Notes under the pieces: model-generated
Seen by the model: only the letters and a program-made list of their open reading frames with translations
Told to the model about the DNA's origin: nothing
Databases searched by the model: none
Made by a program: the position numbers and the translations under genes
Assembly (NCBI GenBank): GCA_963823665.1
Contig: CAWGMQ010000003.1
Location: forward strand, 1,216,001 to 1,280,000
Reading direction: 5' to 3'
Origin: an uncultured Planctomycetota bacterium
Lineage (GTDB): Bacteria > Planctomycetota > Planctomycetia > Isosphaerales > Isosphaeraceae
DNA length: 64,000 bases
Part shown: positions 1 to 64,000 of the stretch, piece after piece
Numbering within the stretch: position 1 is the first letter of the stretch
Layout of the letters: the number at the start of each line of letters is the position of its first letter

Positions 1-201
1 CCCATCGGGCGCCGTGGCCACCTGGCACGGATACTGCACCGCCGGCACAGTCGCAACCAGGCGAATCTTGAAGCCTTCCGGCACCTTGGGCAGGTCCGCT
101 CGCGCCGGCACGGAAGAAGCGCATATGGCGATAGTGCACAACACGGCCAGCGCCACGGCGGCGCGCCACGCCTGGTGGCGGCGAGTGATAAAGCAGTGCA
201 T
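1..201 (-). CDS. N-terminus (runs off window) of a secreted PVC-type membrane-bound dehydrogenase-domain / heme-binding protein
   Basis: Manual translation from ATG at 201: MHCFITRRHQAWRAAVALAVLCTIAICASSVPARADLPKVPEGFKIRLVATVPAVQYPCQVATAPDG. Signal peptide followed by the 'PEGF.I.LVA..P.V..P' start typical of this planctomycete family. Confidence 0.6.
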   Translation of the reverse strand, partial: MHCFITRRHQAWRAAVALAVLCTIAICASSVPARADLPKVPEGFKIRLVATVPAVQYPCQVATAPDG

Positions 202-574
202 CAGCGGGTGATTCCTCATTCCTCGCGGTGTGCGTTCGGCGGGAGACGAATGAACGCGACCGGCACGTCCATCCGTCAGGCAATGCAGGATGGTCAACTT
301 GCGGCAGGCAATCCGATTATAGACCCACGCATCCAAACACTGCAACCTGAGGCGATACGCCGGCATCGCCAGAGATCGGATGGTACGAAATGGTAATATC
401 TGGTAAGAAATTAAAGAAATCCGACTTCCCCCCACTCGCGGATCTCAGTCCCTGCCAAGGCTTTGCGTCGCTTGCCCGACGCAAGAGGCGGCAAAGCGTT
501 ACCATCGCCCCACTCGCGGTTCGCCGGCGGCCCGCTTGTCTCGCGTGTTGAGAGTCGCTCGACCGCACCACTCC

Positions 575-640
575 CGCTCTTGATCTTCATCTTATTAATC
601 TCAATCTTGATCCTAATCGTAATCCCAGTCCTAACTCTGC
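575..640. repeat. Degenerate hexamer (ATCTTG/ATCGTA-like) simple repeat in intergenic DNA
   Basis: ctcttgatcttcatcttattaatctcaatcttgatcctaatcgtaatccc, period about 6. Confidence 0.55.
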
Positions 641-2404
641 TCCCACCTCCATGTTCAACCGTCCACTCCGAGCGACCACTTCGTTTTGTACATTCGTCTC
701 GCGCCCTTATCCCACAAGGACTACGGGAACGCACTCGCTCGTTCTCGATGGCGAGCCACGGCCCAAACTCGAAGCCAAAAACTCGCCCGCGAGCACGTCG
801 CTTTGATCCAAAATCGCCACGGCGCGGCCCGCGACGCGCTCCATCCCCAAATCCGGAGTCGGCCACCATCCGCAAGTGCAAATGGCAAAACGGCTTCGGT
901 CCATCCATGAGCTTTTAGCCCCCTGGCGCAAAATGATATCTTTTGATAGCAAGAATCGAAGAACTTCGCCTTCCTCCGACCGGTGCCGGCGAGCGACTCC
1001 CGCACTTGAATGACGGCACGGCAAAGCGACGGAGTCACTCTGCGCAATGCCAAATCTTGCCTGGCTTTCGGTTTTTCTCGCACCGCATTTACGCGTTGCA
1101 CTTTCTTGCACTCGATTGCACTACTTGCGTGAATTTCGCCGCTGTTCTCACGAAGAGTAGAAATCGACGAGGAGGTAGGAAAGCAAAGGGAGCCGCCCCA
1201 GGTCAGCGGCCCAGGCCCGTCGGCACGCCGTCGAAGGGCTCGTAAGGGACGAGTGCGAGTTCTGAAGTTCAATGCTCGAATGTCGCTCATGTGAGATGGA
1301 GATTGGACAACGCCTGTTTCGAATTCGGGATGGAATGAATGGGAGATTCGAGCCACGGACCAACCAGCATGGTCGTCCCGGCAACCCGCACCCTCGCGAC
1401 GCCGTCCAGTCCAGCCCCGCGCGTGCGACGCGCTTCCCCCTGATGATAATATGCGACGGGTTTGCGGCCCCGACAACATTTTGTAAGTGCTTTCTTATTC
1501 GACTAAAAACGCAAGTTCAAGCGAGCAAAAGAATTGACCACGGTTTCATGTCGATATGTTGAGCCCGTTCAACGCGCATTGAAAACTGCCCGGCGGAACA
1601 TTCCTGATCACTCAGTCGGTGCCTGGCCCTCGACGCGGGGCAATCATTTTGCGCAATGCGGCGAGCGCGCCGAAATTGTGCGAATTGTCGCCGTCAGAAT
1701 CTTCGAACACCGAGTCCCGGTCCGACACAACCCGCTCACCGCGACGGACGACATCATCTCCTTCGATCCGATCCGTTCGCATTCGTGCGGATAATCATGA
1801 TGTGATTGCATCATGTTGACCATCAAGCGATCAAGCCTCTCTCCAATTGACCTGGATTTTTTCGACGAAGCGGCACGCTCACCGCATCGTGAAGCCAAGA
1901 CTCTAATTAGGCAAGTTTGTCGGACGCGCGACTCCCTGATTTGCGCGAAAGAACTCAGCTTAGTCGCGCAAGCTGCCTCAAGACCGTCCGTGATTACTGT
2001 TGGAGGCGCGCGATTCCGACGCACGTGAGTTATGCAACAATTCTTAAACTATTCATTGAGCCGTGCAGACGGGCCATTGCAGGGTAACTTGACGAGACCA
2101 GGCGACGGCGTGCGCCGTCATTCTGCTGATTTGCAAAGGAGCGCGGGACTAGGCCAAGCCTGTTGTCACTTTACATGAGCGAACGGCTGCCAGCAATGAT
2201 TGCCGGGTCAAGCAGCGTCTGTTCGCACGCAAGATTTTGATGCTCTGATTTCTGATCCCGAGACATCGACGATGATCTCGGGCGCATTTCACCCAGATTC
2301 GATTGCGATTCTGCACAGAACGATCGTCCACGATTCGACGAACGCCGTCGATTGATTCAAGAGCCCGTCGACGTAGAGCCAGTTCGCTCCATGAGGTGCA
2401 CCCA

Positions 2405-5400
2405 ATGAAACCCGACGCGCACAAATACCGTCCATCACGTCGTCAAAACGGTCGCATAGGCGACCACGCCCTCCGCTTGTTCTGCGAAGTGCTCGAAGAC
2501 CGCACAATGCTGTCGACGATGGACTTCACCAACCCCGCCGGCGGCCTCTGGGGCACTGCGGCCAATTGGACAAATGCAGCCGTCCCGACTGACCACCACG
2601 TTCCGAACTCGACCGACAACGCGGTCATCGACGTGGCCGGAAACGTTACGGTCACGTACCAAGGCAGCCAGCCTACAGTCGAGAACATTGAGAACGACGA
2701 CACGCTTTGGGTCAACGGCTCGAGCGCTGGAGGCACTGCCAACCTGACGATGAGTCAAGGGATGACGAACAGCGGTACGATCCTGCTCGAGTCGAGCAGC
2801 GGGGGCTACCAGTCCAGCATCGCCACCGGATCGAGCACCCTGACCAACCTCGGCACCATCCAAGCCTCCCTCGGCTCCGGCGGCGCTCGCATCATCAGCG
2901 GCACCCTCGCCAATCAGGGTTCGGTCTCCGCCGATAACAACGATTACCTCGAGATCACGGGTACCTATCAGGCGCAGGGTGGCACCACGACCGGGCCCGC
3001 CGAACTCTATAGCTGCAAGCTCTACGAGACCACCTCCCCAGCCGCAACGTCGACCATCGTCATCGCCAGCACCAGCGACACCCTGGAAACCGACAACCTG
3101 ACCGGATACACCCTCTGGGTCAACGGCAGTTCCCTGTTCAACACCGATGCAATCCTCAACCTGGGCGGCAACGTCAATAACCGGGGCGCAATCCTGCTTG
3201 AGTCGAGCAACGGCGCCTACCAGTCCAACATCGCCACAGGTTCGAGCACCCTGACCAACCTCGGCACCATCCAAGCCTCCCTCGGCTCCGGCGGCGCTCG
3301 CATCATCAGCGGCACCCTCGCCAATCAGGGTTCGGTCTCCGCCGATAACAACGATTACCTCGAGATCACGGGTACATATCAGGCGCAGGGTGGCACCACG
3401 ACCGGGCCCGCCGAACTCTATAGCTGCAAGCTCTACGAGACCACCTCCCCAGCCGCAACGTCGACCATCGTCATCGCCAGCACCAGCGACACCCTGGAAA
3501 CCGACAACCTGACCGGATACACCCTCTGGGTCAACGGCAGTTCCCTGTTCAACACCGATGCAATCCTCAACCTGGGCGGCAACGTCAATAACCGGGGCGC
3601 AATCCTGCTTGAGTCGAGCAACGGCGCCTACCAGTCCAACATCGCCACAGGTTCGAGCACCCTGACCAACCTCGGCACCATCCAAGCCTCCCTCGGCTCC
3701 GGCGGCGCTCGCATCATCAGCGGCACCCTCGCCAATCAGGGTTCGGTCTCCGCCGATAACAACGATTACCTCGAGATCACGGGTACCTATCAGGCGCAGG
3801 GTGGCACCACGACCGGGCCCGCCGAACTCTATAGCTGCAAGCTCTACGAGACCGCCTCGCCAGCCTCAGCGTCGACTATCGTCGTCGCCAGCACCAGCGA
3901 CACTCTGGAAACCGACAACCTCTCCGGGTACACCGTCTGGGTCAACGGCAGTTCCCTGTTCAACACCGATGCAATCCTCAACTTGGGCGCCAACGTCAAT
4001 AACCGAGGCGCAATCCTGCTTGAATCGAGCAACGGTGCCTACCAGTCCAACATCGCCACCGGATCGAGCACCCTGACCAACCTCGGCACCATCCAAGCCT
4101 CCCTCGGCTCCGGCGGCGCTCGCATCATCAGCGGCACCCTCGCCAATCAGGGTTCGGTCTCCGCCGATAACAACGATTACCTCGAGATCACGGGTACATA
4201 TCAGGCGCAGGGTGGCACCACGACCGGGCCCGCCGAACTCTATAGCTGCAAGCTCTACGAGACCACCTCCCCAGCCGCAACGTCGACCATCGTCATCGCC
4301 AGCACCAGCGACACCCTGGAAACCGACAACCTGACCGGATACACCCTCTGGGTCAACGGCAGTTCCCTGTTCGACACCGATGCAATCCTCAACCTGGGCG
4401 GCAACGTCAATAACCGGGGCGCAATCCTGCTTGAGTCGAGCAACGGCGCCTACCAGTCCAACATCGCCACAGGTTCGAGCACCCTGACCAACCTCGGCAC
4501 CATCCAAGCCTCCCTCGGCTCCGGCGGCGCTCGCATCATCAGCGGCACCCTCGCCAATCAGGGTTCGGTCTCCGCCGATAACAACGATTACCTCGAGATC
4601 ACGGGTACCTATCAGGCGCAGGGTGGCACCACGACCGGGCCCGCCGAACTCTATAGCTGCAAGCTCTACGAGACCGCCTCGCCAGCCTCAGCGTCGACTA
4701 TCGTCGTCGCCAGCACCAGCGACACTCTGGAAACCGACAACCTCTCCGGGTACACCGTCTGGGTCAACGGCAGTTCCCTGTTCAACACCGATGCAATCCT
4801 CAACTTGGGCGCCAACGTCAACAACAATGGCACGATCCTGCTGCAGTCCAGCAACGGCGCCTACCAGTCCAACATCGCGGCTGGCTCATTCACCTTGACC
4901 AATGCGCCTGGCGGCACGATCCAGATCAACCCCGGTAGCGGCGGGGCCCGCTCGATCGGCGCAACGAGCACCCTGACATCGAACCTGCTCACCAACCCCG
5001 GCGCGGAAACCGGGAATCTAGGCGGCTGGACCATCGGCGGAACTTCGAATCCCACGGTAGACAGCGGCTCGTTCGATCCCGGCATCAATCCACATAGCGG
5101 CAGCTACGATTTCCGCGGTGGCACCGGTGCGTCGGGCACGTTAACTCAGAACGTACCGCTCGTCGGCACGCAGGGCATCACCGCCGCGGCCATCGACACG
5201 GGAAGCTTGACAGCCATAGTCGGATTCTGGGAACAAGGCCTGAACCAGGGATCGCCCAGTGACGACGCTCAGGTTACGTTGACCTTCCGCAACGGTTCCG
5301 GCACCATTCTGAGCACAGCCTCAACGCCTGAGGTTGACTCACATAACGGAACCTGGCAGCAATACACAAGCGGCGTCTTGATTCCAGTCGGCACGCGCTC

Positions 5401-8400
5401 GATCGACTACACAATCCAGTTCATACGCCACTTCGGCAGTGACCTGGATGCCTTCGTGGACGACACAAGCCTCGCCGTCGGTGGCGCCGCCGTCGTGAAT
5501 AACGGCACCGTCAATTTCGACGCAAACACAACGCTCGGAGCGGCCGGAGCCAGCTTCGTCAACGCCGGCCTCATGAGCATCGCGGGCACGACCGTAACCC
5601 TGGTCGGCGCCGCGTTCACGAACTCCGTCGGCGGACTCGTGAGCGGTCACGGCACGTTCAGCACGTCCGGACTTACGCTGACAAACAACGGCATCATCGA
5701 CCTCTCCCCCCCAAGTATTCTCGGCGTGGACCTCGAATCATCCTTCCTCGCGATCACGTATTACGACGCCACCGGAATGAATGCGGCGACAGTCACGAAT
5801 GCCGCAAATTACACGATTCTGGGCAGCGGAGGGGATGGGATCTTCGGCAACGGCAACGACGTCAATCGCTCCGCGGCTATCTCGGGGGTGACCTACAATG
5901 CATCCACGGAAACCGCGTTCGTCCAGTTCTCAAGCGCGCTGCCCAACGACTTCTACCGCGTACAGGTGAATGGAAGCGCTGTACAGAACGCTGCCGGAAC
6001 GCAGCTCCTGGCTGGAACCCAGGACCAGGTGAATCGAGTCCTCGGCGCGGTGTCCGCACTGGCCACCGTGAATCTCGACCCGGCGAGTGACTCGGGCGCC
6101 TCGAACAGCGACGGCATCACGAACGTCAAGACGCCGACCTTCGACGTCCAGGTAAACCAGGCTGGCACGATCCAGATGGATTTCGACGGCAACGGCACGA
6201 TCGACGCGACTCTTTCCGTACAGATTGCGGGGGAGTACCCATTCACGGCGCCAACGCTGGCCGACGGGTCCTATCTCGCCACGGTTCACTTCACCGCCGC
6301 TAACGGCAGTTCGGACGTGACGACCACCGCTTTCACCATCGACACCAAAGCTCTCAGTGTCGTGCCGCAGGCGAGCGGGCCGGGCACTGCTCTGCACTTC
6401 GACGGCGTGAATGATTACGTGCCGGTCGGCAACCTCGGCGCCCGGCCGAGCCAGGGAACAATTTCCTTCTGGATGGAAGCGGACGTTGTCCAGAGTTACC
6501 GCAACGTTTTGACGACCGGTCCGGTCACCTCAGACGGCACGAATGGCAACCAGGGTATCCGCTTTGAAGAATTCACAGGCGGTGAGTTCGGCGCGGTCAT
6601 CGGCAGTGATACGGCGAACAGTACGAGCGGCTTCACTGGCCACTCTTATACCGAAAACCTGCAGGTCGGGACCTGGTACAACGTCGCTCTCACCTGGGAT
6701 TCCACAACCAACCGTGTGGAAGGCTACCTCAACGGCGTGCTCGCGTTCAATGACTCGAACACAACGTGGCCCTCCAACTTCGCAAATCTCACCTTCGGCG
6801 TCGGCTGGTCCACGAGTCGGTATTGGGAGGGCGACATTGACGATGTCCAGCTTTGGGACATCCAGCGCTCCGCGGCACAGATCCAGACCGACATGAGCAT
6901 CCCGTTGACCGGAACCGAGACCGGCCTGATTGGTTACTGGCGCTTCGACGAAGGCAGCGGCGACTACATCACCGACACGTCAGGCCACGTTCCCAACGCC
7001 ATCCTTGGCGGCGGCAATTCGGCTCAGAGTCCCACGTGGGTGCCGTCGGGGGCCAGCATCACGTCAAGCATCGAGGTTGCGCCCCTGACCAGCCGGACGG
7101 TCGTTTTCAGCGAGGCCGTGGACCCCGCCACCATTTCCACGAGTGACTTTGTCTTGGAAGAGCCGGGCAACGCAGGCAGTGAGCCGATCACGTCGCTGAG
7201 CGGCTCCGGCGCGACTTGGACTGTCGGCTTTGCCTCGATCACCACTCCCGGACTCTACACACTTCTCGTCGGACCTCAGATCGCCGACATCGCGGGCAAC
7301 GAATTCGACGGCAACGGCAACGGCATCCAGGGAGAGCCCACCGACGCCGGACGCGACTTGTTCAATCTTGTCCTGTCGGCGTCGGTATCGCTCACGATGG
7401 ACCCCGCCAGCGACTCGGGTGCGTCAAGCGACGACGGAATCACGAACGTCACAGACCCAACGTTCGACGTCACCGCCAACCAAGCCGGCACAATCACAAT
7501 CGACTTCGACGGCAACGGCACGACCGACGCCACCGTGAACTTGCCGGCTGCAGGCACTTACCAGGTCGCTGCCGGAAATCTGGGCGACGGTACCTACACG
7601 GCGGAGGTCAACTTCCAGACGGACACCGGGCAAGCCGCCCAGGCAACGACGACCTATACCATCGACACGGTCGGGGCTCATGTCACCTCGATGACTCCCA
7701 GCGGAACCATTGGCACGAGCGCGTCCGACGTCATGGTCACCTTCAGCGAGCCGGTGGACCTGAATACGTTCATCCCCTCAGCGATCACATTCACCGGGCC
7801 CGGCGGACCGATCTCGGTCAACCAGCCGCAGCTTGTTTCGGGATCGACCTACGCCATCGGTTTCGCCGTTCAGGCGGCATCGGGTGCTTATGCCTTGACC
7901 ATCGCGCCGAGCGTCACCGACCTTGCCGGGAATAAGCTCGATCAGAACCAGAACGGCATCAACGGCGAACCCAGCGACTCCTTTACTGGTTCGTTCACGG
8001 AGAACTTGCCGGTCGGCGGCCCAATCACCCTGAACACGCCGGCGCTGGGCTTCATTCCCGCGAACATGGTGGACGACTGGACGTTCTTCGGCCGGGCGGG
8101 CCAGACCATCACAACCGTCGTGAGTCCGAGCGCTCCTGCAACCGTCGTGTCGCCACCGCCCCTCAACTACGCTCAGGTCTCTCTCGTCGATTCCAGCAAC
8201 AACGTCCTCGGCACAGTCAGCAACATGCAGATTGGAACCACCGCAACGCTGGCAAGCATCACGCTCCCCGCCGACGGCGTCTACCACGTCGAGATCCAGG
8301 CGCCTGCCGGCGAGCCCGGCATCACGGGCTTTTATGACCTCACCGTCGCCGATGCGACCGTGCACCAGATGCCCCTCATCGTCAACGAGACTGAGACCGG

Positions 8401-11400
8401 TCAACTGCTCGATAGCTTTAGCTCCGACCAGTGGACATTCTCGACCACGGCCAATCAGCAAGTGCAGCTCAATCAGGTCGTAGCTTCAAATTCCGGCATC
8501 GAGTTTGACCTCACCGGCCCGAACGGCTACACAGCCTTCCGTGGGCTGACAACGGGCTCGGGCGAGATCGACCTCCCGTTCACCGGCACCTACACGCTAA
8601 CCGTTCACACAGTCGGCCAACCCGGCGGATATGGATTCGAGCTCGACCAGGCTTCCCAGATCGCGCTCTCTTTGAACTCGCCCTACCACGTGCCGCTCGC
8701 CGGCAGCGGCCAGTCGCAGCTCTTCGAAGTCACGATGACGGCAGCCAACCCGCTTGAGATCGCTCTGACCGACGCCAACCCACTGGATCATAACGAGGTC
8801 TACGTCTCGTACGGCCAGCTCCCAACCCGCGACAGCTATGACGACCGCTTCACCGGCGGAGCAGCCCCGGATCAAACAGTCGCGCTGACAGCCAAGCCCG
8901 GCACATATTACATCCTGGTGTACAACAACCTGGTGAACGCCGCGGGTACCTACACGATCGAGGCCGACAGCGAGCCGTTCCTTCTGAGCGGCCTGACGCC
9001 GGGCAAGGTCGGCAACGCCGACGACACGACCCTGCAATTTTCGGGTGTCTTCCCCCTGGCGACTTCCAATGGCGGATACGTCATCAGCGACGCGCCGACA
9101 GTGCAGCTCATCGCCCAGAACGGGACGGTCATCCCGGCGACACCGTTGCCACTCAAGCCGCCGCCCTTCGGTACCCTCGGCGATCAGTCGAGTGGCGTCA
9201 ATCCGGACGGCACCATGACCGTCACCGCGATCCTCCCCGGCGGCGTCATTCTGCCTGGAACCTACTCGGTCCGCGTCACCGACAACACCGGTTACTCGCA
9301 GGCGCTTTCGAAACGCGCTCACCGTCGTTCAGGGTGGTCTCGGGATCCTCAAGACCAATGTGATCGTCCCGAACCCCATCGGCTACCACGAAGCAGCCAC
9401 GATCTACGTCCAGTACACGAACATCGGCGATGCGCCCCTCGCGGCCCCGATCCTGGTGCTGTCGGCAACGCAGAACGGTGTCGAAGGCGCGCTGATGACA
9501 CTCGACGCATCCAAGATCGTCTCCGGCTTCTGGACCACAGCCACGCCCGACGGCTACAGCCAGTCCGTGGAGTTCCTTGCGAGTGGCTCCGTCCCCGGCA
9601 TCCTCCAGCCCGGCGAGAGCGAGACTGTGCCGGTCTACTACGCCGGCTGGCTCGAAAACCAATGGGACTTCTCGCGTCCGCCAATCGATTTCAGCCTGGG
9701 GGTGCTCGACAACACCAACACTCAAACGATCGATTGGGCTTCGCTCGAGAGCAGCCTGCAGCCGCCCTCCATCAGCCAGGTAGCCTGGGCCGCACTCTAT
9801 CCCGATCTTACGTCCGAGCTCGGTTCCACGTGGGGAGACTACGTCAATAAGCTGGACGCCGACGCCCAGTACCTTGCCGGCCTCGGCGACAACGTCACCG
9901 ACATCGGCCAGTTGTTCAGTTTCGAGGTCCAGCAGGCAAACGGCTTCAGCCCGCTCTCGACCTTGGCCAGCGCCACGGACGCCCAGGTCGCTGCGCCCGG
10001 CCTTTCGCTCAGCATCGACAGGGATTTCGCACCTGGGATCATCGCGCGAAACGAGTTTGGCCCATTCGGCTGGGGTTGGTCCGACTCCTGGGACACCTCC
10101 ATCTCCGTCGATTCGGATGGTTCTGTGAACGTGCTCGGGCCCGACGGCTCGCTGCGCCGGTTCCAACCCGATAGCCGCGGCGGCTATTTCGATCAGCCGG
10201 GCGACTACGGCACGCTGGCAGCGCTTCCCGGTGGCGGCTACACGCTGACCGAGCTCGACGGCCAGGTCACTGCATATAACCCGGACGGGACGCTGAACTA
10301 CATCCAAGACACCAACGGCAATCGCATCACCACGAGCTACACCGATGGCTTACTGACCAAGTTAACCCATTCGTCCGGCCAGTTCCTTCTGCTGGCCTAC
10401 AACAACGCAGGCCTGATTTCCTCGATCACCGATTCCGATGGCCGAACCACGACCTACCATTACGATCCGACGGATCAATACTTGACGTCGGTGGTCGACT
10501 TCAACGGCCAGACCACCAGCTACACCTACGACACCGGTGCGAATGCTGCGACCGCCCATGCCCTGCTTTCGGTAACCAACTCCGACGGCACGCACGACTA
10601 TTACACTTACAACAGCGTTGGCCAGCTCTCAGACGCACACCGGGACGGCGGCAGTGAGGACACGATCTTCTCCTACAGCGAAGGTCAGGTCGTTGTCGCA
10701 GACGCACTCGGCGACGCCACGACGTACTCATTTGACAATCGTGGCTTGCTGCTCCAGGTCCAGAATCCTCTTGGAGACACCGTTCACTACTCTTACGACA
10801 GCAACTTGAACCTGATCCAGACGACCGACGCCGCGGGACAGGTCTACACAAACACGTATGACAACTACGGGAACGTCCTCACCTCGACCGATCCGCTCGG
10901 TCATACTGTCAGCTACACCTACGACTGCACCTACGACACGTTGGCCTCTGTAACTGATCCCAACGGAAACACCACTAATTACGCCTACGACGGCAAGGCC
11001 AACCTCACTTCGACGACCTATCCCGATGGCACGGTGGAATCCGTGGCGTACGACCCGATCGGCAATGTCCTGAGCTCGACCGATCCGTTGGGCCAGACCA
11101 CGCAGTACACATACGACGCGGCTGGTGACATCCTCACAGAGACGTTCGCTGATGGCTCGGAGAATGTCTTCACATACGACTCCCATCAAAATCTCACGAG
11201 CGCCACCGACGCGAGCGGCACGACGATCTTGACCTACAACCCAAGCGACGAGTTGGTCCAGATTACCTATCCTGGCGGCCATTACTTGAAGTACAGCTAC
11301 GACCAGGCCGGCCGGCGCATCGCGATGGTGGATGACACCGGATTTACCGTCAACTACGCGTATGACGCTGCCGGCAATTTGTCCGCATTGACCGATGGTT

Positions 11401-14400
11401 CCGGGAACCTTATCGCTCAGTACACCTACGACGCCGCCGGTCGACTGAGTCGCGAGGACGACGGCAACGGAACCTACACAATCTACACGTATGACGCCGC
11501 CGGTGAATTGTTGGATGTCGTCAACTACGCGCCGGACGGCACGATCAATTCCCGGTTCGACGACACCTTTGATTCCCTTGGCCGGCTCATTACCAAGGCG
11601 ACGTTAGACGGAACCTGGACGTTCACCTACGACGCGGTCGGCGAGTTGACCCACGCCGTTTTTGTGTCAACCAATCCACAGGTTGCGGACGAGGATTTGG
11701 CGTACTCCTACGACGCCGCAGGTAATCGTACGCAGACGGTCATCAACGGCGTGACGACGGACTACACGACGAACAATATGAATGAGTACACCCAGGTGGG
11801 TGACGCGCAATACAGCTACAACGCCGATGGTGACGTCACATCCATTTCCGACGCCGGCGGGACGACCAACTACTCGTACAATGCCAACGATCAGCTCGTC
11901 GCCGAGACGAGTCCGAGCGGTTCCTGGACGTTTCAGTACGACGCATTTGGCAACCGCGCCGGTGAGACAGATAACGGGCAAACCACACAATTTCTCTTCG
12001 ACCCGAGCGGTGACTTGCTAGCGGCATACGGCGGGAACGGAAGCTCTGTCGCTCATTACACTTATGGTCTGGGATCCGGACCCATCAACGAGGTCATGCA
12101 GGGAGGCACGGAGTACTATTATGCTTATTGCTCCTCAGGCAACACCATGGGGCTCACAAACGCGGCAGGCGTTCAAATCCAGACGTATAATTACGACCCG
12201 TTCGGTAATTCCCTCGGTTCGTCGGGTAGTGTATTCAACCTTTTCACCGTCGGCGGCCAAGAGGGCGCAATTACCAATAGCGACGGCACCGTCAGTACTC
12301 CATCTGGCGATGACCACACCGATCTCGGCCGACCCGAAGACAAAAGCGAGTTCGAGATCGGTCCAATCCTCGCAACGATCTTCGATGTCGTTTCGAATGG
12401 CCTTGATGCGATTGGCAAGGAAGTGTCGCTCATAAGTAATGCAGAGCCATTCGTATCGATCTATTCAATCTATCACGCATATGGAGAGGGGCCGGCGAAC
12501 GTCGCTTTTACGCTCACAACCTATCTCGCCGGAATTGCTAGTTTTATAACCAAGTCCGACGCGAATTTGGTGGCAGAACGAGCAGTGACGGTCAGTACTC
12601 GATACGCACTCGTCAATGCGCGAATTCTGACGATCGAAGCGCCTTTCATCGAGTCAGTGTCCGTCTCTGCCATTCTCCCCTATAGCGAGACGATTCTGGA
12701 TGCCGCCTTGTTGGCTGATGCTGCCTTCCTGGACGTTGCCGCGGCGCGTTACGCCCTCGCGGCTCTAGCAATCATTGGCGCTGAGCAACTTTATAATTAC
12801 ATAGCCAATTATGTTAAGGTAATTTATGTTGACTCTTGCACCGCCGTCAACTCCCACGACCCCAACGACAAAGTCGGTCCCGCCGGCTACGGCCCACAAA
12901 ACTTCGTCAGCGCCGCCAACCCACTCCCCTACCGCGTCGACTTCGAAAACTCCCCCACAGCCACAGCCCCCGCCCAGCGTGTCGACGTCACCGATCAGCT
13001 CGACCCGAACCTCGACTGGTCCACTTTCCAGTGGACCAGCTTCGGCTTCGGCGACAACGTCATCACCATCCCGCCCAATACGCAGAACTACGAAACCACC
13101 GTGCCGATGACCTACAACGGCGTGACCTTCCGCGTCGTCATCGACCTCAACTTGAACCCGCTGACCGGTGTGCTCGACGCCTCGTTCCAGTCCTTGAACG
13201 CAGCCAACATGATGACCGGCCTCGCCACCTGCCCCGGCACGCTCAGCCTCGGTCCGGCCAACCCAGAGGCCGAGCTACCCCCGCCCGTCACGATCGGCTT
13301 CCTCCCGCCCGAAGACGGCACCGGACGCGGAATGGGCTTTATCACCTACACCGTCCAGCCCAAAGCCAGCGTGCCCACCGGCACCCAGATCCGCAACGTC
13401 GCCGACGTCACCTTCGACCTCGGCAACACGATCGCCACCGACCAGGTCAGTGACACCGACCCAACCCTCGGTGTCGACCCCACCAGGCAGGCCCTCGTCA
13501 CCATCGACAGCGTCGCACCCACGAGCAGCGTCGCCTCGCTTCCCGCCTTATCTTCAACGAACGCGTTCACCGTGAACTGGTCCGGCACGGATGACGCCGG
13601 CGGCTCAGGTCTCGCCTCCTACACGATCTTCGTCTCAAACGATGGCGGGCCGTTCGTCCCGTGGTTGACCAACACGACAGATACCTCTGCCAGCTATGTC
13701 GGACTCGACGGCCACACCTACGGCTTCTTCAGCATCGCCACCGACAACGTCGGCAACCAGGAGACGATCAAGACCGCGCCCGAAGCCTCGACCACGGTCG
13801 ATGTCGCCCCGCCGACCAGCTCCGTCACCGCACTCCCTCCGTTCAGTCCCGCGAGTTTCACCCTCGCCTGGTCCGGCACCGACACGAACGGTATCGGCAT
13901 CGCGTCGTACAACATCTATGTCTCCGATAACGGCGGTGCGTTCCAACCGCTCCTGATTGGCACAACCGCGACGTCCACCACGCTCACGGGTTCGAACGGC
14001 CACACCTACGGATTCTACAGCGTCGCCACCGACGACCTCGGCAACCAGCAGCCCGCTCAAGGATCCGCCCAGGCAAGCACCACGGTCGATTCCGCCGCAC
14101 CGACGAGCCTCCGTCGCCGCGTTGCCACTCTTCAGCCCGCTGACGTTCACAATCAGTTGGTCCGGCAGCGACAATCCCGGTGGCTCCGGACTGGCCAGCT
14201 ACTCTGTCTACGTTTCGGACAATGGAGCCGCCTTTGCCCCATTGATCACCGACACCACGCAGACAACCACGAGCTTCACCGGAGTCGACGGCCATCGCTA
14301 CGGTTTCTACAGCGTGGCGACGGACAACGTCGGCAACGTCGAGCCAACGCCGAGTTCCCCCGAAGCCACGACACTAGTCGACGTCACACCCCCGACCAGC

Positions 14401-16266
14401 ACCGTCAACTCGCTCCCCGCGATGACGACGTCCACAAGCATCACCGTCTCGGTCACCGGTTCCGATCCGGTACCCGCCGGCGGCACACCATCCGGTGTCG
14501 CATCATACGCCATCTACGACTCGACCAACGGTGGGGCCCTCACACTCTTCACGACCGTCCCAGCCTCCAACCCAACAACAACGTTCACCGCCCAGGCCGG
14601 GAACACCTACGGCTTCTACAGCGTCGCGACCGACAACGCCGGCAACATCCAGGCGACCCCCACCGCCGCGGAGGCAACCGTCCAGATCCTCCCTCCAATG
14701 AAAGTCGCCTCCGTTTCTTCCGTCACACCCAACCCGCGCAACAGCACGGTCTCCACCATCAATATCTCGCTGAGCGCGGCGATCACCGCCGGCTCCTTCA
14801 CAACCACCGCCCTGACGCTCACCGACAACGGCGGCCCTAACTTAATCACAAACGCCGTCACGATCAGCTTCGTCTCAGGCTCAACTTACCAGATCACTGG
14901 GCTCTCCAGCCTTACGAAGAGCGACGGCAACTACGTGATGACCGTCAATGCCGCCAACATCCTGGACACGTACGGCAACCCGGGCGCCGGCACCGCGTCG
15001 ACGTCATGGCTCATGGACACGACGCGCCCGACAAGCAAAGTCAATCCCCTCGCGCAGCGCGGCACAAGCCTGAGCTTCACGGTCTCCGCCGGCGGATCGG
15101 ATCCAAGCGGGCCAAACAACAGCCCGCCATCGGGCTTGGCATCCTTCGACATCTACGCCGCGATTAACGGTGGACCGTGGACGTTCTGGACCAACGTCCC
15201 TGCATCCCGCCCCTCGGCCACCTACACTGGCCAGAGCAACACGACGTACACGTTCTACAGCATCGCCCACGATCTGGCCGGAAACGTCGAGGTCAAGACG
15301 CCTCTGATCGAGGCGAGCACCTATCTTCCCGACCTGACGCCACCGGTGACGTCCGTCAACCGCTTGAACGGAACAAACCCCAGCTCGGTCAACTCCACGA
15401 CTGGCACCTTCACGCTTAACCTCACCGGCACGGACCAGGGTGGCAGCAACCTCGCGTACTTCGAAGTCTTCGTGTCAGTCGATTCCGGGCCGTACCACAT
15501 GGCCGCACCGCCCATACCCGCCGGCCCCGCAGACACCTCCGGAACCGTCCACGCCACGATCCCCTACCAGGCCCCCACCGACGGCGCCCAGCACACCTAC
15601 GCCTTCTACAGCATCGGCATCGACGGTGCCGGTAACACCCAGTCCGCCCCCACAAGTCCCAACCTCACCCTCCAAGAAACCTTCGCCACCCCATCCCAGC
15701 TCCAGACCACAAGCTTGATCGTCGAAGATGGCGCCGTCGAGCGTTCCTACATCCGCTACCTGCAAGTCGATTTCAACGAATCCGACACCCAGTCCGGTGG
15801 CCAGCTCACTCAGATCGTCAATTCCCTCAAGACGGCATCACCGGACATCCAGCTCTACCAGTACGACCTGAACGACGACGCATCGAGCAAGACAGCCGTG
15901 TCACTTTCCGGCGTGAGCGTCTCCCTGATCGACCACGCGATCGAGCTCGACTTCGGCGCAAACGGCCTGGGCGGCAGCCCCACCACGACGGCCGCCGACG
16001 GCTATTACGAGCTCGACATCAAGCTTCCGAGTGGAGCGACCGGAGTGCACAACTTCTTCCGCCTACTCGGCGACGTCACCGGCGATGGCACGGTAGACAA
16101 CAACGACCTGAACGAAATCGCCGCCGAAATCAATCTGTCGAACCCGACCGGGCTTGCACCGCTAGGCGCAGACGTGACCGGCGAAGGCACAATATCCGCG
16201 CTCGACCTGACGCTGGCAACCCGCGCCAAAGGCCACAAGCTAAAGTCCGGCCTCTTCCTCGGCTAA
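2405..16266 (+). CDS. Giant secreted RHS/YD-repeat surface protein (~4600 aa): LEPR-XLL-like export motif, 137-aa tandem repeats, Ig-like (Big), LamG-like, PPC-like, YD/RHS, SHDPNDK domain, FN3-like repeats, C-terminal dockerin-like region; two apparent +1 frameshifts
   Basis: ATG 2405 with GAGGTG upstream; motif EVLEDRTMLS. ORFs 2303-9850, 9360-14840 and 13957-16266 join seamlessly if one base is removed near 9311 (tcgaaacgcg) and one near 14108 (agcctccgtc). LamG signature (F.G.NDYV...W.G.IDDVQLW), many YxYD repeats, C-terminal GDVTGDG.VD..DL. Confidence 0.85.
2780..4880 (+). repeat. Five near-identical 411-bp (137-aa) intragenic tandem repeats, variant order A-A-B-A-B
   Basis: Near-identical antisense ORFs recur at 3022, 3433, 3844, 4255 and 4666 (period 411). 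Variant A reads ETTSPAATSTIVIAS, variant B reads ETASPASASTIVVAS. Confidence 0.95.
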
Positions 16267-16445
16267 GAAAGGTGCCAGGCCCCGATTCGTGATTTGCCCC
16301 CCTCCGCAGACGAGGCGTGGTAATCCCGCGCCGTAAACCGGTGCAGGAAGCTGTTGTGCAAGTTCGAAGTCCTCACTTTGGGATCAAACCAACAGCCACG
16401 CAATGAACTAAGGCCTATCACATCCCATCGCTCGTTCAAAAAAAG

Positions 16446-16647
16446 TCACGACGCCCAGCTCTCAACTCTCAGCCCCGGTACGGCGGATAGATCCGCGTCG
16501 GTGGTCGCGACGCTACAATTGCCAAGACTCAGGGCGATCGCGGCAATTTGAAGGTCGATCGCTTGCATCGGGCGACCAATTCGACGCAGCTCTGCGAACA
16601 GCCTCCCGTAGACTCGTGCGGCCTCGGGCGTATAAGGCCAGCCTCAC
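16446..16647 (-). pseudogene. vapC: VapC/PIN toxin remnant, C-terminal half only
   Basis: Manual translation WPYTPEAARVYGRLFAELRRIGRPMQAIDLQIAAIALSLGNCSVATTDADLSAVPGLRVESWAS* is a PIN C-terminus. The GTG overlapping the upstream stop is out of frame and the N-terminal LDTN segment is absent. Confidence 0.8.
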
Positions 16648-16968
16648 GGGAATAGGGCCTCGATTCGCCGCGCTCGCTCCTCGAACTTGGCGATCTCGGA
16701 TGCTTTCTGTGCTGCCCGAGCAGCTTGCCACTCCGCTTCTTCGGCAGGCGTCATCTCGAGCGGCGGAATCGCGTCAAACTCGGCGATCCAATGGGCGATC
16801 GACTCCGGATCATCGGCCTGCTCGTCGCCTGTCGTCCCGAGAACGTCGGGCGCATCTTCCCGCATCACAACAACACGGCATCCGTCCGGCCAGTCCGCCA
16901 GACCGTCGAGGATGAATGCCCGTTCTTCCAGATGCCAGTCAGCGCCGTCGCGTCATCGGATGCGCCCA
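16644..16968 (-). CDS. Putative antitoxin of the VapC remnant (acidic; one apparent frameshift near 16917)
   Basis: ORF 16644-16868 extends upstream through a frameshift to GIWKNG-FILDGLADWPDGCRVVV, resembling antitoxin N-termini. Stop overlaps the toxin start (GTGA). Confidence 0.55.
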
Positions 16969-17053
16969 TCGGTATACCTCGTTTCTCTTGCAATCTACCT
17001 ATCACTAGCGTAGCACCATGAAGCTGGACGAGGGAGGCGAATTCTGGACTGAC

Positions 17054-18433
17054 CTAAATCCCCTCACGAGATCTCAGAGTCGAATCAGCCCGAGTTGAAC
17101 CACTACTCTCAGATTCGCTGAAATGGGCCGTCGTCTCGAACCAGCCCGCCGAAAACAAGGCAGCGGTCTTCTGATGCTGGAGCAGCCGCCAGGCGTCCGG
17201 CAAATCGAGAACGCGAACGATCCGCGCATCCCGCCCTTCACGGGACCGGCAGACAAGAGATGCATGTTCCAGCACCGGCTTGCTCAGTCGAGCGAGCAGT
17301 TCCGGAGAATGCGTGGTGGCAACGACCTGAATACCCTTCTCCTTCACCTGAGTTTCTATCAGGTCGAGAAGCAGATTGAGGCGGCTCGGGTGGATTCCGC
17401 TCTCAAGCTCCTCGAAGAAATAGAAAGACGATGGATTCGGCCCTAGGAACGCCGCAAGAAACGCCAGGAACCTGAGCGTTCCATCGGAGGCCGAGGCAAA
17501 ACTCGTCTTTCGCCCGTTGCGTTCGACCATGGTGGCAGCGATCTTTCCGGATGGGCCTGCCGGAAACTCGAGGTCGACCACGTCCATCGACGTCAGCTCC
17601 TGGACCCAGGAAAGGAGATTCATCTTAGAAGCATGAGACGCACAAATCGCAAAGAGCGCCGAGCTCAGATTGCTTCCGTCGTCGCTCAACCGATCATGCC
17701 CAGGCAAAGACGGCTGGCAGAGTGCATCGAGCGACCAGTGAAAAAAACGGCAAGAACGATAAATGCTCAGCGCCTGATCCAGATCCTGGCTCACTTCTTT
17801 AAAATCAGCCACATGATCATGGAATCTCCTTGAGCGGCCGTGCCAGACCGCGGCATGGTCAGCCGGCATCTTCGCCGCAACCGCCATCTGGCCCAAAACT
17901 GGCAATCCGTTTGGAAAATAGAATTTTTGGAATGAATCAGTTGCAAGACCATACTCTCGGATCCTGACGACTTGATGCGTGCGATCTCTCACCTGGCTCG
18001 TAAAAATGCGGCCAAGCGCCCCGAACCCGAGCGACTCCGAACGGATTCTAGGAATTGACACTTTTCGATCGATTGCCACCTCGATGTGATAGTTTACAGT
18101 TTCCAGGCCAGACTCCAGTTCGCCAGAAAAGCCAATCATGTCAGCGGGGAGCGTGCTCTCGCCCGTGAGCGCAAATGAATTCTTGCCCGAGAAAGCGATC
18201 CCTTTGCAACCGCCTTTGATGCCTGCCCAGAGGCGCTGCCCGCCCTCCTCGATTTTGCCATCGATAGTCTCGGTCAGTTCGTAGGCCCGCCCAATTCCAT
18301 GCAAAAACCGAAACGCATCGCGAAGGTTGCTCTTACCCGACGCATTCGCCGCGATCAACACCGTGAACGGCCCAAGCTCGAGCTTGGCATCTTTGAAATT
18401 CTTGAATCGTTCCAATCGCAACGACTTGAACAT
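17054..18433 (-). CDS. ABC-type AAA family ATPase (AAA_15/AAA_21-like)
   Basis: MFKSLRLERFKNF start, Walker A AANASGKS, signature SDGTLRFL, Walker B FFEELESGIHP, H-loop TTHSP. Confidence 0.85.
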   Translation of the reverse strand: MFKSLRLERFKNFKDAKLELGPFTVLIAANASGKSNLRDAFRFLHGIGRAYELTETIDGKIEEGGQRLWAGIKGGCKGIAFSGKNSFALTGESTLPADMIGFSGELESGLETVNYHIEVAIDRKVSIPRIRSESLGFGALGRIFTSQVRDRTHQVVRIREYGLATDSFQKFYFPNGLPVLGQMAVAAKMPADHAAVWHGRSRRFHDHVADFKEVSQDLDQALSIYRSCRFFHWSLDALCQPSLPGHDRLSDDGSNLSSALFAICASHASKMNLLSWVQELTSMDVVDLEFPAGPSGKIAATMVERNGRKTSFASASDGTLRFLAFLAAFLGPNPSSFYFFEELESGIHPSRLNLLLDLIETQVKEKGIQVVATTHSPELLARLSKPVLEHASLVCRSREGRDARIVRVLDLPDAWRLLQHQKTAALFSAGWFETTAHFSESESSGSTRADSTLRSREGI

Positions 18434-18600
18434 CGGCCGGCTCCTCTCGATCGTTATCCGCATTGTATTCGGTGTGGCTCGGCCGAATGACGTAATGACA
18501 CAAGGAAACCCAAACGGTTCAGCCGGTTACACTTAAGTGACCGAAGCACCAATCGCCCGCAGAACTCACTCCCCGGTGCCCAAAACCCGCCCAAAGCAGC

Positions 18601-18629
18601 TTGAACCTCGCGCACCGCGCGGCTATGAT
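18601..18629 (+). promoter_or_regulatory. Sigma70-like promoter
   Basis: TTGAAC-17 bp-TATGAT. Confidence 0.6.
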
Positions 18630-18706
18630 TCTTACGGCACCCAAAAAAGCGGTGCCCTCACTTTCTCTCTGCCAAGCCAGCTCTCATACAGCACAGGAGG
18701 CCGGCG

Positions 18707-18829
18707 ATGTCTTCGATTTACTGCATGAGTGTGCCGTCGAGCCTGCATCGCGCGCCAGGGCGCCCTGAAGCCCCTGTCTCCGGGAAAACGCATCCTGCGT
18801 TCTCGGCGCGCGTCTCATTGACTGACTGA
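18707..18829 (+). CDS. Candidate 40-aa leader peptide (uORF) containing RAPG
   Basis: AGGAGG 6 nt before ATG 18707; MSSIYCMSVPSSLHRAPGRPEAPVSGKTHPAFSARVSLTD*. Confidence 0.45.
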   Translation: MSSIYCMSVPSSLHRAPGRPEAPVSGKTHPAFSARVSLTD

Positions 18830-18967
18830 CTGAACGAAGTCGCGTCGATCCAGGCTCACATCACGGCGGAACCGATCAAATGCGGTCCGAGCGGTCGGGC
18901 TGCGCGACGATGGGTGCCAGCCCCCCCATCGAAGAATCGATCTTCATTTGAAGGAATCGGTATCAGT

Positions 18968-19444
18968 ATGAGAGCAATCGAAAAATATCGAGGACCGTCC
19001 ATGGCCGAGGTCCATCGTTTCTGCGCCTCGCTCGGCGAGGAAGATGGTGAAGATCCCCATCTGGCGAAGCGGCGGCGGCCCAACAACAAGCGCGCCTCAT
19101 CAAACTCGGTCCCCGTCGCCCGGCTCGAGCGCAAGGCCTGCCAGCTCTGCCGCCAGGTGGCCGAAACCCTCGATGAAGTCCTGGCCGACTGTGGCGACGG
19201 CGTGCTGCGAGCGCTCCGGGTGGCGACCGTCGTGCCCTATCCAAACGCGTCGCGACTGCTCGTGACCGTCGCTCCGGTCGACGGCCGGCTCGCACCCGAG
19301 GCGGGACCGAAAGTCGTGCTGGACCATCTGGAAAAAGCCAGCGGTCACTTACGCCACGAAATCGCCGCGGCCGTCACCCGCAAACGCGCGCCGCTCATGT
19401 TGTACCGACTGGCCGAGCCCGCACTCGAGGGCGCTCAGTCATGA
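18968..19444 (+). CDS. Ribosome-binding factor A-like protein (RbfA paralogue)
   Basis: RbfA-like pattern: QVAETL...V.TV.P.P.ASRLLVTV...LEKASGHLRHEIAAAVTRKRAPLMLY. Confidence 0.7.
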   Translation: MRAIEKYRGPSMAEVHRFCASLGEEDGEDPHLAKRRRPNNKRASSNSVPVARLERKACQLCRQVAETLDEVLADCGDGVLRALRVATVVPYPNASRLLVTVAPVDGRLAPEAGPKVVLDHLEKASGHLRHEIAAAVTRKRAPLMLYRLAEPALEGAQS

Positions 19445-20244
19445 CCCGGCCAAGGGCCAGGATCCGGCCTGTCACCGTGATCCTCGTGCTCGCGATTCTG
19501 GTCCTCGGCGTTCTTGTCACGGTCCAGCAGCGCAGGGAGGCGCGGCTCAGGCAGGCCCTCGCGCTGTTCCGGAATCGGGCTCATCAAAGTATCTACAAAC
19601 GCCTCGACGGCCCGTCTCCGCCCATGGGCACTTCGCCAAGGCTATCGCTCAATTGGGGCGCCACCGCCCCGCTGGAGGAGGTGATCAGCCAGCTCAAGCT
19701 CTTCACCAACCGGAGAACCACGCGCTTGAGATCCAGCTTCCCGATTGAGGTCGACTTCGCCGGTCTGGCAGAGTCGGGTCAATCCCTCACCTCCCTCGTG
19801 CGGCTTCCCCCGGAGCCGAGCCAAATCCTATCTCTCGACGAATTCATGCATCACGTCCTCGAGCCGATGAATCTCGATTTCGAGATCAGGGATGGCGCCC
19901 TTTTCATCACCTCTCACGTGGCCGTGGAGCGTTCTCATGATCGCATTCTTAAGTTTCTCGACCAGCCGGTTTTGCTGACCTGGCCCGACGGAGCATCCCT
20001 TGACGATGTGATCGCAGCGGTCCGATCGAGCACCATGGGACCTGAATTCCCGCTCGGCCTGCCTATGTATCCGGATCCTTCCAGTGTGGACGACTCGGAC
20101 TTGAAGACGGTCGTCGCACCCGCACCGAAACAGAGTGTTCCCGTCTGGGAGCACCTGGTCCGCATTCTGTCGCCGCTGCGAATGAAATTTGAGCTCAGAA
20201 ACGGGGCCCTCGTCATCCTTTCGCGGCCGCGACGGGAAGAGTGA
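19441..20244 (+). CDS. Membrane-anchored hypothetical protein with two STN-like repeats
   Basis: N-terminal TM helix; two copies of 'L.W....PL.EVI...L..VL.P..L.FEIR.GAL.I'. Confidence 0.6.
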   Translation: MTRPRARIRPVTVILVLAILVLGVLVTVQQRREARLRQALALFRNRAHQSIYKRLDGPSPPMGTSPRLSLNWGATAPLEEVISQLKLFTNRRTTRLRSSFPIEVDFAGLAESGQSLTSLVRLPPEPSQILSLDEFMHHVLEPMNLDFEIRDGALFITSHVAVERSHDRILKFLDQPVLLTWPDGASLDDVIAAVRSSTMGPEFPLGLPMYPDPSSVDDSDLKTVVAPAPKQSVPVWEHLVRILSPLRMKFELRNGALVILSRPRREE

Positions 20245-20337
20245 CAGAAAATCCACGGCGGTCGCTCCGATTAAGTTTCAGGTGGTCGCACGGCTTCGAT
20301 GCGCTTTCCCGACAACGTACGCTGGAGTTCTCGCGAT

Positions 20338-20838
20338 ATGAAATCGGGCCCGCGGATACGACTCAGCTCGCTGCTTCTCCTGCTGGTGGTACTTGGCCTC
20401 TTTTTCTGTCTATTCCTTCAAAAACGCCGCGAAAGGGAGCTCCAGGCAGCGATCTTGCCTTACCGCGATCAGACCGCGGAAGCGATCTTCACCACCCTGG
20501 ATCAGCCACTCGCGTTGACCTATCCCGACGGAACACCGCTGCAGGATGCGTTGAAGAACATCAGGCTGTGCTCAACCGGACCGAAGCTGCCAGCAGGCTT
20601 ACAAATCTATGTGGATCCATTCGGCTTGGCGACAGCAAATAAGACAATGAAGTCGCCCGTCAAGAAGCCGCGGGACCAGAGCCTTACCCTCCGCGAACAT
20701 CTGTCTGAAGTCCTCAAGTCCCTGGGGCTCGGGTTCGCGATCAGGGGTCGAGGCCTGGTGATTACTTCAGAGGATGCCGTGCATCTTCAACCGGAAGACG
20801 ACCCATATCTCGGCTACCGCGACGTGCTGCAAAAGTAA
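20338..20838 (+). CDS. Membrane-anchored hypothetical protein, paralogue of the upstream gene (one STN-like repeat)
   Basis: TM helix plus QKRRERELQAA matching QQRREARLRQA; LDQPLALTYPDG matches LDQPVLLTWPDG. Confidence 0.6.
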   Translation: MKSGPRIRLSSLLLLLVVLGLFFCLFLQKRRERELQAAILPYRDQTAEAIFTTLDQPLALTYPDGTPLQDALKNIRLCSTGPKLPAGLQIYVDPFGLATANKTMKSPVKKPRDQSLTLREHLSEVLKSLGLGFAIRGRGLVITSEDAVHLQPEDDPYLGYRDVLQK

Positions 20839-20839
20839 C

Positions 20840-23251
20840 CTACGGACGATCACCCTCCTCGGCTTTCTTCTCCTGTTGCATCAGATAAACCAGCGTCTTC
20901 CCCAAGAACTTGTTCATGATCCCGGGTGTCAGCTCGGTGGCCTTGGCGCGCCACTTCGCAGCCGCGTCGAGGTCGCCGGTCTCGTAACAGACCCGCGAGA
21001 GAACACCCAGCATTTCCGCGTCATTCCAGCCCGTGAGCTCACACGCCTTCGTCGCAAGTTCGACGGCGCGTTTCCCGTCGCGATACTTCGTGTCGGGACA
21101 GAGCGCGGCGATCCACGCCCGATGGGCCAGAGCCGACGCGAGCTTGGGGTCCAGCTCCAGCGCGTGGTCAAGATCGGCTATCGCCTTGTCGTACTGCTCC
21201 ATCTGAAACCAGGTGTCGCCGCGGCAGTCGTAGGCCTGAGCCTGCCGAGGATCGAGACGGATGGCCTCGTTCAGGTCAACGATGGCCTTGTCGTGATTCT
21301 GTTTGTTTTTCAGGGCCATGCCGCGGTAGATATACGCGTCAACGTCTTGAGCGTTGAGCTCAATGGCCCGGTTGCAATCGTGCAGCGCTTTGTCTTGAGC
21401 TTGCTTGCTCAGCCACGCACCAGCACGCTGTGTGTAGGCCTTGCCGAGTTTCGGGTTGAGCCGGAGCGCGTTGTTGTAATCCGCAATCGCCTGATCGGTC
21501 TTGCCGTCGTACTGCCGCGCCACACCGCGGTTGAAATAGCAGCCCGCGAGCTCGCCGGAGGCTCCGGCGTCTTTGGGATCAAGCCGGACAGCGCGACTCA
21601 AATCAGCGATCGCCTTGTCATGGTCTTCCTTGTTGGCCCGGGCGACGCCGCGGCACCGATAGGCCATAGCGAGCTTGGGATCGAGCGCGATAGCGGTCGT
21701 ACAGTCGGCGATCGCCTTGTCGTATTCCTTCTGGTAAAACCGAGCCCCAGCGCGCCGACAGTAAGCCTCGATCAAGCGCGGGTTGAGCCGGATGGCCTCC
21801 GAGAAATCGGCGATCGCCCGGGCGTGGTCGTGTTTGCCTTCCCAGGCCACACCGCGGTACACGAAGGTCTCGGCGATCGGTGATCCCAGTCGAATCGCCT
21901 GGTCACAGTCGGCGATTGCCTTGTCGAACTCGCCCTTCGAATTCCAGATGATCGCGCGAGCGGGAAATGCGATCGCGCACTTCGGTTCAAGCCGAATGGC
22001 TTGATTCAGGTCAGGCAGCGCCTTGTCGGCATCTCGCATGGCTGTCCAGGCAAGCCCTCGGCAATGGTAGGCCTCGCCCAGTTCGGGATCGAGGCGGATG
22101 GCCTCGTTGCAATCAGCAATGACGTTCTTGAGTTCGCCCTTGAGCAGCCAGACGCGGCTTCGGTTGCTGTAAGCGGTCGCTCTCTCCGGAGCGAGTCGGA
22201 CGACCTCATTGAAATCGGCCAAGGCCCGGTCGGCATCTCCCTTTGCGAACCAAAGAAATCCGCGATTCTGATACGCCAACCTCGACCGTGGATCGAGCCG
22301 GATGGCCTTGTTCAGATCGATCAGTGCCCCGTCGTAATCCCCTTTGCCGATGCGGGCTCCGCCGAGATTGCCGTAGGCCATCGCAAGTCGAGGCTCCAGG
22401 CGAATGGCCTCAGTGCAGTCGGCGACTGCCTTGTCGAACTCCATTTTGGCGCAAAACGCCCCACCGCGGTCGGCGTAGGCCTGCGCGTCGTGAGGATTGA
22501 GTTGAATCGCTGCGCTGAGGTCAGTGATGGCCTTGTCGTATTCGTTCTTGTAAACAAGGGCAACTCCGCGACTGTAATACGCGCCGGAATTGCGCGGGTC
22601 ATGCTGAATCGCTTGCGAGGAGTCTTCGATCGCCTTTGTGTAGTCCCGCTTGAACACCCAGCAGGCACCGCGAGTCTGGAAAGCCGAGGCAAGTTGGGGC
22701 TCGAGTCGCAGGGCTTCGTTGCAATCGGAGATGGCCTTGTCGGCCTCACCCATTTCGAGCCAGACTGTCGCGCGAACGACCAACGCTACCGCATCCGCTG
22801 GCTGGACACGGATCGCCGCGGCGGCGTCGGCCAAGGCGCGATTGAATTCTTTCTTGTCTCGCCAAACCCGGGCACGCATCATGTAGGCGAATGCGTCACG
22901 CGGCTGGTCTCGAATCTGCCTCGAGAAGTGATCGACGGCCTTCTCGATCGGAACGATTCGGTCAACGTCGGCCCAGCCAGAATGACCGCTGTTCTCCGCT
23001 TCCAGCCAGCCCCGAGGACCGTCGATCTTCCTCACCTGCCACACGTCAATGCCAACCGCACGATCCGTCTGTTCGTCGTCGGACCGGATCGCGAAATCCC
23101 GGTTCTTTTGAACAACGCGCCGGCCGATCCATTCCTTGCCCGCCGTCTGCTGGGCCACCACCGACGCAGGCAGAACGATCGCTAGCGCAATGGCCGCCGC
23201 CGCGATCCGGCCCACACCCCGGCGTCCAACAGTTTTCGCCTCTCCGTGCAT
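20840..23251 (-). CDS. Secreted tetratricopeptide-repeat protein
   Basis: Signal peptide; many 'KAIAD..EAIRL.P..A.AY..RG' repeats; C-terminal RDGKRAVELATKACELT. Confidence 0.9.
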   Translation of the reverse strand: MHGEAKTVGRRGVGRIAAAAIALAIVLPASVVAQQTAGKEWIGRRVVQKNRDFAIRSDDEQTDRAVGIDVWQVRKIDGPRGWLEAENSGHSGWADVDRIVPIEKAVDHFSRQIRDQPRDAFAYMMRARVWRDKKEFNRALADAAAAIRVQPADAVALVVRATVWLEMGEADKAISDCNEALRLEPQLASAFQTRGACWVFKRDYTKAIEDSSQAIQHDPRNSGAYYSRGVALVYKNEYDKAITDLSAAIQLNPHDAQAYADRGGAFCAKMEFDKAVADCTEAIRLEPRLAMAYGNLGGARIGKGDYDGALIDLNKAIRLDPRSRLAYQNRGFLWFAKGDADRALADFNEVVRLAPERATAYSNRSRVWLLKGELKNVIADCNEAIRLDPELGEAYHCRGLAWTAMRDADKALPDLNQAIRLEPKCAIAFPARAIIWNSKGEFDKAIADCDQAIRLGSPIAETFVYRGVAWEGKHDHARAIADFSEAIRLNPRLIEAYCRRAGARFYQKEYDKAIADCTTAIALDPKLAMAYRCRGVARANKEDHDKAIADLSRAVRLDPKDAGASGELAGCYFNRGVARQYDGKTDQAIADYNNALRLNPKLGKAYTQRAGAWLSKQAQDKALHDCNRAIELNAQDVDAYIYRGMALKNKQNHDKAIVDLNEAIRLDPRQAQAYDCRGDTWFQMEQYDKAIADLDHALELDPKLASALAHRAWIAALCPDTKYRDGKRAVELATKACELTGWNDAEMLGVLSRVCYETGDLDAAAKWRAKATELTPGIMNKFLGKTLVYLMQQEKKAEEGDRP

Positions 23252-23451
23252 GGTTCAACGCCCCCGCGCCGGGGCTCCTCGCTGGGTGGCACTGGCTTCG
23301 CCAATGCGGGAGTGACGACTCACACAAACCGACTGGTCGTCGCAGAATCGCGAGATCAGATGAGATGAAGCCGTGCATCGACGGACTCGAATCGCGCGAT
23401 GAGAATAATCTCGATACGCGAACCTGGCAAGGCGAGTGATTCCACGCCGAA

Positions 23452-24549
23452 TCACTCAATCACCACGCGTGCCGCGCAGCCCTCATCGTCCCCCGCCTCG
23501 TCGACCCCGATCTTCCGATCCAGAAACGCACCAATGGTCTCAACGTTGGTCCGCAAATGCTCGGTCACGTGCGACACGCTGAATTCACTCCGTCCCCGAG
23601 CAAACGCCAGCGGCAGCAGGATCTGGTCGGCCGAGTGCAAATCGACCGCCGCGTCAGCGACCGATTCGAACCCCAGAAGCTGATCGACCGCCTCCTCAGC
23701 GACCGCCTCTGCAGGCTTCCCGCGCTCTCCCAGACCCACGAACGTCGCCGGCACCGCACCTTCGTGTTCGACAATCAGCGATATCGCAGCCCCCTGCCCC
23801 GGCCCGCGCCAGCGCACCAGCTCGATCTCACACGATAAGCCTTCCGAGCCCAGCCGGTCGATCGCGCGCTTGCGCATCCGTTCCGCGATGTTGTCAGGAA
23901 GATTCGAGACGCCCGCGACCCCGTGCAACTTGAGTAGCGGACCTCGAGTGATCTGCACGTAGCTCGCAGGAACCCCCGGCCCAATCACGGCCTCGATCTT
24001 GCCCCCGCCCTTGGGATAGAAACCCGCAGTGAGCATCGTCAGGTCCAGCGGCATCCCGAAGGCCCGGAGATACCCGCGCCAGGTCGTCTCCAGAAACGAG
24101 AACGCCGGGGCCATCGGGTTGAATGTTCCACCTTTCAGCCGCAGCGTGACCGAACGATCGCCCCGCAGGGCCATCGGCAAGTGCAGCGTTTGCAGCACCA
24201 GTCCGGTCGACCCCGCTGTGCCGATGTCGATCGTCAGATCCCCGGGAACATACTCGCCCGGCGCAAAGGAAATCTCGCGAGCCCCAAGCCGCGCGTCAAC
24301 AACTTCGGCTCGCCCCAGGAGCGCGGCCGTCTCGACAGCCTTCAAATGCTGCGGTCGAAGCCCGGGCTTGGACCGGTTGGCCCTGATCTTTTGCATGCGA
24401 AAAGAGCGGCCGGTCAAGAGCGAGAGGGTGAGTGCAGTGCGCAGGATCTGGCCTCCGCCCTCGCCGCGCGACCCGTCCAGCTCGATCTTGGCGCGATCAC
24501 CTCGCGACGATGACATCGAAGCCCGCCTCCCGCACACCTTCCGGCCCAC
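23452..24549 (-). CDS. rtcA: RNA 3'-terminal phosphate cyclase
   Basis: GEGGGQILRTAL, IRANRSKPGLRPQH, GFYPKGGG, catalytic VDLHSADQ, TEHLRTN. Start may be 24516. Confidence 0.95.
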   Translation of the reverse strand: MGRKVCGRRASMSSSRGDRAKIELDGSRGEGGGQILRTALTLSLLTGRSFRMQKIRANRSKPGLRPQHLKAVETAALLGRAEVVDARLGAREISFAPGEYVPGDLTIDIGTAGSTGLVLQTLHLPMALRGDRSVTLRLKGGTFNPMAPAFSFLETTWRGYLRAFGMPLDLTMLTAGFYPKGGGKIEAVIGPGVPASYVQITRGPLLKLHGVAGVSNLPDNIAERMRKRAIDRLGSEGLSCEIELVRWRGPGQGAAISLIVEHEGAVPATFVGLGERGKPAEAVAEEAVDQLLGFESVADAAVDLHSADQILLPLAFARGRSEFSVSHVTEHLRTNVETIGAFLDRKIGVDEAGDDEGCAARVVIE

Positions 24550-24623
24550 ATCACGCTTGATAGAGCATTATAGAGCGCACGCGGTTCGGGCCAGACGCGA
24601 GAAACGGCCAGTGGGAGTCAATC

Positions 24624-25730
24624 TCATGGCATCGGCTTCGACCCATCGGAGGCGCCGAGCGGCATCGGGGGCGGGCCGAGCGGCTGAGGCTGCGGCGCGG
24701 CTGACTTCGTCGCCGGGCCCGTCGTCGTCGTGCCGGGGCCTGGCAGCATCGTGTCGACTCCCGGAAACTCCGGCAAGATCGGGTCCGGCATCGCGGGCGA
24801 TTGAGGTCCACTTGGCGGCCCCACCTTGCGATGGAACAGGCTCGGACGATCGTTCGCCTTGGAGCTGCGATCGTCCGGTCCCAGGCCTTGCAGGTTGCGC
24901 GCAGCCCAGATCATGATCAGCTTCTGCATACGCTGATCGCTGTGGGCCACGGGCTGCGTGAAGAAGAACGTTCCCAGCCCCCGCTTCTGCTCCGGCCTGC
25001 AGCCGATCACGACGAGCTGGCCGGGTTCCAGCGTGACACTCGTCGAAAGCTCGCGAATCGTTTCCTCTTGCTGGCCATTGTTGATCTTGAATTCCTGTGG
25101 ACCAATCGCCGCCGCATTGGGCACAGTCTGGAACGTGCGCTGGATCGGGCCGTGGTGAAGCTCCGGAGCCATCCGCAAGGAGACATTGTTCGCTCCCTCG
25201 TGCGTGGCTGTCGTACGGAAGTATCCGCTCACGTCCCTGTAGTCAGAGCCGAGTGCTCGGTTGTCGCGATTCAAGAGAACCGTGGCCTGGTCAACCGGAT
25301 CGCTGATCTTGATCAAGGTGGCCTCGCCGCTTTCGACGAAGATATTCGTCGGGCTCACCTTTTGCTGGGAGGTCGTGTCATTCATGATAGCCTCGAGCTC
25401 GAGCGGGAGCTCGCCGATGATTCTGCCCAGACGCAGGCCGTTGGCTTCCCAGGCCCTGCGCTCCTTGGGCGGTATAATCTGTTCATCGGCCGCCTTCCAC
25501 ACAACCTCGTTGATCGCCCGGTCGCCGAACGAGCGGCTGATGATCGCCACTTTGATCAGGCAGCGCTTCGGTTCGAGAATCTGGCCACTGTGCCCGCCGA
25601 TGCGCACGAAGGTCTTCTGCGGCTGAATGCCGTCCTTGTTGAGCGAACAGCCCAGCACCACGAGCAAGCCCGCCGACGCGGCCCCGAACATGCTCACCAG
25701 TCGAGCCGAAACCCGGCTTTTCGCGTCCAT
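24624..25730 (-). CDS. Hypothetical lipoprotein
   Basis: Lipobox VLGC after a hydrophobic stretch; Pro-rich C-terminus. Confidence 0.65.
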   Translation of the reverse strand: MDAKSRVSARLVSMFGAASAGLLVVLGCSLNKDGIQPQKTFVRIGGHSGQILEPKRCLIKVAIISRSFGDRAINEVVWKAADEQIIPPKERRAWEANGLRLGRIIGELPLELEAIMNDTTSQQKVSPTNIFVESGEATLIKISDPVDQATVLLNRDNRALGSDYRDVSGYFRTTATHEGANNVSLRMAPELHHGPIQRTFQTVPNAAAIGPQEFKINNGQQEETIRELSTSVTLEPGQLVVIGCRPEQKRGLGTFFFTQPVAHSDQRMQKLIMIWAARNLQGLGPDDRSSKANDRPSLFHRKVGPPSGPQSPAMPDPILPEFPGVDTMLPGPGTTTTGPATKSAAPQPQPLGPPPMPLGASDGSKPMP

Positions 25731-25793
25731 GGGGTGGAATCCTTTCCGTGATACCCCGGCGCAAGTCGTCGAACAACGTGGACCGTGTTCTTC

Positions 25794-25852
25794 GTAGCAG
25801 GCACACTCCGTGTGCCGTCCGCCAGTTACGGCACACGGAGTGTGCCGACTCC
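25794..25852. repeat. GTAG-type REP doublet (palindromic)
   Basis: GTAGCAGGCACACTCCGTGTGCCGT...ACGGCACACGGAGTGTGCC inverted pair; same unit at 29474. Confidence 0.8.
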
Positions 25853-26072
25853 ATCGGAACACAAGCCGCTCAAATCGCTTTTTGTTTCAATGGGCTAAGA
25901 TCGGGCCGCAACCATCCTTGGCCGGCCCCCCATCGCGCTCGAAAGGGAATCGCGGCGGAGTTTAGATCGATTTCGGAAACGCGTCAATGCCAAGCGCGTC
26001 GCCGGAAGTCCATTTCCTGCCGTCACTGGCTCCCTCAGGCCGATGACCACGAAATCACGCGAGACATCCGTT

Positions 26073-26369
26073 CTATCCCCCAGCAATCGCCCCCACAACC
26101 AGGTAAGGCTCTGCCCCCGTAACAACCGCCTCCGGCAAGGGCGCATCCGGCGGCTCATGCGAAAGGTCCTCCCCGCACGCGAAGAATCGCAAGAACGGCC
26201 GGCGCTTGAGCGTCGTGTGGTCGCGGATCGTTCCCCGCAGCATGGGGTAGCGGGCTTCGAGCGCGTCCAGCACCGATCGCTGCGTGACCGGCCCTTCGAC
26301 GCTCAAGTGCACCTCACGGTCGACGCGCGCGATGGTTCGCAGATGGGTAGGAAGCTCGACTCGGATCAT
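26073..26369 (-). CDS. MoaD/ThiS-family ubiquitin-like protein
   Basis: [12 protein letters not shown]...C-terminal AIAGG. Confidence 0.9.
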
Positions 26370-27481
26370 GGCAGTGTCTGCACTTCGACGGAGAGCACGG
26401 CGGGCAGGTCGCGGACGATCGGTGCCCAACTGTCGCCGGAATCGGCCGAGGCATACACTTGCCCTCCGGTTGTCCCGAAGTAAACGCCGCACGATTCGAG
26501 CGAGTCAACAGCCATCGCGTTCCGCAGCACGTTGACATAACAATCGCGTTGCGGCAGTCCGTTCGTGAGCGGCTCCCACTCATTCCCCCCGCTCTTGCTG
26601 CGAAACACGCGCAGCTTCCCTTCGAGCGGGAAGTGCTCCGAGTCGCTCTTGATCGGGACGACGTAGACAGTATCCGGCTCGTGTGCATGCACGTCGATCG
26701 CAAACCCGAAATCGGTCGGCAAGTCGCCGCTGACTTCGTGCCACGAGTCGCCCGCGTCGTCGCTCCGCATCACGTCCCAGTGCTTCTGCATGAAGAGCAC
26801 GTTCGGCCGCGCCGCGTTCATCGCGATGCGGTGGACGCAGTGGCCGACTTCAGCGTTGGGGTCGGGAATAAACTCTGAACGCAACCCGCGGTTAATAGGC
26901 CGCCAGGTTTTCCCGCCGTCGTCCGTTCGAAAAGCCCCCGCCGCCGAGATCGCAATAAAGATCCGATCGGGATTCTTGGGATCAACGATGATCGTGTGCA
27001 GGCACATGCCCCCCGCGCCCGGCTGCCATCGCGGGCCTGACTCGTGGCCGCGCAGCCCGGGCAGCTCTTGCCATGTGCGCCCGCCATCGGCTGTGCGAAA
27101 CAGCGCCGCGTCCTCCACGCCGGCGTAGACCGCATCCGGATCGCTCTGCGACGGCTCAAGATGCCAGACGCGCTTGAACTCCCACGGGTGCTGCGTGCCG
27201 TCGTACCACTGGTGCGTACCCGGCGTGCCCTCGTATTTGAACTCGTTGCCGACGGCTTCCCACGTCTTGCCGCCGTCGTTCGATCGCTGCATCATCTGGC
27301 CGAACCAGCCGCTGGATTGCGATGCATACAGCCGATCCGGGTCGGCAGGCGAGCCCTTCAGGTGGTAGATTTCCCACCCGGCGAAGTGCGGGCCGCTGAT
27401 CTCCCAGTTCTTGCGCGTGGCGTCTGAAGTGCACACAAACGCGCCCTTGCGCGTGCCGACCAGGACTCGTACCCCGCTCAT
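26366..27481 (-). CDS. BNR/Asp-box beta-propeller protein (sialidase-like)
   Basis: Repeated RSxDGGxTW Asp boxes; VGTRKG start; overlaps the moaD-like gene. Confidence 0.85.
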
Positions 27482-27568
27482 TCCTCCATCCCTCCCGATC
27501 AAACAATGACGCTGGTTCTCACCTCATACAATTGCTAATTCTATCACCGCGACGGCCCGCCGCTCAGG

Positions 27569-27928
27569 CTATTGCGACGGCAGGCCCGCTACCTCCATCA
27601 CCGGCCGGATCTCCACTGTGCCGTGCCGCGCGCCGGGAAGGCGTGCGGCAATTCCGATCGCCGCGTCGAGATCCTTGGCTTCGATCAGGAAGTAGCCGCC
27701 GAGCTGCTCGCGCGTCTCGGCGAACGGTCCATCAGTCACCAGCCGATCGCCGTCGCGCACCCGAACGCTCGTCGCTGTCGAGGTGGGATGCAGGGGGTTG
27801 CAGCCCAGGTACTGCCCGTTGGCGTGAAGGTCTTGTGCGCACTGAGCCGACTCGACGTAACAATTCTGGCGCTCGGCATCAGTCATCGCGTGAAGCTCAT
27901 CCATGTAAATCAGGAGCAGGTACTTCAT
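27569..27928 (-). CDS. YciI/DGPF-family protein
   Basis: MKYLLLIY, TDGPFAETREQLGGY, VEIRPV. Confidence 0.9.
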   Translation of the reverse strand: MKYLLLIYMDELHAMTDAERQNCYVESAQCAQDLHANGQYLGCNPLHPTSTATSVRVRDGDRLVTDGPFAETREQLGGYFLIEAKDLDAAIGIAARLPGARHGTVEIRPVMEVAGLPSQ

Positions 27929-28131
27929 GACCATTGGTTCTCCGATACGGTCGCGAAATGCGACTTTGCCGCACGGTTGGTTTGTTCCACTTCGTTGAAG
28001 AGGATCGCCAGGGCCGACATGAGGGCCGCACCGGGCCGCTCGGTCGCGCAGATGAAGCTGGCGAGCGGCTCGACGACTCGCTCCAGGTTGCTTTCAGGCG
28101 TCCAATGCGTTGCACGATTGATCTTAGTCAT
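27925..28131 (-). CDS. Small hypothetical protein
   Basis: 68-aa ORF with GGAG upstream; stop overlaps the yciI-like start. Confidence 0.4.
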   Translation of the reverse strand: MTKINRATHWTPESNLERVVEPLASFICATERPGAALMSALAILFNEVEQTNRAAKSHFATVSENQWS

Positions 28132-28229
28132 CGGATGTCTCCGTGCAGAAGGTGGTTGTTGTTACGCCAGTAAGTCGATCCGGAAACGCCCGGATCGACA
28201 CCCCGGCCGCGATTTTCTTACCATAGAGC

Positions 28230-29477
28230 ATGCGCACCAATATCGACACGACGATCGAGGCAGTCTATCGCTCCGATTGGGGCCGGATCGTCGCCACCCT
28301 CATCCGTAGTTTCGGTGACTTTGACCTGGCCGAAGAGACGGCGCAGGAAGCATTTGCAGCCGCATTAGATCAATGGAGAGTTTCCGGCATCCCCGAGTCG
28401 CCCGCCGCCTGGATCATCCAGACCGCGCGGCACAAGGCCGTCGACCGCATCCGGCGCCGCGCACATTTCGACCAGATCGTCAAATCTCAAGTCGCCAGCG
28501 GTTCGATTCCAACCGAGGAGGAGCCGGACTACACCACAACCGAGATCCCCGACGATCGCCTTCGCCTGATCTTCACCTGCTGCCACCCTGCCCTCGCAAA
28601 CGAATCACAGGTCGCGCTCACGCTCCGCACCCTCGGTGGCCTTGAAACCGACGAGATCGCGCGAGCGTTCGTGGTGCCCACCGCCACGATGGCCCAGCGC
28701 CTCGTGCGTGCCAAGCGCAAGATCCGCGAGGCCGGCATCCCGTTCTCCGTGCCCGACGCCGAAGACATGCCGGCGCGCCTGGACGCCGTGTTGACGGTCA
28801 TCTACTTGATCTTCAACGAGGGCTACACCGCCACCCGCGGCCAGGCGCTGGTACGAACCGATCTCTGCACGGAGGCTATCCGTCTTGGTCGTCTCGTGAA
28901 CACGCTCCTGGCGCCGGCGCCGCCCGCTGAGGCGACAGGCTTGCTCGCGCTGATGCTGCTCCACGACTCCAGACGCGCCGCCCGCTTCGACTCAGCCGGC
29001 GATTTGATCCTCCTCGAAGATCAGGATCGCAGCCTCTGGGATCACGAACAAATCGCCCAGGCCTTCCCGCTCGTGCAGGAGGCCATTCGCGGCGGCGCGC
29101 GTCCGTTCGCGCTGCAGGCGGCAATCGCCGCCCTGCACTGCCAGGCCGAACGCTCCGAGGATACCGACTGGCCGCAAATCCTCAGGCTCTACGACCTGCT
29201 CGAGCGCATCCAGCCCTCACCCATCGTTTCGCTCAACCGCGCCGTCGCACTCGCGATGGTTGAAGGCCCTCAGCCGGCGCTGGCACTCGTCGATGCACTC
29301 GCCGCGACCGGCGTTCTCGACCGCTATCACCTCCTGCACGCCGCCCGCGCCGATCTGCTCCGCCGCATCGGATCCGCGGAAGCTGCGGCCCGGAGCTACG
29401 AACAAGCACTCGCGCTCGCAACCAATGACAGCGAGCGACGATTCCTCGAGCGGCGCCTGCGCGAAGTCCAGTCGTAG
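28230..29477 (+). CDS. ECF sigma factor with C-terminal TPR-like extension (ECF42-type)
   Basis: DDRLRLIFTCCHPAL, YLIFNEGY, LQAAIAALH; divergent from a DGPF gene, the known ECF42 context. Confidence 0.9.
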   Translation: MRTNIDTTIEAVYRSDWGRIVATLIRSFGDFDLAEETAQEAFAAALDQWRVSGIPESPAAWIIQTARHKAVDRIRRRAHFDQIVKSQVASGSIPTEEEPDYTTTEIPDDRLRLIFTCCHPALANESQVALTLRTLGGLETDEIARAFVVPTATMAQRLVRAKRKIREAGIPFSVPDAEDMPARLDAVLTVIYLIFNEGYTATRGQALVRTDLCTEAIRLGRLVNTLLAPAPPAEATGLLALMLLHDSRRAARFDSAGDLILLEDQDRSLWDHEQIAQAFPLVQEAIRGGARPFALQAAIAALHCQAERSEDTDWPQILRLYDLLERIQPSPIVSLNRAVALAMVEGPQPALALVDALAATGVLDRYHLLHAARADLLRRIGSAEAAARSYEQALALATNDSERRFLERRLREVQS

Positions 29478-29532
29478 CAGGCACACTCCGTGTGCCGTCC
29501 GCCGGTGAACACGCGCGATGTGCACCGACTAC
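29474..29532. repeat. GTAG-type REP element (second arm degenerate); supplies the sigma factor stop codon
   Basis: GTAGCAGGCACACTCCGTGTGCCGTCCGCC identical to the 25794 copy. Confidence 0.75.
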
Positions 29533-30866
29533 TAGAGCCCTGCCTGCCACAATGCGCGCAGCCGTGTCAGCCGCGCGACAATCTCGGGCCGCCCAGCCGC
29601 AAGATTCGTCTTCTCCGATGGATCTTCCCTCAAATTGACCAGGTACGCCCCGCGGATCACCTTTCCCGGGGAGCGCTCGGTTGTGTCTTCGACGTCGAAC
29701 ATGAGCTTCCAGTCCCCCTCGCGCACGGCCCAGCTCTTGCCAATCTGCCAGTGCAGTACGGCATGCGGAGACGGAACCCGTCCGTCCTTGATGACCGCTA
29801 CCAAGCTCTTGCCATCAAGCATCACCTCCGGCACTTTCACGCCGCATAGTTCGGCAATCGTCGGCAACCAATCACAACCGTAACCCACCTGCGGCCGAAC
29901 CTCATTCTCGGGCAGCCGGCCCGACCAGCTTATGATCGCGGGCACGCGAATGCCCCCCTCGAACAGGCTGAACTTGGCGCCGCGATAGATGCCCGCGCTC
30001 CCGCCTCCCCAGAAAGAGCGTTCTTCCGTCGAGTGGCCGTGATCGGACTGAACGATCACAACCGTGCGCTCCCGCAAGCCGAGCGAGTCAACCTTCGCCA
30101 GCAGCTTGCCGATCCGCTCGTCCATCGTCCGCAGAAACGCCGCGTACAGATTACGCGGATGTTTGAGCGCGGCATAACGCGTGAGCCACTCGGGGTCGCC
30201 CTGCAATGGGTAATGAGGAGCGTTGATGGCGAAGTACAGGAAGAACGGCCGGTCTCGATTCCGTTCGAGAAAGGCGCCTGCTTCCTCGACCATCAGATCG
30301 CCGAAAAATCGCCCGGGCAACTGGACCTCCCGGCCGTCACGAAACAGGTCGTGCCGGTTCGGACCGCCCCAGTAAACAAAATGTGAATAATTGTCGATAC
30401 AACCACCCAAGTGGCCGAACGCGAAGTCGAAGCCCTGCCCCGCGGGCATCGTTTCCAGGCTGAAGCCGAGGTGCCACTTACCGACCAGGCCGGTAGCGTA
30501 CCCCGCCGACTTGAGCATCTCGGCAAGCGTGATCTCCCGCCCCGGCATTCCGGCAACACCCGCGTCGGCCGAGGCATTCGAAGGCATTCCGGCACGGAAC
30601 GGATGACGGCCGGTGAGCAGCCCCGCACGCGACGGCGAACAGACCGGTGCTGCAGCATAGAACTGACTGAATCGAACGCCGCGCTTCGCGAGGGCATCAA
30701 GATGCGGCGTTTCGACATCAGTCGCGCCCGCGGCCCCCAGGTCCGCGGTCCCCTGGTCGTCCGTCATGATCACGATCACGTTCGGCCGCTCCTCCGCGAC
30801 CGCCGCCGCAGCCGAGACTACGCTCAAGAAGATCGCGGCAATCAAGACGCGGATTGCATCACTCAT
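29532..30866 (-). CDS. Formylglycine-dependent sulfatase (S1)
   Basis: PNVIVIMTDD, CSPSRAGLLTG, GKWHLG. Confidence 0.95.
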   Translation of the reverse strand: MSDAIRVLIAAIFLSVVSAAAAVAEERPNVIVIMTDDQGTADLGAAGATDVETPHLDALAKRGVRFSQFYAAAPVCSPSRAGLLTGRHPFRAGMPSNASADAGVAGMPGREITLAEMLKSAGYATGLVGKWHLGFSLETMPAGQGFDFAFGHLGGCIDNYSHFVYWGGPNRHDLFRDGREVQLPGRFFGDLMVEEAGAFLERNRDRPFFLYFAINAPHYPLQGDPEWLTRYAALKHPRNLYAAFLRTMDERIGKLLAKVDSLGLRERTVVIVQSDHGHSTEERSFWGGGSAGIYRGAKFSLFEGGIRVPAIISWSGRLPENEVRPQVGYGCDWLPTIAELCGVKVPEVMLDGKSLVAVIKDGRVPSPHAVLHWQIGKSWAVREGDWKLMFDVEDTTERSPGKVIRGAYLVNLREDPSEKTNLAAGRPEIVARLTRLRALWQAGL

Positions 30867-31065
30867 TGAACGGTTTCCGGTGCCCCGTGTTCGCCTGTCG
30901 ACCCCGTCGAAGTCGGTGTGACTGGAACAATCTGCACAATCGTTTGAGTTTCTCATCGAGCGGGACGATCTGATAAAGGGAGTGCCGATCGCGCTCGGCG
31001 ATCTGCGTCGCGCCATCCACCCAACGACACGCAAGGTGGGCTCCCGGGCCGTCGAGGGTGAGGTC

Positions 31066-32364
31066 ATGGCCGGTCGGAAGGCTTCATACTCCCTGTCGAC
31101 GCGGCTCTTTGCAACGATGCTGATGTTGCTACCCCTCCTCTCGGGCTGCGTCCTCGGCCCGACTGCCCTGCGAAAAACCCACGGGCGCTATCACGACGCA
31201 GTGAAGCAGGTGCAGGATGAGGCGCTCCTGCGCAACCTGGTCCGGCTCCGCTATACCGAAGCGCTCAGCACGCTGGATATCGCCTCGATCACCGCGCAGT
31301 TCGAGGCCGATGCCAGCGCCGAGGCGAGGCCCTTCTTCGGCACCCCGAATCCGGCCGGTACCAATATCTTCAGGACCTTCACGAAGGTCTTGCCCGATGT
31401 CCTCGTGAGCGGCGCCGACCGGCCGACCATTTCGCTCCAGCCATCGGATGAATCACAAGAAATCAATCGTTTCCTCAAGCGATTGAATGCAGAGAACTTC
31501 GCATTTTTCGTCGAGAGCGGGATCTCGCCGACCACGCTGGCAATGCTCTGGTTCGATGCCGTCAACCGCGTCAACAACGCACCGGCCGTGCGCAAAGCGA
31601 ACCTGCTCGACGCCGAGATCCGCGACTTTGCCGCATTTCGTCGGGCTATCGAACTGCTCGACGAGCTCGAACGGAACAAGATCGTCCAGTTCGTCGTGCG
31701 CGAGCCCTTTCGACCACTCGGCCGCCCTGTCGCCGCTGAGCGGGTTTCGCAGTCCGATCTGCTCGAGGCCGCCAAGGAAGGGATGGAGTATCAGGACGGC
31801 CCGAGCCCGGGAACACTCGCGCTGTCGCGGCGACAGCGAAGCCTGCAGCTCAAGATCAATCACCTGGCGCTCGCGTGCCCGCAGCTTCTGGAATTCTGCC
31901 ACCTGCTGAACCTCGAGCCTGGCCTGTCGGAGTATGAGTTGATCGTGGGCGAGGCCGACCCGTTCCCGGAATCCGTTCCGCCCGCGCCCCGCAGGCAGAT
32001 CATCCTCGAGCCGCGCTCGACGTTCGAGGCGCTCATCTTCATGTCCCACGGTGTTACGGTTCCGCCAGAACATCTCGAACAGGGTCTGGTCCGCCAGACC
32101 GAGCTACCCGACGGCCAGCTCTTCGATTGGTCCGAGCTCACCCGCGGAGTCTTCCAGGTGCAGCACGTCAGGCAACATCATCGCCCCGAGCATGCATACG
32201 TGGCTGTGTGGTATCGAGACTGCTGGTTCTACATCGACGATCGCGACCACAACAGCAAGATGGCCTTCAACCAGGTCTACCACCTCTCGCGGCTCGACCT
32301 CGCAATCCCCGGCGCCCGGCTGGAGCGAACGCGACCCGTGTTGACCCTCCCCCTCGGCCGCTGA
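31066..32364 (+). CDS. Hypothetical lipoprotein
   Basis: Lipobox LSGC; long ORF with LRNLVRLRY and WFYIDDRD..SK. Confidence 0.75.
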   Translation: MAGRKASYSLSTRLFATMLMLLPLLSGCVLGPTALRKTHGRYHDAVKQVQDEALLRNLVRLRYTEALSTLDIASITAQFEADASAEARPFFGTPNPAGTNIFRTFTKVLPDVLVSGADRPTISLQPSDESQEINRFLKRLNAENFAFFVESGISPTTLAMLWFDAVNRVNNAPAVRKANLLDAEIRDFAAFRRAIELLDELERNKIVQFVVREPFRPLGRPVAAERVSQSDLLEAAKEGMEYQDGPSPGTLALSRRQRSLQLKINHLALACPQLLEFCHLLNLEPGLSEYELIVGEADPFPESVPPAPRRQIILEPRSTFEALIFMSHGVTVPPEHLEQGLVRQTELPDGQLFDWSELTRGVFQVQHVRQHHRPEHAYVAVWYRDCWFYIDDRDHNSKMAFNQVYHLSRLDLAIPGARLERTRPVLTLPLGR

Positions 32365-32794
32365 CCGTCACGCCGGCAACGCCACGCCCGTACGTTGACG
32401 GGCTGCGAGGCGCGGGTCTCCCCGACTCCACCCCTGACCAGACGGAAGTCGTCACTCTACCCACTCCGGCACTCGATGCGAGCCCGCTCGTAACAGCCGC
32501 GCCCGCGACCTCCGAAGCTTTTCGGACCTCCCAGGAACAACCGACATCAAAAAGCACGTTGGCCAATTGCAGCGAAGGCCGCAACTGATTAAGCTCATTG
32601 ATGAAGCTGTGAACGATGGCATGCACCGCTGACCTCGGCGTTTTCCGAGCGCTTGGAACGTTCACCACCGACCGAGCCAGAATCTCCACTGTAGGAGATA
32701 GTTCAACGATCCACGTATGGCGGCAAGGTCGGGCCGAGCAACGTCCATCCAGAATCGATGATGATAAACACTCGCGCGTAGTGAAGCCTCCCGC

Positions 32795-35700
32795 GTGGTC
32801 GTCTCCGCGGCGGAGGCCAGCAGTAAAGGAAGCTTTGAGCCGGGCACCAGAGGATTGCGTGAAAACGGCGGACAGACGTCGTTCTCCCGGCTCTCCGCAT
32901 ATGTCGCGTGCTCGTCATCCGCTGGCGATTTGAACCCGGTCGTTGCGGATCTGGTCGAGCAGATGACGCAAGCCCTTCAGGATGGGAAGCCGGTCGACGT
33001 CGACGCGGTGGCCGCGCAGTACCCGGACCACGCCCAGACGATCCGCCGCCTCTTCCCGGCACTTCGCCAGCTCGCCGGCCTGCGGAACGTCGGGAGCTCG
33101 GGCAAGCCCATCGCTCTACCTCCCGCCCGGCACTCGATCCAGGCCGGACGACGGCTGGGTGACTTCCAGTTGATTGGGGAGCTGGGCCGAGGAGGGATGG
33201 GGGTTGTCTTCGAGGCGGTCCAGGAATCACTCGGGCGACGGGTCGCGCTCAAGATCCTCCCGACCGCTGCGACCCTCGACTCACGGGCGAGGCAGCGGTT
33301 CCAGATCGAAGCACAGGCCGCGGCGTGCCTCCAGCACCCGAACATCGTGCCGGTCTACGCCGTCGACTTGGCCGACGACATCCCGTACTACGCGATGCAG
33401 CTCGTCGAGGGAATGAGCCTGGCCGAACTGATCGTGAACCTCCTCCGGCTTGCCGGGTCAGACGCTCAAGAGGAGCCGGTTGAGATCGCTGACGGATCGA
33501 TTGACCCGCTGCTATCCCGCCTCCTGTTTGATCGGTTCGATCCCACTGGGGAGGCGGTCAGGAGCCATTCAGCCGAGTCCTCGCAGCGAGACGGCCGGGG
33601 GAAACCGGCCGCGCCCGCCCCGCCGCTGGCGGGCTGGCTGTCCGGCGTCACCGTGGTGCGTTCGGTCCGTTCTTCGCCCTACTTCCGGTCAGTGGCGCGG
33701 TTGGGAGTCCAGGCCGCTCTGGCGCTCGAGTACGCCCACGGCCAGGGGATCGTGCATCGCGACGTCAAGCCGGCAAACCTGCTCATCGACCGCCGCGGGT
33801 GCCTCTGGGTCACCGACTTTGGCCTGGCAAGACTGCCGGCTGAGAGCGGGTTGACGCGTACCGGGGAGCTAGTCGGTACGGATCGCTATATGAGCCCCGA
33901 GCAGGCCGCCGGAAACCAGGCCCTGATCGATCGCCGCACCGACATTTACTCGCTGGGGGCAACGCTGTACGAGCTGCTCACCCTTCAGCCGGCTTACGGA
34001 GCACGAAACCCACACCAGATTCTCCGCCAGATCGCCGAGGCCGACCCTGTCCCGATCCGGACTATCAATCCGGCGGTGCCGACCGATCTGGTAACGGTCG
34101 TGGCCAAGGCGATGGCCAGGGACCCGTCGGCCCGTTATCTCACGGCCCAGCATCTGGCCGACGATCTCAACCGATTCCTCGAAGGCCGGCCGGTCGCGGC
34201 GCGGCCGACTCCGTCCTGGGTGCGAGCGATGAAGTCGGCGCGGCGCCGGCCGGTGCTCACGGCGCTGTTGCTGCTCGTCCAGCTTCTCGTTTCGGCGCTC
34301 GTCGTGCTGGGTGTCTGGTCCTACAGACGAATCAGCCGCGAGGCCGACGCGGTCCGGCGATTCGCCAGCTCGGAGTCGCTTGCCCGCGTCACATCGCAAC
34401 GCACCTCGGCCGCGCTGGCGCTCGACCGCGGCATCGCGCTGGCCGAGCGCCAGCAGATCGGCCGCGGACTGCTCTGGATGCTTCGGAGCATGGAATCGGC
34501 CCCGGTGGAGGCTGGCGATCTCCGGCGCGTCGCCGCGGCCAACCTCGTCTCGTGGGGCGAGCGAGCGTCCTTGCCGTGCGCGATCCTGCCATGCACGGCA
34601 CCGATCTCGGCGCTGGCTTTGAGCCCCGATGGCCGGACCGTCGCCACCGGCGACGACGACGGAATCCTCACGCTCTGGGATGCGGACTCCGGTCATCGGA
34701 TCGACTCGGCCCGCGCGCCGGATGCCCGGTTCGCCGGGATCGAGTTCCACCCGGGCGGCAGCCTGCTGGCGACATCGGGCTCAAGCGGAATCGCACGCCT
34801 CTGGGACGTGCGGCCTCTGCGCCCTCGGGGCGACCCCATGCCCCTGACCACCAGGGTCGTCAATCGCATCGGCTTCGATCCGCTGGGCCGCTCATTCCTG
34901 ACCGCGAGCTTCGATGGAATCGTTTACTTTCGCGACGTGCAGACAGGTCGTCCGTTCGGCCCACGCCTGGATACGCACGACAGGACATCGAATACTCTTC
35001 TGGGCGCGACGTTCCGCCCCGACGGTGCCCGGATCCTCACCTATGGCCGCGACGGCCGCGCGCAACTCTGGGACACGGCTACCGGCCAGCGGCTCTTCGA
35101 CCCGCTCGTCCACGACGGCGGTGTGGTGTCCGCGAGTTTCCGGCCGGACGGCAGACGGATCGCGACAGCACGCGACAATGGGACGGAGGGGCGTGTCACC
35201 GTCTGGGAAGCCGACACCGGCCGGGTCGTCGCCCAGTCGGAGCGGTTGCCAGGTGGCTTGTTCGCGGTCGCCTTTCACCCTGACGGGCGAGTGATCGCCG
35301 CCGGAGGCCGCGACGGAGGCGTTCGTCTGCTCGATGCCGAGACCGGCCAGGCTCGCGGCTGGCCCATGACCGAAGGCGGAGTCGTCAATCGCTTCGCGTT
35401 CAGTCCCGACGGCCGGCTTCTGGCCACCGGCAGCGTCGACGGCACGGTCTGGTTCTTCGACGCGTGGACTGGCCGCCCTCTCGGGGCGACCCCTGACCAC
35501 GGCGGCGAGATCTCCGGCCTGAGCTTCCGCGCCGACGGCCGGAGGCTCTTTACCGCCAGCCGCGACGGCTCGGCGCGGGTGTGGGACCTCACGCCGATCA
35601 CCGATCCCGGTCGAGGCATCCCCTTGGCATCCAACGCCCAGACGGCGGACCAGAGCCCCGACGGCCGGTTGCTGGCCACCGACGGCATCGACGGCGCGGC

Positions 35701-37809
35701 ACGCGTCTTCGAGACCGCGACGGGCCGCCCTTTCCTCCCGCCGCTGGTGCACGCCAACGGGTTCGTGCGGTTCGCCCGATTCAGCCCCGACGGCCGCCTG
35801 CTGGCGACCGGCGGCGACGACTCGATGGTCCGGATCTGGAACGTCGCCACCGGCGCACCGGCCGGTCCCCCTTTACCACAGCCCTCCTGGTCGCGCAACG
35901 CTCGATTCAGCCCCGACGGGCGCCGGCTCCTGATCGGCCACACCGGCGGCACTGCCGCCCTCTGGGACCTCGCAACCTTTCGCCGCATTGGCCCGCTGCT
36001 CAAGCATCCCGTGTTGGCCGGTCACGAGATCGGCCACCTGGCGTTCGACCAGGCGGGCCGGATCGCCATCACTGGCTCTATGGTCACCGACAGATCCGAG
36101 GCCACTGTGGGATTCTGGGATGCGGTGACCGGAGGGCCGCTCGCCCCGTTCGTACGCTTCAACCAGGGAGTCGCCCGAATGATTGTCGGCCCCGAGCCGC
36201 TCGGGCCGCTCTACGTCGTCGAAGGCGGCCGCATGCACATGCTCGACCTCGGCTCGTTCCGCGAGACGCGCGCCCCGCTCGGTGACCGCATCGAGGCCAT
36301 CGCGCTGCACCCCGCGGGTAAAACCCTGCTCGCCGGCGGATCGGACAAGACCGCCCGTCTCCTCGACCTCGGCTCAGGCCAGCCGATCGGCCCGATCCTC
36401 GAACACGACGAGCCGGTCCGCGGAGTTGCAATCGCCCCCGACGGCAGGACGCTCCTCACTCTGGCGGGCGAGCGGCTCCGGTTCTGGGACGCCGCAACCG
36501 GCAAACGGCTCGGGCCGCCCCGCCTGCACCGCAACCACGTGCGCACCGACCGGCTCGACGACTGCCCCCCCGTCTTCTTCTGCCCCGACGGCCAGACCGC
36601 AGTCAGCGTGGGCGGGTCCGTCGTCTTCTGGGACGTTCCAGGAAACGACCCCATCGTCACGCCCGATCCGCCGCGCCTCGCCCGCTCGATCCGCGCCTTG
36701 ACCGGAATGGAATTGAGCGACGCGGGCGATGTTCGCATGCTCGATGTCTCGGACTGGCAACGGCGGATCGCCGATTCGGCGCCTGCGGCGTGGACCAGGC
36801 CGGCCCTTCCCCCGAAGATTGGCACGACCGGCTCGCTTCCGAAGCCGAGCGCTCCGCGCATTGGTTCGCGGCGCTCTGGCACCTTGACCGCCTGATCGCG
36901 CGCCGCCCAGGCGATTGGTCCGCCCACGCCCGCCGGTCCCGCGCCCGACGCCAGGCCGGTGATGAAGCTGGCGCCCAAGCCGACCTCGCCCACGCCCGGG
37001 AGCTCGACGCCCTCGGTCAGTTGCAGGCTTGGGAGGCCCACGAGGACTTCGATCGCGCCACACACGCGATGGCTCGCGGCCATTGGCAAACCGCCCGCAC
37101 CCACCTCCGCCCGCTCGCTCAAACGACGGGCGAGCACCCCTCACTGCTCTGGCGGCTCGCCGAGGCCGACGTTCGTATGGAGCGCTTTGGCGATGCCGAG
37201 GTCGAGCTGGCTGCTGCCATCAACTCCCTTGGCAACGCGAGCCTCGATTCGATGTTCTACCGGAATCTCCCCGGCTGGCTCGCCGCGCTTCGCCTGCACA
37301 ACGGCCACCACGACCTCTATCGCGACGACTGCCGGAAGCTGCTCGAATGCGCCAGCGCTAGACCGGACCCGCTGATTGGCTTCTTCGTCGTCTGGCACTG
37401 CTGCGCTGGCCCCGATGCCGTCGACAACCCGATGGTCCCCGTCCGGGTCGCCGAAGCTGCGCTGGTTGCCGCCAAGGGTAGTTTCAGGCGAATGATTCTG
37501 GCCGGATCCGGGGCGGCTCTTTACCGCGCTGGTCGTCATGAGCAGGCAATCGCGCGACTCGAAGAGGCCGAACGCGATTGGGACGGCGACCATTCGCCCC
37601 TCGTGGCGTTCCTGGCCATGGCCAATCAGGCCCACGGCCGCCCGGCCGAGGCCCGGCGCTGGCTCGACCGGCTCCGCAACCGCACTCCCATCACAGCGGC
37701 CGACTGGAACGTCCCCTGGGACGAGCTCGAAGTCAGAAACCTCCAGCAAGAGGCTGAAGCCGTCGTGCTGCTCGACCCGGTCTTTCCCGCCGACCCGTTC
37801 AAGCAGTGA
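32795..37809 (+). CDS. Hanks-type Ser/Thr kinase-TM-WD40-TPR protein (one apparent frameshift near 36790-36810; start uncertain)
   Basis: GRGGMG, VALK, HRDVKPAN, DFGLA, YMSPEQ; TM helix; many FSPDG WD40 repeats; continues into the TPR ORF ending FPADPF. Confidence 0.88.
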
Positions 37810-37815
37810 AAGAAC

Positions 37816-38430
37816 TCACGGATCAGGCTCCAGAAGCCCGCGCAGGCGAAGCACGCTGCGCAACAAGCGCGACTTCACGGCCCCCTCGCTGATCCCCAGC
37901 GCCAGAGCGATCGACGCCGTGCTCAGTTGCTCGAGATGCCGCATCACCAGGATTTCCCGGTCCTTTGCCTTGAGTGAAGCGATCGCCTCCATGATCTGCT
38001 CGTTTCGCTCTTTGCGGGCCAGCCGATCGCTGGGACTCGTGTCATCGGCGAACACCCGGCGGACCAGCTCGACCGCTGATCGATCCGGGATTCCCAGCCC
38101 GTCCCTCTCGCGCAGAATGCTGCGGCGCTGCGCCGAGACGTGTCGCCGGTGCGTATCGATGATCCGCTCGCTCGCGAGCTGGCGCAGCCAGGCGAAGTAG
38201 GGCAGCGGGCGTTCGAGCAGATACTTGTCCAGCCGACCCGCTGCGTCGACCAGCGTCTCCTGCACGACATCCGAGGCGTCGACCCGGCCAGCAATCCTTG
38301 GGTCCAATCGAGCCGCGACCATACGGCGCAGCTCATCACGGTAGAGTTGTAAGAGAACCTCGCGGGCCTTCTCGTCTCCCTGCGTCGCGCGATCGAGAAG
38401 ACCCTGAATTATCGACTCCGGTTCCGGCAT
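37816..38430 (-). CDS. ECF sigma factor of the planctomycete kinase-associated type
   Basis: RVDASDVVQET, DDTSPS, region 4 DREILVMRH...LGISEGAVKSR. Confidence 0.9.
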   Translation of the reverse strand: MPEPESIIQGLLDRATQGDEKAREVLLQLYRDELRRMVAARLDPRIAGRVDASDVVQETLVDAAGRLDKYLLERPLPYFAWLRQLASERIIDTHRRHVSAQRRSILRERDGLGIPDRSAVELVRRVFADDTSPSDRLARKERNEQIMEAIASLKAKDREILVMRHLEQLSTASIALALGISEGAVKSRLLRSVLRLRGLLEPDP

Positions 38431-38622
38431 GATCGTCGTCTCGCGGACTCACCCATCCTGCAAGACCTCGCTCCTATCAACCCCGCAAGTACTTGAGAAA
38501 GGTTTCAAATTTCGCCATCGATCATCTCAGCCAATCAGTCAAGTCCTCAAGATCATAATCGGCACAGCCGATACAACCGTTAAATATTGCCAGTGGAAAT
38601 CGGGGTCGGCTGGAGCGACGGA

Positions 38623-40104
38623 ATGGTACGCAAGTGCAGCGTCGGCTTATGGTTAGGTGGCTTGATGCTGCTTCTGGTGGCGCCCTCGGCGTCTGCGCAA
38701 GGGATCATCGTTCCCAGCGCCGGGCCAATTAATAGTGCGATGGCCGGTGCATCAACGGCCGCGCCGACCGACTTTGGAGCCAGCTACTGGAACCCAGCGA
38801 TCCTGAGCGGGCTTGAAGACAACGAGGTCTTGATTGGGTCGGCGCTTAGCCTGCCGAGCATCCACCTGCAAAGCGCGATCGCGGCCGACTCGATCGGCGG
38901 GCTCTTTCCGACAACAAATCGATACGGCGAGGCAAGAAGCAATAGCGGAGTCATGCCAGGGTTGGCCACAGGCTTTTCCTCCCGGATGAGCGACGACTCG
39001 CCCGTGACCTTCGGGCTGGGTGTCTTCGGCCTGGTCGGCGGAGGTGTGAACTTTCCCGGAAGTACCCAGGTGCCGGTTTTGACGCCACAGCTCCCGCCTA
39101 AATACTACGGGTTCGGACCGATTTCCGCCAACGTCGCGCTGCTGTCGATCAACCCGATGGCATCATTGCAGCTTACCGATCGCCTCGCGATCGGCGGCGG
39201 GCCAATCATCACCGCCGGCATGCCGACCTTCAGCCCCGCGTTCTTCGCGCCGGGCCCGAAAAACCTTCTCGGCATCAGTTCGTTTCCCGCGGCCACCAAT
39301 ACCCGCAACGACTGGGGCGCGGGCTTCCAGGTCGGGCTGTTTTACGAGGTCAACGACGACTGGAACCTCGGGTTCTCTTACAAGAGCCCGATCTGGATGG
39401 AAAAATGGGACTACAACGCAGCTACTCCGCGCCTGGTCGGGCGCACGATCGGCGTCCAGGCAGGACTTCCCGAGATCTTCTCGTGGGGGGTCGCGTACAA
39501 GGGCTTTGAGCGCACCCTGATCGACGTCGATCTCCGCTACATCGACTACGCCAACACGCCGCTCTTCGGCACCAAGGTCGTCGACGGCGGCCTCGGCTGG
39601 CAAAGCGTCTTCGCGGTCGCGTTCGGCGTCCAGTACAAGGCAACCGAAAAGCTGTCGCTGTTGGGGGGCTATCTCTATAACACGAATCCTGTCCGCAGCG
39701 AGACAACGCTCTTCAACATTCAGGCCCCCGGGATCATCACCAACACTCTTTCCCTGGGTGCCTCGTACAACATCACCGAAGACATCACGGCTTCGCTCTC
39801 CTGGGTCCACGGCTTCCGCAATTCTTCCGAGGGCTCGATCCTGCAGCTACCGGGATCCTCGGTCCGCCTCGATGCCCAGGTTGATACGCTCTGGATGGGC
39901 TTCAACATCAAATTCGGCCGCAAGAAACGAACCGGTCCGGCCGAAGGTCCGGGCAATTTCGCTCACGACGAACCGATTGCAATCCCACCGAGCAGTTATG
40001 ATCCGGGAATGCCCGTCCCACCCAGCCCCCCCTTCACCGGAGACGGCGGCACGACCGCGAGCGCGGTTTCCGAAGATGCACCGCCGCTGCCGGTCCCCAG
40101 ATAG
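38623..40104 (+). CDS. OmpP1/FadL/TodX-family outer membrane transporter
   Basis: AMAGASTA....ASYWNPA N-terminal motif; amphipathic beta strands. Confidence 0.85.
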   Translation: MVRKCSVGLWLGGLMLLLVAPSASAQGIIVPSAGPINSAMAGASTAAPTDFGASYWNPAILSGLEDNEVLIGSALSLPSIHLQSAIAADSIGGLFPTTNRYGEARSNSGVMPGLATGFSSRMSDDSPVTFGLGVFGLVGGGVNFPGSTQVPVLTPQLPPKYYGFGPISANVALLSINPMASLQLTDRLAIGGGPIITAGMPTFSPAFFAPGPKNLLGISSFPAATNTRNDWGAGFQVGLFYEVNDDWNLGFSYKSPIWMEKWDYNAATPRLVGRTIGVQAGLPEIFSWGVAYKGFERTLIDVDLRYIDYANTPLFGTKVVDGGLGWQSVFAVAFGVQYKATEKLSLLGGYLYNTNPVRSETTLFNIQAPGIITNTLSLGASYNITEDITASLSWVHGFRNSSEGSILQLPGSSVRLDAQVDTLWMGFNIKFGRKKRTGPAEGPGNFAHDEPIAIPPSSYDPGMPVPPSPPFTGDGGTTASAVSEDAPPLPVPR

Positions 40105-40110
40105 TGGACG

Positions 40111-41454
40111 CTACTTCGTATTGCGAAGGTAGCGATCCGCGAATTTCATGAAGGCATTCCAGTCGACGGCCGTCACGTCGTGCTTGCCCGGCCGGATATG
40201 GTAGCCGACCGTGCTCATGATGAGCTGGCCGTGCTCGGGCGGCGGCATCGCCGTGGCGGCCAGTCCGTCGGTGCCCAGCAGTTTGTACACAGGCGACGCC
40301 CCGAGCGCTGCCAGGAATTCCCCCTTGGGGTCGGCCCAGAGGTCCTCCGCGGCCGAGCAGACGAGCACCGGTCGAGGCGCGATCAGGGCAATCAGCTCGT
40401 GCTGGTCAACCGGGAGCCGATCTTCGTGGCCGTTGTACTGGCGAAAGTTGGTGCAAAACCAGTGCGGGAAGCTCGTATTGATGCGCAAGACGGTTTCACC
40501 AAAGTTCCGCCGCGAGAGCGCGGCACCGCCGCAGCCTGATTCATTGGAAATCACGATCGCAAACCGAGGGTCGGTGGCTCCCGCCCACAGGGCGGCTTTG
40601 CCCAGCCGCGAGTGGCCCGTGAGCACGACCTGACGCGCGTCGATCTCGGAAACAGTTTCGAGCGCGTCCAGGCACCGCGAGAGCCCCCACGCCCAGGTCG
40701 CGATCGAGCCCCACTCGTTCGCGGCAGGCCGCGTTTGACCCGAGCCGTAGAAAAGGGGATGGACGCCATTCTGAAATCCGTCGTCGAAGTCCGGATCGAT
40801 ATCGCCGTAATACGCCGTGGCAAGCGCGTAGCCGTGCGACAGCACGCGCTCAACCTGCCATCGCGATGCACTCGATCCCCGCGTCGACTCGGCCGGACGG
40901 TGATCGGTCACGCCGTGGTCCGGATTGTTCGGCACCCAGCCTGTCGCCAGCGAGATGCCCGGGTCGCTGTGGATCGTGTGGTTCCCCTGGAAGTTGAGCC
41001 CCAGGAATGCCGGCACGCGGCCCGACGCCACCAGTGCCTTGGGCAGATAGATCAACAGAAAAATCCGCGGGGCGTCGGCCTTATCCAGGAACTCAATCGT
41101 GATCTCGCGCCGGATGGCCGTTCCGCCCAGGGCCTGCTTGTCTTCGGACAGAATGTGAAATGTCGGGCGCACCGGCTGTGGCGGCTGTGGCACCTTCCCG
41201 TAGACCTGGTCCTCGAAGATCCGGATCAGCTCCGGCCGGCGCTTGCTGATCCATTCCTCGCGGGTCGTCACCTTGCTGCCGTCCGCCATGATCAGCGGGT
41301 CTGGAAGCGTGTACGAACCGACTTTTGTTTCGTCGAGATTGATCGGGATCTCCTGGGCGCGGGAAGTCACGGGCACGAACGATGCGCCGAACCAGAGTGC
41401 CGCGATCAAAAACAGTTGCTCCACACTTCGCGGATTGAGTTGATTGGACAGCAT
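40111..41454 (-). CDS. Glucuronoyl esterase-like protein (CE15)
   Basis: GHSRLGK nucleophile motif, SGCGGAA, LPVDQHELIALIAPRP, DLWADPKGE. Confidence 0.9.
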   Translation of the reverse strand: MLSNQLNPRSVEQLFLIAALWFGASFVPVTSRAQEIPINLDETKVGSYTLPDPLIMADGSKVTTREEWISKRRPELIRIFEDQVYGKVPQPPQPVRPTFHILSEDKQALGGTAIRREITIEFLDKADAPRIFLLIYLPKALVASGRVPAFLGLNFQGNHTIHSDPGISLATGWVPNNPDHGVTDHRPAESTRGSSASRWQVERVLSHGYALATAYYGDIDPDFDDGFQNGVHPLFYGSGQTRPAANEWGSIATWAWGLSRCLDALETVSEIDARQVVLTGHSRLGKAALWAGATDPRFAIVISNESGCGGAALSRRNFGETVLRINTSFPHWFCTNFRQYNGHEDRLPVDQHELIALIAPRPVLVCSAAEDLWADPKGEFLAALGASPVYKLLGTDGLAATAMPPPEHGQLIMSTVGYHIRPGKHDVTAVDWNAFMKFADRYLRNTK

Positions 41455-41472
41455 GATCGTTCCGTTTCTCGA

Positions 41473-43072
41473 TTAAGGACGCGGCGAGCCCTCGCCGGAA
41501 AGTCGCTCGGCCATCTGCTTCATCATGGCTTTCTGGGAGATCCCAATCCAGCAGTGTCCCTCGCCTCGGCCAAACTTGATCGAGCCTTCGAAACGCGGCT
41601 CGGCAAGCGACAGGAAGTTATCCAGCAGATGGACGGCGTTGTTCAGAAAATAGTCGTCGGCTTCGCCCACCCAGATGTGCAGCTTGCCCTTGAGCTTGGG
41701 CCCGAGCTCGGCCCAGTTGGCTTCGAGCACCCGGCGCAGGTCGTATTTCTTCCAGTGCTCGGCGGCCTTGGGGTCGATCACCCCGGTTCTGGGGTCCCAC
41801 AGCGGCACGGGAAGACCGCCCTCGCCCCGGGCGCCGTAGGTCGCGTTCCATGCGCCCCACTGTCGCCCTGAGAGCGTCCAGGAATCAGCCCGCCCAAGCA
41901 CGTTCTCGACCTGGCATTCATGCCGCATGGTGAAGCGAACGTCGCCGGTGACATCGCGTGCGCTGGGCCGCTCGAAGCCATGCTGGTTGATGTATGCGTT
42001 GTGATCCTCATAAATGTTGACAAGCTGAAACGAGCGAAAATCGACGCTGTCGGGGCAGAACGACCAGGCGCCGTTGAAATAATCCGGGTAGAACACCTGG
42101 AGTGCCAGGGCCACCCACCCACCGGTCGACCCGCCGTCCAGGAACCGGGCCTGGCCTCGCCCGATGCCGCGGAAGTGCTCTTCGACGTATGGCAATAGCT
42201 CGCGGGTGACCGCCGCACCGAATGGCCCGTGATTGGCCGAGTCAATCTGGTAGGGATCACCCAGCGGACCGGCACCGTCCAAGTGCACGAGGATCATCGC
42301 CGGCGTGTCATCCGCCATCCAGTCGGCCTGGAACGACGATCCAGGGCTCATCATCGCCGCGACGTCGGTGAAACGCGAAGCGTAGCCGCCGATGTGAACC
42401 AGCAGCGGGTACTTCCGCTCGGGCTCCCGGGCGAAGTTGCGCGGCAGGATCACGCCGGCGCGGAGATCGATCGGCCGCCCGTAGAAGCCGGAGAGGAGTC
42501 GTGACGGGATTTTCAAATATTTGATCAAAGCGGAATCGGCAGGAAGCTTCTCGGCCGGGACGGTCCTGGAGAGCTCGAGCCGCACGGGGCCGCCAAGATC
42601 CTTGTCGAGCTGCGACATTGACCACCGGGCTGTAAAGGTCTTCCGGCGCATTCGGGAAGTTGAGATCCGGGTTCCGGTGCAACAGGGCCTGAACGGCGTA
42701 CCGCCCCGGCTTGAGCTCGCCCAGGCTGGCGATCGGAGAGATCGCCGATTTTCCGTCGAGCGTCGCCACTTCGCCGGGCGCCAGACCGACCACGTCCCGC
42801 CCGAGCACAGGTGGCTGAAAGAGTCCCGTTTCTCCAACGGTAAGACGAGGATCGCGCGACCCGGCTTCCCCCAGGACGACCATCACCCGGCCGGAGATCT
42901 TCTGGTCTCCCTGTGTCTGAGCCTTATCTGCCTTCGCCGCCGGAAGAACAACCTCAAATCGCAGCCCATCCGGCGGTGCTGCCGGGAGATCTCCACAGGA
43001 ATGAATCGAGACCGGAACAATCACCACCAGTAACACACATACCTTGCTCAACGGCCGACGGCGACGCGTCAT
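41473..43072 (-). CDS. Secreted alpha/beta hydrolase (esterase-like); one apparent frameshift near 42610
   Basis: ORFs 42308-43072 and 41473-42837 join; GGSTGG nucleophile elbow, DSANHGP, terminal GEGH. Confidence 0.8.
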
Positions 43073-43618
43073 ACACGCTTCCTTTCGAGGCGCGAGCCGC
43101 CCGGTCCATCCGGCCGCGCTCCGACCCGCGGCTCGCTCGCTCGCCGGCAGCTCAGGCTCGTATCCTAGCGGCCACCTTGCTGCGAGCGAAAGGGGGCGGT
43201 GGAGTCATTCGGCGCTCATGGGCTCGGCGAATCCGCGGCTCATTCCGTCGTCCACGCCCACTCGCACTCGTATACTTTGCGAGTGAACGGGATTGAGTGA
43301 GGGAGACCCCGTTCACGATGCCGGATCGGAGCAGAGAAGGGGCAAATCAAAACCAGCGTGGGGATGACAAATTCACGTGCGGCGAGACCGGCAACAGCAG
43401 CGTGGCGGAGATTGGAGAGGGAAATGCGGATGCGCACCGAGGTCGAGCGGGAGCTCGTTCTTGCCCACCGCGGAGCGGTTTAGTTCAACTAGCCATGTGG
43501 TGGCGGACACCTTTTCCTGGCAGTTTTCCTCCCCGTGGAATGAAAAACTAGCTGCGCCCCGGTTTCCTCCCCCGCGCCCCCGTTTCCATCCCGGCAGGTC
43601 ATCCGATCGGCCGCGGGC

Positions 43619-45270
43619 CTATCTGGCGACGGCTCGGGCTGCGCGGACGGCGTCGCGCGCCTGGAGGAGCCCGGCGCCGAAGGTGTAGTCGCGCCCCTTC
43701 CGGCCGATGTCGCGGCAGGTCTTTTCCATGATCGCCTTGACTTCCCAGGGGCACAGGTCCGGGTTGGCGGAGAGCATCAGCGCGGCGACCCCGGCGGTCT
43801 GCGCGCCAGTGAAGGAGTTGCCGCCCCGGACGTCGACCAGCGCCATCTGGTCGTTCTCCTTCGAGAAGATCGCGCCATTCTCCGGCCGCGCCCAGCGCGG
43901 GAATCCGCCGAACACGCCCGTCACGTCGGGCTTGGCGAGGGGCCGCGACGGCGGGTAGTCTTCGTAGAACTTCACCCCATCCCAGGTGCAGGGGCCTTCG
44001 CTGCTCTCGTCGGCCTTCCTCCCGTCGCGCGTGATGCCGGCCGCGGTGATCACGCAGGGAACGTCCTTGGGCAGGGCGATCTCCTTCCCCCGTCGTAGAC
44101 GAGAGTAATTCCCCGCCCCACCGACGGCGACGATGCCCGCCGCCGACAGGTGCTCGAGCGCCGTCCGATAGAGGCCCCGGTAATTGCCGAGCGGCATGTC
44201 CTCCCACATATAGCTCAACGAGAGCACGTCCGCACCGTGGGCCGGGGCGTACTCGTACGCCTTCAGATAGCCCATGCCGCGCAGGACCATCAGCCGCGCC
44301 GGGGGGCGACGCCGGTGAGCAGATTCAGTGTGTTGATCGGACGGCCGGCGATGATCCCGGCGCACATGCTGCCGTGCGGCCACTTGAGGTCATCCCCGAT
44401 GTTCCAGTACGAGTCGCCCGCGAAGTCGTAGCCGAAGACGTCATCGACATAGCCATCGCCGTCGTCGTCCTTGCCGTTGAAGACCTCGAGGGGATTCCTC
44501 CACAGGGCACGGGTCAGGGCCGGCGTCAGCATGATCCCGGTGTCGTTGAGGGCCACCACGACCCCGCGGCCGGTGACCTTCTCCTCCTTCCACGCGGCGT
44601 CGACCTGGATGGTCGACAGGTTCCAGGAGAGGGTGAAGCCCTGGGTGGTGAACGGCTCGTCGCTGTCGTCCTCCCACTGGGCGATCGTTTGCCGGAAGAA
44701 TCTCTCCTTCTCGGGCGTTGCGGCCGGCTGATCGGGGTCCCGGTGCTGTTTCACCTGGCGGAGCGGGCGGCGCTGGAGATAGACGAAGGCGACCTCCTCG
44801 AGCGCGGCCAGGCGCTGGCAGGCGTCGCCCGTCGCGTCGCAGGTGAAGCCGTTGACGATCCAGTAGCGATCGAGGTCCCGGACCTTCTGTGACTTCTCCA
44901 GCTCGGCGACCCGGGTCGCGACCTGGCCCCACGAGCGGTCGGCCTTGGCTCGGAGCGTCTGGACGATCGCCGGCCGGAGCTCGCGCCGCTTCGCCCCGGC
45001 GTGCTCCGCGCAGAATCGTTCGTAAGCGCCGCGTTCGCCGAGCAACTGGTCGGCCATCCGGACGAACACGGCGTAAGTCTTCCGCCCGGTGCTGCCGATG
45101 TCGCGGTCGATCTTGCCCGCGACGTCGGCGGCGTTCGCCGCCGGGACCAGGCCGAAGAGGAGGGCCACGAAACAGCCCCGTGCCGCCGCCATCGATGGAG
45201 GCCGGTAGACTGAGTCGGTATGATATTCCGATGGGCGAATCAACCGGGTCCGTGCCAGGAGTGCGATCAT
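43619..45270 (-). CDS. S8 subtilisin-like serine protease with prodomain; apparent frameshift in the G-run near 44301
   Basis: Catalytic D (NDTG), H (HGSMCAG), S (GNSF...AGVAAL); DDDGDGYVDD insert. Confidence 0.85.
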
Positions 45271-45460
45271 TCCAGGTCCCTCCTGAAGCTCGACTGGGTT
45301 CATTGATGTTAACCCAACGGCGGATGCCCGACAACGCACGAACGGCCGTCACTTCTGATCGTAGTCACAGCCTCGATTCAGGTGGCGACACTGAGCATCT
45401 ACACCCGATTGAGGGCAAGGGGATTCCGCCGGGTCGCCTTGGGGGATCGCTCCCCCAAGG

Positions 45461-47880
45461 GCCGGGTAAGGAGGTGACGTTACCGCCACCCCCTCCCCTC
45501 AGAACTGCACGTGAAAGTTTCCCTTCATGCAGCTCAAGCCTTCACGAACGCCCCTCGCAGGACGCGGCCGCTTTCGTCAGTCGTTCTTGGACATGGATCT
45601 GCCGATGACAGTTGGCATGCAACAACTCCAGGTTGTCGGCTGTGCCAGAACCGCCCCGGCTGCGCCAGATGCGATGGTGGAGATGCAAGTCTTCCTCTGC
45701 GATCCGCAGCGGTTGACCACAGACCACGCATCGTCCCTCTTGTTCCTTCCATAAGTATTCGATCCGACCCCGACCTGCCAGCGTTTGGCTCAGTTGCCAA
45801 CCCAGTCGTGCTTCCAGGTACAGTTCCCACTTCGGATCGTAGGGATTCACGTCGCTCCGGATCTTCACATAACGAATGATCTTCACTTTGGCTGCTTCCA
45901 TCAACTGGATCGGCCGGCCTTGGCCTTTCTGGTCAAACAGCGTACCGGTGAAGACCCAGTGGCGGTAACCGTCTTGCTGGAAGTATTTCTCCTTGATCCA
46001 CCTCCGGCCTTTGTTCTGGTGCCGTCGTCGACACCAACGCCACAATTTCTGGAAAATCCGGTGATCCACGTACGTAAAAGTGCGCTTGCTCGCCGCGTAA
46101 CGGTGGTACATGGTCCAGCCCTTGATCTGCTGATTCAAACGCCAGATCATCTCTCCTGCCGTTAGGCTGCCCGAGCCGTCGATCGTTTCCTGTATCTTGT
46201 TCAAGAACGTCTTCACGTTTCGCAAGGACGGCTTGGTGAACACCTTGCCGCAGCGATAGCGTCGCACATTCTGCCCCAAGAAATCGAAGCCATCCTCCAC
46301 ATGCGTGATCTGGGTTTTCTCGTGGGAAAGTTCCAAGCCGCGTTCCTTCAAGAAATGAGCCACGAGAGGTTGCACTTGGTCACGGAGGAGTTCCTTTGAG
46401 ATGCCCGTGATCAAGAAGTCATCCGCATAGCGGACCAGGTGGACTTTAAACTTCCGTTGTCGCCCGTGCTTCTCGGCGAACTGTTCCGCCAACAGCCGTT
46501 GCAGTCCATCCAGAGTCCAATTCGCCAGGACGGGTGAAATGATCCCGCCTTGAGGTGTTCCTTCCGTGGTGGCGAACCAGGCGTGCTTCTCCAGGAAACC
46601 CACTTTCAGCCATTGCCCGAGCAACTGCCGGTCCATGGGGACGTGCGTCAAGAGCCAGTCATGACTGATGCGATCAAAGCAAGCTTTGATGTCCCCTTCG
46701 AGAATCCATGCTGGACCGCTCCGATTACCCAAGACAATATGAGATTGTTCCAGGGCGTCGGCACAACGACGTTCCAGCCGAAAGCCATAGGAATGGCCGT
46801 CGGCTCGAGATTCCGCAATGGGATCGAGGCCTAGCAAGTATAATGCCTGCATGGCTCGATCTGACATGGTGGGAATTCCGAGAGGACGTCGCTTGCCGTT
46901 GCTTTTGGGAATGTACACCCGGCGGAGCGGTTGCGGTTGGTAACCGTGCCGACGCAGAGTGCTGAAAGCAGCCGACTTGGCTTCCGGTGTGTTCCAGAGA
47001 ACTCCGTCCACACCGGGAGTCTTCGCACCCGAATTACTGATGACTCGCAAAATGGCCAGGGCCCGGCCACTGAACGAGTGCGTGAGCAGATAAACCAGAG
47101 CCTTGACCTTATTCCATCTGCCCTCCGCAACAGCCTTCACGATACGCGCCTGGAGCCGACGGACTGTGCGCCAGACTTTCTTCCATTCGATGGAGTGCCA
47201 GTCGGGCGTAAGCTCGGGAGCCGCACCAGCAAGCATTTCTGCCGCCGACATATCTGCTTGTCTCCCTGAGTCGGTTGGCCAAGGTTCTCTCGTGACGGAA
47301 CACCTGAGGGAAGTCGGCACCGCTTTCGCGGTGAGGGGATGTCGTCCGTGGGAGGACTCACCCTCTATCCGATCGACTACCGAACGGCATTGGCTTGCTC
47401 CCTCATCCTCCACCCGCCGCCCCATCGGCGACGCCTTACGACGGTCCTACCCCGAAGGGAGGGCGACGGGCTTACCACGTTCCACGGATGAATCACGGAT
47501 GGTTTAGGCTCTGCCTCTCCGCCGGTGGCTCGGATGACGACGACAGGGGATGGGAAATCCCACTGTACCTGGCCACGTACCTTTTTGGTTCAAGCCTCTC
47601 AGCGCCTTTGGCTTGTTGGATCTCACGACGTTTATCGGCAGTTCACCTGGATTAGCCATGCCATCCACCCCTGGCCCCCGACCGCATTGGCGTTCGCAGT
47701 CGCCGGATTCCCTCACGGGATATCCAACCACCCGAAGGTGAGGTTACGTTGTCCCAAGAGCTTCGCACGGTCGGATTGCTCCGGCCGCACGTCCTGGTAG
47801 GGTTCCGGTGGTCGTACATCGGGTTATGTCCTGGTTGCAAATCCAGTCATAACAGACTCATCCGCAGCTTCGTTTCGCGA
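45461..47880 (-). mobile_element. Inner group II intron (CL-type with HNH endonuclease)
   Basis: 5' TCGCGAAACG at 47880; DV GAGCTGCATGAAGGGAAACTTTCACGTGCAGTTCT; DVI ends ACCCGGC at 45461; EBS1 and EBS2 match the flanking sequence. Confidence 0.9.
45542..47251 (-). CDS. ltrA: Group II intron reverse transcriptase/maturase with HNH endonuclease (inner intron)
   Basis: RVT_N (W..I.W...[11 protein letters not shown]), TPGVDG, RPLGIP, PQGG, YADD, C-terminal CVVC..HH..NL.LLH.NCH. Confidence 0.95.
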
Positions 47881-47927
47881 CTCCCACAGATCCGGGCTTG
47901 CCCAATTAAGGCACCCGGCTCGTCATG

Positions 47928-49278
47928 TCACTTGTTCGCTACGAGACGGCATACTGAGTGGATCGCAATCGCTGCCGGAAGCGGTTTATGCTTCAGGAAC
48001 CGAGCGAACCGTTCCCATGTCATCCGACGGCCGCGCCGCGGCGCGACAGCCAGTGCTGCCAGAGCCAGGTGGCACCACTGCGAAACCGTGACAACATTTT
48101 GGAGTTGCCGGTGATTCCGTAGTAGGCATAGTGGCCTAGCAGTTTCTGACCTAGTATCCGGTGCTGCACCTTGAGCGGTTGATGGCGATTTTGCGACACC
48201 AATCCGCCAACGTTCGCAGGCTGCGGCGAAATCGACTTTTGGACGTCTTGCGCTTCACCACCCAGCGACCCTGCCGGGAGCGACCCCAGTAATGGGTGAA
48301 CGCCAGCAGGTCGAAAGTCCCTGGTGGAGTTCGTGTGGGTCTGCCTTCCGGTTTGGGACGGTCCGATGGCCGCTCGAACGGCACCAGCCGCGTCTTGTCC
48401 GGGTGGATGGTCAAGCCGTACTTCTCAAAGCGTTTGGGCAACACATTCATCACACGCCGTGCGTCGGACTCGCATGAGAAGACCATGACGAAGTCGTCCG
48501 CATAGCGGATCAAGAACGATCTGCCCATCATCCGAGGCTGAACCTCCCGCTCGAACCACTCGTCCAGCACGTAGTGCAGGAAGATATTCGAAAGGATCGG
48601 GCTGATCACACCCCCTTGTGGCGACCCCATTTCGGGGTGCGTAACGCACCCGTTCTCGAAGACGCCCGCATTGAGCCATTTGCCGATGAGCCGGAGCAGC
48701 ACTCCGTCTCGCACCCGACGCTTGAGGAAGTCGCGTAGATGGCCGTGGTCAATCGTGTCAAAGAACTTACGAATGTCCACATCCACTACCCATCCGCCCT
48801 TCATGTTCATCGTCTGTTGCCACAGGCTCTCTGACGCAGTGTGTGCCGATCGCTCGGGCCGGAAGCCATGCGAGCAGTTCTTGAAGTCCTGCTCGTATAT
48901 CGCCTCCAGAACCATCACGACAGCACGCTGGAGCACTTTATCCTCGAAGGTCGGGATTCCCAGTGGCCGGGTTTCGGTCGCTGAGCCTGCCTTGGGGATA
49001 TGCACTCGCCGCACAGGCGGTGCGTGGTACGTACCGGACTTGGCTCGTTCCAGCAGCGACCGTAGGTTCGGGACCAGGTTCGCTGCGTAGGCCTCGCCAT
49101 CTTGTCCGTCTACGCCCACCGCCCCGTCTTGGCGGGTCCGGTAGTAAGCTGTGAGCAGCCAATCGAGGTCGATGAAGTGCCCCAGGGATGTGAATCCCAT
49201 CTCCGGGCTTCGCCGAGCGAGTTCCGCTATCCGTTGTTGTTTCGTGGACACGTCCACGGGTTCCGATGCACCCGCCAT
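47928..49278 (-). CDS. ltrA: Group II intron reverse transcriptase/maturase without En domain (outer intron); apparent frameshifts near 48190 and 48035
   Basis: GVDG, RPLGIPT, PQGG, YADD; continues in shifted frames as GHYAYYGITGN...WLSRR...TWERF...ANK*. Confidence 0.9.
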
Positions 49279-49869
49279 GTTTCCCTCCAACGGTTGTGTG
49301 ACATGGCGTCTCCTTCCCTCCACCGGGTCCCTCGGAGTGGTTCCCCGGCTTCAACGGTACTACGAGACGCTCCGACTCCCATCCGCCCCTTTCGCCGCAC
49401 TTCGTTGCCTTCGTGTGGCGATACCACCCTTGCGTCCTGTTCGCTCCCAGCGACCCGACGCGGGGTCGTGGGCCGGGGAGTTGGTATTCCGGATCCCGAG
49501 CCGGAAATGTCAGTGGAGACGGATGGGGCTCTCAGGTTCCCGAGCAACCCTCGCGTCCCTGCGCCATGTTCTTGGACCCCGGCAGGACCGAACACGCCAG
49601 GCCATTGCGGCGTGTCGACACGGCCCCCGCTTGTGTCTACAACGGAGGCTCCCACGATGAGTATTTCGGGGCTCGATAGCATGGCATGGAGACTCGCTGT
49701 CTACGCTTCGCAGTGAGGGTCACCCCTCCCCACGCAAGACTTGCTTCCGGCTGCCGGCCAGGCTCTGCCGGGCGGGATTCGTTAACCCGCAGGGTCGCGA
49801 TGAAAGGTTTCTGTGTTTCGAGGCACTTCCTCCTTTCTCGAGCTTTTCCTGACGCAAAGACACCCATCG

Positions 49870-50168
49870 TTTTGTCGAGGGCGTTGACTTCCTATCCACG
49901 GCGAATGATTTTTGACAGCTTGGAGATCCATCTCAGCCACCGGCCGACCCACCGATCCCGCCGAATCAAGGAAATGCGGCCGAACCCCGTTGCCGGGTGG
50001 GAACTGCGGCTCGGTGACTATCGGGTCCTCTATGATGTGGATGATCAGAGGCGCGTCGTCCAAGTCCAGGTCATCGGTGAGAAAGTCGGCAACCGACTCA
50101 TCGTGCAAGGCGAGGAGTATTCCGCCCATGAAAGTGATCGACCTGAACGAGGCGAAGGCGAATCTTGA
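49870..50168 (+). pseudogene. RelE/ParE-family toxin, 5'-truncated at the intron target motif
   Basis: IKEMRPNPVAGWELRLGDYRVLYDVD; no credible start after the AGACACCC motif. Confidence 0.7.
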
Positions 50169-50319
50169 GGGTTATGCCGAAGAGTGCCAACAATCGCCGG
50201 TGATTGTCACGATTGGAGGGATCCCGAAATTCGAGCTCGTCCCGATCCACACGGACGATCCCGAGTTCATCGACCGCCTGCTCGAAGAGAACGAGACGAG
50301 GGCCGCTCGAAAGATCTGA
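50128..50319 (+). CDS. Phd/YefM-like antitoxin (probably 3'-truncated)
   Basis: MKVIDLNEAKANL..YAE.....PVIVT..G.P..ELVP; overlaps the toxin end. Confidence 0.7.
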   Translation: MKVIDLNEAKANLEGYAEECQQSPVIVTIGGIPKFELVPIHTDDPEFIDRLLEENETRAARKI

Positions 50320-50356
50320 GGCTTTCCCCGTATGCTACCAGTTTGAACCCGTGTCT

Positions 50357-50469
50357 TCGTCGAGGCTGACCCGACTCTTGCCGACGCGCACGGCGCCCGG
50401 CTCGTCTACTCGGAGCGGAGGCGGGTCGGCATGGATGGGAAGCAACTCGTTCAGTTCACTCTCGTTCAT
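50357..50469 (-). pseudogene. DUF433-like antitoxin N-terminal fragment
   Basis: MNESELNELLPIHADPPPLRVDEPGAVRVGKSRVSLD, then similarity is lost. Confidence 0.55.
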
Positions 50470-50903
50470 GACGCGACACTCCGCGGCATTCACCCGTTGG
50501 GGTCTATCGTGCGTCGCCACTTACACTGTATACCAAGGCGGCTGGCATCGGTAGTTCGGTTGGACGGCGAGCGAGGCTGTGAGCAGCCGGGCTCCGCGCC
50601 TGGGTTGGCGCAACGTCAAGATCGGTTCGTGACACCTTTGCTGGGAATTCGATTGGATTCGAGGCCGGCCAGTGATGTTTCCTTCGCCGGCGCGGCAAGT
50701 GACGAACTCGTCGCATCGGTCGGCGCGACGCACGCGGCCGAGCGGGGCCCAGATACCCGCTGTGTGCCGGTTGAAGTGGATGCCCTAAACTGCCCCGATG
50801 ACCGGGTGTTTGCCTTGCTCCGCGCCTTCCTTACTTGGATGAGTGGGTGTCTGCCTTCCATTCCCCCCAAAGGTGGGTGTCTGACATCCGGTGTCTGACA
50901 TCC

Positions 50904-51380
50904 CCGGCCAACGAATTCGCCAACCTCTGGCAGCGCCGCATCTCCTTCCGTGTCGGGGCGCTGATCACCGGGGTGGTCGGCGTCGTGATCCAGACGTGGC
51001 GGCTGATGGAGGACTCTTCCGGCTACATCTTCAAGTGGCTCATCGCTTACTCGGCGCTGCTCGGCGCGATGGGCGGCGTCCTCATCGCGGACTACTTCCT
51101 GGTGTGCCGGACGCGGCTCGACCTGCAGGCGTGGGGCGGGTCGTGCTGGTACACGGGCAGCTTCCACGCCGCCGGCCTGCTAGCCCCCGCCGGCGAGGGT
51201 CATCCCCTGCGTGCCGGGGTCCCTGGCCACCGTCGGACTGGTAGAGGTGATGCCGTCCTTGACGGACCTGTACCACTCTGCCTGGTCTCTCGGTTTCGGG
51301 ACGTCCCTCCTGGTATACTCGGGCCTGACGCTCCGGCGCCCCGGCGGGGCCGCGTCGCCACGCGGCTCTTGACGACCTCA
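50904..51380 (+). pseudogene. NCS1 nucleobase:cation symporter C-terminal fragment
   Basis: PANEFANLW..RISFRVGALITG...WLIAYSALLGAMGGVLIADYF; begins right after the GGTGTCTGACATCC duplication. Confidence 0.75.
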
Positions 51381-51397
51381 AAGGGGAGAGGGCAACG

Positions 51398-52135
51398 ATG
51401 GACACCGAATACGACCGGATCGCGGAGCAGTACCAGCGGGCGAGGCTCCAGCCGTGGCGGACGCACATCGAGCGCTACACGCTGCTCCGACTGGCCGGCG
51501 ACGTGGCGGGGAAGGCGGCGATCGACCTGGCCTGCGGGGAGGGGTACTACACCCGCGCACTCCGTCAGCAGGGCGCCGCGCGGATCGTCGGCGTGGACCT
51601 GTCGCGCGCGATGATTGGGTTGGCCGAGGCCGAGGAGGCGCAACGGCCGCTGGGCGTCGAGTACCGCGTGGGGGATGTCCGGTCGCTGGAGGTGCCCGGG
51701 GAGTTCGACCTGGCCTTCGCGGCGTACCTGCTCAACTACGCCCACTCGGCCGAGGAGCTGGAGCAAATGTGCCGGGCGGTGGCCCGCGCGCTGAGGCCCG
51801 GCGGGCGTTTCGTGACGGTCAACAGTAACCCCGCAGAGCCGATTGTCGCCTTCCCTGCGGCCCGCGCCTACGGCTTCTCGAGGCGCGTCGAGGGGGAGTT
51901 GGTGGAAGGTGCACCCGTCGTCTTGGAGTTCTTCCTGCCCGAAGGCTCCTTCGAGGTGACGAACTACTACCTCAGCGCGGGGACGATGGAAAAGGCGTTC
52001 CGCGCGGCGGGCCTGCGCCAGCTGCGCTGGCACGCGGCCGAGGTCTCGCCCGAGGGCCTGCGCGAGTTCGGCCAGGAATACTGGGCGGACTTCCTCGCCC
52101 ACCCGCCGGTGGCCTTCATCGTTTGCGTCAAGTAG
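51398..52135 (+). CDS. Class I SAM-dependent methyltransferase
   Basis: IDLACGEG, VGVDLS, FDLAFAAYLL, LRPGG; GGAGAGG ribosome-binding site. Confidence 0.92.
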   Translation: MDTEYDRIAEQYQRARLQPWRTHIERYTLLRLAGDVAGKAAIDLACGEGYYTRALRQQGAARIVGVDLSRAMIGLAEAEEAQRPLGVEYRVGDVRSLEVPGEFDLAFAAYLLNYAHSAEELEQMCRAVARALRPGGRFVTVNSNPAEPIVAFPAARAYGFSRRVEGELVEGAPVVLEFFLPEGSFEVTNYYLSAGTMEKAFRAAGLRQLRWHAAEVSPEGLREFGQEYWADFLAHPPVAFIVCVK

Positions 52136-52710
52136 GTCTCCGGCAGGGGATGCGTGGTGGCCGGCCTGGAAGGGCGGTCCCCGGTTGACGGCGCCGCCAG
52201 TCCGGGGCTCAGCCCGACCCAGTCCGCATCGCCAAGTCGCGTGTACTGCACCGCCTCAAAGAGCGATTCGGCGAGCTGATCCAGGAAGCACGACTCCTTT
52301 CCGCCCTCGTGCCGCTTTGGTGTGACAGACCGCGCATTCCTTCTTCAGGACCCGGCCTCGCTCTCATCGCGAGGATGGAACTTACTTATGTTCCTATGCT
52401 GTCGTCAACCGACGAGAACCTAGACTTGTGCGGCCCAGCGAGTCGCCTTTCTTTCCTCTTGCGCGCGTCGGTCCGACGACACCGACGCATTTTCTGGCTT
52501 GGGGAAAGTGGCGACTGGATTTGAGCTCGCGACGGCACGGCACCGATCCTGCCGGTCACGGCTTATCGCCATGTGACATAACCGGTGAGCATTTCACGAA
52601 AAACACCTGTTCTTCGTTAGCCCGATTCTGAAATGCTCCGTTCTGCGGAGATGGGGCAAAGAACCCCAAGCTCATCCGCTGCATTCGAAGCATTCCACGG
52701 ACACCCTCTT

Positions 52711-52730
52711 TCGAGCTTTTCCTGACGCAA
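52711..52730 (-). mobile_element. 20-nt remnant of the outer group II intron 5' end
   Basis: TGGGTGTCT|TTGCGTCAGGAAAAGCTCGA, identical to the junction at 49857. Confidence 0.8.
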
Positions 52731-52851
52731 AGACACCCACCTTCTGCGCAGCGTCGGACACGCGCCTTCTTTTTGTCGAAATGACGGGCGGCAGTGCCGT
52801 GGTTCTCCGCCGAACGTGTGGGCCGCGAATTCATGGATGCGGGGCCGTGAC

Positions 52852-52885
52852 AAAAAGGGTGGGTGTCTGGATTCCCTGGATTCCC
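52852..52885 (+). repeat. Unoccupied copy of the intron target motif with a short tandem duplication
   Basis: AAAAAGGGTGGGTGTCT|GGATTCCC-TGGATTCCC; compare the occupied site GGGTGTCT|intron|GGAATCCC. Confidence 0.7.
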
Positions 52886-53664
52886 GATTTACACCGGTGT
52901 ACGGATGCTTGACAGCCTCGTATAAGCGCCATTTTCCGCCACTTTCCGCCACTCTTCCATGGTCAGAACGTTCATCCCCGTTCGATCCGCATGTCCAATC
53001 TGGATCAAAGGATCAGACCTGGCCGGTGCGTTTCCTAGCGATCGAAAAAGGCTCGTGGCGCCTGCCGCACAAAACTGCCACAGTCATGCGACCATGTTGT
53101 TCACTATGTTTGAACGGCTTTTTTCGATGCGGAAACAACGAGCGAATGGAGCACACAGCTTTCACAATGGGTGGGGGCCTGGCGAGTCGCTTGCAACGAG
53201 CGGGGGGTGCAGGGGTTTGTTCCCTTAACCCTTGCGGGGAAAGGACGCGCGTCGAATATACAAAACGAAACGGACCCGGTCATTACACGTATTTGCTCGG
53301 CATCGACCGCTGAATGGTTGACGCCCATTTATATAACCGCGGCGACACACCTCAGTTTCCTCACGAAACTTCCCATCCGGGCCCAAACATGATGGCGGCA
53401 ACAACCGCCTACTTCGGGCTCGAGCACGAAGTATTGATTATGCTGCTGGAAGGCCATGAAAGGCCGTCGTAAGGTCGCTGGATCTGACACGGCGAAAAAA
53501 GTGGCGACGCGTTGGATTTATTTTGGCGAACGACGACCGGTCAGATACCATGGCAGCGACCGGAGTACGCGGAGCGCGTCCAAGCGCCTTCGTGAGGTGC
53601 GGATTCTCCCATCTCTGTTCGCAGAATCGCGCACGACCAGTCGTTGTTGAGGCGGCGCAAGCGA

Positions 53665-54552
53665 ATGACAAGCACGTTGACCGATAAGGACTGGGAGATC
53701 CTCCTGCGGCGCATCCCATTGGGCAAGTGCGTGCCGTTCCTGGGTGCCGGCGCGTGCTACGGTGCTCTGCCGCTCGGGGCCGAGATCGCGCGCGAATGGG
53801 CTGAGCGGTTCCACTATCCGATGCCGGACAACGGAGACCTGGTGCGGGTTTCGCAATTCCTGGCTGTGGAGTATGACCTGACCTACCCCAAGGAGCTGGT
53901 ACTCGAGCGTCTGGGCAGCGGGAAACCTCCGGACTTTCGGGCGGCCGATGAGCCCCACGGCGTGCTGGCTGACTTGCCGCTGCCGATCTACGTGACGACC
54001 AACTACGACGACTTCATGATGAAGGCCCTGGCGACCCGCTGGCGCGACCCGAAGCGGGAGTTCTGTCGCTGGAACGAGCTGATTCGCGAACAGCCGACAC
54101 TCTTCGACACGGAGCCGACCTACGAACCGACGGTCGCCAGACCACTGGTCTATCACATGCACGGGCATACTGACCCCAACTCGATCGTCCTGACCGAGGA
54201 CGACTACCTGACGTTCCTGGCGGCCATGCAGGACCCCAAGCTGCTGCCGGATGCTGTGCACAAGGCCATAGCCGGCTCCTCGTTGCTGTTTGTCGGCTAC
54301 CGGATGGCCGACTGGAACATCAGGGTGCTGCTTCAAGGATTGCGACGGCTCGGCCAGGGGCTCGCGGGAAAGGGCAACCTGAGCGTGATGGTGCTCGTCC
54401 CGCCCGATGGGCCGGACGGCACCCAGCAGAAAATGCAGGACTACCTCGACCGCTACTATGCGGCGATGGACATGCGGGTGTATTGGGGCACGGCTCGCCA
54501 GTTTTGCGCCGAGCTGGGTTCGCGCTGGAAACAGCGTCAACAGCCGGCTTGA
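53665..54552 (+). CDS. SIR2-like (SIR2_2) domain protein, catalytic motifs intact
   Basis: PFLGAG, YVTTNYD, YHMHG, LTEDDY, LLFVGY. Confidence 0.9.
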   Translation: MTSTLTDKDWEILLRRIPLGKCVPFLGAGACYGALPLGAEIAREWAERFHYPMPDNGDLVRVSQFLAVEYDLTYPKELVLERLGSGKPPDFRAADEPHGVLADLPLPIYVTTNYDDFMMKALATRWRDPKREFCRWNELIREQPTLFDTEPTYEPTVARPLVYHMHGHTDPNSIVLTEDDYLTFLAAMQDPKLLPDAVHKAIAGSSLLFVGYRMADWNIRVLLQGLRRLGQGLAGKGNLSVMVLVPPDGPDGTQQKMQDYLDRYYAAMDMRVYWGTARQFCAELGSRWKQRQQPA

Positions 54553-54615
54553 CGGCCCGACGCTCCCTTCAGGTCGATCTCACTGAAACTTCATCTCTTG
54601 ACGGAGGCTCAACCG

Positions 54616-55575
54616 ATGCCCGAAGCAACCCCCTCGCCGCCTGCAATCGTGTTGAGGCGTTCCGAGGCCCTCGATGACGAAGGGTGGAAAGTATTGCTCC
54701 GCAGAATCCACACTCAAAAGTGCACTCCCTTCCTGGGGCCCGAAACCTGTTTCGACTTCTCGATTCCCTCAGCCTCGGTGCTTGCCGGGGAATGGGCCGA
54801 CGAGCATGACTATCCGTTCGACGACCGGAACAACCTTCCGCGTGTCGCGCAGTTCGTCGCCTACCAGGCTCATCAGGGAATCATCGACGAGGTCAAGATG
54901 GATCTCGCCGAGAAGTTTCACGGCCTGAAAATGCCCGATTTCTCCCACCAGGAAGATCCTTATCGGATCCTGGCCAGCCTGCCGCTCTCCGTCTACATCA
55001 ACACCCATTACTTCGCGTTCATGTCCTATGCCTTGCTGGCTCAGCACAAAGAACCCCAGAAGGTCGTCTGCCGCTGGAATGACATGGAGGCCTCGGAGGA
55101 CGAACCCGGCCTGCCCGCCGCCTACGATCCCAAACCGGCTTGCCCTCTCGTGTTCCACATGTTCGGCCACGTGGCCGAACCTTCATCGCTGGTCCTGACG
55201 GAGGACGACTACCTCGACTTCCTGGTCCGCACATCGGACAAACAAGATTTAATTCCTCAATGCGTTCAGAACGCAATGAGGAACAATTCCCTGCTCTTTC
55301 TGGGTTACCAGACCAACGATCTGGACTTCCGCGTCATCCTCCGAAACCTCTCCCGGATCAGAAGGGACCCGAGGAAGAGCTCCAACTATACGATCCAGTT
55401 CGTCCACGTCAGCGATGACAAGGTCACGTCCGAGCAAATCGATCGGCTCAAAAGCTATTTCAAGGACTACAACAAGAGCATGGCGATCAGCGTCTACTGG
55501 GGAACCACGGGTGAGTTCATGACCGAGCTTCGCCAGCGGTGGGAGGTCTACTGTGTCAACAGCCAGGTTGCTTGA
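54616..55575 (+). CDS. SIR2-like domain protein, catalytically degenerate paralogue
   Basis: PFLGPE, YINTHYF, FHMFG, LTEDDY, LLFLGY; GGAGG ribosome-binding site. Confidence 0.85.
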   Translation: MPEATPSPPAIVLRRSEALDDEGWKVLLRRIHTQKCTPFLGPETCFDFSIPSASVLAGEWADEHDYPFDDRNNLPRVAQFVAYQAHQGIIDEVKMDLAEKFHGLKMPDFSHQEDPYRILASLPLSVYINTHYFAFMSYALLAQHKEPQKVVCRWNDMEASEDEPGLPAAYDPKPACPLVFHMFGHVAEPSSLVLTEDDYLDFLVRTSDKQDLIPQCVQNAMRNNSLLFLGYQTNDLDFRVILRNLSRIRRDPRKSSNYTIQFVHVSDDKVTSEQIDRLKSYFKDYNKSMAISVYWGTTGEFMTELRQRWEVYCVNSQVA

Positions 55576-58500
55576 GCCGGCCCCGCCCGAGTCCAGCCCG
55601 GCCGTCCCGGCGATCACCGAGGCTCCGTACGTCGGTCCCCGGCCTTTTCTCTCCGCCGACTGCGAGCGGTTCTTCGGTCGGGACCGCGAGGCCATCGACC
55701 TGAAGCACCGGGTCATGGCTCACCCGATCACGCTGCTCTACGCGATGTCCGGCGCGGGCAAGACCTCGCTGATCAACGCGAGGTTGGTCCCCGAGCTGAA
55801 GAGCCAGTCCTGCCACGTCCTGGATTCTGCCCGGGTGCAGGGCTCGTCATGGAAACTCGAGCCCGGGGGGATTCGCAACATCTACGTGTTTCACGCCGTG
55901 ATGAGCTGGCAGAGCCAGTGCGACGCGGGCACGGCCCGACGGCTCAAGGATCAGACTCTCAGCGAGGAGCTGGCGCCCAGGGCGAAGCGTGCTGATCTTG
56001 ATGACGCGCTTTTGATCGCGATCTTTGATCAGTTCGAAGACTCTTCACAGCATACCCCTCAAGATGGGGAGAGCGCCGGGGATTCTTCGAGCAGCTTTCC
56101 GACGCCCTGGAGTCGATCTCGAATCTCCGGGTGTTGCTCGCGATGCGCGAAGACTGGCTGGCGTCGCTCGATCCTTTCGCGAGCCTGGTGCCCGAGAACC
56201 TGCGGACGAGGTTTCGGCTCGAGCGGCTCCGTCGCGCGGCCGCCCTGGAAGCGGTCGTGAATCCGCTAGAGGGCACCGGACGGAAGTTCGCCCCCGGCGT
56301 CGCCGAGACGCTCATCGACAACCTCATGACCATTCGCGTCCGGCGTAGCCGCGATGCGTCGGGGGCCCGATCCGACAACGGCGATCCGGGTGTCCTGGGC
56401 ACGGATGGCGGTCTATCCGTCACGACCCTCGTTGTCCCAGGTTGCCAGCCCGAGTCAAACGACTACGTGGCCCAGTCTGAATATGTCGAGCCCGTCCAGA
56501 TGCAGGTCGTCTGCCAAACCCTCTGGTCCAATCTCGAGGCCGGCGAGACCGAGATCACGGCCGAGAACCTGGAACGGTGCGGCGACGTCAACCAGGCTCT
56601 GTCGCGGTTCTATGAAGATTGCGTCAAGCAAGCGTCCCGGTTGCCTGGAGTGCGCGAAGGAGACATTCGGCGCTGGTTCGACGAGCGGCTCATGACTCCG
56701 GCCGGGACGCGGGGGCTGGTGCTCCGGGAACCAGACAAAACGGGCGGCTTGGGCAACGACGCGGTCGACTTACTCGAGGGCTGCCATTTGATTCGAGGTG
56801 AGGACCGGGGCGGCGCGCGGTGGTACGAGCTATCGCACGACCGATTCATCGAACCCGTGCGGAATTCCAACCGCCACTGGCAGAGCACTCGTCCTGGCCA
56901 GGCGCTCTGGTTCGAGCTCAACCGTCGGGCCGCAGCCTGGGATGCCGCGCCGGCCGAGAAAAAGCCTTCCTTGTTGCTCAGTAAGGCCGACCTGGACAAG
57001 GCCGAAGCTTGGAGCAAGACCGATTCCGACGAGCTGGGCTTGAGCGACCGGCTCGCGCGATTGCTCGACGAAAGCCGAGACGCCATCGATCGGGCCGAGC
57101 TGGCTGATCGGCTCGAGGATGAGCGCCGGCAGGCGAGAGACAAAGCCCTCAGGATCCGAGTCCTCACCTGTGGAGCGGCTGCGCTCGCGTTACTGTCGGC
57201 GCTGGCGCTCGTCGGCTGGTGGACCGCGAACGAGAACAAGAAGAAAGCCGATCAGTTTGCATCGGAGAGGACGAACGAGGCAAAGGGCGCCCGCGAGCAG
57301 GAGGTCCGGGCCGAGAACGAAAAGAACAAGGCCATGGTCAGCCAGTGGGCCATGCAAGCGACGTTGCAGAAGGAACCTACGTCCGTCCTGGGCGACATCC
57401 AGAAGGTGATCAGAGTCGCCGAAACGGAAAAGTGGCCTCAGCTCGAGGATGGTACGCAGGACTCCATTCGGTATGCCCTCTCCCACCTCACCCACCGGAG
57501 CAAGCTCGGGCCGTACGCCGAGTCCGTCAACGAGGTCGTCTTTGCACCGCAGCGATGGGGTGACGCCCTCCGGGACGGAAGCACGAATCCCGTCGTCGCC
57601 GTCGGCGGCCGGGACGGACTGGTCGAGCTGTGGAGCGTGGGCGATTACGACAACCCCGAAGACGACAAGTCGCTCACGGTGATTCGCGTGCCGGCGCTCG
57701 CGGACCCAGGGAAGTCCGGACGGTGGGTCAACCGGATCGTGTTCGCTCCGGCGGGCCGGATGCTGGCATTCTGCACTGGCGATACCACGAGTTTGAATCC
57801 TGCGGACCGCGGCGGCGCCTGGGTCTGGACGGCGGCCGAGTCGCCCGACGGGAAAGGTGAGTTGCACGCGCTCGAAACCGCGGGCAATTCCGGACCTGTC
57901 GCTGACGTCGCGTTCAGTCCCAACGGCGCCTCGGTTGCCATCGCGGGTAGTCGAGCACTCGGCAGCGCAAGCAATCCTGCGGCCGATGGCGTCTGGAAGG
58001 GCGCCGTTCGAGTCTGCGAGGCAGCGACCGGGAAGCTGCTCCACGAATTCCCGCTCAAGGGCCCGGCCCGAAGCGTCATGTTCGACCATCAAGGTGAGCG
58101 ACTCGTCGCGGCGAGCGGGGATGCCAACGGCGATAACCACAACCTGCCGGGACAAGTGGTCGTCTACAAGCTGAGCACCGGAGCTCCCACACTGATGAAG
58201 GACTACGAACACCCCTCGGTCCGCGCCGTGTTCAGCCCCTACGGGAACGTGGTGGTCTCGGCGGGCGTCGACGGCGTCGGACGGGTATTCGACGCCGCGA
58301 AGGGCAACCTGATCGCGACGCTGGTCGGCCACTCGCAGCAAATCACCGCCCTCGATTTCAGCCACGACGGCACACTTCTGGTCACCGCCAGCGGTGACCG
58401 GACGGCGCGGGTCTGGGATCCCTCCTCTTGGTCCGGCTCTGGCGATGGGGCGTCGCCCTCCACGTGGTCGAGCCGGGTGACGTTGGTCGGGCACAAGTCG

Positions 58501-61071
58501 TCATTGCTTCACGCGGAGTTCAGCCCGGACAGCACCATCGTCCTCACCTCGAGCTCCGACCGCACGGCGCGCGTCTGGGATGCACAGACCGGAGAGTGCC
58601 TTGTCTCCCACGTCGGCCACGACGGCGCAGTCAACGTGGCCCGGTTCAGCTCCCGCGGATTCATCCTGGCGACCGCCGGCAGCGATAAGACCGCCCGTGT
58701 CTGGACGACGGGGCCAGTCGAGACGGCCCGGGGGATACTCGTCGGCCACGCGGCGGCGCTGCGCGACGTCGAGTTCTCGCCCAAACCCGGGAGCTGCCTG
58801 GCCCTGACAGCCGGGGCCGACGGCGTCGCGTTCCTCTGGGATGTCTCTGGACTGGACAAACCCGGGAAGATCGATCCCAAGCACCGCTACGCGCCCGGGA
58901 CAGCCCCCGCCGCGCTGACCGATCTTGCCTTTAGCCCCGACGGCGATCGCTTCGCAACGGCGAGCCTCGACGGCACGGTCAGGGTCTGGCTCCTCGACAG
59001 CGAGACCCCGCTCACGGTCATTCAACCCAAGGCTGGAGCGGCCCTCGGCGTGACTTTCAGCCCGAAGGGCACGTACTTGCTCACATCGTGGACCGACGGA
59101 AAGATCCGGCTCTATCGTCGTGACGGAGATGACTACAAGCTGGCCGCCGACCCATGGCCGGGCTCAGCGTTTCGGCTCACGCCGCACCTCTTCGACAAGG
59201 ATGAGCGGGTCGTGGTCACCCCCAACGCCGGTCTGCTCCGGGTCAAGGGTGAGACCGGAACGGTGCAGGTCTGGGACGTCGCGACCGGCGCTTGCGTCCA
59301 AACCCTGAAGGGGCCCGGCGGCCTCCTCGGGCCCGTATCCGACCTGGCCGTTCAACCCGAGAGCCGCTCCATCGCCGCCGCCATTGAGGGGCCCTCCGGA
59401 ACGGTCGTCGTCTGGGACGAGCACGGGCAACTGACCGCCTCGCCCTTGAGCCATCCCGGTGGGGTCGAGCGAGTGGCCTTCAGTCCTGACGGGAAGTCGC
59501 TGGCGACGGAAGCCGAAGACGGGATCGGGCGGATCTGGGACTGGCCCCTCCGTAGCGGCCAGAAGCCAACAGCCAGCCTTCCTGGTCTGACCGGGCCTTC
59601 ACCCGTGCTCGCCTTCAGCGAAGACGGGTCGCATATCGCGAGCGACGGCGGCTACCTGGCAACGGACACCGGCGCGTGCATCGCACAGGTCTGGCACCTA
59701 TCCGGCCAACCGCCGGCGGTAGGCCGGTCCACGACTTCATTAAGCGGCCCGCGCGATTCGGTGGTGGCGCTTTCTCTACGTCGCGCCGAGGTCGCCGAAG
59801 TGCTCACGATCAACCGCGAGAACCGCTTCCAGCGATGGGCGACCGACACCGGCGGCCCGCTTGGCTCTTGCCGCGGGCCATACCTGACTCCGACTGCAGC
59901 GGCCGTCAGCCCCGATGGGACCCTGGCCGTCGCCGGCTCCGCCCAGGGCGCACTGGTACTCTGGAAGACGGATACAGCTCGACTGGTGGCGGACATGGAC
60001 GGCCACACCGCGGGAATCACCAGTGTGTCGTTCAGCCGCGACGGCCGAAGCATATTGAGCAGCGGCCTCGACGGCAAGGCGTTCGTCTGGTCGGTGCCTG
60101 ACCGAGAAGCCCAGAAGCTCCAACTGCAAAACGCGAGTCTTGTACGCCTCTCGCCGCGCGCCACTTTCCCGCCCAACGGCAGTCCCGTAGCAACCACGGT
60201 CGCCTGCTTCCTTGACTCTCTTGGCCGCCAGGTCGTTACCGGCACCGGCGACCTCAAGCGCGAGCGATGGCAGCCCGAAAAAGAGATGGAGTCACAGGCG
60301 TTTGCCTACCGACTCGACCTCGCGAGCCCATTCCCTCAGCCCGAGAAGGTCGTGGCAGTGACCAAGCTGGAACGCGACAACGACGCGGAGGATGCTCCGC
60401 TGGGCGCGCTGGCGGTGGCCGTCAGCCCCAGTGGCTCCCTCGTCTTCGTGGCTTGCGGCGGTTCGGACCCCATCTTTGACCTCGTCCGGTCCGCAGACCC
60501 GTTCACCGGTAAACTCGACTCGAAGCCCTTCCTCGGCCACACCGACCCAATCCTCGACGTGGCGGTCAGCCCCGACGGAAAGCAAATAGCCACGGCGAGC
60601 GCAGACAACACCGCCCGCGTTTGGACGGTCGACCACTCCAAGGTCGTCGAGCTGCGGGGGCACTCCGGCGATGTCGCCTCGGTGGCATTCAGCCCTGAAA
60701 ATGAATTCGTCCTGACGGTGAGTCGCCAGGACGGCACAGCGCGGGTCTGGGACCGCAACGGAGGGGATCCCCTGTACGTCCTCGGGACCCGTCGAGCCGG
60801 GTTCAACAGCGCCACCCTGGACGATCCCCCCGGCCCGCGCCAGTACACTGACGACGTGGTCGCCGCCGCTTTCAGCTCCGACGGCAAGCTGCTGATCACG
60901 GCCCACGGCGACGGCAACGCCCGAGTCTACCGCTTGGAATTGTGCGGCGGGTTTGACGACCTGAAGGAAGTCGCTAAAAAACGGCGCGAGGGGTTCGAGG
61001 ATAAATCGCGAGTGGGCCAGAGCCATGCCCGAGACCGTCGAGCTGGTTCCGCGGACCCAACTTCTCGTTGA
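55553..61071 (+). CDS. nSTAND1-type NTPase-TM-WD40 repeat protein (NLR-like); one apparent frameshift at ~56040
   Basis: PYVGPRPF, FFGR, Walker A SGAGKTS, Walker B FDQFE(E)LFT restored by adding 1 base, AMRED, YELSHD, hydrophobic helix ~57160-57225, then many GH...FSPDG...ARVW repeats. Confidence 0.88.
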
Positions 61072-61149
61072 TCTGCCGGCGCCGAGCGCCTTTACTTGCG
61101 ATTCTGGCGAAGCGCGTAGGCTATTAGCTCCCGGCTGGACGCGAGCCCA

Positions 61150-61769
61150 ACCTTGCCATCCATTGGGTTCTCAGATTCAGGCAAAGAGGCGCGGATGGGC
61201 TGGCCGTCGGCCAGGCGAAAGGGACGGCCGGTCAGGTCGCGGATCTCGTGCGCCGGATCGAGGCCGAATCGCCAGTAGAGGGTGGCGGCGAGATCGCCGG
61301 GGGTGACGGCGTCGCTGTCGGGGTAAGCGCCCAGCCTGTCGCTCGTGCCGTAGGTGGTGCCGCCCCGAACACCGCCGCCGGCCTGGGATGATGCATGCTC
61401 CGGATGATCGCCACGCGATCCATCACCCGCGCCGTGAGAGGCATGTGCTCGCAGATCCGCAACCCCGGGACGCTGCTCGCAATCGAGCCGAAAGGACCGC
61501 GGACCTCCGCCGGAGCGTTCGGCTTCATGTCGTAGGTGTCGATGTGGCTGGGACCTCCGTAATAGAATATGAGGATGCACGAGCGGATCGGCGACGGCAC
61601 TGCGTGCCGGTCCGCCCAGCCCCGCGACGCCCTCCCTTCGGCCTCGGCGCGGAGCAGCGCGGGCAGTGTCAGGCCCAGCGAGCCGAACCCACCGATTCGA
61701 AGAACCTGGCGACGACTGACGCTTCGTTGGTGGGCGAGCGCCTCAAGGCGTTTTTGGTCGACTCGCATG
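61150..61769 (-). pseudogene. DUF1501-family protein with a large internal deletion
   Basis: Tat-like SRRQVL and GGPSHIDTYDMKP...IRSMHH fused out of frame directly to the C-terminal AGGGVRGG..YG.SD..GAYP. Confidence 0.8.
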
Positions 61770-62174
61770 TGAACGCCCCTTTGTTTTACCACCGCCGCAG
61801 GCACCAGGAGGGCAATTGCCGCGGAGAAGTTCCCCGTGCCGGGGGCCCGGACGGCCCGCGGGAAAGACCTGACCCTGATAAAAGGAATTATCGTCAATAA
61901 CAATCAAGCAATAGTATGATGCCGTAGACCGAGTCCACGAAGGTAACTGCCTGGGAAGCTCTCCTCTCCTGGCATTGGCCATCAAAGCGATAACGCCTCG
62001 ATTCTATTCGACTCTAAGCGATTGGGCGATGTGGAATACGTCCGACTTCTTCGACGAGGCCGTTCTCGACGTCGATGGCATCGTGAGCCGAAGGGAGCGG
62101 CACTGGTTGCCGCGCCGCCCTTGGATTCATTCGTCTCTGTCGTGTTCGCGCTGTGCAGGAGTCGAATCCGACGG

Positions 62175-64000
62175 TTATCGAACTCGGTTGCGAACTTCCT
62201 TGAGCACGTTAACGGCATTTGGATCCACCGTGCCATCCTGATAGATACCGAGGTTGATCGTCACTGCGCCGCCGTTGGCCTTGCACCGAGCAATGTAATC
62301 CCCCAACTGTTGGGCCGTGAACTGAGGTCTTGGCATTTCAACCTTATTCTGCACCCAGTAAGGCTCCATGATTAGCAGGGCGTGGTAGCGCAATCCCGCG
62401 CCGGGGCCGTGCTCTTGATTAGTGCCATTGAGCGGCAACCCGACGGGGCTAGCGGTTTCCCCGGCCCAATACTCCTGCCATTCGGATACGTTCGGGTAGA
62501 TCCAGGAGTTCAGCGCAACGATGCGATTCGGGTTCCCCACTTTGCAGGTCTTGAAGAACTCGCGGAAGGAGAAGCCAGGGTATTTTTCCTTGGCTTGATA
62601 GCAGCAGTCGAACCAGTAGCCGGCCACCTTTTCTTTGTAGCGTTCGCCGAACTCCGTCAAAACCTCAGTCATGATCCGGGTGAACTCCTCTTCGCCGGCC
62701 TTTGGGTATCTGGTGAGACGAGCCGCGTTCAAGTAGCACATCAGCTTGATGCTTTTGGCGCTGAGCACATCGGCCATTTCGGCAATCAGGTCGCGTTGAG
62801 TTGTCTTGCCGGAGTGGTATTTCTCCCAGGCTTTGAGCGGTGCCGGACAATAGGACTCGGCGTGGCCAATCGTGAGAATGACGTAGCCCGCTCCCGTCTC
62901 TTCTACCATTTCCGCAAAACGGTTCACGTCAAATTCGTCAACGGCCCGCGCATACGGCTTGTGTGTTCCGTCCTTTCCGACGCTCTGCGAGGTCCAATGG
63001 AACATCAGCCCGTATCCGGCTTTGGTCAGCCACTCCGTGCTGGCCCGCGCACGCCGCGCCTCCTGTCGCTCGGCCTCGATGGCCGCGTTGGCGCCGACCG
63101 GAATCAGCTCCAGGCAGCGAAACGCGAGCACAACCATCGCTTTGGGCGCGTCCGGGATGCTCAGCGTGATCGACTGAGTTCCCGCCTCGAGGCGGAGCCG
63201 GCCCTTGAGCGGCGTCATTTCATACGATTTGTCCCCAAAAACCCCGTTGGTCATCGCCAGCGTGGACCCGACCCTGCTGACACCACTGCTGACCTGCAAG
63301 TGCCGTCCAACCGCGCCGGGTTGCGCGGCGTGACAAAGGACGACCTCGTAGTCTCCCGCCCGGTCGACTTGTACCTTCCAGGTAATCTGCCCGCTGCCCG
63401 TCCAACGGAAGCTGTCCCCGGCTTGCTTCTTGACGCAATCGTCCGTCGAGACCGCTCCGGCTCCGTACAGGGATGCGGGGACGTCGCTTTTGACCGGAAT
63501 CGCGGTCGGTTCGGCTTGGGCGGCCCCCGTACGGGCATACTTGATGATGAAATCCACGACCGACTTCGGGTCTTTCGGCGAAAGCGGAAAATGCCCTTCG
63601 CCCGCCCTGACGATAACCGTGATCTTGCCGTCGAGCTCATTGTAACGTTTCTCGACGACGCGAGTCTGGTTGTCCAACCAGGGATCCAAGGCGCCGCAGT
63701 CGTGCAGGACCGGCACGCCTGCTTTCGCGAGCGCCGCAAGGTTGTCAATCGGTTGCTCTCTGCCCGCCATCAGACTCTTCATGAGCGGATTCCGGGCATA
63801 AATGCAGGAGACCTTGCCCGGGTTTGCAACCGCCCAAGCGTATGCTTCGCCTGCCATCGCCCCGGTCCCTTTCAACACCGGCTTGTTTGAGAATTGATTA
63901 TCCACAAGGATTTTATAGACATCGTCCCACTGCTTTCGCGACATACCCGATCCTGTGGGTGGGAGGATCACAATGTGGTAGCCCTTCGCGAGCAGCGCCT
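62175..64000 (-). CDS. Multidomain protein (5' end off window): alpha/beta-hydrolase-like part, beta-sandwich module, GH29/alpha-L-fucosidase-like TIM barrel
   Basis: YGLMFHW, GAGYVILT..H, GYWFD in the C-terminal domain; PVLH.CG..D...GEGH in the N-terminal part. Confidence 0.7.
   Translation of the reverse strand, partial: ALLAKGYHIVILPPTGSGMSRKQWDDVYKILVDNQFSNKPVLKGTGAMAGEAYAWAVANPGKVSCIYARNPLMKSLMAGREQPIDNLAALAKAGVPVLHDCGALDPWLDNQTRVVEKRYNELDGKITVIVRAGEGHFPLSPKDPKSVVDFIIKYARTGAAQAEPTAIPVKSDVPASLYGAGAVSTDDCVKKQAGDSFRWTGSGQITWKVQVDRAGDYEVVLCHAAQPGAVGRHLQVSSGVSRVGSTLAMTNGVFGDKSYEMTPLKGRLRLEAGTQSITLSIPDAPKAMVVLAFRCLELIPVGANAAIEAERQEARRARASTEWLTKAGYGLMFHWTSQSVGKDGTHKPYARAVDEFDVNRFAEMVEETGAGYVILTIGHAESYCPAPLKAWEKYHSGKTTQRDLIAEMADVLSAKSIKLMCYLNAARLTRYPKAGEEEFTRIMTEVLTEFGERYKEKVAGYWFDCCYQAKEKYPGFSFREFFKTCKVGNPNRIVALNSWIYPNVSEWQEYWAGETASPVGLPLNGTNQEHGPGAGLRYHALLIMEPYWVQNKVEMPRPQFTAQQLGDYIARCKANGGAVTINLGIYQDGTVDPNAVNVLKEVRNRVR

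Follow-up and report, generated by a model that had tools for sequence, protein, structure and literature searches.

Nested group II introns in the window

The window (the whole stretch of DNA that was analysed, 64,000 nt in length) carries two group II introns on its minus strand, one inserted into the other (Table 1). A sequence-only reading had described the locus as a group II twintron with an inner intron at 45461-47880 and an outer intron reaching to 49857, and these coordinates proved exact. Searching the window with Infernal and Rfam, as had been proposed, detected the DI of both introns as well as the inner DV/DVI. When the inner intron was cut out in silico, a DV/DVI pair was restored (-51.5 kcal/mol for the 96-nt piece), and the restored host sequence is present uninterrupted in the same genome (G000:C7:960478) with a single difference, located in the DV loop. 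Because RF00029 scores host-type DV/DVI poorly (among the identified host-type copies only C11:703692 appears, below the cut-off), it is this empty copy that supports the rebuilt domain. Detection of both DIs and restoration of the host by removal thus make the locus a structural twintron. The DV/DVI junction had been named as the target; the insertion point does lie beside DV, but it is actually within DVI, on the 5' strand and a single base pair above the loop of the branch site.

Table 1. Features of the twintron and of the inner intron's target (positions in the window)
Feature	Position	Strand	Basis
Inner group II intron, 2,420 nt, IIB1/CL1-like	45461..47880	-	Rfam D1D4-7 and Intron_gpII; 7 identical copies
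Inner RT/maturase/HNH ORF, 569 aa, intact	45542..47251	-	TIGR04416 343 bits; C-terminal HNH-type match
Inner DV/DVI, 3' arm CAGTTC	45461..45537	-	RF00029 63.4 bits; sequence
EBS3, G	47517	-	pairs with C+1 at 45460
ID3 loop, delta T47557 and EBS1 TTCCCA	47551..47557	-	stem-loop; covariation
EBS2 GATCC, 5-mer	47618..47622	-	covariation
EBS2a, G	47624	-	pairs with C-14; covariation
IBS1 TGGGAG (-6..-1), linker end and basal 5' strand of host DVI	47881..47886	-	
IBS2 GGATC (-13..-9), 3' arm of host DV	47889..47893	-	covariation
IBS2a, C-14	47894	-	covariation; definition in accessible part of PMC8643678
Outer (host) group II intron, 5' part, DI-DV and first 5 nt of DVI, starts TTGCG	47881..49857	-	Rfam group-II-D1D4-6 at 49567-49781; 6 full-length genome copies; aligned 5' flanks
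Outer domain V, AGC triad, 3' arm ends GGAUC	47889..47921	-	fold of rebuilt piece; same in empty copy
Outer RT/maturase ORF without endonuclease domain	47928..49278	-	TIGR04416 300 bits
Candidate EBS1 of outer intron, AGACAC	49633..49638	-	complementary to 5' exon GTGTCT 49863-49858; loop position in Rfam model; complementarity only
Outer DVI 3' part, predicted branch A45434, 3' end GGC	45428..45460	-	identical in empty G000:C7 copy; fold
Palindromic repeat receiving outer intron (GGGTGTCT), 5' half	49858..49868 (3' half 45427-45419)	-	same 5' flank in host copies; empty repeats nearby

The inner intron, a predicted mobile and self-splicing element, comes from a soil bacterium. The closest PDB structure to its reverse transcriptase (RT) is 6ME0 chain C (606 bits, E 7e-181), while the remaining six matches reach at most 137 bits. 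With an RT/maturase followed by a C-terminal endonuclease, the protein is closest to CL1 proteins, as judged from the ranking of PDB matches. The intron starts with UCGCG and ends with CCCGGC, so that the canonical IIB1 ends GUGYG...AY are replaced by UCGCG...GGC. Among relatives, the first and penultimate bases covary (G..A in 9/34, T/C..G in 22/34). Because TeI4h is also T-initial, as stated in the accessible part of PMC2882425, the non-canonical ends do not exclude IIB1. As three hosts carry A rather than G at -1, the inner/outer boundary cannot slide, and a G start of the inner intron was ruled out. Position 2 is C in the copies of this genome and T in 47 of the 48 aligned DI rows; hence the present activity of the inner intron is uncertain.

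The 5' end of the outer intron at 49857 is correct, in that TTGCG comes right after the repeat GGGTGTCT in host copies. Its ORF ends at DV and comprises 450 aa, intact in two other copies, with no endonuclease region. In the window copy, it is broken by two frameshifts (near 48190 and 48035), which are probably assembly errors, because short-read contigs carry the missing bases. Its DI matches Rfam D1D4-6, and the nearest plasmid matches are ltrA genes without a class label. The outer intron may belong to bacterial class E.

Match between the exon-binding loops and the host DV/DVI

The pairing of EBS1 TTCCCA (47556-47551) with TGGGAG (47886-47881), as originally proposed, was borne out by covariation and by its place in a stem-loop, the folding being an MFE structure of the 5' 640 nt of the inner intron. 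EBS2 had been read as AGATCC (47623-47618) opposite GGATCT (47893-47888). Its GATCC part stands, by covariation and by the available description in PMC8643678, but the A47623/T-8 pair lacks covariation support, since A47623 is an invariant flank. The earlier list was also incomplete, as EBS2a (G47624/C-14) and EBS3 (G47517/C+1) had been missed.

The covariation sample consisted of 32 relatives with other targets, each with a unique EBS set. EBS1 forms on average 5.19 of 6 pairs with its target (2.61 after shuffling) and EBS2 4.16 of 5 (2.01 shuffled), while EBS2a is Watson-Crick with -14 in a fraction of 0.91 versus 0.40; across the 32 different targets, the observed values were reached by none of 5,000 shuffles. 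The EBS3 column came top of a blind scan (25 of the 28 relatives in which EBS3 was confirmed are Watson-Crick, against 14/28 for the runner-up), and EBS3 is mismatched in lineage members L148, L267 and L269. The EBS1 variants CTCCCA and CCCCCA track variants of the target site. With G-U pairs allowed, combined EBS1, EBS2 and EBS2a pairing was found at only 2 of 127,958 window positions on both strands, one of them being the junction.

An EBS1, a 5-bp EBS2 and an EBS2a located two bases upstream, flanked by A and pairing with -14, agree with the description of IIB1 introns given in the accessible part of PMC8643678. The same source and PDB 6ME0 show this set, together with EBS3 and an RT with endonuclease, in the IIB1 CL1 introns EcI5 and Th.e.I3 (TeI4h), from which the inner intron differs in its target site, its first bases UCGCG and its GGC end. 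Its own DV arm, CAGTTC, is not matched by its own EBS2, and it therefore does not nest in itself; self-homing was ruled out by the sequence, in which this arm differs from the target. In this genome the perfect target C7:960478 is empty, and so are 17 further sites matching every EBS position; a complete EBS match is thus not enough to predict that a site is occupied. The EBS-perfect sites outside host-intron matches, three in number, hold no copy.

Repeated independent insertion at one site

The genome holds seven identical full copies of the inner intron, and all seven lie at the same host position, six bases past domain V, in at least four host types. Within 140 nt of the site, two full-length host haplotypes are told apart by 6 positions, and ORF-less hosts have DI identities of 95% and 71%. 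Because the hosts diverge while the inner introns stay identical, at least four independent insertions must have occurred. In the hosts of copies L005 and L006, the 5' part comes from an ORF-less intron and the DVI from a full-length host; such hybrids can arise by recombination or by assembly mis-joins via the identical 2.4-kb copies.

In other genomes, 14 of the 15 readable 5' junctions of the lineage fall at the host DV/DVI site, with a single ectopic exception. In genome G061, for instance, 7 of 8 copies occupy it, and the RTs of their hosts have 70-72% identity. Host DV and/or DVI sequence adjoins each of the five closest RT relatives (93-98%), whereas those at 80-89% mostly have other EBS and unrelated flanks. 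The EBS set is retained across 16% DI divergence and two RT types only 58% identical. The homing into a conserved ribozyme element that the sequence-only reading had suggested is supported by the 7/7 copies here, by the junctions elsewhere and by the EBS covariation; position, loop-target match, repeated independent insertion and lineage-wide conservation of the site are direct observations. The description of the inner intron as an intron-specific parasite is nearly right, but the ectopic G061 copy L315 lies at a non-intron site resembling the target. Hence the inner intron is sequence-specific and not strictly intron-bound, and host introns happen to supply the sequence.

It should be pointed out that four introns of 82-84% RT identity (L107, L138, L214 and L215) with DVI-like 3' flanks have no usable 5' junction and are left out of the lineage count; the EBS loops of L214 do not match the site. 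L274, truncated and with unreadable EBS, was dropped as a member. A phylum-wide DI search in 400 sampled genomes gave no match outside this genome, although its shallow scoring means that this is not absence. A loose junction pattern matched 71 of 121 genomes, mostly by chance; it was kept out of the counts and only pointed to G061:C74. Empty host copies were found in 36 of 120 related genomes, and the DV end GGAUC is the family-wide consensus.

An alternative is that one or two chance insertions spread with the host, either by composite twintron mobility, named as a possibility in the accessible part of PMC2882425, or by gene conversion between homologous hosts. The window and C11 hosts differ in only 2 columns of ~1,977 nt, the C3a and C6b hosts share a second haplotype, L005 and L006 look chimeric, and the basal DVI helix could still form in the twintron. 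However, identical inner introns occupy hosts whose sequences diverge as far as the very edge of both junctions, among them a family with just 71% DI identity. In other genomes, relatives with as much as 16% DI divergence are found at this site too, and the EBS1 changes follow the site variants. Host-borne spread as the sole cause is refuted, and we regard this account as unlikely.

Ordinary homing to a short motif that is merely commonest in introns, with no lasting specialisation, appears less likely still, and it differs from the preferred reading in degree more than in mechanism. It is favoured by L315 and by the sister introns L158, L222 and L238: their DI is similar, yet their EBS differ and their targets lie outside introns, which suggests that retargeting is easy in the family. 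In the DI tree the site label needs two changes, which leaves a single origin unproven (the RT tree was built with FastTree from 41 chosen rows). Against it, 21 of the 22 readable 5' junctions overall are at the host site, so that the check on whether other copies share the site came out positive apart from L315; the EBS set is kept over the divergence given above, and the three EBS-perfect non-host sites are empty.

An assembly artefact, in which repeats were mis-joined into an apparent twintron, is hardly credible: although the assembly contains identical 2.4-kb repeats, the host ORF has homopolymer-type frameshifts and none of the short-read contigs aligned to it spans the whole stretch, the inner/outer 5' junction is bridged by contigs of 623 nt (X1) and 314 nt (X2), junctions of this type are also present in independently assembled genomes, and a mis-join would not yield a 13-base EBS match. 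Among the contigs listed for X4 and X6, none bridges a junction by at least 31 bases.

Probable retrohoming, splicing order and a possible arms race

We thus favour, with a probability of about 0.85, the reading that an intact and recently copied CL1-like intron, whose loops match the DV end and DVI base of its host, likely retrohomes there, and that efficient splicing of the host likely depends on prior loss of the invader. By analogy with established group II biology, the inner intron would be transcribed as part of the host RNA and form a lariat RNP, which would reverse-splice into the target DNA; cleavage by the HNH domain would come next, and then target-primed reverse transcription. The site may be chosen because the DV of this host family ends in GGAUC and not in the usual GGUUC. 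The host presumably cannot freely alter a target in its catalytic core, and since the target lies within non-coding repeats, each new host copy could be a new landing site.

It had also been claimed that the outer intron cannot branch until the inner one is spliced, and it is likely that an invaded host has to wait for inner excision; in the original definition of a twintron, too, the inner intron splices first. Because the basal DVI helix and branch A45434 are still present in the interrupted host, this order of splicing is not demonstrated. In the predicted fold with the inner intron present, the basal G-C pairs have a probability of ~0.38 in a shifted register, compared with 0.57 in the rebuilt form; loss of the host's branch helix is not seen in this folding. 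RNA-run contigs X8, X11, X12 and X17 were rejected as evidence of splicing order: related hosts appear in them in empty form, but that form is found in DNA as well.

Intron-into-intron homing is already published, at the RYADD site and in Thermosynechococcus; the comparisons below follow the accessible parts of the cited sources. B.th.I3, M.a.I5, UA.I3 and P.l.I2 home into the RYADD codons of other RT genes (PMC2504315), and Methanosarcina intron arrays at RYADD have been reviewed (PMC4424553). Like the inner intron, they use EBS1 and EBS2 to recognise a strongly conserved stretch within other group II introns, which gives twintrons and a standing supply of homing sites. However, their target is a protein-coding RT active site and their RTs lack an endonuclease, whereas the inner intron targets the non-coding DV 3' arm and DVI base and is CL1-like with an HNH domain; it therefore falls outside that lineage. 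In Thermosynechococcus elongatus, identical inner F3 introns (TeI3) in diverged outer F1 introns (TeI4) were likewise read as recent independent insertions by an IIB1/CL1 invader, with one F3 copy outside any intron (PMC2882425). F3 is ORF-less, closely related to its outer intron and lands in DIV between two start codons, while the inner intron has its own RT, belongs to another class than its host and lands beside DV. Trichodesmium Tr.e.I7/I8 is also a bacterial group II twintron with an IIB1-type inner intron, and its sequential splicing was demonstrated; by contrast, only one locus is involved, at which the inner intron occupies domain I and a gene is interrupted, and the accessible part of PMC4649490 reports no repeated homing there. 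In the Euglena psbF twintron, one group II intron lies within domain V, in the catalytic region of another, but this is an organellar, degenerate, single fixed case, unlike a mobile lineage of bacteria whose EBS loops fit the site (review PMC8393795).

The present landing site was not found in the literature searched. Homing of introns into introns, so far at protein-coding motifs, is thereby extended to the ribozyme core, which a host can least afford to alter. The case offers a natural system for asking whether a large insertion by the branch site prevents branching or just makes it slower, and whether mutual resistance evolves between selfish elements of one genome, with a single-base candidate at -8. 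It also explains why such hosts are missed in DV/DVI-based surveys; outer introns of twintrons escape the pipeline of the PMC8919778 survey, as described in its accessible part. As the site is intergenic, host-cell biology is unchanged by the finding.

A tentative extension, which we consider possible but doubtful, is an intron-on-intron arms race, with the invader locked on the host core and the expanded hosts carrying A-8 and C at +7 representing an escape allele. If so, the invader would brake the spread of the host intron, and recombination between invader copies would exchange DVI among host families. The idea that A-8 confers strict immunity was rejected, as a decayed copy in G038 (L239) follows an A-8 flank and 7 of 44 wider-family targets have A at -8. 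Position -8 is the first free base past domain V. Among the sites of this genome matching all EBS positions, none of the 14 with A-8 is occupied versus 7 of the 8 with T-8. At -8, the empty hosts of this genome have A in 14 cases and T in 1, whereas the corresponding counts in 120 related genomes are 8 and 96. Of the genomes analysed, this is the one in which almost every exact target is filled, and the expanded host variant there has A-8 and C+7.

Organization of the nested introns

Two group II introns, one nested in the other, were located on the minus strand. As listed in the table below, the Rfam search returned two D1-D4 matches, and the positions proposed by the sequence-only reading were all reproduced when re-derived from the window sequence. 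Excision of the inner intron in silico rebuilt domains V and VI (DV and DVI) of the outer one, and the same DV/DVI sequence occurs uninterrupted, with one loop difference, elsewhere in G000, the genome carrying the window (G000:C7:960478). The twintron is real and well supported.

Features of the twintron and its surroundings in the window
Feature	Position	Strand	Basis or remark
D1-D4 family match	49567-49781	minus	Rfam search of window
Second D1-D4 family match	47674-47823	minus	Rfam search of window
Single DV/DVI match	45461-45537	minus	Rfam search of window
Outer intron	49857 (start, TTGCG) to 45428 (end)	minus	
Inner intron, 2,420 nt	47880-45461	minus	
Palindromic repeat	49858-49868 and 45419-45427; also 50860-50900 and 52718-52740		
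5' host fragment	~52737		
Small two-gene unit, taken to resemble RelE-type toxin and Phd-type antitoxin	~49960-50319	plus	one side of twintron
Presumed subtilase-like gene split over two frames	45339-43619	minus	other side of twintron

The inner intron encodes an intact 569-aa RT/maturase with an HNH-type region at its C-terminus. Its closest solved relative in the structure database comparison was PDB 6ME0 chain C, a CL1 protein from a IIB1 intron according to an excerpt of PMC8643678. The first and penultimate bases of the intron covary among relatives (G..A in 9/34, T/C..G in 22/34; the covarying end bases lie at window 47880-47879 and 45462), and C at intron position 2 (window 47879) was seen in a single row out of 48, that of the G000 copies. 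The 5' junction was bridged by short-read contigs of 623 nt (run X1, perhaps the source sample) and 314 nt (run X2) with one mismatch each; in the X2 contig the inner 3' end runs into a different DVI. Because these contigs hold two bases absent from the host ORF of the window, and two other G000 copies keep that ORF intact (450 aa), its frameshifts are probably errors.

The insertion falls in the 5' strand of the host DVI, a single base pair above the loop with the predicted branch A45434, and leaves both this base and the basal GGG/CCC helix in place. When the entire inner intron was included in the fold, the basal pairs shifted register and had a probability of ~0.38; in the rebuilt form it was 0.57. 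Sequential splicing, demonstrated for the Trichodesmium twintron (excerpt of PMC4649490), is also likely here, with the inner intron removed before the outer, although nested introns spliced as one unit also exist (excerpt of PMC8393795).

Target recognition and repeated insertion in G000

The sequence-only reading had taken two hexamers of the inner intron as its EBS loops. RT relatives were fetched from 66 genome and 80 metagenome loci, and the homologous loops were read in the 46 distinct domain I (DI) rows whose 5' end could be mapped and whose 5' flank was readable. The 32 unique EBS sets gave on average 5.19 of 6 EBS1 pairs with -6..-1 (shuffled flanks, 2.61) and 4.16 of 5 EBS2 pairs with -13..-9 (2.01), and EBS2a was paired with -14 in a fraction of 0.91 (0.40). 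These values were reached in 0 of 5,000 shuffles, which is no formal probability as the sets share kinship, although the sequences they target are very different. EBS3 was located by testing every DI column blindly against the +1 base in 28 introns, after removal of 3 apparent chimeras and 3 near-duplicates: G47517 paired in 25/28, against 14/28 for the runner-up column. Hence both loops covary with their targets, but EBS2 is the 5-mer GATCC rather than AGATCC, because the extra A is invariant in the family whatever base stands at -8.

In G000, where 40 of 55 candidates were scored, the search gave seven complete inner copies plus a 3' remnant of 216 nt at 96%. All seven are identical, and each directly follows the host motif GGATC-TG-TGGGAR. 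Four hosts are full-length, forming two haplotypes with 6 differing positions no more than 140 nt from the site, and three are ORF-less, with DI identities to the window host of 95% and 71%. Identical inners in such unlike hosts thus imply at least 4 separate insertions, as was argued for Thermosynechococcus twintrons (excerpt of PMC2882425). In three hosts the -1 base is A, which completes the Watson-Crick match to EBS1 and so fixes the insertion boundary. Two loci (L005 and L006) join an ORF-less host 5' part, the inner intron and a DVI of the full-length host type, being either true recombination (a DVI swap) via identical inner copies or assembly mis-joins.

A lineage directed at the DV/DVI base

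Outside G000, each of the five closest RTs (93-98%) lies next to a host DV and/or DVI. At 80-89%, most RT relatives carry different EBS, and their flanks are unrelated. A DVI-like hairpin followed 9 of 89 mapped 3' ends, namely those of the five nearest RTs and four not usable. Screening 120 family genomes by DI, together with EBS2 and junction patterns, added four related genomes (G061, G005, G038 and G087). The host site was then found at 14 of 15 readable 5' junctions (L081, L147-L149, G005, G087, G038 and seven in G061), with decayed hosts in G087 and G038 and readable EBS loops in all but three; including G000, the count is 21/22. The lone exception is a G061 copy outside any intron; there EBS2 is in register and EBS1 is offset by one base. 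DI of the G061 intron shows 82-88% identity, but it goes with an RT that shares just 58% identity and is placed elsewhere in the RT tree, so the target-reading RNA has been coupled with two RT types. The site label requires 2 changes on the DI tree, with which a single origin of site targeting may be compatible.

Locus L267 (G061:C20) is such a ribozyme/protein mosaic with the same target, and the converse also occurs, in relatives with RTs 80-88% identical but DI only ~65% alike. Named RT relatives come chiefly from soil Planctomycetota assemblies, which makes a source organism of this type likely. Triple nesting was seen at L107:1836-6160: the RT of a host-type intron is broken by another intron at the YADD codons, and the DVI of this host-type intron comes after a CL1-like relative's 3' end. 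More distant CL1-like relatives (L111, L115, L219-L221; L116, L121), judged from their flanks, occupy a conserved position within coding sequence that resembles a transposase, or lie just upstream of tRNA-like sequence.

In the host family DV ends GGAUC, and 36 of 120 family genomes contain empty copies of the consensus target; with CAGTTC at its end, the DV of the inner intron itself offers no target. That introns home to conserved segments of other introns is known: excerpts describe it for RYADD codons (PMC2504315) and, in Thermosynechococcus, for DIV (PMC2882425), whereas the target here is the DV/DVI base. A review excerpt also places the internal intron of Euglena psbF within DV (PMC8393795). 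Searches of openly readable full texts brought up no bacterial lineage with this target, and excerpts of PMC12584367, PMC7049729, PMC3534033, PMC5572947, PMC2396441 and PMC8919778 mention none; a prior listing elsewhere is possible.

Empty sites and genomic setting

Eighteen empty G000 sites match every EBS position, with A at -8 in 14 (13 ORF-less hosts and one remnant), T in one and C in three, the last outside host-intron matches, while T occupies -8 in 7/7 filled sites. A full-length host changed inside IBS2 is likewise empty. With matched patterns, the empty hosts of G000 comprise 14 with A and 1 with T, against 8 with A and 96 with T across the other 120 genomes (sums taken from tables; the pattern overlooks the C7 copy in G000). 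Host escape through A at -8, in an arms race between the two introns, is possible, but we consider it rather doubtful: the contrast comes from a single genome and may reflect just one expansion, the 13 hosts (nine near-identical, four more divergent) differ at +7 as well, the decayed G038 copy follows an A-8 flank, and 7 of 44 targets in the wider family carry A-8. These 13 empty 700-nt copies (L037-L046, L048-L050; 95% alike in DI) are a recently expanded outer-intron derivative; the full-length RT presumably mobilizes them in trans.

The repeat entered by host introns is short and palindromic (GGGTGTCT followed by GACATCCC-like sequence) and often forms stuttered tandem arrays; an ORF near L008 and L128 is, we assume, similar to a Y1/REP-associated transposase. 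Because the hosts target this repeat and the window copy is intergenic, insertion is probably of little cost to the cell. The inner intron would move by reverse splicing and target-primed reverse transcription, established group II biology (excerpt of PMC4424553). Host remnants starting at the DV 3' arm with DVI kept (G000:C3:129322, G000:C5:1041388, L239:1480-1498) fit 5'-truncated reverse transcription; that in L239 lies beside a decayed invader.

Follow-up and report, generated by a model that had tools for sequence, protein, structure and literature searches.

The window analysed here is a stretch of 64,000 nucleotides from an uncultured Planctomycetota bacterium of the Isosphaeraceae. It contains three adjacent genes that run in the same direction, all on the + strand; two encode SIR2-like proteins (SIR2a and SIR2b) and the third an nSTAND1 protein. 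Their features, in window positions, are as follows.

53665-54552, + strand: SIR2a, a stand-alone sirtuin of the SIR2_2 type in which GAG, TTNYD and HG are intact; putative NADase effector
54616-55575, + strand: SIR2b, a pseudo-sirtuin reading GPE/NTHYF/FG; candidate adaptor
55553-56038, + strand: 5' part of the nSTAND1 gene, with PYVGP, Walker A and Walker B and without an N-terminal effector domain
56039-56040, + strand: break in the frame immediately behind Walker B, probably due to an assembly indel
56041-61071, + strand: 3' part of the nSTAND1 gene, with the AAA+/winged-helix remainder to ~56850, a helical linker, the TM helix and the WD40 array
57160-57216, + strand: predicted single TM helix, preceded by 6 K/R and followed by 3
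57523-60930, + strand: ~20 WD40 repeats, putative sensor

SIR2b starts at ATG 54616, 63 nt past the stop of SIR2a (the ORF finder opens it at TTG 54598), and the nSTAND1 gene starts at GTG 55553, overlapping SIR2b by 23 nt. These coordinates agree with the initial annotation, which had described three co-oriented, tightly spaced genes with the second and third overlapping. A promoter and terminator scan of the locus gave nothing decisive. The neighbouring genes in the window are non-defence genes, and the window holds no defence island. One of the nearby genes is a DUF1501 remnant that has an internal gap.

Both SIR2-like proteins match PF13289 in profile searches (E 1e-27 for SIR2a, 3e-18 for SIR2b) and are 37% identical, in line with their proposed paralogy; NCBIfam has no name for either. 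As had been read initially, only SIR2a keeps the three motifs, G27-A-G29, T111-T-N113-Y-D115 and H166-G, which together with PF13289 constitute the sequence signature of SIR2_2 NADases. The P-loop reads GAGAC, versus the canonical GAGxS, and the same Cys is common across the clade. Judged by these motifs, SIR2a is likely to be the NAD-destroying effector. Its dN/dS is 0.14. The best PADLOC match at the locus is ThsA of Thoeris (E 6e-15), with the SIR2 domain alone covered.

At the same positions SIR2b (numbered in the 325-aa frame) reads G47-P-E49, N135-T-H137-Y-F139 and F189-G, and thus lacks the catalytic N, D and H and the P-loop GAG of SIR2_2 NADases. Thirty orthologues were aligned. The P-loop Gly is replaced by E in 26 of the 26 that cover it, the catalytic Asn by H in 29 of 29 covered, and the His by F or Y in all 30, so that homologues of the second SIR2 do not retain the catalytic residues; their retention would have spoken against the initial annotation. 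SIR2b retains the LTEDDY and GY regions, and its AF2 model (pLDDT 84) gave ThsA (top) and KomC as best Foldseek matches. Simple decay of SIR2b was rejected, because the substitutions are fixed in 26-30 of the 30 orthologues, dN/dS is 0.15-0.18, and a ThsA-like fold is predicted. SIR2b has the attributes of a pseudo-enzyme, namely a fold that is kept, as far as predicted, and purifying selection despite motif loss. Mutation of the equivalent N, D or H abolished or reduced the activity of Avs5 (PMC12931631) and of DSR2 (PMC10981675). The former report also describes Avs5 as active with NG instead of HG, and milder "degenerate" SIR2s, with a single motif changed, may for that reason still be active.

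The third protein had been described as a stand-alone nSTAND1 with TM and WD40 regions, beginning almost at its NTPase and free of a fused effector. This description held. The PF20703 match (E 8e-16) begins at residue 25, leaving no effector domain in front, and is accompanied by PYVGP (55625-55639), Walker A SGAGKTS (55748-55768) and Walker B IAIFDQFE (56015-56038). The structure model of an intact relative (L016) matches Orc/Cdc6-type AAA+ folds, and the protein has the full set of nSTAND1 NTPase features, PF20703, both Walker motifs and AAA+ with winged helix. Of 117 homologues, 107 have a TM-like segment behind the NTPase, and in 92 of these 107 more K/R precede the segment than come after it; the NTPase is predicted to be cytoplasmic and the propellers extracytoplasmic, and ligand sensing probably takes place outside the cytoplasm. 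From their count and length, the ~20 WD40 repeats would form about three propellers.

The reading frame of this gene breaks at ~56039-56040, right after Walker B, which is probably an assembly error. FDQFEE(L/M)F lies in a single frame in 19 of the 24 top matches among close relatives. Short identical read pieces were found in four runs, none of them spanning 56012-56145. The alternative, that a real frameshift has disabled the window's copy and the system functions elsewhere, agrees with the presence of the frameshift in the assembly and with the gapped DUF1501 remnant nearby. It is nevertheless rather unlikely, as the rest of nSTAND1 has an open frame of 1,676 codons, neither SIR2 is disrupted, frame switches of a similar kind are found elsewhere in the window (~9.3, 14.0 and 36.9 kb), and relatives at 72-91% identity carry an in-frame nSTAND1.

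Gene positions were then counted for the 98 full-length SIR2 domains in the collected loci. The family is built on a SIR2 with nSTAND1 next to it downstream (78 of the 93 SIR2 domains from metagenomes and genomes, contig-end cases excluded), and the two-gene intact-SIR2/STAND arrangement is the majority (58 of 98 domains). The order intact-dead-STAND was found in 14 loci; conservation elsewhere of an active SIR2 followed by an inactive one, as initially claimed, is thereby supported, and the trio is a minority variant of the commoner two-gene SIR2-nSTAND1 module. Degenerate SIR2s stand directly before nSTAND1 in 20 of 23 cases, the remaining 3 being at a contig end, and all 11 SIR2s that precede another SIR2 are intact. 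Degenerate copies are usually accompanied, either by an intact SIR2 upstream (the 14 loci), by fusion to CHAT, TIR or trypsin, or by an EAD adaptor domain. In one dead-SIR2 subclade the upstream SIR2 is reduced to a remnant (L025/L084, L035/L037) or is not seen within 1.36 kb (L039); in each of these the dead SIR2 and the STAND are open. No conserved fourth gene was seen in the flanks of the listed loci. Three natural SIR2-nSTAND1 fusions are possibly read-through artefacts and were left out of the evidence. The sensor domains vary among loci (WD40, TPR, pentapeptide or undefined). The protein family comprises ~1,700 clusters (50% identity, E up to 1e-30). Presence is patchy, in 13 of 121 genomes of the taxonomic family and 3 of 401 in the phylum sample. 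Viral contigs gave 7 pattern matches, of which none was confirmed as a relative.

On a quick tree of SIR2 domains (80 rows), 10 of the 11 intact SIR2s that are upstream or divergent cluster together (SH-aLRT 86), and SIR2a falls in the clade of upstream SIR2s from three-gene loci. The main dead-SIR2 clade (12 rows, SH-aLRT 99) lies apart from this group, and degeneracy needs at least 5 changes on the tree. Because the upstream SIR2s and the dead ones belong to different clades, an origin of the pairs by repeated local duplication was rejected for most loci, with the exception of L088. All 46 intact and all 16 dead STAND-adjacent SIR2s carry R249, and all 10 upstream SIR2s compared have Q there, a pattern that holds in two later trios (L096 and L097). 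Q267 is kept in 100% of the intact and 94% of the dead STAND-adjacent SIR2s, and in 0% of the upstream ones. SIR2b keeps D207, V210, S213, R249 and Q267, all common to STAND-adjacent SIR2s. In the wider family R249 is not so strictly conserved, being present in 53 of 67 intact representatives and in 53 of 81 degenerate ones. As the upstream SIR2s form one clade, the residues missing from them may reflect single lineage events and not STAND binding; they could equally mark a SIR2-SIR2 interface instead of a STAND surface.

When 146 representatives were classified for extensions, 38 of 45 extended SIR2s were degenerate, versus 41 of 101 stand-alone SIR2s; the extensions include TIR, trypsin, CHAT, EAD7 and EAD9. 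With an intact SIR2 as query, all 98 long non-STAND fusions were degenerate, mostly CHAT-SIR2 proteins that are probably related, so that these counts are not independent. CHAT with a dead SIR2 precedes nSTAND1 in L013 and in 9 of 18 new regions, and TIR with a dead SIR2 does so in L090.

Alongside the gene order, motif loss, purifying selection, separate SIR2 clades and effector swapping observed here, we place a model that we favour by a small measure, a split NLR-like module in which a WD40-sensing, membrane-spanning nSTAND1 acts through the dead SIR2b as adaptor on an NAD-cleaving SIR2a oligomer, ending in cell arrest or death. Ligand on the WD40 propellers would cause the predicted membrane-spanning nSTAND1 ATPase to oligomerise; the conserved dead SIR2b would dock onto this ATPase and seed the assembly of intact SIR2a into the active oligomer, whose cleavage of NAD would arrest or kill the cell. 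The single SIR2 of the two-gene loci would both dock and catalyse, these jobs being divided between two paralogues in the trio. We infer the contacts, signal direction, topology, NADase activity and immune role in all of this. Points against the model are the reduced or unseen upstream SIR2 of the one dead-SIR2 subclade, the lower fixation of R249 across the wider family, the frameshift in the window's nSTAND1 and the non-defence character of the neighbouring genes. The enzyme/pseudo-enzyme pair proposed in the initial annotation finds support in the orthologues, loci, tree and dN/dS, with an activity predicted from sequence. Switching on of a SIR2 NADase by oligomerisation or by binding to a separate ATPase has precedents in Thoeris, Sir2-HerA (PMC11514289) and Avs5 (bioRxiv 10.1101/2024.09.15.613165). 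A broader reading, towards which we remain slightly sceptical, is that the pseudo-sirtuin is a general adaptor of widespread membrane-spanning bacterial NLRs, docked on the nSTAND1 ring and relaying an outside signal to interchangeable effectors (sister sirtuin NADase, caspase-like CHAT, TIR, trypsin).

The same receptor-adaptor-enzyme wiring might serve as a transmembrane switch for stress, contact or development (e.g. predator or kin sensing) and not against phage. Such a role would fit the predicted extracytoplasmic sensor, the window without a defence island, the failure to confirm any relative on viral contigs, and the non-defence STAND clades that Lee et al. place interspersed with defence clades; it is unlikely in view of the patchy presence in genomes, the swappable sensors and the toxic-type effectors (NADase, caspase-like, TIR), which suit conflict systems.

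Whether the dead SIR2 is an adaptor or an inhibitor had been left undecided initially. The adaptor is favoured, because dead SIR2s occur without an intact SIR2, in CHAT, TIR, trypsin and EAD fusions, and keep the residues of STAND-adjacent SIR2s. An inhibitory SIR2b would cap SIR2a in inactive hetero-oligomers and be stripped off on STAND activation; the two paralogues could co-assemble given their 37% identity, they are kept together in 14 loci, and SIR2 activity depends on oligomer interfaces, as described for Thoeris. This part of the proposal has become quite doubtful, however, since the CHAT- or TIR-fused dead SIR2s that precede nSTAND1 without an intact SIR2 (L013, L090, L100-L106, L109, L110) have nothing to inhibit, and the majority two-gene loci need no inhibitor. 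It is very improbable that SIR2b is a nucleotide receptor relaying an ADPR-type signal from SIR2a (or a fused TIR elsewhere) to the STAND, in the reverse direction: the predicted fold with its LTEDDY and GY regions is kept and TIR fusions to dead SIR2s are common, but the P-loop Gly, the pyrophosphate-binding site of sirtuins, is Glu in every covered SIR2b orthologue, CHAT, trypsin and EAD partners do not make a nucleotide signal, and the STAND has no effector domain for receiving one.

The proposed split module with SIR2b as adaptor shares elements with several known systems. Avs5 (PMC12931631; bioRxiv 10.1101/2024.09.15.613165) likewise joins a SIR2_2-type NADase, a STAND NTPase and a repeat sensor, with activation by assembly. 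It is, however, a single protein whose N-terminal SIR2 is intact and whose sensor is cytoplasmic and TPR/SAMD9-like, whereas the trio, without SIR2-STAND fusion or soluble sensor of that type, has three genes, an nSTAND1 NTPase, a conserved pseudo-SIR2 and a predicted TM helix with WD40; PADLOC gave no Avs match in the trio. The nSTAND1 counter-invader systems of Kaur et al. 2021 (PMC8195603) have the same PF20703 NTPase clade, are split and recruit effectors in trans, but through homotypic EAD/death-like coupling at the STAND N-terminus; here nSTAND1 begins at residue 25 without such a domain, and the apparent adaptor is a dead SIR2. None of the 8 places with SIR2 in the nSTAND1 neighbourhood file of that paper is a SIR2-nSTAND1 operon. 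Sir2-HerA (PMC11514289) also encodes its SIR2 NADase in a gene of its own, and the enzyme is activated when it binds to an oligomeric ATPase, but this ATPase is the RecA-like HerA, lacking sensor repeats, TM helix and pseudo-SIR2, and no HerA is adjacent here, the ATPase being nSTAND1. Human FAM118A and FAM118B (PMC12700824) are two cooperating SIR2_2 paralogues, probably in mixed filaments; both need intact active sites and have no STAND partner, whereas N, D, H and the P-loop Gly are all gone from SIR2b. ThsA of Thoeris type I resembles the SIR2s in fold and catalytic motifs, but the three genes are without its SLOG or Macro domain, contain no TIR domain and include no ThsB TIR gene.

Animals possess inflammasome and apoptosome chains (NLR-ASC-caspase, Apaf-1). 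By analogy only, the trio would have their receptor-adaptor-enzyme logic, with a WD40 sensor on a STAND NTPase; it differs in its putative adaptor, a pseudo-enzyme that shares the fold of the effector, and in its receptor, which is predicted to be membrane-spanning. TIR and death-fold domains switch between enzyme and adaptor roles, and no report of such switching for sirtuins was found in the literature searched. The animal chains are mentioned in PMC7159879, and the TIR switching in the FAM118 paper (PMC12700824). We found no description of a SIR2/pseudo-SIR2/nSTAND1 operon in the literature searched or in the supplementary files of PMC8195603 (12 of 13), PMC7159879 and PMC13581612; subscription papers were mostly unsearchable, and an earlier mention is possible.

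Since an enzyme and its dead paralogue lie side by side, and R249, Q267, D207, V210 and S213 would separate docking from catalysis, the adaptor idea is directly testable. If true, it would mean that NLR-like sensing in bacteria reaches across the membrane, within a family of ~1,700 clusters, and would reveal an inflammasome-like chain whose adaptor is a dead version of the very enzyme that it activates.

The three co-oriented genes were found where the initial annotation had placed them. The two SIR2 genes read as follows:

53665-54552, + strand: SIR2a, intact sirtuin; PF13289 match, with GAG, TTNYD and HG all kept
54616-55575, + strand: SIR2b, degenerate sirtuin; PF13289 match, reading GPE, NTHYF and FG

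Their proposed paralogy was borne out (37% identity, same Pfam family), as was the presence of catalytic motifs only in the first. Sirtuins bind NAD and catalyse through GAG, TTNYD and HG-type motifs, and Asn, Asp and His mutants of Avs5 and DSR2 are described as inactive or weaker in two reports (PMC12931631, PMC10981675). The third gene, STAND, overlaps the end of SIR2b by 23 nt and encodes Walker A and Walker B motifs, one predicted transmembrane helix and about 20 WD40 repeats. Its nSTAND1 match begins at residue 25, so that it has no N-terminal effector, again as first read. The host genome measures 16.5 Mb, and its nearest relatives with a name are Planctomycetota MAGs.

The STAND reading frame is broken just after Walker B, a region continuous in one frame in 19 of the 24 closest homologues; many of these are 1,770-1,890 aa long. 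Since comparable frame switches occur elsewhere in the window (at about 9.3, 14.0 and 36.9 kb), an assembly indel is likely at STAND. A genuine lesion, with local pseudogenisation in this strain, is less likely. A giant Ig-like/laminin G/RHS/dockerin gene (2303-16266, + strand) is broken into three ORFs at about 9.3 and 14.0 kb, where the shifts of frame are probably assembly indels. Closer to the trio lie two neighbouring group II intron-type reverse transcriptase ORFs (45542-49323, − strand), one carrying maturase plus HNH domains and one truncated. Small overlapping ORFs at 49912-50319 and just upstream resemble, by eye, a RelE/Phd-type toxin-antitoxin remnant; Pfam at 1e-4 gave no match in their scanned frames. 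A DUF1501 gene remnant (61092-61903, − strand) covers profile positions 2-72 and 312-387 only, reflecting an internal deletion.

Judged from its sequence, SIR2b is a pseudo-enzyme under maintenance. In its orthologues (P0003-P0032, 30 in total), Glu stands in place of the P-loop Gly in all 26 that cover the position, His in place of the catalytic Asn in 29 of 29, and Phe or Tyr in place of the catalytic His in 30 of 30. Compared pairwise with two metagenome copies, SIR2b has a dN/dS of 0.15-0.18 (0.14 for SIR2a). The AF2 model of SIR2b has a pLDDT of 84, and its structural matches include the SIR2 domains of ThsA, KomC and DSR2.

The order intact SIR2, dead SIR2, nSTAND1, whose conservation had been put forward as a check, recurs in 14 loci, namely the window and L008, L009, L010, L011, L012, L016, L017, L020, L021 (where the contig ends within the first gene), L038, L092, L096 and L097. 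L015 shows the intact/dead pair up to its contig end, L029 (319-2359) carries an upstream-clade intact SIR2 divergent from a dead SIR2-STAND operon, and the L088 pair is a local duplication. Counter to the rule, L025/L084 and L035/L037 retain only an upstream SIR2 remnant, and L039 has no upstream SIR2 in the 1.36 kb visible; in this dead-SIR2 subclade, the dead SIR2 and STAND are still open. One MAG, G472, holds two trio copies (L008 and L009), each followed at about 17000-20500 by a large gene resembling, by eye, an alpha/beta-hydrolase plus CHAT protein.

A quick maximum-likelihood tree (80 de-duplicated rows, 18 near-copies removed, SH-aLRT support only) placed 10 of 11 upstream or divergent intact SIR2s in one group (SH-aLRT 86), apart from a main dead clade of 12 (SH-aLRT 99), and required at least 5 changes to degeneracy. 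These separate clades and repeated changes argue that the intact/dead pair is old and specialised, and that activity was lost more than once.

The wider family was drawn from a metagenome scan (the 80 most similar to SIR2b out of 452 confirmed relatives), four genome regions, two plasmid-collection records and the window. The resulting 98 full-length SIR2 domains count near-duplicates and omit the frameshift-broken L008, L009, L061 and second SIR2 of L011. The next gene is nSTAND1 for 58 of the 75 intact domains and a second SIR2 for 11; one precedes a fused CHAT then SIR2, and five were scored as contig end, including the divergently transcribed gene of L029. Of 23 degenerate domains, two of which are almost identical to intact genes and differ by a single change, 20 precede nSTAND1 and 3 a contig end. 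With 78 of 98 domains directly before nSTAND1, the basic unit of the family is a SIR2 plus an effector-less nSTAND1. STAND tails are diverse (WD40, TPR, pentapeptide, unassigned). A TM-like segment follows the NTPase in 107 of 117 homologues, with Lys/Arg richer on the NTPase side in 92, so that the ATPase is predicted to be cytoplasmic and the sensor extracytoplasmic. The distribution is patchy: counting the host itself, 13 of its family's 121 genomes are positive, as are 3 of 401 sampled from the phylum. Among the source names of relatives are Acidobacteriota, Chloroflexota, KSB1, Poribacteria, Ensifer and Nonomuraea. Elsewhere in the window's own genome (G000:C10:2173581-2174859) lies another SIR2, a distant one, with an nSTAND1-like gene after it.

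Fusions were surveyed with dead SIR2s as query (148 cluster representatives, 2 unclassifiable). Degeneracy was seen in 38 of 45 extended SIR2s versus 41 of 101 stand-alone ones (Fisher p = 7e-7, overstated given the dead-SIR2 query and related rows); extensions include TIR, trypsin, CHAT, EAD7, EAD9 and nSTAND1 itself. With intact SIR2s as query, 120 matches were listed; the long non-STAND fusions among them, mostly CHAT-SIR2, numbered 98 and were all degenerate. Genomic context confirms the slot before nSTAND1, which is occupied by CHAT plus a dead SIR2 in L013 and in 9 of the 18 regions retrieved subsequently, and by TIR plus a dead SIR2 in L090. Because catalysis is lost whenever another effector is present while the place before STAND is kept, the dead SIR2 would most simply be an adaptor. 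Some nSTAND1 proteins (P0134, P0149, P0179, P0185, P0272-P0290) have a SIR2 of the clade fused to their C-terminus, in some cases beyond intervening HEAT repeats; 12 of 18 such SIR2s are degenerate.

Residues were compared among three groups of SIR2s: intact and STAND-adjacent (46), dead (16) and upstream (10). The two intact groups have the catalytic positions in common, and the dead group has lost most of them. Conversely, SIR2b positions D207, V210, S213, R249 and Q267 are common to both STAND-adjacent groups and lost upstream: R249 is basic in 46/46 and 16/16 but Gln in 10/10 upstream SIR2s, and Q267 is present in 100% of the STAND-adjacent intact, 94% of the dead and 0% of the upstream SIR2s. 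Two trios fetched afterwards also fit at R249. The pattern is that expected if STAND-adjacent SIR2s had a common docking surface, given up by SIR2a, a reading limited by the upstream SIR2s being a single clade and R249 being less fixed across the wider family. The same set could instead be a SIR2-SIR2 interface.

We propose that the WD40 propellers bind a ligand, probably outside the cytoplasm, upon which nSTAND1 would oligomerise and SIR2b dock onto the oligomer; SIR2b would then seed SIR2a assembly via sirtuin-sirtuin contacts, leading to NAD depletion. Activation of SIR2 NADases by filament or ring assembly is described for Thoeris, Avs5 and Sir2-HerA (Sir2-HerA, PMC11514289). A non-defence signalling role is rather unlikely, SIR2b acting as an inhibitor more so, and SIR2b as a nucleotide receptor is the most doubtful.

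Human FAM118A/B likewise act as a paralogue pair but, unlike SIR2a/SIR2b, both require their active sites (PMC12700824). The trio resembles a split Avs5 and an EAD-coupled nSTAND1 system, yet lacks the defining features of both, as well as those of Thoeris and Sir2-HerA. No SIR2/pseudo-SIR2/nSTAND1 operon was found in the openly searchable literature, including supplementary files of three key papers. The trio is a real, conserved and apparently undescribed variant of NLR-like conflict systems.
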